A stretch of DNA of 33,321 nucleotides from Nitrospinota bacterium (GTDB lineage: Bacteria; JADFOP01). The stretch is from contig JADFOP010000002.1 in the NCBI GenBank assembly GCA_022562795.1, forward strand, positions 62,001 to 95,321, given 5' to 3'. The position numbers were made by a program, and so were the translations under genes. Below are positions 1 to 33,321 of this stretch, in pieces (the stretch's first letter is position 1; every line of letters starts with the position of its first letter). The notes under the pieces were generated by a model. The model was not told the origin of the DNA and did no database searches. It was given only the letters and a program-made list of their open reading frames with translations.

Positions 1-1180
1 CCGGGAGATCGGGCTCATCTGTTTGCTTCTCGCCCTTCAAGGCGCCCTCAAGGTCCCGTTCCCTGAGCATTCGGCGGCGGCGCGACACATCGTCGGCAAT
101 CGCGTTGGGGGTGTCGTTGGACACCACGATGTCCGGCTCAATTCCTATGCCCTGAATGAGCCGGTCCTTGGGCGTGTAGTACTTGGCAGTAGTAAGCCTT
201 AGCCCAGAGCCGTCGGAGAGCGGGACGATCGTCTGGACCGAGCCTTTCCCAAAGGTGGTCGCCCCTAGCAGGACCGCCCGTCCGTGGTCCTGGAGCGCAC
301 CGGCCACAATCTCGCTTGCTGAGGCGCTTCCGGCGTTAACGAGCACGACCATCGGATAGTCGGTGTGGCCTGAATTCTGGGCGGTGAAAGGGGGCAAAAC
401 TTTTTTGGGGTTGCGGCCCTTTATGGTCACGATGGGTTTGCCCGACTCCAAAAAAAGACCGGCCGTCTCGACGGCCTGGTCGAGCAGGCCCCCAGGATTG
501 TTACGCAAATCGAGAATGAGGCGTTTCATGCCTTGGCCTTCCAGATCCTCGAGCGCCTTGCTTAGATCTTTGCTGGTCGTCTTGTTGAAGCTTTTAAGGC
601 GGACGTAACCGATAGAGGGCTCTATAAAGCGGGTCCGGGTGCTTTGGATGTGAATGAGATCCCGGATGATCATAATCTCCTTCGGTTCCTCGAGCCCCTC
701 TCGAACTACGGTGATGGTGATGGGGGTGCCCACCGGGCCCCTCATGAGGCGGACAGCCTCCAGGAGGGTCATCTGCTTCGTGGAGGCGTCGTCGACCTTG
801 ATGATCCGATCCCCTGGTTCCACGCCGGCTTTGTGGGCAGGAGTCCCCTCGATGGGCGCTACAACCGTCAGGACGTCGTCCTGAATTGTAACCTCTATCC
901 CTAGTCCGCCGAACTGGCCCTCCGTCTCGACCTGCATCTCCTTGAAGGCCTCGGGCGTCATGTATGCGGTGTGGGGGTCAAGGGAGCGCAACATCCCTCG
1001 TATGGCTCCCTGAAGAAGGTCCTTGCTTTTGACCTCTTCGACGTAGTTCGACTCGACCAGGGAGAGCACCTCGGAGAAGGTCTTGAGGCCTTTGTAGGTG
1101 TCTTCCCGACCTTGGGCCGGGTTTGTCAGAAGAACCACCGCCCAAGCGGCGGCCGTCATAATCGAGCAAAGTTGCTTCAT
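1..1180 (-). CDS. ctpA: S41 family carboxyl-terminal processing protease (PDZ + S41), runs off the left window edge
   Basis: Manual translation from ATG 1180 (GTG 1189 possible): signal-like N-terminus, LDPHTAYM, GQFGGLGIEV, LDLRNNPGGLL, SASASEIVAGALQD, TFGKGSVQT. Absent from the ORF track because no stop lies in the window. Confidence 0.93.
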   Translation of the reverse strand, partial: MKQLCSIMTAAAWAVVLLTNPAQGREDTYKGLKTFSEVLSLVESNYVEEVKSKDLLQGAIRGMLRSLDPHTAYMTPEAFKEMQVETEGQFGGLGIEVTIQDDVLTVVAPIEGTPAHKAGVEPGDRIIKVDDASTKQMTLLEAVRLMRGPVGTPITITVVREGLEEPKEIMIIRDLIHIQSTRTRFIEPSIGYVRLKSFNKTTSKDLSKALEDLEGQGMKRLILDLRNNPGGLLDQAVETAGLFLESGKPIVTIKGRNPKKVLPPFTAQNSGHTDYPMVVLVNAGSASASEIVAGALQDHGRAVLLGATTFGKGSVQTIVPLSDGSGLRLTTAKYYTPKDRLIQGIGIEPDIVVSNDTPNAIADDVSRRRRMLRERDLEGALKGEKQTDEPDLP

Positions 1181-1260
1181 GGTTTTCACAGAATGGGCCC
1201 TTCCTACGAGATCGTTTAGTCCCTCACATATGGTAGCACAGGGGGGGGCTGTTCGCTAGC

Positions 1261-2511
1261 TCATTGTGCGCCGGCCACCATCCACGCTCGGGGGGCGATG
1301 GGTCGGCCTCGATGGCGGAGCTCGAAGTAGAGCCGAGGGGTTTCGGCCGCCCCGCTCGAGCCGACCCGGCCGATGACTTGTCCCGCCTCCACCCGCTCGC
1401 CGACCCTGACGGTGATCTCCAGGGCGTGAGCGTAGAGGGTGTGATAGCCCGTCCCGTGGTCGATGATGCAGATGTTGCCGTAGCCCCTGAAGGTGTCGGC
1501 GAAGACGACCGTTCCTGCGGCCACGGCCTCGATTGGGTCCCCCTCCGATGCCCTGATGGTGAGGCCCCGATGGAGTCGGGCGGCCCGGCCAGATAGCTTA
1601 AGGAGACTCCCGTGGACCGGCCAGGGAAGACGGCCTTTCATTAGGGAGAAAGATACCGGCTGGGAGGCGGCTTCGCGCTCCCTCTCAACGGCGTAGGGGA
1701 TTAAAGAGCCGCTCTGCTTCTCGACGACGGAGGGGATATGAGATTCAGGCCGGCTCTCGAGCCTGCCTACAAGCGCCTGTAAGTCTCTGGCAGCCGCCTC
1801 CATCTCCTTCAGGGCCTGCTCGTTGAGGCGACGCTCCCGCTGGATGGAGGCCAGAAGAGATCGTTTGGCTTTCGCCTGCCGGCGGAGGTTGTCGGCCTGG
1901 CGAGATAGCGATGCACGAGCCCTGGCGAGCTTTGAGTCGGTGGTCTTGAGTTGACCACGACGCGCCTGGAGCGCCTGCAGCGTGTCCTTATAGCGCTTGA
2001 TGCGTCCTCGGTCGAGCTCTGCGAGCCTTCTGGTGTATTTGGCCTGCTCGGCGGCCGCCGTGAGGGTTGGAGCGGTAAGCAGGACCTGCGCGATCGTCAG
2101 AGACCTCTGGCGGTAGAGACGCCGAAGGTGTTTCGCCAGCGAGCGCTGCTGGAGGGCCTGCTGGGCCTCGAGCTCAGAAATCTCGGCCTCGAGGGTCTTG
2201 GTCCGTCCCTGGTGTGTGGCCACCTCGCGGGCGGCCAGGTCGGCCTCGGTCCTGATAACGGCCACCTGCCGGTCGGCCGCCTCCAATTCCAACAGAATCG
2301 AACGCTCCCGGGCTCGCTCCGACTCAATCAGGTCCGACCGTCGCCGTAGCTGGTCCTCGACCTCTGTCAGGGCCTTTCGCTGGCGGCTCAAACGCTCCTG
2401 GAGGGCTTCCCTGCTCATCTGCTGGGCCCCTGCCCCGACGGTCCCCAGCAAAAGTATGGCTACGATGGTGGGCCCAACAATGGATGTAAGGCTGGGGCGA
2501 AGCCGAATCAC
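1261..2511 (-). CDS. envC: Murein hydrolase activator EnvC (coiled coil + degenerate M23/LytM domain)
   Basis: Signal peptide, long coiled coil, KGRLPWPVHG, GYGNICIIDHG, YHTLYAH; Zn ligands degenerate (HRGLT, LYFELR); follows ftsEX. Confidence 0.88.
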   Translation of the reverse strand: MIRLRPSLTSIVGPTIVAILLLGTVGAGAQQMSREALQERLSRQRKALTEVEDQLRRRSDLIESERARERSILLELEAADRQVAVIRTEADLAAREVATHQGRTKTLEAEISELEAQQALQQRSLAKHLRRLYRQRSLTIAQVLLTAPTLTAAAEQAKYTRRLAELDRGRIKRYKDTLQALQARRGQLKTTDSKLARARASLSRQADNLRRQAKAKRSLLASIQRERRLNEQALKEMEAAARDLQALVGRLESRPESHIPSVVEKQSGSLIPYAVEREREAASQPVSFSLMKGRLPWPVHGSLLKLSGRAARLHRGLTIRASEGDPIEAVAAGTVVFADTFRGYGNICIIDHGTGYHTLYAHALEITVRVGERVEAGQVIGRVGSSGAAETPRLYFELRHRGRPIAPRAWMVAGAQ

Positions 2512-3416
2512 GGTAGCCGCCTCACCACTGTACGGACGGCGTTGGTGCTCCCTACAATGCCCAGCAGTAGGCCGAGGGCAACCACGGCCCCGGCGACCGG
2601 CAGAGCAAGTTTCGCCATCGGCCCCAGACCTATGGCCTCGTGAAGCGCCGCTCCATACCGCGCCTCGATAACCCAGAGTACCAGGACCATTGCTGCCCCG
2701 GAAAGGATCCCGCCTGCCAGCCCCTTTAGGGCGCCTTCGATTACGTACGGTGCCCCCATCGACAGAGGGGGAGCCCCGACGAGCTTCAAAATCTCGAGCT
2801 CCTCAAGACGGGTGTAGAGCGTAAGCTTGATGGTGTTGTTGATCAGAAGGACGAGCGCCGAAGCCATCAAAATGAGCCCTGTCAGGCCCACCACCCGGCC
2901 CACTGCGCTCATGGCATCGAGCCTTCCCAACCACGACCGGCCGTATTCAACCTCATCAACCCCTGGGAGCTCGCTCACGGCTACGGACACCCGGTCGAGA
3001 GCGTCCACCCGACGGGCGTTGGGCTTAGGGGTCACCTCGAAAGAAGCGGGCAGTGGGTTGTCTTCTAGCCCCTCCAAAATATCTTCCTGTCCATTTAGGG
3101 AGGCCCGCATGCGACGTAAAGCCTCGTCCTTGGATACAAAGAGAACGGCCTGCACTTCGTGGAGGCCGGCCAACGTCTGAGCAATTGCCTCGCGTTGGCC
3201 ATCGGCGGCATCGTCCTGCAGGTAGACGATGAACCTCGCCTTTTCTCTCCAGCTTGTGGCCAGCCCCTCGAAGCTCAACCATGCCCAGGCGCCCATGCCC
3301 GAAAGGAACAGAAGGACCGCAATGGATGAGAAGGTCACGAGGCTGGGCCAAAGGTGGCTACGGATGTGGGCCACGGCCTCTCTGAAGTAGAAGGGAATCT
3401 GTCCGAGCCCCCGCAT
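2508..3416 (-). CDS. ftsX: Cell division permease-like protein FtsX
   Basis: NPLPASFEV, INNTIKLT..EELEILKLVGA, PYVIEG, about 4 TM segments; start moved to ATG 3416 behind GAGGAGG. Confidence 0.93.
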   Translation of the reverse strand: MRGLGQIPFYFREAVAHIRSHLWPSLVTFSSIAVLLFLSGMGAWAWLSFEGLATSWREKARFIVYLQDDAADGQREAIAQTLAGLHEVQAVLFVSKDEALRRMRASLNGQEDILEGLEDNPLPASFEVTPKPNARRVDALDRVSVAVSELPGVDEVEYGRSWLGRLDAMSAVGRVVGLTGLILMASALVLLINNTIKLTLYTRLEELEILKLVGAPPLSMGAPYVIEGALKGLAGGILSGAAMVLVLWVIEARYGAALHEAIGLGPMAKLALPVAGAVVALGLLLGIVGSTNAVRTVVRRLP

Positions 3417-3421
3417 GGCGC

Positions 3422-4084
3422 CTACACCTCCTCGCCAACAATTTTTCCCCATTCCAGCATCAGGGTCCGCTCTGGCATGCGCTCGATGATGCTGTCATCG
3501 TGGGTTGCGACCACGACCGTGGCCCCACGTCCGTGAGCTTCCTTCAGCAGGCCCATGATCGTCATCGTAAGGGTCGGATCGAGATTTCCGGTAGGCTCGT
3601 CGGCCAGTAGGATGGTCGGCTCGGCCACAAGCGCCCGAGCCAGGGCCACCCGCTGTTGCTCGCCTCCGGAGAGCATCGGCGGGAGGGTCTCTACCTTGGT
3701 GGTTAGCCCCACCTGCTTAAGCACGCTCCACACACGCTGCTTCACCTCCCGCTCGGCCATACCGTTGATTCTCAAGGGCAGGGCTATGTTTTGGAAGATA
3801 TTTTTGTACGGGATGAGCTTGAAATCTTGGTAGACCACCCCGATTCGGCGCCGAAGCTCGGGAAGCTGACGTGGCCTTAGCTCACCCATTGGGCGACCGA
3901 TGACGACGACGTGTCCACGGTCGGCCCTCTCGGCGCCGTAGAGTAGTTTCAGGAAAGTCGTCTTTCCGGCCCCGCTGGCGCCGGTCACGAAGACGAACTC
4001 GCCCCGGCGGATGCTGCACGTAATATTGTCCAGAGCCGGAACCTTGGGATGGTAGTACTTGCTGACCTGGTAGAGACGGATCAT
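3422..4084 (-). CDS. ftsE: Cell division ATP-binding protein FtsE
   Basis: [37 protein letters not shown]; start at ATG 4084 behind AGGAGG. Confidence 0.95.
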
Positions 4085-4163
4085 GAGCCCCTCCTGCGCC
4101 GGTTCCATTCCTGGTAAGGCACAGTCTGTGGGCCGATTAGATTACTTGAGGTCCGGTGGGATG

Positions 4164-4847
4164 TCAACGATTGGCTGGCGGTAGGCTCCGTCGTCGCTCG
4201 AACTTATCCAACCACCCCTCCAGGGTGGCTACGACATGGGCGGTGCGATCTTCCTCAATAGGTTCAGAGGTTGGTTCGGTAGGAAAGAGAGCGTGAATTT
4301 CTTCCACGGCCGAAGAATCGTCAACCATGGCCTCGAGGCCTTCTTCAGAGGCCTCCTCCTCGTCGGGCCCCGTTACAGGAGGGGCCGATTCGACCTCCTG
4401 AGCGGTGGAGGCGGCCGAGACCTCTTCGGTCTCTTTGAGCAATTTTTCTTCCAGCCCTTGCAATGTTTCCTTGAGATTCTCGTCATCGGGAGCGAGTTCG
4501 AGGAGCCGTTTGGTCTCTGCCATCGCCTCCCCCAGGCGGCCAGCCTCCCGGTGGCACGCGACGAGCAGCCTCCCGACGAGGAGGTTCTCGGGCTGCGAGG
4601 ACAGAACCCGTTTGGCCTCTTCTTCCGCCTCCATGTGAAGTCCTGAGTCGAAGTAGGCCAGGGCCAGAGCCGCCCTGGCGCCGGGGTAGTCGGGGTGGCG
4701 CTCCAGGCCCTGGTTCAGGGTTTCGATGGCACGCTGAGGCTGGCCAACGGCTCGGAGGGCGTTGGCCAGCGGAACAAAGTAGTAGGAATCAGGGCGCTCA
4801 GCCCAACGTTGCTCGTAGACGGGGAGGATTTCGTAGTATGCTCTCAT
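4164..4847 (-). CDS. Tetratricopeptide repeat protein with acidic linker
   Basis: TPR-like helices (LANALR..G...A, LALAYFDSG...A, LLELAPDD), acidic low-complexity region, short C-terminal helix LEGWLDKF. Confidence 0.75.
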   Translation of the reverse strand: MRAYYEILPVYEQRWAERPDSYYFVPLANALRAVGQPQRAIETLNQGLERHPDYPGARAALALAYFDSGLHMEAEEEAKRVLSSQPENLLVGRLLVACHREAGRLGEAMAETKRLLELAPDDENLKETLQGLEEKLLKETEEVSAASTAQEVESAPPVTGPDEEEASEEGLEAMVDDSSAVEEIHALFPTEPTSEPIEEDRTAHVVATLEGWLDKFERRRSLPPANR

Positions 4848-5191
4848 CTAGGAATCCCTTGCTCCTCTCCGGGGAGGGATAAACCGTCAACCGCAATATA
4901 TCAAAGGCTCCAGTTCGGAGCAACGGACGGAGATCGCAGATAGATAGTAAAGGGGGGTGATTTCAGGTATTTCAGGCGACGGTATAGTCTGGGGAAGCCG
5001 CGACAAACCTCCCCACGAATCCCATAACGTCTTGAAAACAGTCGTCTTATAGTTACTTCGGTGGCCGGGGGGAGCGGTGAAGGTGTATTCCTTTTAAAAG
5101 GACAAACCATCCTTCCCCCCGGCACGGACCACAATTGTGGAATAGGTTGCCGGGCGCCTGGAATAAAGCCTATGGAAGGATCCGTACTATC

Positions 5192-5464
5192 CTAGGAAGC
5201 AGCGGCCCTCAGCGCCTTGGCCGCCTTGAAAGTCGGCACCCGCCGGGCCGGAATCTTAATTGGCTTACCCGTTTGAGGGTTGCGGCCCATCCTGGCGGCC
5301 CGATTAGAGATGCCGAAGGTTCCGAGGCCGGCGATGGCGATTCTTCCCCCTCCACCCAAAGTGGTCTGGATGGAGCTGACGACGCAATCCACCGCTTGGC
5401 CTGCCTTCGCCTTGCTGATGTCGCAATCTTGAGCAACATGACTCACGAGTTCCGCCTTGGTCAT
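5192..5464 (-). CDS. hup: HU family DNA-binding protein
   Basis: MTKAELV.., GLGTF, RAARMGRNPQTGKPIKIPARRVPTFKA; 90 aa from ATG 5464 behind AAGGAG. Confidence 0.95.
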   Translation of the reverse strand: MTKAELVSHVAQDCDISKAKAGQAVDCVVSSIQTTLGGGGRIAIAGLGTFGISNRAARMGRNPQTGKPIKIPARRVPTFKAAKALRAAAS

Positions 5465-5561
5465 TTCCTTCTCCTTCGTTCCCTGGAGAAGAGCGCTTAA
5501 AAATGACTCCCGTTGCCCGCTGGCCGAGCGGACATGACTCCCTCTATGGTCACTCGCAATT

Positions 5562-5590
5562 ATTAAACGATACATGGAACCACCTGTCAA
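5562..5590 (-). promoter_or_regulatory. Sigma70-type promoter for hup
   Basis: TTGACA-17 nt-TTTAAT on the minus strand. Confidence 0.65.
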
Positions 5591-5603
5591 GCAAAAAATG
5601 CCG

Positions 5604-7361
5604 TCACGACGGGCTTTCCGCCCGACCCGTTTTTTCTGAGGGCCGAAGGGAGACGAGCTTCAGCTGAACGGTTTCTCGATCGTTCCACCGGTTGATCTGA
5701 GCCTCGTAGGCGAGATCGATCCTGGTCCCAGGGCGGAGGTCAATTTCGGGGAGCCTTCCGGAGGCCCCGAAGCCTATAACATCCATTTGCGCACTGCCGT
5801 CGCTGACGCCCATCTTGAGATGTGTGCGGTCCTTTCCCACCCACCGGGGCTCACCGTGGATGGTTACGTCCCGTGTGGCGAAGGAGGGCGAGGGGTTCCC
5901 CGACCCGAAGGGCTCCAGGCCGTCGAGGGATCGGATCAGGTCGGTCGTCCAAATGTCCAAAGGCACTTCGGCATCGAGGAGCAATTCCGGCTCTAAGGCG
6001 TCGGGCTCGATCATGCTCGCCACCGTCTGAGAGAACGCCTCCCTGAAGGCCTCGATGCCCTCGGAGGCGATGGTGCAACCTGCGGCGGCGCGGTGGCCCC
6101 CGAACTCTTCGAGCAAGCCGCTGCATCGGCTAAGAGCCTCGTATAGATTGAATCGGGGAATGGAGCGGCCACTGCCCTTTCCCACGTCGCCGTCAACGCT
6201 TATAAGGATGGTGGGACGCCAATAGAGCTCGGCGAGCTTACTGGCCACGATCCCAATAACCCCTTGGTGCCAGGCCTCGCTGGCCAACACCAGAGCCGGC
6301 GGCAGCGGCCCACCCTCTTCGACGAGGATGCGGGCCTCTTCGAAGACGGTCTGCTGAAGGGACTGTCGTCTGCGATTTTCCTGCTCGAGGCGGCGGGCTA
6401 GTTTGAGAGCCGCGTCCTGCTTTTGGGCCAGGAGCAGCTCGACACCAAGGGCCGCGTCCCCCAGCCTGCCGACGGCATTGAGCCGAGGCCCGAGGACGTA
6501 GCCCACATGCCCGGCGGTGACGCGCTTGCCCTTAAGACCTGCGACCTGCTTGAGGGCGTGGAGGCCGGCCTTGCGAGTGGCGGAGAGCTCGTCCAGGCCG
6601 TGCTTGACCAGCAGGTGGTTCTCGCCCGTCAGTGGGACGACGTCCGCCACCGTCCCGAGGGCGAAGAGGTCTACGTGGCGTTTGAGATTGGGCGGTGTAG
6701 TGCCGAAAAAGCCCTCCTTATGGAGGGCGCTACGCAACGCCGTCACCAGTTTGAAGGCGACGCCGACACCCGCCAGCCCTTTATAGGGATAGGGGCAGTC
6801 GGTGCGGTTGGGGTTGAGCACGGCCACAGCGGGGGGCAAGGTAGGTGGTGGCTCATGGTGGTCGGTCACGATAGTGTCGGCCCCTCGCTCGGCGGCGTAG
6901 GCCACCTCATTGAAATTTCCAATCCCCATATCAATTGTAACGATGAGGCTCGCACCCTCTTCGACCATCTCGTCGATGGCGGTGGTGTGCATCCCGTAGC
7001 CTTCGCTGAATCGGTTGGAGAGGCGGTAGGAGGGCTCTACACCGCACTCACGTAGGAAGGTGACGAGAAGGGCGGTTGCCGTCATTCCGTCTACGTCATA
7101 GTCCCCGTAGACGGCGATCCGCTCCCCGTCTTTGATGGCTCGGCAGAGCCGCTCGACGGCCCGGTCCATATCCCGCATATCGAACGGGTCGTGGAGGGCC
7201 TCCAGGGGAGCGTGAAGGAGGGCCTCGGCTTCGTCGGGGGTTTTCACCCCACGGGCGACTAGGCAGTGAGCCACAAGAGGTTGGATCGAGCAGGACGAAG
7301 CGAGCGCCTCTACCTCTTCTGGCGGCGCGTCCCTTACACTCCAGCGTTGAGGCATCGTCAT
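5604..7361 (-). CDS. recJ: Single-stranded-DNA exonuclease RecJ
   Basis: YGDYDVDG, TDHH, GTVADVVPL, GPRLNAVGR, GSGRS, FGGH, LEPFGSGNP. Confidence 0.96.
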   Translation of the reverse strand: MTMPQRWSVRDAPPEEVEALASSCSIQPLVAHCLVARGVKTPDEAEALLHAPLEALHDPFDMRDMDRAVERLCRAIKDGERIAVYGDYDVDGMTATALLVTFLRECGVEPSYRLSNRFSEGYGMHTTAIDEMVEEGASLIVTIDMGIGNFNEVAYAAERGADTIVTDHHEPPPTLPPAVAVLNPNRTDCPYPYKGLAGVGVAFKLVTALRSALHKEGFFGTTPPNLKRHVDLFALGTVADVVPLTGENHLLVKHGLDELSATRKAGLHALKQVAGLKGKRVTAGHVGYVLGPRLNAVGRLGDAALGVELLLAQKQDAALKLARRLEQENRRRQSLQQTVFEEARILVEEGGPLPPALVLASEAWHQGVIGIVASKLAELYWRPTILISVDGDVGKGSGRSIPRFNLYEALSRCSGLLEEFGGHRAAAGCTIASEGIEAFREAFSQTVASMIEPDALEPELLLDAEVPLDIWTTDLIRSLDGLEPFGSGNPSPSFATRDVTIHGEPRWVGKDRTHLKMGVSDGSAQMDVIGFGASGRLPEIDLRPGTRIDLAYEAQINRWNDRETVQLKLVSLRPSEKTGRAESPS

Positions 7362-8812
7362 CGCGGCTTCGGCTCCTTGGCGGGGGATGTCACTAGGGCA
7401 AGCCCTACGGCGTCCTGGACCTTTTGCATTAGGGGTAGCCCGCAGGTCTTGTTGTTGATGATGATGGAGAAAGCCAGCTCTTCAGAGTCGGCTGCCACGC
7501 CGTATCCAGAAAGGGCGCTCACACCGGCCAGGCTGCCCGTTTTGACACGGAGGCGCTGGACGGCCTGGGTCTCTGCGAGCCGCTCGTCCACCGAGCCGTC
7601 CATACCCATCACCGCAAGGGAGACGAGGTACTCGGGTCGGTAGCGAAAATCGCGCCACATGGCGGTGAGCACCGTGGTTATCTGGCGCGTGGTAAGACGG
7701 TTGGCCGGCGAGAGGCCAGAGCCGTCGCCCAAATGGTAGCTCCCCGGCGCGATATCGATGGAGCTCATGAAGTCTTGGACAACCGCAAGACCCTTGTCAA
7801 AGCTTCCCGGGGGGCCGTGGACGGACGCCCCCATGGTCTTAAGCACCGATTCGGCGACGAAGTTGTTGCTCAGCTTATTCAGGTCCTGGGCGATCCGGCC
7901 AAACGGCTTGGACTCAAAGGTCAAGAGCTCGAGCGCGCCCTTAGGCACGCGGCCCTCCCGAAGCCTGCCCTTGACGGCGATCCCCTCTCGGCGGAGCACC
8001 TCGGAGAGCACGGTAGCCAGGTAGCGCCACGGATGGGTGATGCTCCGGTAGTGGGTGGCCCGCTCCTCATCGTACGGGATTGAGCCGCGGACCACGATGG
8101 TGTTGGATCGCTCTCCGCCCCGACGGTCGACGACGAGGTTTCGCGTGCTGCCGGCGCTACCGGTGGTGGCGCGATTGACCAGCTTCAGAAAGGCCGTCTC
8201 CGGGTCGAGGAAGACCCGGGCGGGCTGCCCCGGCGTCGGGCCGGGCTCGATGTGGACGGCTACGGCGTTGAAGTTGAGACTCGCCGGCGCTACGGGGGCG
8301 TAGAACGCGCGTGTGCTGGTGCGGCCTCCCCAGCTCGGGGCCCGCACCTCGTCATCGAAAAAGGACTCGTCTATGACGAGGTCTCCAGCGACCTCGCGTA
8401 GCCCCCTCTGACGCAAGGCAGAGGCGAGGAGCCAGAGCCTCTCGCTCACCAGCTCCGGGTCGCCAAAGCCCTTGAGGACGAGGTCGCCCTTGAGGATGCC
8501 CCCGGCCAGGGGCCCTGCGGCGTAGAGCTTGGTGGTAAAGCGGTAGTCGGACCCAAGGGTGCGAAGGGCCGCCGCCGTGGTCAGGAGCTTGACGTTGCTG
8601 GCGGGAATGAAGAGCCGGTCGGCCTGGTGGGCGGCCAGAGTGGCGCCGTCGCTGAGGCGAACCACGTGGACGCCGATGTCGGCTTTAGGCACACACGAAG
8701 AGGCCAGAGCGGCTTCAACGCGCCCCTGGAGGAGCGGGCCCGCCTTCGCTGGGCTCACCACCCCAAGGGCGATTGCCAAACCGACGGCGATGCAGGCGCC
8801 CCGCCGCCTCAT
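7358..8812 (-). CDS. dacB: D-Ala-D-Ala carboxypeptidase/endopeptidase, PBP4 (S13)
   Basis: PASNVK (SxxK), SNN, DGSGLS, KTG motifs; signal peptide from ATG 8812 (ORF track extends to 8845). Confidence 0.93.
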   Translation of the reverse strand: MRRRGACIAVGLAIALGVVSPAKAGPLLQGRVEAALASSCVPKADIGVHVVRLSDGATLAAHQADRLFIPASNVKLLTTAAALRTLGSDYRFTTKLYAAGPLAGGILKGDLVLKGFGDPELVSERLWLLASALRQRGLREVAGDLVIDESFFDDEVRAPSWGGRTSTRAFYAPVAPASLNFNAVAVHIEPGPTPGQPARVFLDPETAFLKLVNRATTGSAGSTRNLVVDRRGGERSNTIVVRGSIPYDEERATHYRSITHPWRYLATVLSEVLRREGIAVKGRLREGRVPKGALELLTFESKPFGRIAQDLNKLSNNFVAESVLKTMGASVHGPPGSFDKGLAVVQDFMSSIDIAPGSYHLGDGSGLSPANRLTTRQITTVLTAMWRDFRYRPEYLVSLAVMGMDGSVDERLAETQAVQRLRVKTGSLAGVSALSGYGVAADSEELAFSIIINNKTCGLPLMQKVQDAVGLALVTSPAKEPKPR

Positions 8813-8966
8813 GACCGTCTCGCGGGGGTAGCCACGACGAGGCAAGGCCCAAAGACCAGCATCTCGCCGTAGCTGTCGAACACGATATCTGGCCAGTCGA
8901 AAATCAGGTTGGGAAGCACTGAGTGGATGACCTCAAGACCGTGGTATTGGTCTTCGCCTACCGGCC

Positions 8967-8995
8967 ATGATAGCCAGCGCCTTAAGAACCGTCAA
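8967..8995 (-). promoter_or_regulatory. Sigma70-type promoter for dacB-recJ
   Basis: TTGACG-17 nt-TATCAT on the minus strand. Confidence 0.55.
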
Positions 8996-9015
8996 GCCGA
9001 ACAGGTTTCCTCATG

Positions 9016-9043
9016 TTGACTTTTCCTCCGGTCCGGGTACCAT
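9016..9043 (+). promoter_or_regulatory. Sigma70-type promoter for the ABC transporter genes
   Basis: TTGACT-16 nt-TACCAT, divergent from the dacB promoter. Confidence 0.5.
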
Positions 9044-9082
9044 AGGCGAGGAGGCGAAGCCGCCTTCTTCCAGAGGGCCAGC

Positions 9083-10657
9083 ATGACCTATACCCGTACT
9101 GCCACGCGAGGGCTGGCCATCGGCCTTGCGGTGGGCCTCGTCGTGGCCTGCGGCCGGTCCCCGATCGAACGCAAGCCCGGAACCATCATTGTCGGAGTCC
9201 AGGCAAATCCCACAATCCTCGACCCCCGGCTTGCAATCGATGTCGCCAGCCTACATGTTATCCAGCTGGTCTATAACCGATTGATGAAAAAGGACCCCAT
9301 CGGGAAGCTCGTCTGCGATCTCTGCACCCGCTGGGAGAGGCCCGACCCGAAAAGCTATCGGTTCCACCTCCACCGCGGGGTCCGGTTCCACGACGGAAGT
9401 GAGCTTACGGCCGAGGACGTCGTCTACACATTCCTCAGCGTCATGGACCCGGCTCTTCAATCGCCCCGGCGGGTGAGCTATGCGCCCGTCGAGTCCGTTC
9501 GGGCTTTAGACCGCTATACGGTCGAGTTCCGCCTAAAAGAGCTTTATGCGCCCTTTCTTCAGAATGCGGTCATGGCGATTGTGCCCAAGCACCACGCCGC
9601 CGGAAGACCCGAGGCAGTCCTCCGCGAGCCCATAGGGACCGGGCCCTTTCGGTTTATTAAGTGGGGGGCCGATGAGCACGTCCTCCTGGAGGCCTTCGGG
9701 GACTACTGGGAGGGTCGATCTAGGATCGAGCGGATTATTATCAAGGTCATCCCGGACCAGATGGTGAGGCTGCTGGAGCTGGAGCGGGGTGGCTTAGATC
9801 TCCTTATCAATCTGGTCCCGCCCGATTCTCTGCCCCGGCTGGAGCGGAATCCCGATCTGCGCATTTTGACGCGTCCCGGCTCCTCCTTTTCCTATATCGG
9901 CTTTAACCTGGAGGATGAGGTGCTGCGCCACCGGCGGGTGCGGCAGGCCATCGCCCACGCTATTGACCGGCGGGGAATTATCCTCTATATCCTGAGGGGA
10001 TTAGCCGTCCCCGCCAGGGGCCTCCTGCCGTCTTCTCACTGGGCATTCGAGCCCGAAGTCCACACTTACGCTTATGACCCCGAGGAGGCCCGCCGGCTGC
10101 TCGACGAGGCCGGGCTTCCCGACCCGCCGGGGGCGGAGCCCCGCTTCACCATCATCTACAAAACGAGCATGAACGAGGTGCGCCGCCGCATCGGGGAGGT
10201 CCTCCAGGCCCAGCTCGCAGAGGTTGGGATCCGGGTGCTTATTAAGAACTTTGAGTGGGGCACTTTCTACGCCGACATCCGTCGGGGCAACTTCCAGATG
10301 TATACCCTCACGTGGGTGGGCATCACCGACCCCGACCATTATCACTATATCTTCCATTCCGCGAACATACCCCCCAGGGGCGCCAACCGCAACCGCTACC
10401 GCAACCCGGAGATTGACCGGCTGCTGGAGAAAGGCCGAGGCACGATGGAGCCAGAGGCCCGCCGGGCCGTCTACAGCCGCGTTCAGAAAATTCTGGCCGA
10501 GGACCTCCCTTACGTGCCATTGTGGCACGCCTCGAACGTGGCCGTAATGCGCAAGGAGCTTAAGGGATTCGTCCTCTACGCGAATCAGGACTTCTCGGGC
10601 CTCAAGGGGGCCTACCTCGACCTGAAGTCATCGGCCCCCGCGACTGCCGGCCGATGA
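9083..10657 (+). CDS. Peptide/nickel ABC transporter substrate-binding lipoprotein (family 5)
   Basis: Lipobox VVAC, GVRFHDGSELTAEDVVYT, PIGTGPF, VRQAIAHAIDR. Confidence 0.92.
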   Translation: MTYTRTATRGLAIGLAVGLVVACGRSPIERKPGTIIVGVQANPTILDPRLAIDVASLHVIQLVYNRLMKKDPIGKLVCDLCTRWERPDPKSYRFHLHRGVRFHDGSELTAEDVVYTFLSVMDPALQSPRRVSYAPVESVRALDRYTVEFRLKELYAPFLQNAVMAIVPKHHAAGRPEAVLREPIGTGPFRFIKWGADEHVLLEAFGDYWEGRSRIERIIIKVIPDQMVRLLELERGGLDLLINLVPPDSLPRLERNPDLRILTRPGSSFSYIGFNLEDEVLRHRRVRQAIAHAIDRRGIILYILRGLAVPARGLLPSSHWAFEPEVHTYAYDPEEARRLLDEAGLPDPPGAEPRFTIIYKTSMNEVRRRIGEVLQAQLAEVGIRVLIKNFEWGTFYADIRRGNFQMYTLTWVGITDPDHYHYIFHSANIPPRGANRNRYRNPEIDRLLEKGRGTMEPEARRAVYSRVQKILAEDLPYVPLWHASNVAVMRKELKGFVLYANQDFSGLKGAYLDLKSSAPATAGR

Positions 10658-10671
10658 GGGGGGCATAGCCG

Positions 10672-11592
10672 GTGCGCCGCTACGTTCTTCGACGGATTGG
10701 CTTACTCGTCCCGGTCGTGCTCGGGGTCGTTACGGTGGTATTCCTCATCGTCCATCTCATTCCCGGCGACCCGGTAGAGATTATGCTGGGCGAGCAGGCC
10801 CTGGCGGTCGATAGGGAGGCGCTGCGTCATGAAATGGGCCTGGACAAGCCCATTCATCTGCAGTACGTGGCCTTCCTGAAGGGCCTGGTCCGCGGGGACC
10901 TCGGCCAGTCCCTACACACCAAACAGCCGGTGCTTACGAGCATCGCACGCCGCTTGCCCGCGACCATCGAGCTGGCGGCGGCCGCGATGGCAGTCGCCCT
11001 GCTGCTTGCGATTCCACTGGGGTTGCTCGCCGCCTACAAGAAGGACTCATTAGTCGATCAGGGCTCGATGGTCTTCGCCCTATTGGGCATCAGCATGCCG
11101 AATTTCTGGCTAGGTCCCCTTCTGATTATCGTCTTTTCCTTGAAGCTCGGCTGGTTTCCCGTCTCTGGCCGGGGGAGCCTGGCCCACGTAGTCCTTCCCG
11201 CCATCACGTTGGGGACCGCGATGGCCGCCATTCTGACCCGGATGACCCGCGCCAGTATGCTGGATGTCATCCAGAGCGACTACATCACGACGGCGCGAGC
11301 CAAAGGAGTTCGCGAAAGCCTGGTGGTGCTCAAGCACGCCTTCCGAAACGCCCTCATTCCCGTGGTGACCATCGTTGGCCTCCAGATCGGCAGCCTGCTG
11401 GCCGGAAGCATCATCACAGAGACCATCTTTGCCTGGCCGGGGATAGGCCGGCTCACAATCCAGGCGATCAACGCCCGCGACTACCCCCTCGTGCAAGGCT
11501 GCGTGCTTATTATCGCCCTGGGCTACGTGCTGGTCAATTTCGCCACCGACCTCCTTTACGGACTCATAGACCCGAGGATTCGGTATGAATAG
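10672..11592 (+). CDS. Peptide/nickel ABC permease (DppB/NikB-like)
   Basis: PGDP, GDLGQS, SMPNFWLG, DYITTARAKG, RDYPLVQG, DPRIR. Confidence 0.93.
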   Translation: MRRYVLRRIGLLVPVVLGVVTVVFLIVHLIPGDPVEIMLGEQALAVDREALRHEMGLDKPIHLQYVAFLKGLVRGDLGQSLHTKQPVLTSIARRLPATIELAAAAMAVALLLAIPLGLLAAYKKDSLVDQGSMVFALLGISMPNFWLGPLLIIVFSLKLGWFPVSGRGSLAHVVLPAITLGTAMAAILTRMTRASMLDVIQSDYITTARAKGVRESLVVLKHAFRNALIPVVTIVGLQIGSLLAGSIITETIFAWPGIGRLTIQAINARDYPLVQGCVLIIALGYVLVNFATDLLYGLIDPRIRYE

Positions 11593-12421
11593 CCGCTTAG
11601 CCCGGTTCGTACGATCAACCCCCTTGGCCGCCCTGGGGCTCTTGATTCTCCTCGTCCTCGTCGTCGTGGCGATCTTCGCGCCCTATATCTCGCCCTACGA
11701 CCCGACTGCGATCCGCCTGGCCGAGGGTCTTTCAGGCCCGTCCATCACACACCCCCTGGGCCAGGATAAGCTCGGCCGCGACATCCTGAGCCGCATAATC
11801 TACGGCGCCCGCATCTCGCTCTACGTGGGAGTGGCCACGGTCATGCTTTCGGCTTTTGTCGGGACTGTCGTGGGCGCCGTTTCCGGCTACGCCGGCGGAG
11901 TTGTGGATGAGGTCGTGATGCGGCTCATCGACATTCTGCTCGCCTTCCCCGGCATCTTGCTCGCCGTAGCCGTGATGGCGATCCTCGGCCCGAGCCTAAA
12001 TAACATCGTCATCGCCCTGACCGTGTTGGGCTGGGTCGGCTATGCCCGCCTGGTGAGGGGACAGGTCTTGGCGCTCAGGGAGTTTGAGTTCGTCCATGCC
12101 GCCCGGGCTCTTGGGGCCGACGCCAGGCGCATCATCGCCCGCCACCTCGTTCCCAACGTCCTGGGGCTGGTCATCGTCCAGGCGACGTTCGGCATGGCGG
12201 GGGCCATAGTAGCTGAAGCGGGCCTATCCTTCTTGGGCTTGGGGACCCAGCCGCCGACGCCCTCCTGGGGCAGCATGCTCAACGACGGGCGGGAATTTTT
12301 GCTCACGACCCCCCATCTGACCACCTTCCCCGGCCTTGCCATCATGACGGTGGTGCTCGGCCTCAACTTCTTGGGCGACGGGCTGCGGGACATTCTCGAC
12401 CCAAAGAGCCGGGCGAGATAG
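11585..12421 (+). CDS. Peptide/nickel ABC permease (DppC/NikC-like)
   Basis: HPLGQDKLGRDILSRIIYGARISL, EFVHAARALGA, LSFLGLG, NFLGDGLRDILDP. Confidence 0.93.
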   Translation: MNSRLARFVRSTPLAALGLLILLVLVVVAIFAPYISPYDPTAIRLAEGLSGPSITHPLGQDKLGRDILSRIIYGARISLYVGVATVMLSAFVGTVVGAVSGYAGGVVDEVVMRLIDILLAFPGILLAVAVMAILGPSLNNIVIALTVLGWVGYARLVRGQVLALREFEFVHAARALGADARRIIARHLVPNVLGLVIVQATFGMAGAIVAEAGLSFLGLGTQPPTPSWGSMLNDGREFLLTTPHLTTFPGLAIMTVVLGLNFLGDGLRDILDPKSRAR

Positions 12422-12436
12422 TGAGGTATTCAGATC

Positions 12437-12832
12437 CTACTTAGCCGGAGGTGGCGCCGGGGGGGGCTTGGCCTTTTCCGAGAGAGGGGTCAGGCGGCCG
12501 TGAGGCCTGCGGGTCGTCCGTTTAACCCAGGAAATGGCCCACCCTTTGACCTGAATACCGTGGCAGATGCGACATTCCGTAGCTCCCAGGTAGGGCTCTT
12601 TCTCATACACGGTGGAGACGAGGACCAGGTGGGGGTCGGCTTTAAAGTCCTTGTGGCTGTGGCAGCTCGTGCAGTAGCCGGTTATGATTTTGTTGTTTTT
12701 CTCCGGAGTGAACTTGCCTGAGACCGCCCTCTCGATGGGGGTGCGGGAGCACGCCGTCAATGCCGCAAGGAGCATGACGGCAACGGCCCCCAGAAGGTGT
12801 ATTGAAAGTGAGGAGCTACGGGGTTTGGTCAT
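12437..12832 (-). CDS. Small diheme c-type cytochrome lipoprotein
   Basis: Lipobox LTAC; two CxxCH motifs (CTSCH, CRICH); Pro-rich tail. Confidence 0.75.
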   Translation of the reverse strand: MTKPRSSSLSIHLLGAVAVMLLAALTACSRTPIERAVSGKFTPEKNNKIITGYCTSCHSHKDFKADPHLVLVSTVYEKEPYLGATECRICHGIQVKGWAISWVKRTTRRPHGRLTPLSEKAKPPPAPPPAK

Positions 12833-12844
12833 GACGATTGTCGA

Positions 12845-12873
12845 ATGATAGGGCGGCTTCGGGGGCATGTCAA
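12845..12873 (-). promoter_or_regulatory. Sigma70-type promoter for the cytochrome gene
   Basis: TTGACA-17 nt-TATCAT ending 12 nt upstream of ATG 12832. Confidence 0.6.
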
Positions 12874-12890
12874 GGGTTAGACGACCGCTC

Positions 12891-14474
12891 TTAGGGGCCG
12901 CTCTTCCCTCCCAACCTGCTCCCCTGCACTTTATACACTATCACGGGCAGCTCGGCTGAGGCGAGACCGGGCTGGTAGAAGCGGGCGACCTCCACGAGCG
13001 GCAGCTCCGCCGGCTCCGGCCCCCAGGCCCGCCGGTAGACTGTCCGGAAGACCTCCTCCGACGCCACGAGGAATCGCACCCCGTGGCGCTCGCAGTAGCT
13101 CCACAGCTTTCGACGCCGAACCCATGGCAAAAGCTGGTTGTTCACCGAGCCGTCCAGGTCGATCGCCGTCCGTCCGCTCACGTAGCTTAAGATGCCCACG
13201 TTGAATCCCGCCAGCCGTGTGCCCGGCGGGGTATGTTGGGTCACCCACCGCGCCGCTTGCAGGGAGCTCGTCTGCCAGGGGTAGAGCCCCTCCTGCCAGC
13301 TTCGCCAGCCCACCCCGATGTAGAGGACCGCCACGGCCAAGAGCAGGGCGCGGACGGTCGCCCGCCCCCAGGGGCGGTCGGCCAGCAACGCCGCTCCGCA
13401 CCCGAGGGTGACGGCGGTAAGCAGCACCACCGGAGCGAGTCGCCAGGGCCTCACAGTCCAGAAGACCGCCCCGTGGACGGCCAGGGTTGCCAGCAGCCCC
13501 ACGGCCAACGGGCCCAGCATGAGAGCGATGGTCCTCGAGCGCTGCGGGTACTGCGTTCTCTGGTCCAACGCCCCGATCCCGACGATCAGCAGGGCCGCGA
13601 TCGCGAGATACGAGAGCCCCGTGGCCCGAGGAAGGTCGTTAAAGAAGGTCTGGCGGAGGAGGCTTAGCCCCACGGCGGCCCACGGCCCCCACCCCGGGCC
13701 CGCCACGGCTTGGAAGTTTTGATGCAGGACGGTGGGCGCCGCCCACACGCTCGCGGTGGCGGCTGGGCCGAAGGTCACCCAATTCCAGGCGGCCCAGGGC
13801 GCTACGACCAGGGAAGCGCTGAACGAAATCTTGTAGAGGGCGGCCACTCTCCCCCAGCCCCTATCGACGACGAAGACGGTCCCGAGGAGCGCGACCACAA
13901 AGCCGAGGTTGTCGAGGTTCGCCAGCACAGCCGCCCCGGCGGCCAGGCCGAGCAGCCAGCCACCCCCCGGAGGGCGGCGAACCAAGAGCAAGACGCAGGC
14001 GATCAGAAAAAGGAGGCCGGCGGCCGTCTCCAGTCCGTTGACGCTCAGGGCGACCGCCATGGGATTCCACCAGTAGGCGACCATCCCCACCAGGGCGGCG
14101 GTCCGGTTTCCGAAAGCTACAAGGAAGAGCCGATAGAGAACGAGGGCCGTTAGGCCGTCGAGGAGTACCCCCGCGGTGAGAACGCCGTGCAGGGTAAATG
14201 GGCTTTCGGGGCCGAGCAACGTAGTCAGCCCCGCCACCGCGCCCATCCACAGTGGGTGGAAGCCGTTGGTGGGGGCAAGCGTATCGAAGGTCGGCCCCAA
14301 CCCCTCGACCAGGTGGCGGCCTATTGTGAGGTAATGGAACGCGGCGTCGGGGAGCACCTTGGAGATGAGGATAGGCAGAGGTTTCCAGGCGACGGCTAGC
14401 CGGACAAGCAGGCCAAGGACGAAGGCGCCCAGGGCGAGCAAGCGATGTCCGCCGGTAGCTGGAGGAAGCCTCAC
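12891..14474 (-). CDS. Polytopic membrane protein, probable GT-C fold glycosyltransferase
   Basis: More than 10 hydrophobic segments; first-loop motif PDAAFHY...TFD...TNGFHPLW, NGLET, C-terminal soluble domain with IDLDG.VN. Confidence 0.6.
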   Translation of the reverse strand: MRLPPATGGHRLLALGAFVLGLLVRLAVAWKPLPILISKVLPDAAFHYLTIGRHLVEGLGPTFDTLAPTNGFHPLWMGAVAGLTTLLGPESPFTLHGVLTAGVLLDGLTALVLYRLFLVAFGNRTAALVGMVAYWWNPMAVALSVNGLETAAGLLFLIACVLLLVRRPPGGGWLLGLAAGAAVLANLDNLGFVVALLGTVFVVDRGWGRVAALYKISFSASLVVAPWAAWNWVTFGPAATASVWAAPTVLHQNFQAVAGPGWGPWAAVGLSLLRQTFFNDLPRATGLSYLAIAALLIVGIGALDQRTQYPQRSRTIALMLGPLAVGLLATLAVHGAVFWTVRPWRLAPVVLLTAVTLGCGAALLADRPWGRATVRALLLAVAVLYIGVGWRSWQEGLYPWQTSSLQAARWVTQHTPPGTRLAGFNVGILSYVSGRTAIDLDGSVNNQLLPWVRRRKLWSYCERHGVRFLVASEEVFRTVYRRAWGPEPAELPLVEVARFYQPGLASAELPVIVYKVQGSRLGGKSGP

Positions 14475-15835
14475 CGTTTTTGGCTGCGTGCCTTACGCGC
14501 CAGGGCCCCCTGGATGGCCAGGACCTTCTCCACAACCGCCTCCGGCGAGACGCCGAGGACGCGGATCATGGGCTCCTTGCCGTGGCCGCCTGTGTCGTAG
14601 ATGACGTCGGGGACGCTGCCGGCCCGGCCGATGGCCTCTACGGTGCCCCACTCGAGGCTCGCCCCCTCGCGGCGCCTGACGGCAGGTGGCTCGTTAGAGC
14701 GGTCGAAGGCCCCGACCGCCAGCTTAACCTTCCGGCAGGCCGCGAGAATTCTCTTCTCGTAGCGGAGATTCATGGCTGCGCGTACGGACGGATCGTGGCC
14801 CATGGCCGCCAGTATCACGGCTGCCACGTGCTGGCTCGCCCCAAAGCTCGGCGGGGACACCTCCCGGACGGTCTCGCCCACCCGGTGAATTCTACCGGGG
14901 AAGGCGGCCACATCACGGCGGTCCAGCGCCTTCGGCAGGGCGTAACCCAGGTTGGTCTGGACCTCCGGCACCAGGGTGCCGATCCTAGCGGACTTGAGCC
15001 GCTCCAGGGCGGAGGTGAGACTATCTATTACGTGGGACCGGTGGAGGGCCTTGTGGATGGTCGCGGCTGGGTCGGCCGGCCCCGTACCGCCTCCGATGGC
15101 CAGCCCATGCCGGATGGCCTCGGTGACGAAGCGCTTTGCACGGTTCACCGCCTCGGCGAGCGAGGCCCCACGGGCTAGGTGGGCGGCGGTGGCCGCTGCG
15201 AGGATGCAGCCGGTGCCGTGGGTGTTGGGCTGATCGATACGCTCGGAGACGAGCTCCGTCACGGTCCGGCCGTCGAAGAAGATGTCGATGGCGCGGCCCC
15301 GCCCGTGGCCGCCTTTGACGAGCACGCTTTTGGGCCCCATCCGCTTGAGGGCCCGGGCCGCCTCGGCCATGTCAGCCATGCTCCGAAGACGCTTTCCCAA
15401 CAGAACCTCGGCTTCGGGCCTATTTGGCGTGATCACTGTGGCCAGGGGAAAGAGCCTCTCCACCAGGGTCCGGACCGCCTCGGGCATAAGAAGCGAGTCG
15501 CCGCTTTTTGCCACCATCACCGGGTCTACCACGAGATTGGGAATCCCGTGCTCGACAGCTTTCTTGGCCACGTGCTCGATTATCTCGACGTTGGAGAGCA
15601 TTCCCGTCTTTGCGGCGGCCACGGGGAGGTCCGAGCAGATGGCGTCGATCTGGCGGCCGATAATGTAGGCCGGCAGGTCGTAGATGTCGGTTACCCCTCG
15701 GGTGTTTTGGGCTGTCACAGAGGTTATAACGCTTGTCCCGAAGACTTCGAGCGCGGTGAAGGTTTTAAGGTCGGCCTGAATTCCCGCTCCGCCACCTGAG
15801 TCAGAACCCGCAATTGTAAGCGCAACGGGAATCAT
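14471..15835 (-). CDS. thiD: Bifunctional HMP/HMP-P kinase and ThiN-type thiamine phosphate synthase (ThiDN)
   Basis: IAGSDSGGGAGIQADLKT, VVDPVM, VKGGH, NTHGTGC; C-terminal domain LVPEVQTN, FPGRI, FGASQHVA, PDVIYDTGGHGKEPMIRVLG typical of ThiN. Confidence 0.9.
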   Translation of the reverse strand: MIPVALTIAGSDSGGGAGIQADLKTFTALEVFGTSVITSVTAQNTRGVTDIYDLPAYIIGRQIDAICSDLPVAAAKTGMLSNVEIIEHVAKKAVEHGIPNLVVDPVMVAKSGDSLLMPEAVRTLVERLFPLATVITPNRPEAEVLLGKRLRSMADMAEAARALKRMGPKSVLVKGGHGRGRAIDIFFDGRTVTELVSERIDQPNTHGTGCILAAATAAHLARGASLAEAVNRAKRFVTEAIRHGLAIGGGTGPADPAATIHKALHRSHVIDSLTSALERLKSARIGTLVPEVQTNLGYALPKALDRRDVAAFPGRIHRVGETVREVSPPSFGASQHVAAVILAAMGHDPSVRAAMNLRYEKRILAACRKVKLAVGAFDRSNEPPAVRRREGASLEWGTVEAIGRAGSVPDVIYDTGGHGKEPMIRVLGVSPEAVVEKVLAIQGALARKARSQKR

Positions 15836-16002
15836 TCCGTCCTCCCCTGGTGGGCTCCTTGGAGAGTGTTCGCTACCTTAAGTCTATCACGGGCACGGCC
15901 CCTGGGCCATCGGTATTGGGGGGGTCTCCTCCTCCAGGCATTTCCTATGGGGTGTGGGTGATGTGGTTATTACGGAGTGTGGCCTGCGCCCACATTGAGG
16001 TT

Positions 16003-17304
16003 TTATAGAGAGACCCGGTAGCCTTCCCTGGTTAAATAGCCCCATGCCCGATAGCCCTGCCGGGCCCTAGGGCTCAGGCGTCCGGCGGTCACAAACACCC
16101 GCCGATGGGTCGGGGGTTGATGCCCGACTTTTCCGACGGCATGGATCGCGCTCTCCGTCTCGGCGTCCCAAAGGACGTAGTCGGAAGGCGCGGCTACGAG
16201 CGTCGTTCCGTCGACCGTGTAGGCGACGGGCATCCCAGCAGCGATCCCCAGCCGATGGATTCGGGCTTCCTTGAGATGGTAGGAGGCGAGCATCTCGGCC
16301 GTCTTTTGATAGGAGAGGGCCGAGGCCTCGTCGGTGGCGTGCAGGGCGGCCTCGATAACGGCTCCCCGGTTGCCAACACCGCTCAGCTGCTCAAGGGCGC
16401 CTACGAGGAAGGTCTGGTGCCGAGGGGAGTATTCCGGGTGATTGATGAAGCGATCGAGGAGCTCCTGCCCAACACCCATCCACTCGAGCTTCTCCTCGTT
16501 GATGTCGGCCAGCTCCCCTGGCGACTTGTCCCTCAGGAGCGAGTTCATTGTGGCGCTGAACTTCCCGAGGCTGACCACGATACCCACCGCCCCGGGGATG
16601 AAGATGGCCCCGAGATTGACTGTTGCCTGACCCGCCGCCCGCTGGGTAGCGATGCTGTTGAGGAGGTCTTGAATCTGCGGGTTTGAGGAGTATACGTCCA
16701 CATTTAGCTCATCGGCCACCTTCCTCTTGTGCTTGGCCAGCAAGATCTCCTTCACGAATGAGTCCCGCCGCTTGCTCCGCTTCCTGCCCTTGAAGAGGCG
16801 GCCAAGTGCCGCGAACCTCTCTCCAAGCCCCTGTCCGACGGCCTTTACTGTCTCGACCGGATGGACCACAGTTCTCACCAGCGCCTCCCCCGTTGCTTCG
16901 ATGCGCTCGCCCGCGGCGTTGAGGAACTCGTACTCGTTTTTCAGCTCTACGGCCCGATCGAGTATCGATACCTCGTGGACGCGCACCTTGAGCATCTCAA
17001 GCGAGACGACGTCGTATCGTCCGTAGCGGGAACGTAGCGTAAAGTGGTAAAAGTGCCCGTCCGTCGATACCGGGTCGGCGACGGTGTGATACGGGCTTTT
17101 GCGGAGGGCCGGGGGAAGGATGTCGGCGGCCCGAAGGACCGGCGGAGCCTCGTAGGCCGGTGTCTCGTCCTGGGCCACGGACGCCGAGACTACCACGAAC
17201 AAGACCACTCCGGTGGATAGCCACGCCCCCCAGAAGCTCCAACGAGATCGGGCGGAAACGCTGATCAGTTTTCCCTCCAGCAGGAGGCGTTGAGATGGTG
17301 TCAC
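16003..17304 (-). CDS. Hypothetical exported or membrane-anchored protein
   Basis: 433 aa ORF, start overlaps lpdA stop (GTGA), N-terminal hydrophobic segment ending SVA-Q; no family recognised; start uncertain. Confidence 0.6.
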   Translation of the reverse strand: MTPSQRLLLEGKLISVSARSRWSFWGAWLSTGVVLFVVVSASVAQDETPAYEAPPVLRAADILPPALRKSPYHTVADPVSTDGHFYHFTLRSRYGRYDVVSLEMLKVRVHEVSILDRAVELKNEYEFLNAAGERIEATGEALVRTVVHPVETVKAVGQGLGERFAALGRLFKGRKRSKRRDSFVKEILLAKHKRKVADELNVDVYSSNPQIQDLLNSIATQRAAGQATVNLGAIFIPGAVGIVVSLGKFSATMNSLLRDKSPGELADINEEKLEWMGVGQELLDRFINHPEYSPRHQTFLVGALEQLSGVGNRGAVIEAALHATDEASALSYQKTAEMLASYHLKEARIHRLGIAAGMPVAYTVDGTTLVAAPSDYVLWDAETESAIHAVGKVGHQPPTHRRVFVTAGRLSPRARQGYRAWGYLTREGYRVSL

Positions 17305-18707
17305 GCTTCTCTTTTCGGCGGGATATGGATCGCCATGCCGTGGACGTCGTGGACGGCCTCCATAATGGCTTCGGACAGAGTCGGGTGAGCGTGGGTGAGG
17401 TCGCCAAGCTCAGAGGCCGTCATACCGGCGTGCATAGCGACCGCCGCCTCGTGGATGAGGTCGGCTGCGTGGTCGCCAACGATGTGGACGCCAAGAATCT
17501 GGTCGGTCTCCTCCTCGGCGATGACCTTCACCTGGCCTACCGTTTCTCCGGCGCACATGGCTTTTCCTAAGGCTCTGATGGGAAAGCGGCCCACCCGGTA
17601 TGCGAGGCCCCGCTTCTCCGCCTCCTCCTCGGTGATGCCGACCACCCCCACCTCGGGGATGGTGAAGATACCCGCCGGGACAATGTCGTAGTTCATGACC
17701 CGGTTTCGGCCCATGGCGTTCTCGGCGGCCACGATGCCCTCGGCCGAGGCTTTGTGGGCGAGCAGCGCCCCGCCAACCACGTCGCCGATGGCGTAGATGG
17801 CCTCGGTGGAGCTCTGCATCCGCTCGTTGACCACAATCTCGCCCCCCCCGGTTAAGTCAACCCCGGCGGCTTCGAGCCCAAGCCCGTCGGTGTTGGGGCG
17901 CCGTCCGATGGAGACCAGCACCAGGTCGGCCTCGACGGTCTCACCCCCCGCCAGCGTGATTAGCACCACTCCGTCCTCCTGGCGCTCGGCCTTATCCACC
18001 TTGGTGCCCGAATGGAGGGCGATCTTGCGCTTCTTAAGCTCTCGCTCGATGAGACGGCTGGTCTCGCCGTCTTCAAAGGGGAGGGCCCTCTCCATCATCT
18101 CCACCATGGTGACCCGGCAGCCGAGCTCGTGGTAGAGGAATGCGAACTCGCACCCGACGATTCCGGCGCCGATGATGAGCAGGTGGGAGGGAAGCTCCCT
18201 CAGGTTGACGGCCTCGTCGGAGGAGATTATGGATGCGCCGTCGAAGGGGAATGCAGGAATCGAAACCGGGCGGCTGCCGGTGGCGACGATGGTCTTTGCC
18301 GCCTCGACGGTCTCGGCGGCCCCGTCGGCGGCGGTCACCTCGATGGCAGTGGAACTCTTAAAGCGGGCCTGACCGTGAAGGTAAGTAACCCCCCGGCTCT
18401 TCAGCAGGGTTTGGATGCCCTTGACGAGGGTGGCGACGATCTTGTCTTTCCGGTCGATGAGGCGGCCCATATCGACCCGGGCTTCACCTTCTAATATTAT
18501 GCCGAACTCAGCCGCCTCCTTTATCTTTTTATAGACCTCGGCCGAGGCGATCATGGCTTTGGTTGGGATGCAGCCCCAGTTGAGGCAAGTCCCGCCTAGC
18601 TCGTCCTTGTCGATGAGGACCACGCGGCCTCCTAGCTGGGCCGCACGAATGGCCGCCACGTAGCCCCCGGGCCCGGCGCCGATGATGGCGAGGTCGTAGC
18701 TTGCCAT
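17301..18707 (-). CDS. lpdA: Dihydrolipoamide dehydrogenase
   Basis: GAGPGGYVAAIRAAQLG, GGTCLNWGCIPTK, LAHKA, HAHPTLSE. Confidence 0.96.
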   Translation of the reverse strand: MASYDLAIIGAGPGGYVAAIRAAQLGGRVVLIDKDELGGTCLNWGCIPTKAMIASAEVYKKIKEAAEFGIILEGEARVDMGRLIDRKDKIVATLVKGIQTLLKSRGVTYLHGQARFKSSTAIEVTAADGAAETVEAAKTIVATGSRPVSIPAFPFDGASIISSDEAVNLRELPSHLLIIGAGIVGCEFAFLYHELGCRVTMVEMMERALPFEDGETSRLIERELKKRKIALHSGTKVDKAERQEDGVVLITLAGGETVEADLVLVSIGRRPNTDGLGLEAAGVDLTGGGEIVVNERMQSSTEAIYAIGDVVGGALLAHKASAEGIVAAENAMGRNRVMNYDIVPAGIFTIPEVGVVGITEEEAEKRGLAYRVGRFPIRALGKAMCAGETVGQVKVIAEEETDQILGVHIVGDHAADLIHEAAVAMHAGMTASELGDLTHAHPTLSEAIMEAVHDVHGMAIHIPPKREA

Positions 18708-18750
18708 GGATCGCTCCGTAGGGAGGGTCTTTAATCCAGTAAACGGGGGA

Positions 18751-18780
18751 AGGATAACGGGAGGGGCTGGGGGGTGTCAA
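18751..18780 (-). promoter_or_regulatory. Sigma70-type promoter for lpdA
   Basis: TTGACA-18 nt-TATCCT on the minus strand. Confidence 0.45.
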
Positions 18781-18830
18781 GCTGGCCTGTTTTTAAAGTC
18801 GTTTTATCAATGTCGGTTTGATGGAGAAAA

Positions 18831-18862
18831 ATAGTTGACTATTTTAGACAGGAATGTATAAT
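18831..18862 (+). promoter_or_regulatory. cysK promoter overlapped by an IscR/Rrf2-type operator
   Basis: TTGACT (18835-40), 16 nt, TATAAT (18857-62). ATAGTTGACTATTTTAGACAGGAAT (18831-55) matches the IscR type-1 consensus ATASYYGACTRwwwYAGTCRRSTAT, as I recall it, at 23 of 25 positions. Confidence 0.75.
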
Positions 18863-18917
18863 AGGGGCAGAGTTTTTCGGGATTTTCCATTATTCCCCCT
18901 TTTTATGGGAGATTGCG

Positions 18918-19895
18918 ATGGGCCGGAAATGCTTTACAGACGCCTGCGACCTCATCGGAAACACTCCCCTGGTTAAGCTTCGCAGAACCACGGCGAAGGA
19001 CGGGGCAAACGTCTACGCCAAGCTGGAATTTTACAATCCAGGCGGGAGCGTGAAGGACCGGATTGCCCTGTCGATGGTTGAGGATGCCGAGCGACACGAG
19101 CTCCTCCAGCCGGGCTGGACGATCGTTGAGCCGACCAGCGGGAACACGGGAATCGGCCTGGCGATGGTGGGGGCGGTCAAGGGCTATCCCGTCGTGATCG
19201 TAATGCCGGAGGATATGACCTTTGAGCGGATCAACATCCTCAAGGCCTTCGGGGTTGAAGTGGTCTTAAGCCCTCCCGAGCAAGCCATGCAGGGAGCCGT
19301 GGATGAGGCTGGGCGGCTGCAGGCCGCAAACGAAAACTGGTTCATGCCACAGCAGTTCAACAACAGCGCGAACCCGGAGGTTCACCGACGGACAACGGCG
19401 AGAGAGATTCTCCGCTCCTTGGCCAAGGAGCCCATCCACGCCCTTGTAGCCGGCATCGGCACCGGGGGGACCATCACCGGGGTCGGCGAGGTCCTGAAGG
19501 GCCGCTATCCCGATCTATTAGTGGTCGGGGTGGAGCCTGCATCGAGCGCCGTCCTTTCGGGCAATAAGCCAGGGATGCACATGATTCAAGGCATCGGGGC
19601 GGGATTTATCCCGAAGGTGCTCAACCAACAGATCCTCGATGAGATAATGACCGTGACCGACGAGGATGCCTACCAGGCGGCCAAGCAGGTGGCTGCCGAG
19701 GAGGGGCTATTCGTCGGTATATCGGCTGGAGCCGCCTATTGGGCGACCCAGAAGGTAGCAGAACGGCTGGGACGGGGAGCGACGGTGGTGACCGTCTTCC
19801 CCGACGGGGGTGAGCGGTACCTCTCTTTTGAGCGGTATTTCAGTTGGCCTGAGCGGGAGGAAGTGGCCGCAGAGGTTTCGGCCGACGGTCGATAA
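18918..19895 (+). CDS. cysK: Cysteine synthase A (O-acetylserine sulfhydrylase)
   Basis: NPGGSVKDR, EPTSGNTGIG, QQFNN.AN, GIGTGGT, HMIQGIGAGFIP, DGGERYLS. Confidence 0.92.
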   Translation: MGRKCFTDACDLIGNTPLVKLRRTTAKDGANVYAKLEFYNPGGSVKDRIALSMVEDAERHELLQPGWTIVEPTSGNTGIGLAMVGAVKGYPVVIVMPEDMTFERINILKAFGVEVVLSPPEQAMQGAVDEAGRLQAANENWFMPQQFNNSANPEVHRRTTAREILRSLAKEPIHALVAGIGTGGTITGVGEVLKGRYPDLLVVGVEPASSAVLSGNKPGMHMIQGIGAGFIPKVLNQQILDEIMTVTDEDAYQAAKQVAAEEGLFVGISAGAAYWATQKVAERLGRGATVVTVFPDGGERYLSFERYFSWPEREEVAAEVSADGR

Positions 19896-19899
19896 TCCA

Positions 19900-19929
19900 T
19901 TGACGACCGCAGCGTCGTTGTGGTAGGTT
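19900..19929 (+). promoter_or_regulatory. Putative promoter for the riboswitch-controlled operon
   Basis: TTGACG-18 nt-TAGGTT with an extended -10 TGn. Confidence 0.4.
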
Positions 19930-19948
19930 CTGCTCTCCCATAGGATAA

Positions 19949-20061
19949 TCTTATCCAGAGCGGCGGAGGGACGGGCCCTTTGAAGCCGCAGCAACCGGCT
20001 CCCAGTCCGGGGAGTGTCCGGTGCTAAATCCCGCAGGGTCCCCGGACCTTGAAAGATGAGA
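19949..20061 (+). ncRNA. SAM-I (S-box) riboswitch aptamer
   Basis: TCTTATCCAGAG..GGAGGGACGGGCCC..GAAGCC.CAGCAACC...GGTGCTAAATCC..CAG...GAAAGATGAGA. P1 TCTTATC/GATGAGA, P2 GCGGC/GCCGC, P3 and P4 stems all pair. Confidence 0.95.
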
Positions 20062-20090
20062 AGACCCGGCCGGCCTAGCGCGTACGGGAG

Positions 20091-20120
20091 GCCTCTTCTC
20101 GCCCCGGGAAGAGGTTTTTT
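20091..20120 (+). terminator. Intrinsic terminator of the riboswitch expression platform
   Basis: CCTCTTCTC-gcccc-GGGAAGAGG then T6; the 5' arm (CTTCTC) can instead pair with GAGAAG at the P1 3' strand, forming an antiterminator. Confidence 0.88.
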
Positions 20121-20153
20121 GCTGGATGCCGGACCCGCTTAAGGGGAGGCGAT

Positions 20154-21392
20154 ATGAGTTTCGTCCTCGGTCTCAAATGTCGTGAGTGCTCGAGGGAGTA
20201 TCCAAAAGAGCCCCTTCACGTCTGCGAATACTGCTTCGGCCCCCTGGAGGTGGTCTACGACTATGAGGGCATCGGGAGGGTCATAAGCAGGGAGAGCATC
20301 GAGGCCGGCCCCAATAGCATGTGGCGCTACCGTCCTTTGCTGCCCATCGACGGTGAGCCCGCCGTGGGGCTCCACGTCGGAATGACCCCTATGATCCGGA
20401 CAAAACGCTTGGGCAAAGCCCTGGGGCTTAACAACCTCTACGTGAAGAACGACAGCGTCAATCACCCCTCATGGAGCTTCAAGGACCGGGTGGTCAGCGT
20501 CGCCATCACTAAAGCCCGGGAGTTCGGCTTCGAGGTGGTGGCCTGCGCCTCCACCGGGAACCTGGCCAACTCGGTGGCCGCCATGGCGGCTCAGGCGGGG
20601 CTCCAAAGCTACATCTTCATCCCCGCCGACCTGGAGGAGGGAAAGGTTCTGGGAACCCTCATCTATGGAGCGAATCTCATTGGTGTGAAGGGCTCCTACG
20701 ACGACGTCAACCGCCTCTGCAGCGAGATTGCCGCCAACTATCACTGGGCGTTCGTCAACATCAACATCAGGCCCTATTACGGCGACGGCTCCAAGACATA
20801 CGCCTATGAGGTCGCCGAGCAGCTCGGCTGGAGGGCGCCCGACAACATAATCGTCCCCGTGGCCGGCAGCTCTCTCATCATCAAGATCGACAAAGGGTTC
20901 AAGGAGCTAGCTTCCTTGGGGCTCATCCCTGAGGCCGCGTGCAAGGTCTACGCGGCCCAGGCGACCGGCTGCAGCCCCGTGACCACGGCGATCAAAGAGG
21001 GGGAAGACTTCTTCCGGCCGGTCAGGCCCAACACCATCGCCAAGAGCATCGCTATCGGAAACCCCGCCGACGGAATCTACGGCATCCGGGTAGTCAAGGA
21101 GACCGGCGGATGGGGCGAGGATGTAACCGACGAGGAGCTCGTCGATGGCATGAAGCTGCTCGCCGAGACGGAGGGCGTCTTTACCGAGACGGCAGGCGGC
21201 GTTGTCGTAGCGGTGGCCCGCAAGCTCGTCAAACAAGGGCGCATAGACAGCGATGACCTCACCGTGCTCTCCATTACCGGCCACGGCCTAAAGACTCAGG
21301 AGGCCGTTATCGGAAAGATCGGCACTCCTTTGCTCATCGAGCCGAGACTCAGCTCGTTCGTCGATATGTTTAATAACCCCAAGAAGGAGTAA
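20154..21392 (+). CDS. Threonine-synthase-like PLP enzyme; inferred O-phosphohomoserine sulfhydrylase (MetM-like)
   Basis: N-terminal CxxC..CxxC, SFKDR PLP lysine, CASTGNLA, FVNINIRPYYGDGSKT; lies after a SAM riboswitch and directly before a sulfur carrier. Confidence 0.75.
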   Translation: MSFVLGLKCRECSREYPKEPLHVCEYCFGPLEVVYDYEGIGRVISRESIEAGPNSMWRYRPLLPIDGEPAVGLHVGMTPMIRTKRLGKALGLNNLYVKNDSVNHPSWSFKDRVVSVAITKAREFGFEVVACASTGNLANSVAAMAAQAGLQSYIFIPADLEEGKVLGTLIYGANLIGVKGSYDDVNRLCSEIAANYHWAFVNINIRPYYGDGSKTYAYEVAEQLGWRAPDNIIVPVAGSSLIIKIDKGFKELASLGLIPEAACKVYAAQATGCSPVTTAIKEGEDFFRPVRPNTIAKSIAIGNPADGIYGIRVVKETGGWGEDVTDEELVDGMKLLAETEGVFTETAGGVVVAVARKLVKQGRIDSDDLTVLSITGHGLKTQEAVIGKIGTPLLIEPRLSSFVDMFNNPKKE

Positions 21393-21396
21393 CGCC

Positions 21397-21678
21397 ATGG
21401 CTATCACGGTGCGCATACCCACACCTCTTCAGGGCTTGACGCAGAACCGGGCCGAGGTCGATGCCAAGGGCAGCAACATCAAGGAGCTTGTGGAGGACCT
21501 TGATCGGCAGTATCCAGGCATCAAAGAGCGCATCTGCGACGAAACAGGCGCCATCCGCCGGTTCGTCAACATCTACCTGAACGATGAGGACATCAGGTTC
21601 ATCGATGGAGACTCAACTGCGGTCAGGGAGGGCGACGACGTCTCGATTATCCCCGCCATCGCGGGCGGCTCGTGCTAA
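21397..21678 (+). CDS. MoaD/ThiS/CysO family ubiquitin-like sulfur carrier
   Basis: VRIPTPL, RRFVNIYLNDEDIRF, IIPAIAGG followed by SC and stop. Confidence 0.93.
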   Translation: MAITVRIPTPLQGLTQNRAEVDAKGSNIKELVEDLDRQYPGIKERICDETGAIRRFVNIYLNDEDIRFIDGDSTAVREGDDVSIIPAIAGGSC

Positions 21679-21730
21679 GAGCCCTCTTAGGACTTAACTA
21701 CAAGCTTCGCATGGTGTGGAGATCAGAACC

Positions 21731-22711
21731 ATGACACACCGGGATACGAAAATTAGTATAGATAAGAAGACGTCGGTGAGCTACGGCAAGAGGCCCTACC
21801 GTGCAAGGGCTGTAGGGTTGCTTGGATGCGCGGGGCTCTTCATCTCCTTATTGGTATTTGGGGCGACGTCCTGGACCACCCTGACGGCCTGGGCGGCCGG
21901 GTATCCCAACGACCGGCTCCTGGTTGATACTACCTGGGTGGCCGAGCACGGGAAAGATGAGGGAGTGCGAATCCTCGACGTGCGACCTATTGGAGAGTAC
22001 ATGCAGGGTCATATCCCCGGGGCGGCTCACTTCGACGTGGCCCAGGTTAGGGTCGAGCGTGGCGGCGTAAAGGGAATGCTTCCTCCGCCTGAGGTGCTCA
22101 ACGCCATCTTCGGCGACCACGGGATCAGCCGAGAGAACACTGTTGTCCTATACGACGGGAAAGGAGGGCTTTGGGCCTCGCGCCTCTTCTTCGCCCTGGA
22201 CTACATGGGCCACCCCGACGCCCGCCTCCTAAACGGCGGGTGGCTGAAGTGGTCCCGTGAGAGACGGCCCGTAACCCGGGCCCCTGCGCGCGTGGAGCCG
22301 GCCACCTACCGCGGACGGCCCGACCCCGAGAAGCTTGCCGACGCCTCCTGGATAGTTGCCCACCTCAACGACCCGACCGTAAAATCCCTCGATACCCGGA
22401 GCGCGGGCGAGTATCTAGGCAAGGATGTTCGATCCGCCCGGGGAGGCCACATCCCTGGGGCCGTGAACGTCAACTGGGTCGAGAACGTAAGCGGACCGAG
22501 CATGGGCTTCAAATCCGCCGACGAGCTCCAGGCCATCTACACCAAGGCCGGGCTCACGCCGGACAAAGAGGTGGTGCCCTACTGCCAGAGCCACGTACGG
22601 GGCAGCCATTCCTACTTCGTCCTCAAGCTTTTGGGTTATAAGAAGCTCAGAGGCTACGACGGATCGTGGAATGAGTGGGGAAACCGATCGGACCTACCTT
22701 TGGGTAAGTAA
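21731..22711 (+). CDS. Two-domain rhodanese/sulfurtransferase with N-terminal export signal
   Basis: GHIPGA twice, LLNGG, active loop YCQSHVR, YDGSWNEWG; basic then hydrophobic N-region ending AWA-A; start uncertain (21716, 21731 or 21776). Confidence 0.88.
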   Translation: MTHRDTKISIDKKTSVSYGKRPYRARAVGLLGCAGLFISLLVFGATSWTTLTAWAAGYPNDRLLVDTTWVAEHGKDEGVRILDVRPIGEYMQGHIPGAAHFDVAQVRVERGGVKGMLPPPEVLNAIFGDHGISRENTVVLYDGKGGLWASRLFFALDYMGHPDARLLNGGWLKWSRERRPVTRAPARVEPATYRGRPDPEKLADASWIVAHLNDPTVKSLDTRSAGEYLGKDVRSARGGHIPGAVNVNWVENVSGPSMGFKSADELQAIYTKAGLTPDKEVVPYCQSHVRGSHSYFVLKLLGYKKLRGYDGSWNEWGNRSDLPLGK

Positions 22712-22743
22712 TGGGGAACGACACCTAACGTGGGCGGACGACA

Positions 22744-23631
22744 ATGAACCCTATGGATGATAATCCACTACTGGTGGAGACCGCCTGGCTCGACCTCAGG
22801 CGGAGGGACCAAGATCTAGTGATCTTGGATACGCGGCGACGGACTCAGTATCTGATGGGACACATCCCGGGGGCGGTGAGCTTTCCCATGCGGAAAGTCA
22901 CCGACGAGCGCTTCTGGAGCCCTGGCTTCCTCCCCAGCGAGGAGGAGTTGCGGCGGCGTCTGGGCTTGGCCGGATTCAGGCGCGACGATTATCTCGTGGT
23001 CTACGATGACGGGGACGGACTGGCAGCTTCCCGCGTCTTCTGGGCTCTTGATTACCTTGGCCACCCTAGGGTTAGCCTCCTAAACGGTGGGTTTTCCAAA
23101 TGGAGCTACGAGGGCCGGGGGCGCAGCCTTCGCCGCCACAAGAGGCCCAAGGCATCATATGAGGGGAGCCCAGTCCAGCAAAGGCTTGTGGGAGCTGAGT
23201 GGATCCACCACCGGTTGGCCAGCGGCCATGAGCTAGTCCTCATCGACTGCCGCTCAGCCGACGAATACACCGGAGCCCGCCGAAAGGCTGCCCGCTGTGG
23301 GCACATTCCCGGAGCCGTTCACGTTGAGTGGACGCGCAATCTGCGCGAGACGGGGCCCTGTCCCGTCTTTAGGGACCGCGAGGAGCTTTTGGCCCTCTAC
23401 CAGGGAGCGGGGGCCGACGATGGTTTGCCTCTGGTCACTTACTGCCAGGCCCAGGTTAGAGGGTCGCACACCTACTTCGTGTTACGCTGGCTTGGGTTTA
23501 AGGCGGTCTACGGCTACGAGGGCTCGTGGGGCGAGTGGGGCAATGACCCCCAGATGCCCATTGCCACCGGCGACGAGCCGGGACGCATTGTGGAGACCCG
23601 TGAGGGGGAAAGGGGCAAAGCGCCCTTCTGA
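22744..23631 (+). CDS. Two-domain rhodanese/sulfurtransferase, cytoplasmic
   Basis: GHIPGA twice, LLNGG, YCQAQVR, YEGSWGEWG; no signal peptide. Confidence 0.9.
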   Translation: MNPMDDNPLLVETAWLDLRRRDQDLVILDTRRRTQYLMGHIPGAVSFPMRKVTDERFWSPGFLPSEEELRRRLGLAGFRRDDYLVVYDDGDGLAASRVFWALDYLGHPRVSLLNGGFSKWSYEGRGRSLRRHKRPKASYEGSPVQQRLVGAEWIHHRLASGHELVLIDCRSADEYTGARRKAARCGHIPGAVHVEWTRNLRETGPCPVFRDREELLALYQGAGADDGLPLVTYCQAQVRGSHTYFVLRWLGFKAVYGYEGSWGEWGNDPQMPIATGDEPGRIVETREGERGKAPF

Positions 23632-23665
23632 CCAACATAACGCAAGACGATAAGGAAGAATATCG

Positions 23666-24598
23666 ATGTTGCACGCCAGAGGCCCAATGCTGAACGCCCC
23701 GCAGGATAGGGCGTGCCACATCTTGGAGCTGATAGGCAACACCCCGCTGCTGCGCCTCAACCATTTGGGGAGGGCCTTTCCCCGCGTGGAGATTTACGCC
23801 AAGGCGGAATGGATAAACCCGGGAGGCAGCATCAAAGACAGGCCCGCGCTTAAGATGCTTGAGGTGGCCGAAGAGACGGGCGAGCTGACAAAGGACAAGA
23901 CCATCCTCGACTCCACGAGCGGGAACACCGGCATTGCCTACGCCATGATAGCCAGTATCAAGGGCTACAGGGTCGAGCTCGTCATGCCAGCCAACGTCAG
24001 TGAGGAGCGCAAAAAGATAGTCACCGCATACGGGGCCAACATCATATACTCCAGTGCCTTGGAGGGCTCCGACGGAGCCCAGCTCAAAGCCAAGCGCCTC
24101 CTGGAGGAGTATCCTGAGAAATACTTTATGCCCGACCAATACAACAATGAGGCCAATTCGCTCGCTCACTACGAGACGACGGGGCCAGAGATTCTCGAGC
24201 AGACCGAAGGGACCATCACCCACTTCGTTGCTGGCCTCGGCACGAGCGGAACCCTCATGGGCACCGGCCGTCGACTAAAAGAGTTCAATCCCGACATCCA
24301 GCTCATCGCCGTCGAACCGAAGCACGCCCTCCACGGACTGGAAGGCTTAAAGCACATGGAGAGCTCCATCGTCCCGCAAATATACGATAGAAGTTTCCAC
24401 GACGAACTCATCCCCGTGAAAACCGAGGATGGATACGATATGGCCCGCCGGCTGGCTCATGAAGAGGGGCTGTTTATCGGCCACTCGTCCGGCGCCGTGA
24501 TGGTGGCGGTACTGGAGGTGGCCTCAAGGATCAAGGAGGGTGTGGTGGTCACTGTCTTTCCCGACGGAGGCGACCGCTACATTTCGACCAATTTTTAG
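23666..24598 (+). CDS. cysM: Cysteine synthase B-like PLP enzyme
   Basis: NPGGSIKDR, DSTSGNTGIA, DQYNN, GLGTSGT, GLEGLKHM..SIVP.IYD. Confidence 0.82.
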   Translation: MLHARGPMLNAPQDRACHILELIGNTPLLRLNHLGRAFPRVEIYAKAEWINPGGSIKDRPALKMLEVAEETGELTKDKTILDSTSGNTGIAYAMIASIKGYRVELVMPANVSEERKKIVTAYGANIIYSSALEGSDGAQLKAKRLLEEYPEKYFMPDQYNNEANSLAHYETTGPEILEQTEGTITHFVAGLGTSGTLMGTGRRLKEFNPDIQLIAVEPKHALHGLEGLKHMESSIVPQIYDRSFHDELIPVKTEDGYDMARRLAHEEGLFIGHSSGAVMVAVLEVASRIKEGVVVTVFPDGGDRYISTNF

Positions 24599-24645
24599 CC
24601 CCAATACCACCGCCCGGGCTTTTGCACGTCCACGGGAGGCGTCAC

Positions 24646-24909
24646 ATGGCCGAACGATTCGTTGACCTGACGGTCCCGGAAGCCATGATAAAAGAGCCGA
24701 TTATATATTCCTTGGGTCAGCAGTTCGACGTGGTCCCCAACATTTTCCGAGCCGACGTTACCCCAACGACCGGATGGGCGATCCTTCAGCTCGAGGGGGA
24801 GGAGTCTGAGATCGAGCGTGCCATCGAGTGGCTCCAGGGCCACGGCATCACCGTGAAGGTCGGAGGGGAGGAGCTGCTTCAAGCTCGCGACGAGGCCGAG
24901 GGCTCGTAA
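24646..24909 (+). CDS. Stand-alone NIL domain protein 1
   Basis: KEPIIYSLGQQFDVVPNIFRADV...GWAILQLEG...IERAIEWL...GITV; ATG behind GGGAGG. Confidence 0.82.
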   Translation: MAERFVDLTVPEAMIKEPIIYSLGQQFDVVPNIFRADVTPTTGWAILQLEGEESEIERAIEWLQGHGITVKVGGEELLQARDEAEGS

Positions 24910-24915
24910 GGTCCG

Positions 24916-25719
24916 ATGCGTGCAGAGTTCACAGAAGAAGAGATCCGTAGGTACGGTTGCCAGATGGTCCTGCCCGAGGTGGGCGACGTCGGCCAGGCAA
25001 AGCTCCGGGCCGCCGGTGTGCTCATAATCGGGGCTGGGGGTCTGGGCAGCCCTGTAGCCATTTACCTCGCGGCTGCGGGTGTGGGGAGACTCGGTATAGT
25101 GGACAGTGACGAGGTGGAGCTGTCGAACCTACATCGGCAAATTCTCCACACCGAGGAAGCCGTTGGCCGGCCCAAGGTTGAAAGCGCCCAGACTATGCTT
25201 GGGGAGGTCAACCCCCTGGTGGAGGTGCAGACCCATCCCATGCGCCTTCAGGCGGCCAACATTGAGGCCCTCATCGCCGGCTACGACGTCGTGGTGGACG
25301 GGAGCGACAACTTTCCGACCAAGTTCCTCGTCAACGACGCGTGCGTCTTCGCCGAAAAACCTCTCTCGCTGGCTGGTATTCACCGCTTTGAGGGCCAGGT
25401 GATGACCATCGTTCCAGGCCAGGGGCCCTGCTATCGGTGCATATTCATCGAGCCGCCCCCCGAGGGGGCCATCCCCAGCTGCGAGGAGGCCGGAGTCTTC
25501 GGGGCCGTGGCGGGCCTGGCCGGGTGCATTCAGGCGGTTGAGGTCGTAAAACTCATTCTGGGGATTGGGGAGCCTCTCGTCGGCTCCATCCTGCGCATCG
25601 ACACCCTCCGGGGCTCTTTTCGAACAGTCCCGGTCAACCGCAACCCCAACTGCCCCGTGTGCTCCGAGGAGGCGACCATTACGACGCTGGTGGACCAAAG
25701 CCTTGTCTGCAGCGAATAA
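24916..25719 (+). CDS. MoeB/ThiF family sulfur-carrier adenylyltransferase, no rhodanese domain
   Basis: GAGGLG, DSDEVELSNLHRQ, DGSDNF, CYRC, PSCEEAGV, CPVC. Confidence 0.9.
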   Translation: MRAEFTEEEIRRYGCQMVLPEVGDVGQAKLRAAGVLIIGAGGLGSPVAIYLAAAGVGRLGIVDSDEVELSNLHRQILHTEEAVGRPKVESAQTMLGEVNPLVEVQTHPMRLQAANIEALIAGYDVVVDGSDNFPTKFLVNDACVFAEKPLSLAGIHRFEGQVMTIVPGQGPCYRCIFIEPPPEGAIPSCEEAGVFGAVAGLAGCIQAVEVVKLILGIGEPLVGSILRIDTLRGSFRTVPVNRNPNCPVCSEEATITTLVDQSLVCSE

Positions 25720-25741
25720 CCCTCACGCGAAGGAGGCGGCC

Positions 25742-25984
25742 ATGGCCATCATCCGTGTGCAGCTTACCTTTCCTCAAGAGTCAGTCAAGCGGCCCGTCAT
25801 TTACGAGATCGGAAAAGAGTTCGATGTGGTAACGAACGTCCGACGGGCCAACGTCACGGCGACCTCGGGGTGGGTGGTGCTCGAGCTAAGCGGCGAGCGG
25901 GAAGAGATCGAGCGGGCCCTCGAAGGCTTTAAATCCCGTGGGGTGAGAGTCGATCCGGTTGAGGGTGATGTGGTCAGTCCATGA
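25742..25984 (+). CDS. Stand-alone NIL domain protein 2
   Basis: LTFPQESVKRPVIYEIGKEFDVVTNVRRANV...GWVVLELSG...IERAL...GVRV; ATG behind AAGGAGG. Confidence 0.82.
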   Translation: MAIIRVQLTFPQESVKRPVIYEIGKEFDVVTNVRRANVTATSGWVVLELSGEREEIERALEGFKSRGVRVDPVEGDVVSP

Positions 25985-25994
25985 GGTTGATTGA

Positions 25995-26432
25995 ATGTTA
26001 CGGGTTCCAAGCTCTATCGTTGAGGCCATGTTCGACCACGCTAAGAAAGAGGCTCCTAATGAATGTTGCGGCCTTCTTACGGGCAAGGACGGGCTGGCTA
26101 CACACCACTACCCGGCGACGAACGCCGATAGCAGCCCCACCACATACTCCATCGAGTCGCGTCAGCTCTTTGAGATTCATCGGGCTGCTCGCGACGCTGG
26201 GCTAGATATTTTGAGCGTCTATCACTCTCACACCATGACCAGGGCGTACCCGTCACCAACCGACGTCAACCGGGCCTTCTGGAATGGGACCGAGCTGGAG
26301 ACATACCCCGGGTGCATTCACCTGATCATTTCGCTGGCCGAGGGTGACGAGCCCGTCCTCAGGGGTTTTCGTATCCCCTCTCGAGAGACCATCGAAGAGG
26401 TTCCCGTCACGATTATCAGAGACACCACGTAA
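25995..26432 (+). CDS. JAMM/MPN+ (M67) metalloprotease, Mec-like carrier peptidase
   Basis: EAPNECCGLL and YHSHT....YPSPTD give the complete JAMM motif. Confidence 0.9.
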   Translation: MLRVPSSIVEAMFDHAKKEAPNECCGLLTGKDGLATHHYPATNADSSPTTYSIESRQLFEIHRAARDAGLDILSVYHSHTMTRAYPSPTDVNRAFWNGTELETYPGCIHLIISLAEGDEPVLRGFRIPSRETIEEVPVTIIRDTT

Positions 26433-26445
26433 GGAGACGAGCCCA

Positions 26446-26913
26446 GTGAAGTTTACCAGTCGCGGCCGGTACGCTGTGAGAGCGATGATTGATTTGGCCT
26501 ACCACACCCTGGAGCATCCCGTGAGCCTCGCCACCATTGCTGTGCGGCAGGGGATTTCGCAGCACTACCTGGAGCAGCTCTTCGTGCGGCTGCGTCGGGC
26601 GGAGCTGGTCCGAAGCGTGCGCGGGCCCGGCGGAGGCTACTTTCTAGCTAAAGAACCCATAGCGATCTCCGTACGCGACATCTTCCTGGCCGTAGACGAG
26701 TCCCTCAGCACTCCGGAGTGCGAAAAGTTGACCAATCCCGACCAGGAGCCCTGTGACCGACTCGACGAATGCGTCTCCCGAGTCATTTGGAAGAGGGTGG
26801 CCGATCAGGTGGCCCAGGCCCTTAACTCCGTCAGCCTCGAAGACCTGTGCATGGAGCGCGAGAAGCTCGACAAGAGCGAAGTCTTTTCCCACACTTACGG
26901 TTTCAACATCTAG
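26446..26913 (+). CDS. Rrf2 family regulator, IscR-like with three clustered Cys
   Basis: GRYAVRAMIDLA, RQGISQHYLEQLF, SVRGPGGGY, C-x10-C-x5-C, tail HTYGFNI; GTG start behind AAGGAG. Confidence 0.9.
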   Translation: MKFTSRGRYAVRAMIDLAYHTLEHPVSLATIAVRQGISQHYLEQLFVRLRRAELVRSVRGPGGGYFLAKEPIAISVRDIFLAVDESLSTPECEKLTNPDQEPCDRLDECVSRVIWKRVADQVAQALNSVSLEDLCMEREKLDKSEVFSHTYGFNI

Positions 26914-26930
26914 GGGGCTTATCCAGGGCG

Positions 26931-28082
26931 ATGAACGTCGGCGTGGGGGTTTCGATAAGCCGCGATGGCGCCGCCGCCGCGGCGCGAGAGGCTGCCGAGC
27001 AGGCCTTGAAGCAGGCAGGCCGGCCTAGGGCTGATGCCGCCTTGTGCTTTGCGACGCCGGATTACTTTTCTGAGGCTGACGTCCTCCTAGATGCGCTCCA
27101 GATGGCGTGCGGCACAGAATTGGTAGTGGGCGCCAGCGGCGCCGGCGTCCTGACGTCCAGGGATGAGGTGGAGGGCGCTCGGGGCGTGGTGGTCTTAACC
27201 CTCGCCTCCGAGCGGGTCGGCACGAGGCCTGTGGAGGCCTCGAACATCAACGAGGTCGGCGAGGTATGGCAAAAGAGCGTGGGTGAGGTGCCCCACGAGA
27301 CCAGCCTCTTCGTTTGTCTCTCCGACACGAACGCCATCGCCCCCGAGGAGCTACTTGCAACCATGAACGAGGTCTCTCCGGGACTGCCAGTCGTCGGGGG
27401 GGGAAGCTGCGACGATGGCTCCGGTGAGCGCGCCTTCCAGTTTGGTCCGGGAGGGGTGGTGCAGGGAGCTGTGGTCGGTTTGGCGCTTACCGGGGTGGAA
27501 GTGGACGTGGGCGTCACCCAGGCCTGCGCTCCTCTGTGTGAGCCCTATGTCATCACTCGATCTGAAGGCTCTATCGTCTTAGAACTCGGCGGTCGGCCGG
27601 CCGTCGAGGTGTTGGCCGAGGTGGTCCGGGGTCGCGACCTGAGCCGGGGGGTCTTCGCCGGCCTATCCTGCGTCGATACCCAGAGCTTCGGGCATGGGGA
27701 GTTCGTGGTCCGACCGATAACGGGTCTAGACACTTCCTGGAACAGCTTTACAGTGGCGTCGGAAATCACCGAGGGCCAGTCCCTCGTCTTTGCTATGCGC
27801 GACCCCAAGGCGGCCCGCCAGGACCTGGAGCGGCTGCTGGGGCTTAAGAGCCCGTTTGCCCGCGGAGGGTCCGGCCCGGCCTTCGGTCTCTACTTCAACT
27901 GTTGCAGCCGGGGTCGCGGCCTGTACGGCCAGAGCGGGGTCGATACGGCTCTTCTGGGGGCTTACCTGGGCGCTCTGCCGGTGGCCGGCCTATTTACGGG
28001 CCTGGAGTTTGCTCCCGTGGCCGGCCGAAATCGTCTCCAACTCTTCTCAGGGGTGCTGGCCCTCGTTCGCCCCGCCGAGTGA
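26931..28082 (+). CDS. FIST N/C domain protein (NosP-like)
   Basis: VVGASGAG, PVVGGGS, GVTQAC.P, ITRSEG..V.ELGGRPA, GLYFNCCSRG, AGLF...EFAP. Confidence 0.85.
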   Translation: MNVGVGVSISRDGAAAAAREAAEQALKQAGRPRADAALCFATPDYFSEADVLLDALQMACGTELVVGASGAGVLTSRDEVEGARGVVVLTLASERVGTRPVEASNINEVGEVWQKSVGEVPHETSLFVCLSDTNAIAPEELLATMNEVSPGLPVVGGGSCDDGSGERAFQFGPGGVVQGAVVGLALTGVEVDVGVTQACAPLCEPYVITRSEGSIVLELGGRPAVEVLAEVVRGRDLSRGVFAGLSCVDTQSFGHGEFVVRPITGLDTSWNSFTVASEITEGQSLVFAMRDPKAARQDLERLLGLKSPFARGGSGPAFGLYFNCCSRGRGLYGQSGVDTALLGAYLGALPVAGLFTGLEFAPVAGRNRLQLFSGVLALVRPAE

Positions 28083-28127
28083 TGATTCCCACCCAAGCTT
28101 CAGGCGCTGGCGAAGACGATTGACCTT

Positions 28128-29300
28128 ATGCGGACAATTATTCTCTCTCTCTCGATGAGCCTCGTGGCGGTACTGGCTGCCCCGGGATATGCTGGCAATC
28201 GCGCGGTGGACGGCGTGAGGGCCGAAACCAGGGCGCTCTGGGTCACGCGCTGGGACTACAAGACCCCCGATGACATCCGTCTAATAATGGAGCGGGCCTG
28301 GGTGGCTCACTTCAACGTCATCTTTTTCCAGGTCAGGGGCAACGCCGACGCCTTCTACGACTCGCGCTACGAGCCGTGGGCGGAAGAGCTCGGCGGCCGC
28401 CATCCGGGCTTTGACCCTCTGAGCGTGGCCATCCAGGAAGCGCACCGCAGGGGCCTGGAGCTCCACGCCTACATAAACGTATTGACCGGATGGAAGGGCT
28501 CGGCGCCACCACGCTCAACGCTCCACCTCTGGAGGACGCATCATGGGTGGTTTACCCGCAATGTCGACGGCATCCCCCAGCCCTTGGGCAACGGGTATCT
28601 TCAGGTGACGCCCGGGATGAGGTCCGTGAGGGACCACATCGTGAACGTTGTGGCCGACATCGTCCGGCGCTATCCGGTCGACGGCATCCACCTCGACTAC
28701 GTCCGTTACCTCTCTGAGCGCTACAGCTACGACCCGGTCAGCGTGTCGGCCTTCCGCCGGGCCACCGGCCGCCACCCGGCCGATCTCCCCGGGTCTTGGC
28801 AGACCTACCGCCGCGACCTTGTTAACCGGCTGGTTAGGAGGATTCGCGAAACCATGCGAGCCATCAAGCCATCCCTGCCTCTGTCGGCGGCGGTGTTGGG
28901 CCGCATTGAGGAGGCCAGGGCCACCTACGGCCAAGACGTCGCTCATTGGTTGGCCGAAGACCTCATCGACGTAAGCTACCCCATGATTTATGAGAAGAGC
29001 CCGCGGGCCTTCGCCGCCCAGCTTGCCGACCACATCCGAGCCAGCCCCGGCAAGCCCGTCTACCCGGGCATCGGCCTCTATCGTCACGATAGGGCCTCCC
29101 AGACGATTCGCCAAATCGAGATGGCCCGCACATTAGGCGCCCGGGGCTTTGCCGTCTTCGACTACCGGAGCCTCTTCGGGGTCATAGATGCAGACGGCGG
29201 CTCTGCATACGTGAAGCCCGGCGTCGGCCCGAGGATTTTACGGTCCCTCCTTAAAGGCCCCCTGGCCGAGATTGTTCCGCCGGCGGGGATCGAATATTAA
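28128..29300 (+). CDS. Glycoside hydrolase-like family 10 (GHL10, YddW-like) exported protein
   Basis: Signal peptide, RALWV, FFQVRG.ADAFY.S, FDPL...I.EAH.RGLELHAY, YPVDGIHLDYVRY, PMIY. Confidence 0.85.
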   Translation: MRTIILSLSMSLVAVLAAPGYAGNRAVDGVRAETRALWVTRWDYKTPDDIRLIMERAWVAHFNVIFFQVRGNADAFYDSRYEPWAEELGGRHPGFDPLSVAIQEAHRRGLELHAYINVLTGWKGSAPPRSTLHLWRTHHGWFTRNVDGIPQPLGNGYLQVTPGMRSVRDHIVNVVADIVRRYPVDGIHLDYVRYLSERYSYDPVSVSAFRRATGRHPADLPGSWQTYRRDLVNRLVRRIRETMRAIKPSLPLSAAVLGRIEEARATYGQDVAHWLAEDLIDVSYPMIYEKSPRAFAAQLADHIRASPGKPVYPGIGLYRHDRASQTIRQIEMARTLGARGFAVFDYRSLFGVIDADGGSAYVKPGVGPRILRSLLKGPLAEIVPPAGIEY

Positions 29301-29326
29301 AGAACTGTGGGAGGCTTGAGCGCGGA

Positions 29327-30697
29327 GTGCGTATGATGATCATTTGGCGTTGCTTGCGGGTCGTTTATGGGGCCGCCGCTGTCATGGTGGTGGCCGTCCT
29401 GCTTGCCTCGGGGCCGGCCTACGGCCAGCTCGGGGGCCTCTTCGGGTTTACCGAAGACCAAGAGGTCGAACTAGGCCGGCGCGCCGCGCTGGAGGTCGAG
29501 CGGGAGTTCCCGCTCCTGGACGACCCCGACGTGGTCGCCTACATCGAAAAAATCGGACGGAAGCTCGTGGCCGTAAGCGGACGGGCGAACATCCCCTACA
29601 CCTTTAAGGTCGTCGATTTAGAGCAGGTCAACGCCATATCCCTGCCCGGAGGCTACGTCTATGTCTTCCGGGGCCTCATCCTTGCGGCGGACGAGGAGAG
29701 CGAGCTCGCCGGGGTGATGGCCCACGAGGTGGGCCACATCGTCGCGCGACACGGGGTCGAGCAGCTCAAGCGGAGCCAACTGTTCGGCCTCGGGGCCGCC
29801 GTTTTCGGCCAGATTCTCGGAGGGGGCGCTAAGAGTGGGTCCGGCCCCAGCATAGGAGAGCTGGCTGTCAACCTGATCGGCACCGGGGCCTATCGCTCCT
29901 TCAGCCGCGAGGCCGAGACCGAGGCCGACCGGTTGGGGGTCCGAATCCTCTATGACGCCGGCTACACGCCGACCAGCTTCGTAACCTTCCTGGATAAGCT
30001 CGACGCCCGCAAGGGCCGAGACCCGCTGTCCCTCCGCGATTTCTTCTCCACCCATCCGTCTCCCGCCCAGCGGCGGGCCAATGTAGGAGGGCTCATCGCC
30101 CGACTCCCCACTAGGCCCGACGCGGTGCGCGACACACGCCGCTTCCAGCTCGTCAAGCAGCTCGTCTCCGGGCTGACCCCTCCCCGGCGCGCGGATGCGC
30201 CTCCCCCTGCCAGGCCGGGCCGGCTCACGCGGGTGACGAGCTACCGGGCCACCCCGGGCGAGAGGGGGCTTCATTCATATTCGGATGAGACGGGCCGCCA
30301 GCTAATTGACGGCCAATACGGCACCGATGAGGTCGACTCCGACCTTGGAAGCGGGCGGGGCTACGAGTGGATAGCGTGGAGGAAGTCCAATCCCCGGATC
30401 GTCTTCGACCTCGGCCGCCCTCAAAGGGTCCGCGCCGTCCGCATCCACATCAACCGCCGCTCCGACCGCAGGATCGAGCCACCCAAGACCGTGCGCATTT
30501 TCTTCAGCTCCGACGGCAGATCGATCAACTACAGCCGGGTCAAGTCCACGACGCAGATAATCTTCCTCGACGGCCGAAGCCGCTCGATCCGTATCTCGAC
30601 CCCCGGGGCCGTGGGCCGCTACGTGGCCGTGGAGCTTACAGACGGCGACCCCCAGAGTTGGATCTTCGTCGACGAGATACTCCTCGAAGCGGGCTGA
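29327..30697 (+). CDS. M48 family metalloprotease with C-terminal discoidin/F5-8C-like domain
   Basis: VNAISLPGG, ELAGVMAHEVGH, FSREAETEAD, STHP; Pro/Arg linker; then LIDG..WIAW..IVFDLG..GRYV..WIFVDEI. Confidence 0.85.
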   Translation: MRMMIIWRCLRVVYGAAAVMVVAVLLASGPAYGQLGGLFGFTEDQEVELGRRAALEVEREFPLLDDPDVVAYIEKIGRKLVAVSGRANIPYTFKVVDLEQVNAISLPGGYVYVFRGLILAADEESELAGVMAHEVGHIVARHGVEQLKRSQLFGLGAAVFGQILGGGAKSGSGPSIGELAVNLIGTGAYRSFSREAETEADRLGVRILYDAGYTPTSFVTFLDKLDARKGRDPLSLRDFFSTHPSPAQRRANVGGLIARLPTRPDAVRDTRRFQLVKQLVSGLTPPRRADAPPPARPGRLTRVTSYRATPGERGLHSYSDETGRQLIDGQYGTDEVDSDLGSGRGYEWIAWRKSNPRIVFDLGRPQRVRAVRIHINRRSDRRIEPPKTVRIFFSSDGRSINYSRVKSTTQIIFLDGRSRSIRISTPGAVGRYVAVELTDGDPQSWIFVDEILLEAG

Positions 30698-30818
30698 GTC
30701 GCGTCGCCCAGACCCTGCCCGGCCACCTCCTCCTTTCCCTGCCCTGATTCTCCCTGGAGCGCTAAGCCTCCATGTGGTACCATGAGGCCCCTCTATGGGC
30801 GCGATCGGAGGAGCTACC

Positions 30819-32135
30819 GTGCGCATCGCTTTTAAAACCCTTGGCTGCAAGCTCAACCAGGTAGAGACCAACATCATGCGGGAGGCCTGTCGGGGGAGCA
30901 TGATGGAGGTGGTCCCCTTCGAGGACGAGGCCGACGTCTACGTGGTCAACACCTGCAGTGTGACGGGAAAGACCGACCGTGTGGCCCGCCAGCTGGTCCG
31001 GCGGGCGGCGGGGCAAAACCCGGAGGCGGCCATCGTCGTCACCGGTTGCTACGCGCAGCTACAGCCCGAGGCCCTGGCGGACCTGCCGGGGGTGAGGCTC
31101 GTGCTCGGAAACGAGGAGAAACACGACCTGCTCCACTACCTCGCGACCATGGAGGAGAACGGCCCAGGGGCCCACATAGCGGTGGGCGACATTGGGCACG
31201 CGAAGGAGTTCCGCTCTGCCCCCCTTCGGAGCTTCACGGGCTACACCAAGGCATTCGTCAAGATTCAGACCGGCTGCGACTTCCGTTGCACCTTCTGCTC
31301 CATCTGGACGGCGCGGGGCCCGAGCCGAAGCGAGCCGCCCGACCGAGTGCTGGAGCAGATGGCGGAGCTCGTCCAATCAGGGGTCAGGGAGATGGCCGTA
31401 ACGGGGGTCTGCATCGGCTCCTACGGCCTCGACCTATCGCCCCCGACCACGCTGGCGGCCCTCGTTAGGATGACCGAGGGGGTGGAGGGCCTGGAGCGGC
31501 TCAGGATCACCTCGATCGAGCCTACGGAGTTGACCGACGAGCTGCTGGAAACCATGGCCACCTCCCCGCTCGTGTGCCGCCACCTTCACGTCCCCCTTCA
31601 GAACGGCTCCGACCGGGTCCTGGAAGGCATGAACCGAAACTACCGAACCGACTTCTACCGGGGCCGGATCGAAGCTGCGGCGGCGCTGATGCCCGGCGCC
31701 GGAATCGGGGCCGACGTCATGGTGGGCTTTCCGGGCGAATCCGACGAGGACTTCGAGGAGACGATGGCTTTCATCGAGAGGCTTCCCATGACCTACCTCC
31801 ACGTCTTCAGCTACTCCCCCCGGCGCGGCACCCCCGCCGCCGAGCGGCCCGACCAGGTTGACCCACAGGTGAAGAAGGAGCGCTCGAAGCGCCTGAGATC
31901 CCTCGGCGAGGCCAAGCGCCGGGCCTTCATGGCCGACCAGGTAGGCCGAACGGTCCCGGTGCTCGTCGAGTCGACCCGAGACCGGAGCACCGGTCTCCTC
32001 AAGGGCTGGTCGGACACCTACGTCAAGGTCCACCTGGATGGGCCCGATGCGTGGATGGGCCGGGTCGTACCGGTGGAAGTCGCGGCCCATGCGGACGGCC
32101 ACCTCGAGGGAGTGGGGGTCGGGCAGGGCGCCTAG
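30819..32135 (+). CDS. mtaB: tRNA t6A37 methylthiotransferase MtaB
   Basis: TLGCKLNQ.E, NTCSVT, VTGCYAQ, KIQTGCDFRCTFC, SIEP, LHVFSYSPRRGT; GTG start behind GGAGGAG. Confidence 0.92.
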   Translation: MRIAFKTLGCKLNQVETNIMREACRGSMMEVVPFEDEADVYVVNTCSVTGKTDRVARQLVRRAAGQNPEAAIVVTGCYAQLQPEALADLPGVRLVLGNEEKHDLLHYLATMEENGPGAHIAVGDIGHAKEFRSAPLRSFTGYTKAFVKIQTGCDFRCTFCSIWTARGPSRSEPPDRVLEQMAELVQSGVREMAVTGVCIGSYGLDLSPPTTLAALVRMTEGVEGLERLRITSIEPTELTDELLETMATSPLVCRHLHVPLQNGSDRVLEGMNRNYRTDFYRGRIEAAAALMPGAGIGADVMVGFPGESDEDFEETMAFIERLPMTYLHVFSYSPRRGTPAAERPDQVDPQVKKERSKRLRSLGEAKRRAFMADQVGRTVPVLVESTRDRSTGLLKGWSDTYVKVHLDGPDAWMGRVVPVEVAAHADGHLEGVGVGQGA

Positions 32136-32143
32136 GAGCAGGA

Positions 32144-32962
32144 GTGGTACACACCCTCCGTCCCATAAATCCCATAATAACTCTGATCACCGACTTCGGC
32201 CTGGCTGACCCCTACGTTGGAACCATGAAGGGGGTGATGGTCTCCATCAACCCCCTGGTGCGCCTCATTGACATCACCCACGAGGTCACGGGCCACGACG
32301 TCCTCGAGGCGGCGCTCATCCTCCAGGCTTCCTACCGCTACTTTCCGGAGGGGACGGTCCACCTGGTCGTCGTAGACCCGACGGTCGGAAGCGAAAGGCG
32401 GCCCATCCTCGCGCTCACCGACCGCTACGCCTTCGTGGGGCCCGACAACGGCGTGCTCTCGCCCGCTCTCGGCGACCCCACCTTCCAGCGGTGCATCGAG
32501 CTCACGGCCCGGCGCTACTTCCTCGATGAGATAGGCTCGACCTTCCACGGCCGCGACATCTTCGCCCCCGTGGCGGCCTGGCTCGCCAAGGGCGTGGAGC
32601 CGGAGGCCTTCGGCGAGGAGATTGACGACTTCGTCCAGCTACCGATCCCCGAGGCGACCGTGGGTGAGGAGGCCATCGAGGGCCGGATAATATACATAGA
32701 CCGGTTCGGAAACCTCGTCTCCAACATAACCCACCGGATGATCGAGACGCTCCAGGCGCGGACGGGCCGCCAGAAGGTGGCCATCCACATCGCCGGGCGC
32801 TCCATCGGGCGCATCATGCCCTCCTACGAGGCCGGCTCCACCGCCGAGCCGGGCGCCGTCATCAACTCCTGGGGCAACCTGGAGATTTTCGTAAAGCGCG
32901 CAGACGCCTCCTCCCTCCTCAGCGTCCGCCGGGGAGAGCCCGTCGTAGTGAGGGTGGGGTAG
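32144..32962 (+). CDS. SAM hydroxide adenosyltransferase (DUF62, chlorinase/fluorinase superfamily)
   Basis: ITLITDFG..DPYVG.MKG, VVDPTVGSER, GPDNG, STFHGRDIFAP, IDRFGN; Asp/Arg/His triad motifs present. Confidence 0.88.
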   Translation: MVHTLRPINPIITLITDFGLADPYVGTMKGVMVSINPLVRLIDITHEVTGHDVLEAALILQASYRYFPEGTVHLVVVDPTVGSERRPILALTDRYAFVGPDNGVLSPALGDPTFQRCIELTARRYFLDEIGSTFHGRDIFAPVAAWLAKGVEPEAFGEEIDDFVQLPIPEATVGEEAIEGRIIYIDRFGNLVSNITHRMIETLQARTGRQKVAIHIAGRSIGRIMPSYEAGSTAEPGAVINSWGNLEIFVKRADASSLLSVRRGEPVVVRVG

Positions 32963-33045
32963 GGGGGCGGTCCTGCGAAAGAAAGCTTGCGCTGTTTCAC
33001 CGAATCTTGTAGCATTTTGTAAATCTCATTTTTCGTTATCAAAAT

Positions 33046-33319
33046 GTAGGGGCAGCCTTTATGGCTGTCCGCGGACAGGGACAAGCCCTGTCCCCGTACA
33101 ACTAAGCTATTCTGCCCGCCACCGGGCGGCTGTGACGATGGGTGAAAACCCCTCTTCCTCCTCAGGCTGCCAGGCGGCGGGTATTTTTATGCGGAAATAA
33201 GGTGTCGGGGTCAGGAGGTCGCAAGCGACCTTTGGTCGCCCGACTACCCATATATAAACCCTCTCCGTACACACGACCCGGCCTTCATACCCACGGACCG
33301 GGGTAAACCCTGTCCCTAC
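33046..33319. repeat. REP-like GTAG hairpin repeats, three copies
   Basis: Plus strand 33046-70 GTAGGGGCAGCC-TTTAT-GGCTGTCC; minus strand 33073-99 GTACGGGGACAGGG-CTTGT-CCCTGTCC; minus strand 33295-319 GTAGGGACAGGG-TTTAC-CCCGGTCC. Confidence 0.7.
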
Positions 33320-33321
33320 AG

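Follow-up and report, generated by a model that had tools for sequence, protein, structure and literature searches.

Wolinella succinogenes makes homocysteine with the HcyS/HcyD/HcyF/MetY system, in which the residue or residues after the carrier GG are removed by a JAMM protease; the same protease frees homocysteine from the carrier adduct, and the E1 has no rhodanese domain. The PLP enzyme of this system is the O-acetylhomoserine sulfhydrylase MetY, of fold type I, and sulfide is provided by sulfite reductase. In Streptomyces, MoeZ carries a rhodanese domain. Streptomyces albulus possesses a MetM/MetO pathway that includes MoeZ and Mec (Hasebe et al. 2024, Appl Environ Microbiol 90:e0124724), and papers citing this work state that a SAM riboswitch lies upstream of metM, that MetO is the sulfur carrier of MetM, that O-phosphohomoserine is the carbon substrate and that MetM is genetically and biochemically proven. 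A third system is the CysM/CysO/Mec/MoeZ set of Mycobacterium tuberculosis, which makes cysteine. A 2006 catalogue (PMC1779556, Table 1 rows 4c and 4d) already lists operon types in which ThiS/MoaD, E1, JAB and cysteine synthase genes occur together.

The stretch of DNA analysed here (the window, 33,321 bases) comes from a Nitrospinota-like diderm and contains nine genes behind a riboswitch and a terminator, all on the + strand with intergenic gaps of 4 to 52 nt. Pfam and NCBIfam searches returned for all nine the families named in the first-pass annotation, and the gene order, co-orientation and short gaps given there were found as described. With a probability of roughly 0.72, this is a methionine-regulon operon that produces homocysteine, and probably cysteine, via a carrier thiocarboxylate, a function assigned by homology and gene context. 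As in S. albulus, judged from the citing papers, there are a ThrC-homologous PLP enzyme, a ThiS/MoaD-type carrier, an E1 and a JAMM hydrolase, with the riboswitch upstream of the metM-like gene. Compared with what those papers tell of S. albulus, the string of genes itself adds E1, JAMM and CysM-type genes, two stand-alone rhodaneses, two NIL genes and an Rrf2 gene; its E1 is without the rhodanese domain implied by the NCBIfam MoeZ model (adenylyltransferase/sulfurtransferase, NF005902), and a single visible carrier gene stands beside two PLP enzymes. With M. tuberculosis the locus shares a CysO-like carrier encoded together with a CysM-type enzyme and a JAMM gene; it differs in its E1, again lacking the rhodanese domain, and in starting with a SAM riboswitch and a homocysteine enzyme. 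The carrier tail after GG, the JAMM protein and the rhodanese-free E1 recall Wolinella, whereas the PLP enzyme is ThrC-like and of fold type II, and the string holds no MetY or sulfate-reduction genes.

The SAM-I riboswitch that had been claimed ahead of the operon was recovered as a full-length match to Rfam RF00162 (19948-20062, + strand; 85.3 bits against a gathering score of 44.4, E 4.8e-19, model positions 1-108 of 108), the sole Rfam match across the window. It is followed on the same strand by an intrinsic terminator that forms the expression platform (20092-20120), comprising a hairpin at 20092-20114, with a GC-rich stem of 10 bp and a loop of 3 nt as read from the sequence, and a U6 tract at 20115-20120. 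Seven nucleotides within the 3' strand of P1 (20058-20064) can pair without a mismatch with the terminator's 5' arm (20094-20100), which is the classic antiterminator arrangement. The regulation indicated by these elements is that at high SAM the aptamer would lock helix P1, the terminator would form and transcription would stop before the first gene. Directly upstream lies cysK, of the O-acetylserine sulfhydrylase A type (18918-19895, + strand; TIGR01139, 413.8 bits, cutoff 350.95), which lies outside the riboswitch, ending 52 nt before it. A weak sigma-70-like promoter candidate read from the interval between them (19900-19929, + strand; TTGACG, 18 nt, TAGGTT) scores below the promoter-scan threshold, so that read-through from the cysK promoter, a strong promoter-like site at 18835-18862 (TTGACT-16-TATAAT), is possible. 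cysK is a syntenic neighbour in related loci too: among the matches listed, 12 of 80 have a CysK-like gene beside either the MetM-like gene or the accompanying ThiF gene.

The first gene of the operon (20154-21392, + strand) encodes a PLP enzyme homologous to ThrC (PF00291; TIGR00260, 290 bits) with an N-terminal four-Cys zinc ribbon; C9, C24, C27 and K110, the PLP lysine, do not vary in alignment A1. The protein is 57-71% identical to proteins in at least 80 loci from about 15 phyla. A carrier gene was found within 8 kb in 73 of the 80 loci among the matches listed, and in these 73 the carrier is CysO-like; the neighbourhood survey thus upheld the pairing of ThrC-like enzyme and carrier, while the layout turned out to be less singular than had been supposed. 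A SAM-I riboswitch lies just upstream of the MetM-like gene in 21 of the 80 listed loci. On re-testing with Rfam, 4 of 4 positives were confirmed and a riboswitch of any family was found in 0 of 22 negative loci; none was found at the two other Nitrospinota loci (L001 and L002). In the tree, a 91-row MetM-like clade (97 SH-aLRT support) stands apart from canonical ThrC and comprises the window protein, the 80 locus proteins, L078 (an Actinomycetota locus protein), P0126 (a Micromonosporaceae representative) and 8 cluster representatives. An actinomycete locus from Nonomuraea (L081) has a SAM riboswitch, a gene for a MetM-like protein 51.3% identical to that of the window and a ThiS-like gene ending in GG, which agrees with what the citing papers tell of metM, with its upstream riboswitch, and MetO in S. 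albulus. The clade, the carrier adjacency, the riboswitches and this actinomycete layout together point to a homocysteine pathway of the MetM/MetO type joined to a CysM/E1/JAMM module, and the enzyme is predicted to be a carrier-thiocarboxylate-dependent homocysteine synthase acting on O-phosphohomoserine. Its membership in the MetM family is proposed from context and intermediates rather than from comparison with the S. albulus MetM sequence. No metA/metX, metB/metY/metZ or separate thrC was found within the window.

The second PLP acceptor is a CysM-type cysteine synthase (23666-24598, + strand), which scores 372 bits with TIGR01138 (cysM, cutoff 394.2) and 364 bits with the cysKM subfamily model (cutoff 344). 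Its identity to the upstream CysK is 42%, and one of its loops is shorter than in that protein. Its structure matches to E. coli CysM, M. tuberculosis CysM and ordinary CysK are nearly equal (226-249 bits), and it is thus no closer to the M. tuberculosis enzyme than to the others; similarity therefore does not assign its sulfur donor or its acceptor, O-phosphoserine or O-acetylserine. Two tandem-domain rhodaneses (PF00581 twice in each), 44% identical to one another, are encoded directly upstream. Rhodanese 1 (21731-22711, alternative GTG start at 21716, + strand), of which a 326-aa form is found in the public protein collection, has a basic N-terminus (8 K/R in residues 1-27) and a hydrophobic segment of 19 residues (27-45, Kyte-Doolittle mean 2.26), features of a signal anchor or signal peptide; since these indicate export or membrane anchoring, it is probably not cytoplasmic. 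Rhodanese 2 (22744-23631, + strand) is cytoplasmic and RhdA-like; among PDB entries it comes closest to Azotobacter vinelandii RhdA (1e0c, E 5.1e-43), sharing the tandem fold and an aligned catalytic Cys loop that starts Cys-Gln. The similarity amounts to about 150 bits only, and the window encodes a pair of paralogues, of which one bears an export or anchor segment. Both rhodaneses had been put forward as sulfur donors; this is plausible for the cytoplasmic one, whereas the hydrophobic N-terminal segment speaks against it for rhodanese 1, which the proposed pathway does not account for.

These same genes could be explained otherwise: the carrier would serve homocysteine only, and the CysM-like enzyme would work in the manner of E. 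coli CysM, from O-acetylserine and either free sulfide or thiosulfate, forming with the two rhodaneses a thiosulfate-assimilation insert that shares the SAM-controlled transcript. The top equivalog model is indeed that of cysteine synthase B (TIGR01138), E. coli and Salmonella CysM structures score equal to that of M. tuberculosis, there is no C-terminal extension past the E. coli-type end, the best solved relative of the adjoining rhodaneses is a thiosulfate sulfurtransferase, and the export look of rhodanese 1 fits the capture of an external sulfur compound. However, CysM-like genes occur in 9 of the 80 loci among the matches listed and in 8 of these 9 together with ThiF, and a stand-alone rhodanese occurs in 0 of these 9. 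A cysteine synthase of either type is present in 16 of 19 loci with ThiF and in 3 of 61 without it (80 listed loci: both 16, ThiF only 3, synthase only 3, neither 58; Fisher p 3e-11, a statistic that ignores phylogeny), as would be expected if the enzyme worked with an activated carrier, and a conventional CysK is available just upstream. On balance, the insert is unlikely, though it keeps some weight, and we infer that the CysM-like enzyme uses the carrier, one carrier serving both PLP enzymes. Since a stand-alone rhodanese was found in 0 of the 80 related loci among the matches listed, the link between rhodanese and carrier rests on operon position, from which rhodanese 2 is predicted to be the persulfide donor to the carrier adenylate. 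Relatives exchange one sulfur-donor module for another: DsrE/DsrH/TusA genes occur in L002, L006 and L013, L018 has a rhodanese fused to its ThiF, and stand-alone rhodaneses fill the same slot here.

It is far less probable that the first enzyme is a genuine or bifunctional threonine synthase/deaminase, with the carrier serving another thio-cofactor or tRNA thiolation. All databases name the protein threonine synthase, TIGR00260 is passed, and a Microcystis homologue is described as a threonine synthase/deaminase in vitro that did not raise methionine in vivo (results given in PMC12172450). Against this stand the SAM riboswitches and the carrier adjacency described above, the proof reported for Streptomyces MetM in citing papers, and the result of a Pfam search, in which no molybdopterin, thiamine or tRNA-thiolation genes were found in the operon. 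The MetM-like clade does not include the four canonical ThrC paralogues encoded at the same loci (34-37% identity). The operons of L009, L012 and L025 run MetM-like, carrier, NIL, ThrC, HomK-like; this places the MetM-like enzyme beside the production of O-phosphohomoserine and argues that it is not the threonine synthase of the cell.

The carrier is a CysO/MetO-like ubiquitin-fold protein of the ThiS family (21397-21678, + strand; 93 aa, PF02597), with M. tuberculosis CysO (3dwg_C, E 3.6e-22) and 4n6e_B as best PDB matches. The ThiF/MoeB-type E1 adenylyltransferase (24916-25719, + strand; 267 aa, PF00899, 269.6 bits) matches MoeB 1jw9 and ThiF 1zfn and covers only positions 120-384 of the rhodanese-MoeB model NF006444. 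The JAMM/MPN+ metalloprotease (25995-26432, + strand; PF14464, E 1.3e-20) is Mec/HcyD-like and shows the HSH-x7-S-x2-D motif with an upstream Glu; the E1, JAMM and PLP motifs are intact. The JAMM protein had been regarded as the product-release enzyme, a role that is still predicted but probably not its sole one: because the C-terminus of the carrier reads GG-Ser-Cys, its GG has to be uncovered first, and the protease is predicted to remove the Ser-Cys tail as well as to hydrolyse carrier-amino acid adducts. Among the matches listed, each of the 5 complete loci with a NIL-fused carrier has a JAMM gene, as do 4 loci in which GG is already the end of the carrier (L016, L017, L045 and L018); this fits both maturation and release. 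That carrier, E1 and JAMM instead form a sampylation-type ubiquitin-like conjugation system, with JAMM as deconjugase and no sulfur transfer, is the least credible reading. In its favour are the nearest NCBIfam names (SAMP1, SAMP-activating E1 UbaA, desampylase), all below cutoff; against it, the operon is SAM-regulated and built on two PLP beta/gamma-replacement enzymes and sulfurtransferases, CysO is the closest solved relative of the carrier, and E2-like and proteasome genes are absent from the annotation of operon and window.

The two NIL-domain proteins, NIL1 (24646-24909, + strand; 87 aa, PF09383, E 2.6e-15) and NIL2 (25742-25984, + strand; 80 aa, PF09383, E 2.5e-15), are 50% identical. 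Their starts were placed at ATG codons after a GGAGG-type ribosome-binding site, and the exact proteins from these starts were found in a public protein collection, where MAG records list NIL1 as 'NIL domain-containing protein'. With the family profile, a match was obtained to the entire methionine-binding domain at the C-terminus of E. coli MetN (3dhx, E 6.6e-10), and PF09383 is found in methionine-supply contexts both in the MetN importer ATPase and in MA1822, the NIL/ferredoxin subunit of the L-aspartate-semialdehyde sulfurtransferase. Unlike these, the window proteins are free, occur in two copies and have no ABC ATPase, ferredoxin or COG1900/DUF39 partner. The pair had been taken for a special feature of this locus; NIL genes in fact accompany the carrier in 34 of the 80 loci among the matches listed (6 fused behind the carrier GG, 26 adjacent and 2 farther off), and the carrier-NIL fusion is common in metagenomes. 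The NIL domain is described as binding methionine and regulating enzyme activity (PMC12068725). NIL probably works with the carrier as a sensor of methionine; NIL1 and NIL2 would probably pair as a heterodimer, with methionine or a similar compound as ligand, and would act on the carrier or E1, probably giving feedback control at the protein level.

The co-oriented string continues beyond 26432 with an Rrf2-family regulator that starts 13 nt further on (26446-26913, + strand; PF02082, E 9.3e-38). It is IscR/CymR-like with three Cys, scoring 144 bits with the IscR model and 102 bits with the CymR model, both below cutoff. At 5 of the 80 listed loci the MetM-like operon likewise has an Rrf2 gene beside it, and the gene of the window probably belongs to the operon unit, to which it would add transcriptional control beside the riboswitch.

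In the proposed pathway, the precursors would be phosphorylated or acetylated and the sulfur would be carried as a C-terminal thiocarboxylate on the ubiquitin-fold protein. The JAMM protease would trim Ser-Cys to expose Gly-Gly, and the E1 would adenylate the terminal Gly. As the E1 itself lacks a rhodanese domain, persulfide sulfur would most likely come from rhodanese 2, giving an acyl-persulfide that is reduced to the thiocarboxylate. The MetM-like enzyme would join this to O-phosphohomoserine, and the CysM-like enzyme to O-phosphoserine or O-acetylserine; JAMM would then hydrolyse the adducts to homocysteine or cysteine and regenerate the carrier.

The protein-thiocarboxylate operon proposed in the first-pass annotation is thus borne out by comparison (clade, carrier adjacency, riboswitches), with corrections concerning rhodanese 1, JAMM, the NIL pair and novelty. 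The layout cannot be called without a characterised counterpart in its chemistry: the MetM/MetO route from O-phosphohomoserine, as related in later papers, was published in 2024 and built into GapMind in 2026, and L003, L004, L006 and L013 are near-complete, holding MetM-like, carrier, NIL, ThiF, JAMM and CysM-like genes together, without the rhodaneses. The chemistry is already known and the arrangement of partner genes is unusual; what is new here is the NIL genes as companions of this carrier, including their fusion behind its GG.

The first-pass annotation had described a SAM-I riboswitch followed by nine co-oriented genes, and Rfam, family models and ORF reading returned the same families in the same order. 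All nine genes lie on the + strand, with intergenic gaps of 4 to 52 nt. The first gene after the riboswitch encodes a ThrC-like protein, called MetM-like here (20154-21392), and a ThiS-family sulfur carrier starts 4 nt after it (21397-21678). These are followed by tandem rhodaneses 1 (21731-22711) and 2 (22744-23631), a CysM-like enzyme (23666-24598), the stand-alone NIL-domain protein NIL1 (24646-24909), a ThiF/MoeB-like E1 of 267 aa with a ThiF domain only (24916-25719), a second NIL-domain protein, NIL2 (25742-25984), and a JAMM protease (25995-26432; PF14464, E 1.3e-20). Both NIL proteins match PF09383 with 56.5 bits against a cutoff of 24. Gene content and motifs can be observed directly: the PLP lysine is intact in both PLP enzymes, the E1 has an intact GxGxxG motif and both CxxC pairs, the alignment of the JAMM protein displays the H-x-H-x7-S-x2-D motif, and both rhodaneses have a Cys-Gln active-site loop. 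The GC content is 0.57-0.65 throughout, and base composition gives no sign of recent foreign insertion of the rhodanese genes. The exact window proteins are present in public MAGs labelled Nitrospinota, Nitrospinae or Tectimicrobiota, where consecutive accession runs indicate the same gene order in close relatives; their public names are generic (threonine synthase, sulfurtransferase, cysteine synthase family protein, NIL domain-containing protein, MoeB, M67 metallopeptidase).

The riboswitch was located by Rfam at 19948-20062 (+), where RF00162 is matched over the full four-helix covariance model (positions 1-108 of 108) and scores 85.3 bits (E 4.8e-19; gathering score 44.4); it is the sole Rfam family across the 33321-base window. 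Thirty bases 3' of it, a GC-rich hairpin (20092-20114) is followed by six U. Seven bases on the 3' side of P1 (20058-20064), read directly from the sequence, can pair without a mismatch with the hairpin's 5' arm (20094-20100), as is typical of OFF switches that act by terminating transcription; the terminator 5' arm is predicted to compete with P1. A cysK gene of the conventional type (TIGR01139, 414 bits) ends 52 nt upstream of the riboswitch. A single strong, near-consensus promoter-like site was found in this region, upstream of cysK (18835-18862); the only candidate between cysK and the riboswitch is a weak one (19900-19929), and no terminator-like site was found between the two (within 18835-19947). 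Since the strong site is found only upstream of cysK, the riboswitch possibly lies inside a cysK-led transcript, of which it may be an internal attenuator. The synteny with cysK was also seen in L001, L007, L021 and L074 (L numbers denote loci around MetM-like homologues in other genomes) and in seven Nitrospirota loci.

Relatives of the MetM-like protein were collected by a family-profile scan of 185,579 species genomes, which gave at least 600 matching stretches, at least 595 of them relatives. The best 80 of these (57-71% identity, about 15 phylum-level groups) made up the locus set, in which genes were identified with the window proteins by tblastn and one phmmer round followed by hmmsearch, and SAM-I riboswitches with a covariance model built from 15 SAM-I examples. 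The proposed pairing of the ThrC-like and carrier genes was borne out by direct observation of these neighbourhoods: the MetM-like gene has a carrier gene no more than 8 kb away in 73 of the best 80 loci of at least 595 (62 of 68 when at least 3 kb of downstream sequence is required), and all 25 cyanobacterial loci among them contain the MetM-like/carrier pair only. A SAM-I riboswitch is found directly upstream of the MetM-like gene in 21 of the same best 80 of at least 595 (20 of 74 with at least 300 nt upstream). On re-checking with Rfam, 4/4 tested positives were confirmed and no riboswitch of any family was detected in 22 tested negative loci.

The MetM-like protein is a ThrC homologue belonging to a clade distinct from the canonical threonine synthases. 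In a maximum-likelihood tree of 107 rows, a 91-row MetM-like clade with 97 SH-aLRT support comprises the window protein, all 80 locus proteins, Actinomycetota L078, Micromonosporaceae P0126 and 8 cluster representatives, and four canonical ThrC paralogues of these loci (34-37% identity) are excluded from it and form a group of their own with 100 support. The operon order in three Nitrospirota loci (L009:9986-14158, L012 and L025) is MetM-like gene, carrier, NIL, canonical ThrC and HomK-like phosphotransferase, which places both consumers of O-phosphohomoserine beside its likely producer. As a canonical ThrC is encoded in the same operon, the MetM-like gene of these loci is evidently not the threonine synthase of the cell, and it adjoins the maker of its presumed substrate. 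This arrangement is the one piece of genomic context that bears on the predicted catalysis, in which O-phosphohomoserine and the carrier thiocarboxylate would give homocysteine. The HomK-like protein is of the phosphoglycerate-mutase family.

The conversion of O-phosphohomoserine to homocysteine in Streptomyces albulus was described by Hasebe et al. 2024, according to passages in papers that cite it (PMC13759103, its bioRxiv version, PMC12172450 and 10.64898/2026.09.15.751699). In those passages MetM, which is homologous to ThrC and 'often misannotated' as threonine synthase, works with MetO as carrier, MoeZ as ligase and Mec as hydrolase, and a SAM riboswitch lies upstream of metM. The Nonomuraea gerenzanensis locus (L081) resembles that of S. 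albulus as so reported, with a SAM riboswitch (68.7 bits), a MetM-like protein 51.3% identical to that of the window over 99% of its length, and a ThiS-family gene ending in GG, the counterpart of the ThiS/MoaD-type carrier MetO. The replicon carrying L081, NZ_LT559118.1, is listed in PLSDB as 'plasmid I', but its length of 11.85 Mb, with no more than 10 features annotated, is evidently that of a chromosome, and the riboswitch, the MetM-like gene and the carrier gene are all unannotated in it.

Microcystis provides evidence in both directions on the assignment to MetM. An indirect link is that the window protein is 60% identical to a homologue from this genus (L038), and PMC12172450 gives the homologue in another Microcystis species, M. 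aeruginosa PCC7806, as 51.6% identical to MetM. Opposing the assignment, PMC12172450 reports that the Microcystis homologue shows threonine synthase/deaminase activity and does not raise methionine. The case for the window ThrC-like gene as a MetM orthologue is nevertheless a good, if indirect, one. GapMind 2026 scores the MetM/MetO pathway, and MetM, MetO, Mec and A0A7G1H0A1 are absent from four of its supplementary files. PMC1949818 makes no mention of ThrC, NIL, CysO or rhodanese, and the consulted part of the Nitrospina gracilis genome paper contains nothing on a methionine route.

The carrier aligns with CysO of M. tuberculosis (3dwg_C) over residues 1-91 with E 3.6e-22 and is thus of the CysO type. 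This predicted ThiS/MoaD-type carrier is encoded next to the MetM-like gene and has Gly-Gly near its C-terminus. Its last residues are Gly-Gly-Ser-Cys, so that adenylation by the E1 would have to await removal of two residues. The C-termini of 71 carriers from the best 80 loci (of at least 595) were read: 44 end at GG, 19 have 1-8 extra residues after GG (that of L009 is also Ser-Cys), six are fused in frame to a NIL domain, one of them cut by a contig end, one is fused to ThiF and one is unreadable. The ThiF fusion was found in an Actinomycetota MAG (L021:11241-12300), where the carrier runs in frame into a ThiF-type E1 with no stop after GG.

A JAMM protease is encoded in all five complete NIL-fusion loci, and JAMM genes also stand beside GG-ended carriers (L016, L017, L018 and L045). 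Since it accompanies carriers of both kinds, the JAMM protease is expected to do two things, namely to mature the carrier and to cleave carrier-amino acid adducts by hydrolysis. HcyD of Wolinella likewise has both functions. Product release as the only function of the protease was rejected because of the Gly-Gly-Ser-Cys tail of the carrier. A maturation-only reading was also rejected, as JAMM genes accompany carriers that already end at GG.

The locus was compared with the known carrier-dependent systems. Like that of M. tuberculosis, it has a CysO-type carrier and a JAMM/MPN+ protease with the H-x-H-x7-S-x2-D motif; M. tuberculosis MoeZ, however, is an E1 with a C-terminal rhodanese domain, which the window E1 lacks. 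The PLP enzyme of the Wolinella system is MetY, an O-acetylhomoserine sulfhydrylase, whereas no fold-type-I Cys/Met-metabolism PLP enzyme was found in the gene string or the rest of the window. On the question of whether the CysM-like enzyme is of the O-phosphoserine-specific, carrier-dependent type, it scores 226 bits against M. tuberculosis CysM (3dki), 229 against E. coli CysM and 227 against M. tuberculosis CysK1, and its best structure match is 9jxu with 249 bits. What favours carrier use by this enzyme is co-occurrence with ThiF and nothing else: among the best 80 loci (of at least 595), 16 encode both ThiF and a cysteine synthase, 3 ThiF only, 3 the synthase only and 58 neither (Fisher p 3e-11, computed without correction for relatedness). 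The view that the cysteine synthase would work with the activated carrier is based mainly on this association. We infer every chemical step, the sulfur source, the acceptor substrate of the CysM-like enzyme and the sharing of one carrier by both PLP enzymes.

In the same best 80 loci of at least 595, ThiF is encoded in 19 (8 with two copies), JAMM in 16, CysK-like proteins in 12, CysM-like proteins in 9, Rrf2 in 5, TusA in 4 and DsrE-like and sulfite-reductase-like proteins in 3 each. The MetM-like gene, carrier, NIL, ThiF, JAMM and CysM-like gene are all found together in L003, L004, L006 and L013. A stand-alone rhodanese was found in none of these best 80 loci, which makes such rhodaneses unique, within this set, to the lineage of the window. 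The sulfur-donor slot varies among relatives: the E1 of L018 has a rhodanese fused to ThiF, and L002 (12357-14272), L006 (1778-7813) and L013 (4651-5575) have DsrE/DsrF/DsrH-like and TusA genes instead of rhodaneses, so that the window would fill the slot with its stand-alone rhodaneses. The operon of L006 encodes an additional small sulfite-reductase-like Fe-S protein.

The two rhodaneses differ at their N-termini. Rhodanese 1 begins with 27 residues containing eight Lys/Arg, followed by a hydrophobic stretch with a 19-residue Kyte-Doolittle mean of 2.26 (at most 1.85 in the other proteins of the string). It looks like a signal anchor or signal peptide, and the catalytic domains would therefore probably face the periplasm. 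The hydrophobic core (within 21731-21870) is about 19-22 residues long and precedes an Ala-Trp-Ala site; an exported or anchored rhodanese is odd within a cytoplasmic biosynthetic operon. Rhodanese 2 has no hydrophobic N-terminal segment, and its best solved relative is RhdA of Azotobacter vinelandii (E 5.1e-43).

Co-oriented genes continue past 26432 with an Rrf2-family regulator, a FIST-domain gene and others. The Rrf2 gene (26446-26913, +; PF02082) starts 13 nt after the JAMM gene, and the closest models to its product are IscR and CymR, both below cutoff. The protein has three Cys in the pattern C-x10-C-x5-C. In L004, L006 and L013, all three without a riboswitch, an Rrf2 gene directly precedes the MetM-like gene; in L002 and L007 one lies downstream of it. 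A role in the operon is putative for the Rrf2 protein, as it is for the NIL proteins and the exported rhodanese. The next gene, 17 nt after Rrf2 (26931-28082), encodes a stand-alone FIST_N and FIST_C sensor-domain protein, for which no counterpart was found in the best 80 related loci (of at least 595). Scans of the window gave no terminator-like site between the genes downstream of the string before about 33166. At 30795-32962, a MiaB-like radical-SAM methylthiotransferase-type gene (UPF0004 and Radical_SAM) overlaps the start of a PF01887/PF20257 gene of the SAM hydroxide adenosyltransferase family; the products of both use SAM, and both genes lie on the strand of the operon. Elsewhere in the window, two ORFs of 527 and 433 aa on the - strand (12891-14474 and 16003-17304) have no Pfam match at E <= 1e-8 and are placed among genes for a ThiD-ThiN fusion protein (14471-15835) and for a dihydrolipoyl dehydrogenase (17301-18707).

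Of the best 80 loci (of at least 595), 34 have NIL together with the carrier: in 6 the two are fused, in 26 NIL is the carrier's neighbour and in 2 it lies at a greater distance. In the fusions (L003:11275-11790, L004:11288-11803, L006:3020-3535, L007:6334-6906, L013:3326-3856 and L010:3041-3474, the last cut by the contig end), which are 171-190 aa long, the NIL domain follows in frame directly behind the Gly-Gly of the carrier. When a profile of five fusion proteins was run against 5.8 billion proteins, with 8000 candidates scored, at least 6155 matches were obtained at E <= 1e-10. Among the best 120 of these at least 6155, PF02597 and PF09383 are both present in 120/120, and the database names of these proteins are 'molybdopterin synthase sulfur carrier subunit' and 'MoaD family protein'. 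The single 80-aa NIL2 as query found no longer, fused relatives, and an Atlas search with it returned only other stand-alone NIL clusters. NIL1 and NIL2 are 50% identical, and in a Nitrospinaceae genome (L002:14481-15032) one 183-aa protein has two tandem NIL domains, with Rrf2 immediately after it; the tandem protein points to pairing between NIL1 and NIL2 in the window.

The NIL family profile matches the C-terminal domain of MetN (3dhx) over its full length with E 6.6e-10, and the N-I-R-x-A segment of the family aligns with the N-I-I-S-A segment of MetN. The Asn of the aligned N-I segment is required for methionine binding in MetN. Together with the Pfam match, this homology places the window proteins in the NIL family, and methionine binding is predicted for them. 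The NIL domain is described as methionine-binding and regulatory in PMC12068725, and in PMC5764234 its role in the DUF39 and NIL/ferredoxin homocysteine pathway is given as unknown. In a literature search that covered few subscription journals, no link between NIL and a ThiS/MoaD carrier was found. From fusion and adjacency, we infer that NIL would sense a ligand as a partner of the carrier system. A more specific and rather doubtful proposal is that NIL is a dedicated methionine-sensing partner of the ubiquitin-like sulfur carrier, which would bind the carrier or the E1 and stop sulfur loading when methionine is plentiful. On this view, several phyla would make the carrier as a carrier-GG-NIL precursor that needs a JAMM cut before activation, and its processing would resemble that of ubiquitin fusion precursors; in other lineages NIL is separate, with two paralogues in the window and a tandem NIL-NIL protein in L002.

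The core chemistry is already in print, as are operon types in which ThiS/MoaD, E1, JAB and cysteine synthase are found together, and the layout often recurs in nearly complete form among public genomes. The pathway itself is published. Distinctive features of the locus are a single riboswitch in front of both the MetM/MetO and the CysM/E1/JAMM module, which are joined here, the stand-alone rhodaneses, one of them probably exported, and the split NIL pair on either side of the E1. As a compact natural kit, with a switch, a carrier, an E1, a sulfur donor, two acceptors, a protease and regulators, the locus is suited to reconstitution and to asking if one carrier feeds two PLP enzymes. The part most worth pursuing further is the link between NIL and the carrier, with its precursor-like fusions, as it offers a concrete, testable role for the NIL domain outside the MetN transporter. 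If the methionine-sensing proposal is true, NIL would add a protein-level feedback layer on top of the SAM riboswitch and would be a regulatory element common to two unrelated non-canonical homocysteine pathways, the carrier-based one and that of DUF39 and NIL/ferredoxin. If the main reading is true, the O-phosphohomoserine/thiocarboxylate route to homocysteine would be no Streptomyces curiosity but a widespread methionine route in Nitrospinota, Nitrospirota, Cyanobacteria, Verrucomicrobiota, Chloroflexota, Planctomycetota and others, and, since its genes currently bear the annotations threonine synthase and molybdopterin-synthase subunit, methionine auxotrophy would be predicted wrongly from the genomes of these groups.

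Follow-up and report, generated by a model that had tools for sequence, protein, structure and literature searches.

We analysed 33,321 nt of contig JADFOP010000002.1 from an uncultured member of the Nitrospinota, hereafter the window. A homologue of threonine synthase (ThrC) lies on its + strand behind a riboswitch and ahead of genes for a small sulfur carrier, two sulfurtransferases, a CysM-like cysteine synthase, two NIL-domain proteins, an E1 adenylyltransferase, a JAB metalloprotease, and an Rrf2-family regulator (Table 1). The ThrC-like gene is called metM below, after its predicted function.

Table 1. Features of the metM locus (positions in the window; aa, amino acids)
Feature	Position	Strand	Evidence and remarks
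cysK-type cysteine synthase, upstream of and outside the riboswitch	18918..19895	+	TIGR01139 413.8 bits (cut-off 350.95); PALP
SAM-I riboswitch aptamer (S box)	19948..20062	+	RF00162 match
Intrinsic terminator of the expression platform	20085..20120	+	Folding; stem 20092-20114, T6 20115-20120
ThrC-like PLP enzyme, 412 aa (P0001), predicted MetM-type	20154..21392	+	Domain, profile, tree and residue evidence
ThiS/MoaD-family sulfur carrier, CysO/MetO-like, 93 aa (P0002)	21397..21678	+	Pfam ThiS 60.3 bits
Tandem-rhodanese sulfurtransferase 1, 331 aa	21716..22711	+	Pfam Rhodanese x2, 123.3 bits; NF008557 136.5, under cut-off 250
Tandem-rhodanese sulfurtransferase 2, 295 aa	22744..23631	+	Pfam Rhodanese, two stretches, 124.9 bits
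CysM-like cysteine synthase, 310 aa	23666..24598	+	TIGR01136 (cysKM) 364 bits (cut-off 344.15)
Stand-alone NIL-domain protein 1, 87 aa	24646..24909	+	Pfam NIL 56.9 bits; ATG 24646, ORF open from 24622
MoeB/ThiF-type E1 adenylyltransferase, 267 aa, no fused rhodanese	24916..25719	+	Pfam ThiF 269.6 bits
Stand-alone NIL-domain protein 2, 81 aa	25739..25984	+	Pfam NIL 58.6 bits; ATG 25739
JAB/MPN metalloprotease, 145 aa, Mec-like	25995..26432	+	Pfam Prok-JAB 73.8 bits; closest solved relative 2kks, 59.2 bits
Rrf2-family regulator	26446..26913	+	Pfam Rrf2 128.9 bits; probable start GTG 26446, after AAGGAG 26431-26436

An Rfam search of the whole window matched a single family, SAM-I, and found no other RNA family. 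The aptamer is full length (model positions 1-108) and, at 85.3 bits (E 4.8e-19), lies above the gathering score of 44.4. Downstream of it, a hairpin of about 10 bp with a 3-nt loop runs into six T residues; this terminator was missed by a consensus terminator scan and seen by folding (-21.5 kcal/mol, z -2.36, with an equally good fold in 4 of 200 shuffles). GAGAAGA at 20058-20064 shares five nucleotides (20058-20062) with the 3' strand of P1, the aptamer match ending at 20062. The same segment is complementary to UCUUCUC within the terminator's 5' arm (20094-20100), and the two pair in a fold without the 5' half of the aptamer. An antiterminator competing with a terminator is the usual logic of SAM-off switches, and SAM riboswitches control methionine and SAM genes. 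The aptamer with its competing terminator and antiterminator shows the parts of a transcriptional OFF-type SAM-I riboswitch, whose ligand response is predicted.

The metM frame stops with TAA at 21390-21392, and the carrier frame opens with ATG at 21397 after a gap of 4 nt, its ribosome-binding site (AAGGAG, 21384-21389) sitting within the 3' end of metM. A preliminary description of this DNA had placed metM first behind a SAM-off terminator riboswitch and 4 nt ahead of the carrier gene; the RF00162 match, terminator fold, antiterminator complementarity, and frame coordinates all agree with it. From metM to the JAB gene, the intergenic gaps measure 4, 37, 32, 34, 47, 6, 19, and 10 nt, and a scan of 18700-26900 for terminator-like sites on the + strand found none between genes and a single one inside the JAB gene (26187-26202). 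These genes, possibly with the Rrf2 gene, which may be the operon's last, would thus form one co-transcribed run behind one SAM-I terminator riboswitch, so that high SAM would stop the flow of sulfur both to homocysteine and to the co-encoded CysM.

The closest solved relative of the carrier is Mycobacterium tuberculosis CysO (3dwg_C, 81.8 bits). Its C-terminus reads AGG-SC, so two residues must be lost to expose a GG end, and the JAB metalloprotease is the candidate trimmer. The CysM-like protein falls under the cut-off of the cysM model (TIGR01138, 372.2 against 394.2) and matches PDB 9jxu with 248.8 bits and M. tuberculosis CysM (3dki/3dwg) with 226.2 bits. The E1 passes NF004281 (279.5 bits, cut-off 266) and covers only profile positions 13-273 of 392 in the MoeZ model NF005902. 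The 33-kb window holds neither a second thrC nor hom, thrB, metE, or metH, which leaves the source of O-phosphohomoserine and the final step of methionine synthesis out of view.

Phylogeny, annotation and signature residues of the ThrC-like enzyme

The metM product matches the Pfam PALP domain with 235.8 bits, and its best solved relatives are threonine synthases, which places it in fold type II. It carries an N-terminal Cys4 ribbon (C9, C12, C24, C27), the SFKDR lysine (K110), and the signature VNINIRPYYGDGSKT. In a FastTree phylogeny of 155 rows, it lies within a clade of 114 rows (support 99), and canonical ThrC forms a separate clade of 16 rows (support 100). Among the canonical rows are the second copies found in 11 of the loci, a Streptomyces thrC, the Nonomuraea thrC, and two plasmid copies. 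The plasmid copies belong to near-identical thrC-thrB pairs on Lysinibacillus and Stenotrophomonas plasmids, with branches of about 0.005 and the same flanking genes. IQ-TREE under LG+C20 (63 rows) returned clades of 39 and 10 rows with SH-aLRT 99 each. Forcing the window protein together with L001 into canonical ThrC cost 136.9 lnL and was rejected (p-AU 3.9e-06; 29 rows, LG+G4), the clade and the group used for the AU test having been defined only after inspection of the tree. Against Aquifex ThrC (2zsj), the window protein scores 195 bits, compared with 508 for the canonical second copy in locus L015. The preliminary description had proposed a phylogeny with validated ThrC, cysteate synthase, and Streptomyces MetM. 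Both trees and the AU test keep it apart from true ThrC, and cysteate synthase proved distant: at 59 bits for TIGR03844 (cut-off 324.9) and 28.6 bits for PDB 9k3c, that identity was rejected.

We compared the active-site residues of the two clades. In the HMMER alignment, VNINIRPYYGDGSKT of the window protein stands opposite VN-SVNPYRIEGQKT in Aquifex ThrC (2zsj) and VN-SVNPHRLEGQKT in Thermus ThrC (1uim); a variant in place of the canonical motif had been reported at the outset, and FVNINIRPYYGDGSKT is indeed found in the translation. Of the 114 clade proteins, 97% retain R206 and 98% retain Y209, while all 16 canonical rows have N and R at these positions. On this comparison, the variant motif is a family signature and no chance variant. 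Across the same rows, the clade has STGN-LA for STGN-TS, N204/R206/Y209 for S/N/R, PVA-G/S-S-L for PVGNAGN, S298/A300 for A/R, ADG for ASW, and AGG for ASA. N204, Y209, and G238 (S238 in some clade members) stand at canonical S155, R160, and N188 (Thermus residue numbers, read off the HMMER alignment), which we take to be phosphate ligands of ThrC; S, R, and N are present there in 16 of 16 canonical rows.

The enzyme thus shares with solved canonical ThrC (Aquifex 2zsj, Thermus 1uim, B. subtilis 6cgq, M. tuberculosis 2d1f) its fold, the presumed substrate, the SFKDR lysine, the STGN loop, and a TIGR00260 match. It differs in its S/R/N to N/Y/G-or-S replacements, a new Arg three positions before the Tyr, its separate clade, an extra Cys4 ribbon, and the linkage of its gene to a carrier and a riboswitch. 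The zinc ribbon was dropped as a diagnostic of MetM, since it also occurs in other ThrC-like clades and in P0243, a representative with the canonical motif.

Profile annotation does not separate the two groups. TIGR00260, the thrC equivalog model (cut-off 167.1), gives 290 bits for the window protein, 270-294 for four other clade members, and 310-328 for true ThrC; it does not discriminate the MetM-type clade from canonical ThrC. Among the matches listed, the close homologues always carry the source name 'threonine synthase', and NCBIfam release 20.0 contains no model separating MetM from ThrC, which makes the mislabelling systematic. The mis-annotation trap suspected in the preliminary description is therefore real at the level of names and scores.

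Conserved neighbours and the modelled carrier complex

The set of related loci comprised the best 80 of at least 600 matches, at 57-72% identity and from more than 20 phyla, including Nitrospinota, Nitrospirota, Planctomycetota, Verrucomicrobiota, Zetaproteobacteria, Omnitrophota, and Aquificota, mostly uncultured. The nearest relatives are Nitrospinota (72% identity). No Streptomyces occurs among these best 80, nor among the matches listed for the query P0125 from Granulicella (Acidobacteriota). Using a carrier profile built from clean sequences, with carrier-NIL fusions excluded, we found a same-strand carrier downstream in 72 of the 80 loci, within 300 nt in 64, and in 70 of the 75 loci having at least 400 nt of room. 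Other neighbours in these 80 were MoeB (43), CysK or CysM (37), and JAB (29), and a NIL gene was found in 60. Fusions of the carrier to an E1 also occur among the relatives. Eight of the 80 have no downstream carrier, although in four of these the downstream sequence exceeds 4.9 kb and five of the eight have a riboswitch, so the carrier may not be obligatory.

A SAM riboswitch lies upstream in 27 of these best 80 of at least 600. It was found in none of the 27 Nitrospirota and none of the three Nitrospinota loci, the window's nearest relatives, and is absent from the 11 loci with an adjacent canonical thrC and from five canonical thrC loci. A canonical thrC coexists with a clade member in 11 Nitrospirota loci of the set and in Nonomuraea. 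In Nonomuraea, a SAM riboswitch is followed by a ThrC-like gene with 51% identity and then by a ThiS ORF of 91 aa, and a separate canonical thrC adjoins a GHMP kinase gene.

A complex model of MetM with carrier residues 1-91 reached ipSAE values of 0.62, 0.63, and 0.58, against 0.00 for the best of three controls; of 157 solved complexes, 116 reach the mark applied, as do 2 of 215 mismatched pairs, counts that are only a rough calibration here because the alignments were self-made. Agreement between runs is 85% of contacts or more, with a partner pLDDT of 85 or higher. In the model, carrier tail residues 85-91 contact clade-specific positions of the enzyme (137, 202-203, 206, and 237-240), and the invariant carrier residues R54-R55-F56-N58, D65, and R67-F68 contact the zinc ribbon at 22-30. 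The model supports docking of the carrier's GG tail in the remodelled site, and its pass may partly be an echo of the solved CysM-CysO complex 3dwg.

Relation to characterised pathways

Wolinella succinogenes makes homocysteine through HcyS/HcyF/HcyD/MetY, in which a ThiS-like thiocarboxylate gives the sulfur and an E1 and a JAB protein take part; a fold-type I O-acetylhomoserine sulfhydrylase there acts on acylated homoserine. That pathway resembles the window in its carrier thiocarboxylate, E1, and JAB, but has no ThrC-like enzyme acting on O-phosphohomoserine. The M. tuberculosis CysO-CysM-Mec+-MoeZ system (3dwg) has counterparts here in the CysO-like carrier, JAB, E1, and CysM-like genes and, by analogy, in a fold-type II PLP enzyme that would take a protein thiocarboxylate. 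Unlike CysM, the predicted acceptor enzyme in the window is ThrC-derived, would convert the four-carbon O-phosphohomoserine to homocysteine, and has an N-terminal zinc ribbon that is modelled against the carrier. Price 2018 refers to 'the protein thiocarboxylate pathway', and the available text of Iyer et al. 2006 (PMC1779556) describes ThiS/E1/JAB/cysteine-synthase operons and nowhere mentions threonine synthase.

The closest counterpart comes from Streptomyces albulus, whose MetM/MetO pathway (Hasebe et al. 2024, Appl Environ Microbiol 90:e0124724) is known here through GapMind 2026, PMC12172450, and a 2026 preprint. In these, MetM/MetO/Mec/MoeZ are given as experimentally supported and MetM as often misannotated as threonine synthase (GapMind 2026), MetO is MetM's sulfur carrier (GapMind 2026; bioRxiv 10.64898/2026.09.15.751699), and a SAM riboswitch lies upstream of S. 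albulus metM (PMC12172450). The window matches this description in its ThrC homologue, ThiS-like carrier, Mec-type JAB, E1, SAM riboswitch, presumed O-phosphohomoserine substrate, and threonine synthase label. ThrC homology, a distinct clade, an adjacent carrier, a SAM riboswitch, and JAB and E1 genes in the operon were the features found for membership; carrier-gene adjacency is a criterion of this analysis, not taken from the S. albulus descriptions. The riboswitch-linked Nonomuraea homologue, our proxy for S. albulus MetM (UniProt A0A059WBP2), falls inside the clade in both the FastTree and IQ-TREE trees. With this proxy and the descriptions in other papers as its basis, kinship to the characterised enzyme is the most likely relation.

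Differences from S. albulus lie in the source, which is no actinomycete and has its nearest relatives in Nitrospinota (among the best 80 of at least 600 matches), in the gathering of all accessory genes in one operon, including CysM and two NIL-domain genes, and in the E1, which lacks the rhodanese domain of MoeZ while two tandem-rhodanese genes stand separately. The locus thus matches, and adds a member to, a pathway published in 2024, and the pathway idea itself is no longer new. What goes beyond the S. albulus pathway as described in the citing papers is the ten-gene operon with MetM and CysM, the conserved NIL partners, and the carrier-NIL fusions.

Predicted function, rival readings and NIL-domain partners

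The window gene likely encodes a MetM-type homocysteine synthase, a ThrC-derived PLP enzyme of fold type II. The preliminary description had read it as a methionine-pathway enzyme and not one of threonine synthesis, and the separate clade, the residue replacements, and the recurrence of carrier (72/80) and riboswitch (27/80) in the best 80 of at least 600 loci point the same way. The substrate would be O-phospho-L-homoserine, common to ThrC, with a gamma-replacement by sulfur where ThrC adds water at C-beta. Sulfur would come from the C-terminal thiocarboxylate of the CysO/MetO-like carrier. Judging from gene content, the JAB protease would trim the GG-SC precursor and the MoeB-type E1 would adenylate it, before sulfur is loaded, probably via the two rhodanese proteins. 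The carrier-homocysteine adduct would be resolved after transfer to release free homocysteine. Methylation to methionine would be encoded elsewhere. If this holds, the thrC label hides a methionine route in these mostly uncultured phyla and can make a genome seem to encode two threonine synthases; the clade residues STGN-L, N-x-R-P-Y-Y, PVA-G/S-S-L, and ADG could seed a discriminating model.

It is unlikely that the enzyme is instead an O-phosphohomoserine sulfhydrylase using free sulfide or a small donor, with the carrier serving mainly CysM (as in CysO-CysM) or being optional. The CysM-like gene in the same operon would fit such an enzyme, as would the five riboswitch-linked loci without an adjacent carrier and the four carrierless loci with ample downstream sequence among the best 80 of at least 600. 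The carrier, however, lies directly behind the ThrC-like gene in 64 of those 80 while CysM or CysK occurs in 37; here it follows after 4 nt with its ribosome-binding site inside metM, and its modelled GG tail sits at clade-specific active-site residues. GapMind 2026 terms MetM 'MetO-thiocarboxylate-dependent'.

A moonlighting enzyme with a regulatory or catabolic role, as proposed for Microcystis aeruginosa, is very unlikely. According to the available text of PMC12172450, the Microcystis 'ThrC' is 51.6% identical to MetM, adjoins a MetO-like gene, and has weak threonine synthase and threonine deaminase activity, with no rise of methionine in vivo. It thus resembles the window enzyme as a MetM homologue beside a MetO-like gene and under a threonine synthase label. 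It differs in having no SAM riboswitch and in being reported as a synthase and deaminase, not as a working MetM, and a carrier-thiocarboxylate donor is not among the assays described in that text. The window, in contrast, has a complete sulfur-relay operon of riboswitch, E1, JAB, rhodaneses, and carrier.

We give still less credence to a genuine biosynthetic threonine synthase that stands by chance behind a SAM riboswitch and beside a cysteine-pathway carrier. The TIGR00260 score, the threonine synthases that make up all the best solved relatives, the names shown for homologues, and the retained SFKDR lysine motif and STGN loop speak for it, but they are outweighed by the separate clade and the AU rejection, the replacement of all three residues invariant in the 16 canonical rows, the low score to Aquifex ThrC compared with the true paralogue of a related locus, the canonical thrC standing alongside in relatives, and the absence of thrB and hom nearby; SAM repression also lacks a rationale for threonine synthesis. 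Just as improbable is a different replacement reaction, either with another phosphorylated or acylated substrate amino acid or with another thio-amino acid as product. ThrC-like enzymes have indeed taken on other chemistry, cysteate synthase is among the distant matches, and several other uncharacterised ThrC-like clades carry zinc ribbons, yet cysteate synthase scores lie far under the cut-off and the SAM riboswitch, a regulator of methionine and SAM genes, recurs across phyla in 27 of the best 80 of at least 600 loci.

Beyond the MetM assignment, we tentatively propose that the locus could be a self-contained, SAM-gated, ubiquitin-like relay in which a JAB-trimmed carrier feeds both MetM and CysM, NIL is a core component, and the zinc ribbon docks the carrier. 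If true, the MetM pathway would have in these small NIL-domain proteins a core part not recognised before, and the ribbon would be a carrier docking module. NIL-domain proteins are tied genetically to homocysteine formation in the DUF39 plus NIL/ferredoxin pathway of methanogens and Desulfovibrio, a route that bypasses homoserine (PMC5764234). The window differs from that pathway in having no DUF39, COG2122, or ferredoxin domain, and its NIL proteins are small and stand alone beside the carrier or, in relatives, are fused to it. The NIL protein could act as a methionine/homocysteine sensor or a sulfur-delivery factor. A literature search covering sources other than the founding Hasebe 2024 paper found no NIL partner, carrier-NIL fusion, or carrier-E1 fusion, and their conservation points to further parts of the pathway. 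Translated carrier-GG-NIL fusions were found in nine genomes, among them one at 7275-7790 of locus L003, and the fused protein would need cleavage, like a ubiquitin fusion protein.

Placement of the ThrC-like protein

By NCBI's rule the ThrC-like protein would count as a threonine synthase (TIGR00260, 290 bits; cut-off 167.1), and by no finer test. Every homologue shown carries the name 'threonine synthase' in its source, and NCBIfam holds no model that separates the MetM-like clade described here from ThrC, a gap beyond what the literature consulted shows. NF006050 (PRK08197, 'threonine synthase'; 406 positions, spanning the Zn ribbon) gave clade members 261–289 bits, just below its cut-off of 303, and canonical ThrC 194–201 bits; it may be centred on a neighbouring clade of uncharacterised Zn-ribbon ThrC-like proteins.

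We examined by phylogeny whether the protein groups with true ThrC. In a FastTree of 155 rows (the window protein; 79 of 80 related loci, a partial one having been left out; 11 second copies; the 58 of 150 representatives that passed on length and coverage; Nonomuraea; four thrC anchors; and E. coli ThrC), it fell within a 114-row clade (support 99), and canonical ThrC formed a separate 16-row clade (support 100). IQ-TREE with a mixture model recovered the same two clades from 63 hand-chosen rows (SH-aLRT 99 each). Forcing the window protein into canonical ThrC was rejected by an AU test whose groups were named after tree inspection (29 rows, LG+G4; delta lnL 136.9, p-AU 3.9e-06). One protein placed tightly with Verrucomicrobiota comes from a MAG labelled uncultured Bifidobacteriaceae (L078, CAZKTW010000352.1), possibly through mis-binning or transfer.

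The noncanonical motif reported in the preliminary description, FVNINIRPYYGDGSKT, is present in the window protein, where the alignment places VN-SVNPYRIEGQKT in Aquifex ThrC and VN-SVNPHRLEGQKT in Thermus ThrC. An exhaustive search gave 13190 relatives (E ≤ 0.001). Wherever the motif could be read in a representative more than about 42% identical, it was VN-x-N-x-R-x-[YFW]-Y-x-[ED]-G-[SA]-K-[TS]; P0165 and P0188, in the same identity range, did not match, the motif being unreadable there. Remoter representatives carry other motifs, canonical NS-x-NP-x-R-x-EGQKT among them. Comparing the 114 clade members with the 16 canonical rows, we found KDR-VV for KDR-GM, STGN-LA for STGN-TS, N204, R206 and Y209 for S, N and R with a one-residue insertion, PVA-G/S-S-L for PVGNAGN, S298 and A300 for A and R, ADG for ASW, AGG for ASA, and GLKT for GLKD. 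The replaced S, R and N correspond to S155, R160 and N188 as counted on the Thermus ThrC alignment, which we take to be phosphate ligands. ThrC is thought to hold the released phosphate so that it steers water addition. The clade's phosphate pocket appears remodelled, in a way that would fit an enzyme admitting a sulfur nucleophile instead.

Riboswitch and operon

The ThrC-like gene had been described as the first behind a SAM-off terminator riboswitch and as ending 4 nt before the carrier gene. The riboswitch, the spacing and the motif were all borne out in every detail. Rfam found no RNA family besides SAM-I across the 33-kb window. A consensus terminator scanner did not flag the hairpin that follows. 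The segment GAGAAGA (20058–20064) shares 5 nt with the 3' end of P1. It is complementary to the terminator's 5' arm and pairs with it in folding once the aptamer lacks its 5' half; the predicted arrangement of aptamer, antiterminator and terminator is the standard SAM-off layout.

Ten same-strand genes lie downstream, separated by nine gaps of 4–47 nt: ThrC-like, carrier, two tandem-rhodanese proteins, CysM-like cysteine synthase, NIL, E1, NIL, JAB metalloprotease and probably an Rrf2 regulator (gaps of 4, 37, 32, 34, 47, 6, 19 and 10 nt up to JAB, and 13 nt between JAB and the Rrf2 start). The ribosome-binding site of the carrier, a ThiS-family protein ending in AGG-SC, lies within the last codons of the ThrC-like gene; among solved structures, M. 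tuberculosis CysO (3dwg_C, 81.8 bits) matches this carrier best. The E1 is of the MoeB/ThiF type and, unlike MoeZ, has no rhodanese domain. The first rhodanese protein has about 65 additional N-terminal residues. A cysK gene lies immediately upstream, outside riboswitch control. Judged from gene content, the operon would amount to a complete protein-thiocarboxylate sulfur relay. The clustering of MetM, CysM, E1, JAB and separate rhodaneses behind one riboswitch goes beyond what the literature consulted shows.

Features of the window and of related loci (L numbers, loci from the genome scan)
Feature	Position	Strand	Remarks
SAM-I riboswitch	19948-20062		full-length; Rfam, 85.3 bits (gathering score 44.4)
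Terminator hairpin	20092-20114		T6 run 20115-20120
ThrC-like protein	20154-21392	+	412 aa; PALP domain, N-terminal Cys4 ribbon
Carrier	21397-21678	+	93 aa
Tandem-rhodanese proteins	21716-22711; 22744-23631		between carrier and cysM
Small NIL-domain proteins	24646-24909; 25739-25984		stand-alone
ThiD-ThiN fusion	14471-15835	-	phosphomethylpyrimidine kinase + thiamine-phosphate synthase ThiN
MtaB-type radical-SAM methylthiotransferase	30795-32135	+	
SAM hydroxide adenosyltransferase family protein	32051-32962	+	
Carrier-NIL single ORFs (9 loci)	L003 7275-7790; L005 7288-7803; L006 7614-8147; L013 3041-3472; L014 3020-3535; L019 6334-6906; L038 7297-7815; L065 7276-7791; L069 6336-6851		ThiS domain, ...AIAGG, short linker, NIL domain
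Carrier-E1 fusions (2 loci)	L007 10102-11169; L028 7253-8335		ThiS domain ending GG, then ThiF/MoeB domain, same ORF (Pfam)
Canonical thrC, 360 aa, after MetM-like gene, carrier and NIL	L015 7856-8947; also L016, L017, L020, L023, L026, L030, L039, L040, L041, L042		Thermodesulfovibrionia-like Nitrospirota

Related loci and the second thrC

A scan of species-representative genomes gave at least 600 matches, and we analyzed the best 80 (57–72% identity, more than 20 phyla), a breadth of the clade beyond what the literature consulted shows. The closest of these 80 were Nitrospinota MAGs within that identity range, so the window's own genome lies outside the species-representative set. Downstream of the ThrC-like gene, 72 loci encode a ThiS-like carrier on the same strand, 64 of them within 300 nt; among the 75 loci where 400 nt or more of downstream sequence was available, 70 do so. 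Other neighbours included MoeB (43 loci), CysK or CysM (37) and JAB (29); a rhodanese homologue was near the ThrC-like gene in none of the 80. With a covariance model derived from three SAM aptamers, we detected a riboswitch upstream in 27/80 loci (Verrucomicrobiota 8/9, Zetaproteobacteria 5/5, Nitrospirota 0/27, Nitrospinota 0/3), and in none of five canonical thrC loci.

Next to the ThrC-like/carrier pair, genes for small NIL-domain proteins are conserved: 60/80 loci have one downstream (within 300 nt of the carrier in 55). This proximity and the carrier-NIL and carrier-E1 fusions (nine and two loci) go beyond what the literature consulted shows; searches for a printed link between NIL and homocysteine gave only the DUF39/NIL-ferredoxin pathway, which is unrelated. 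Pfam confirmed ThiS and NIL in one ORF for both carrier-NIL cases checked (L003, L019). The GG end is therefore internal in these fusions and would need proteolytic release, much as in ubiquitin fusion proteins.

Eleven Nitrospirota loci encode a second ThrC-like protein after the NIL gene. This protein is canonical, scoring 508 bits against Aquifex ThrC and containing VNSINPYRIEGQKS; the genes of two enzymes that would compete for O-phosphohomoserine thus stand next to each other. About 4 kb past this second gene, the last of the cluster, L015 has a tRNA-Sec (RF01852, 71.3 bits; 13000–13093, minus strand). In the actinomycete Nonomuraea gerenzanensis, a SAM riboswitch is followed by a ThrC-like gene (51% identity) and then by a 91-aa ThiS ORF; a canonical thrC adjoining a GHMP kinase lies separately. 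Its sequence, NZ_LT559118.1 from the plasmid collection, is labelled 'plasmid I' yet is chromosome-sized (11.85 Mb), with only 10 annotated features. In these relatives the MetM-like gene is thus not the only thrC in the genome. The clade, the residues, the linkage to carrier and riboswitch, and the second thrC in relatives support the preliminary description's reading of the 'threonine synthase' as a predicted methionine-pathway enzyme.

Enzyme-carrier model and known MetM proteins

Modelled as a complex, the enzyme and carrier residues 1–91 passed (ipSAE 0.62, 0.63 and 0.58; best of three controls 0.00) at a mark attained by 116/157 solved complexes and 2/215 mismatched pairs, although the predictor may in part be reproducing the solved CysM-CysO complex, a comparable pairing. 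At least 85% of contacts agreed between runs, with partner pLDDT at least 85. The modelled carrier tail (85–91) contacts enzyme positions 137, 202–203, 206 and 237–240, which are clade-specific, and the invariant carrier surface RRF-N and D-R-F contacts the Zn ribbon (22–30), a feature also present outside the MetM-like clade.

This kind of enzyme has already been described (2024), as MetM with its carrier MetO in Streptomyces albulus. According to PMC12172450, a SAM riboswitch precedes metM in S. albulus, and a Microcystis homologue (51.6% identical) adjoins a MetO-like gene and has no riboswitch. This homologue was reported as a weak threonine synthase and deaminase in vitro that did not raise methionine, the strongest finding against one shared function across the family.

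Elsewhere in the window, the ORF at 12891–14474 (minus strand, 527 aa) had no match in Pfam, the one database scanned, and that at 16003–17304 (minus strand, 433 aa) had none in Pfam or NCBIfam. The ThiD-ThiN fusion, the methylthiotransferase and the adenosyltransferase family protein are further sulfur- or SAM-related genes.
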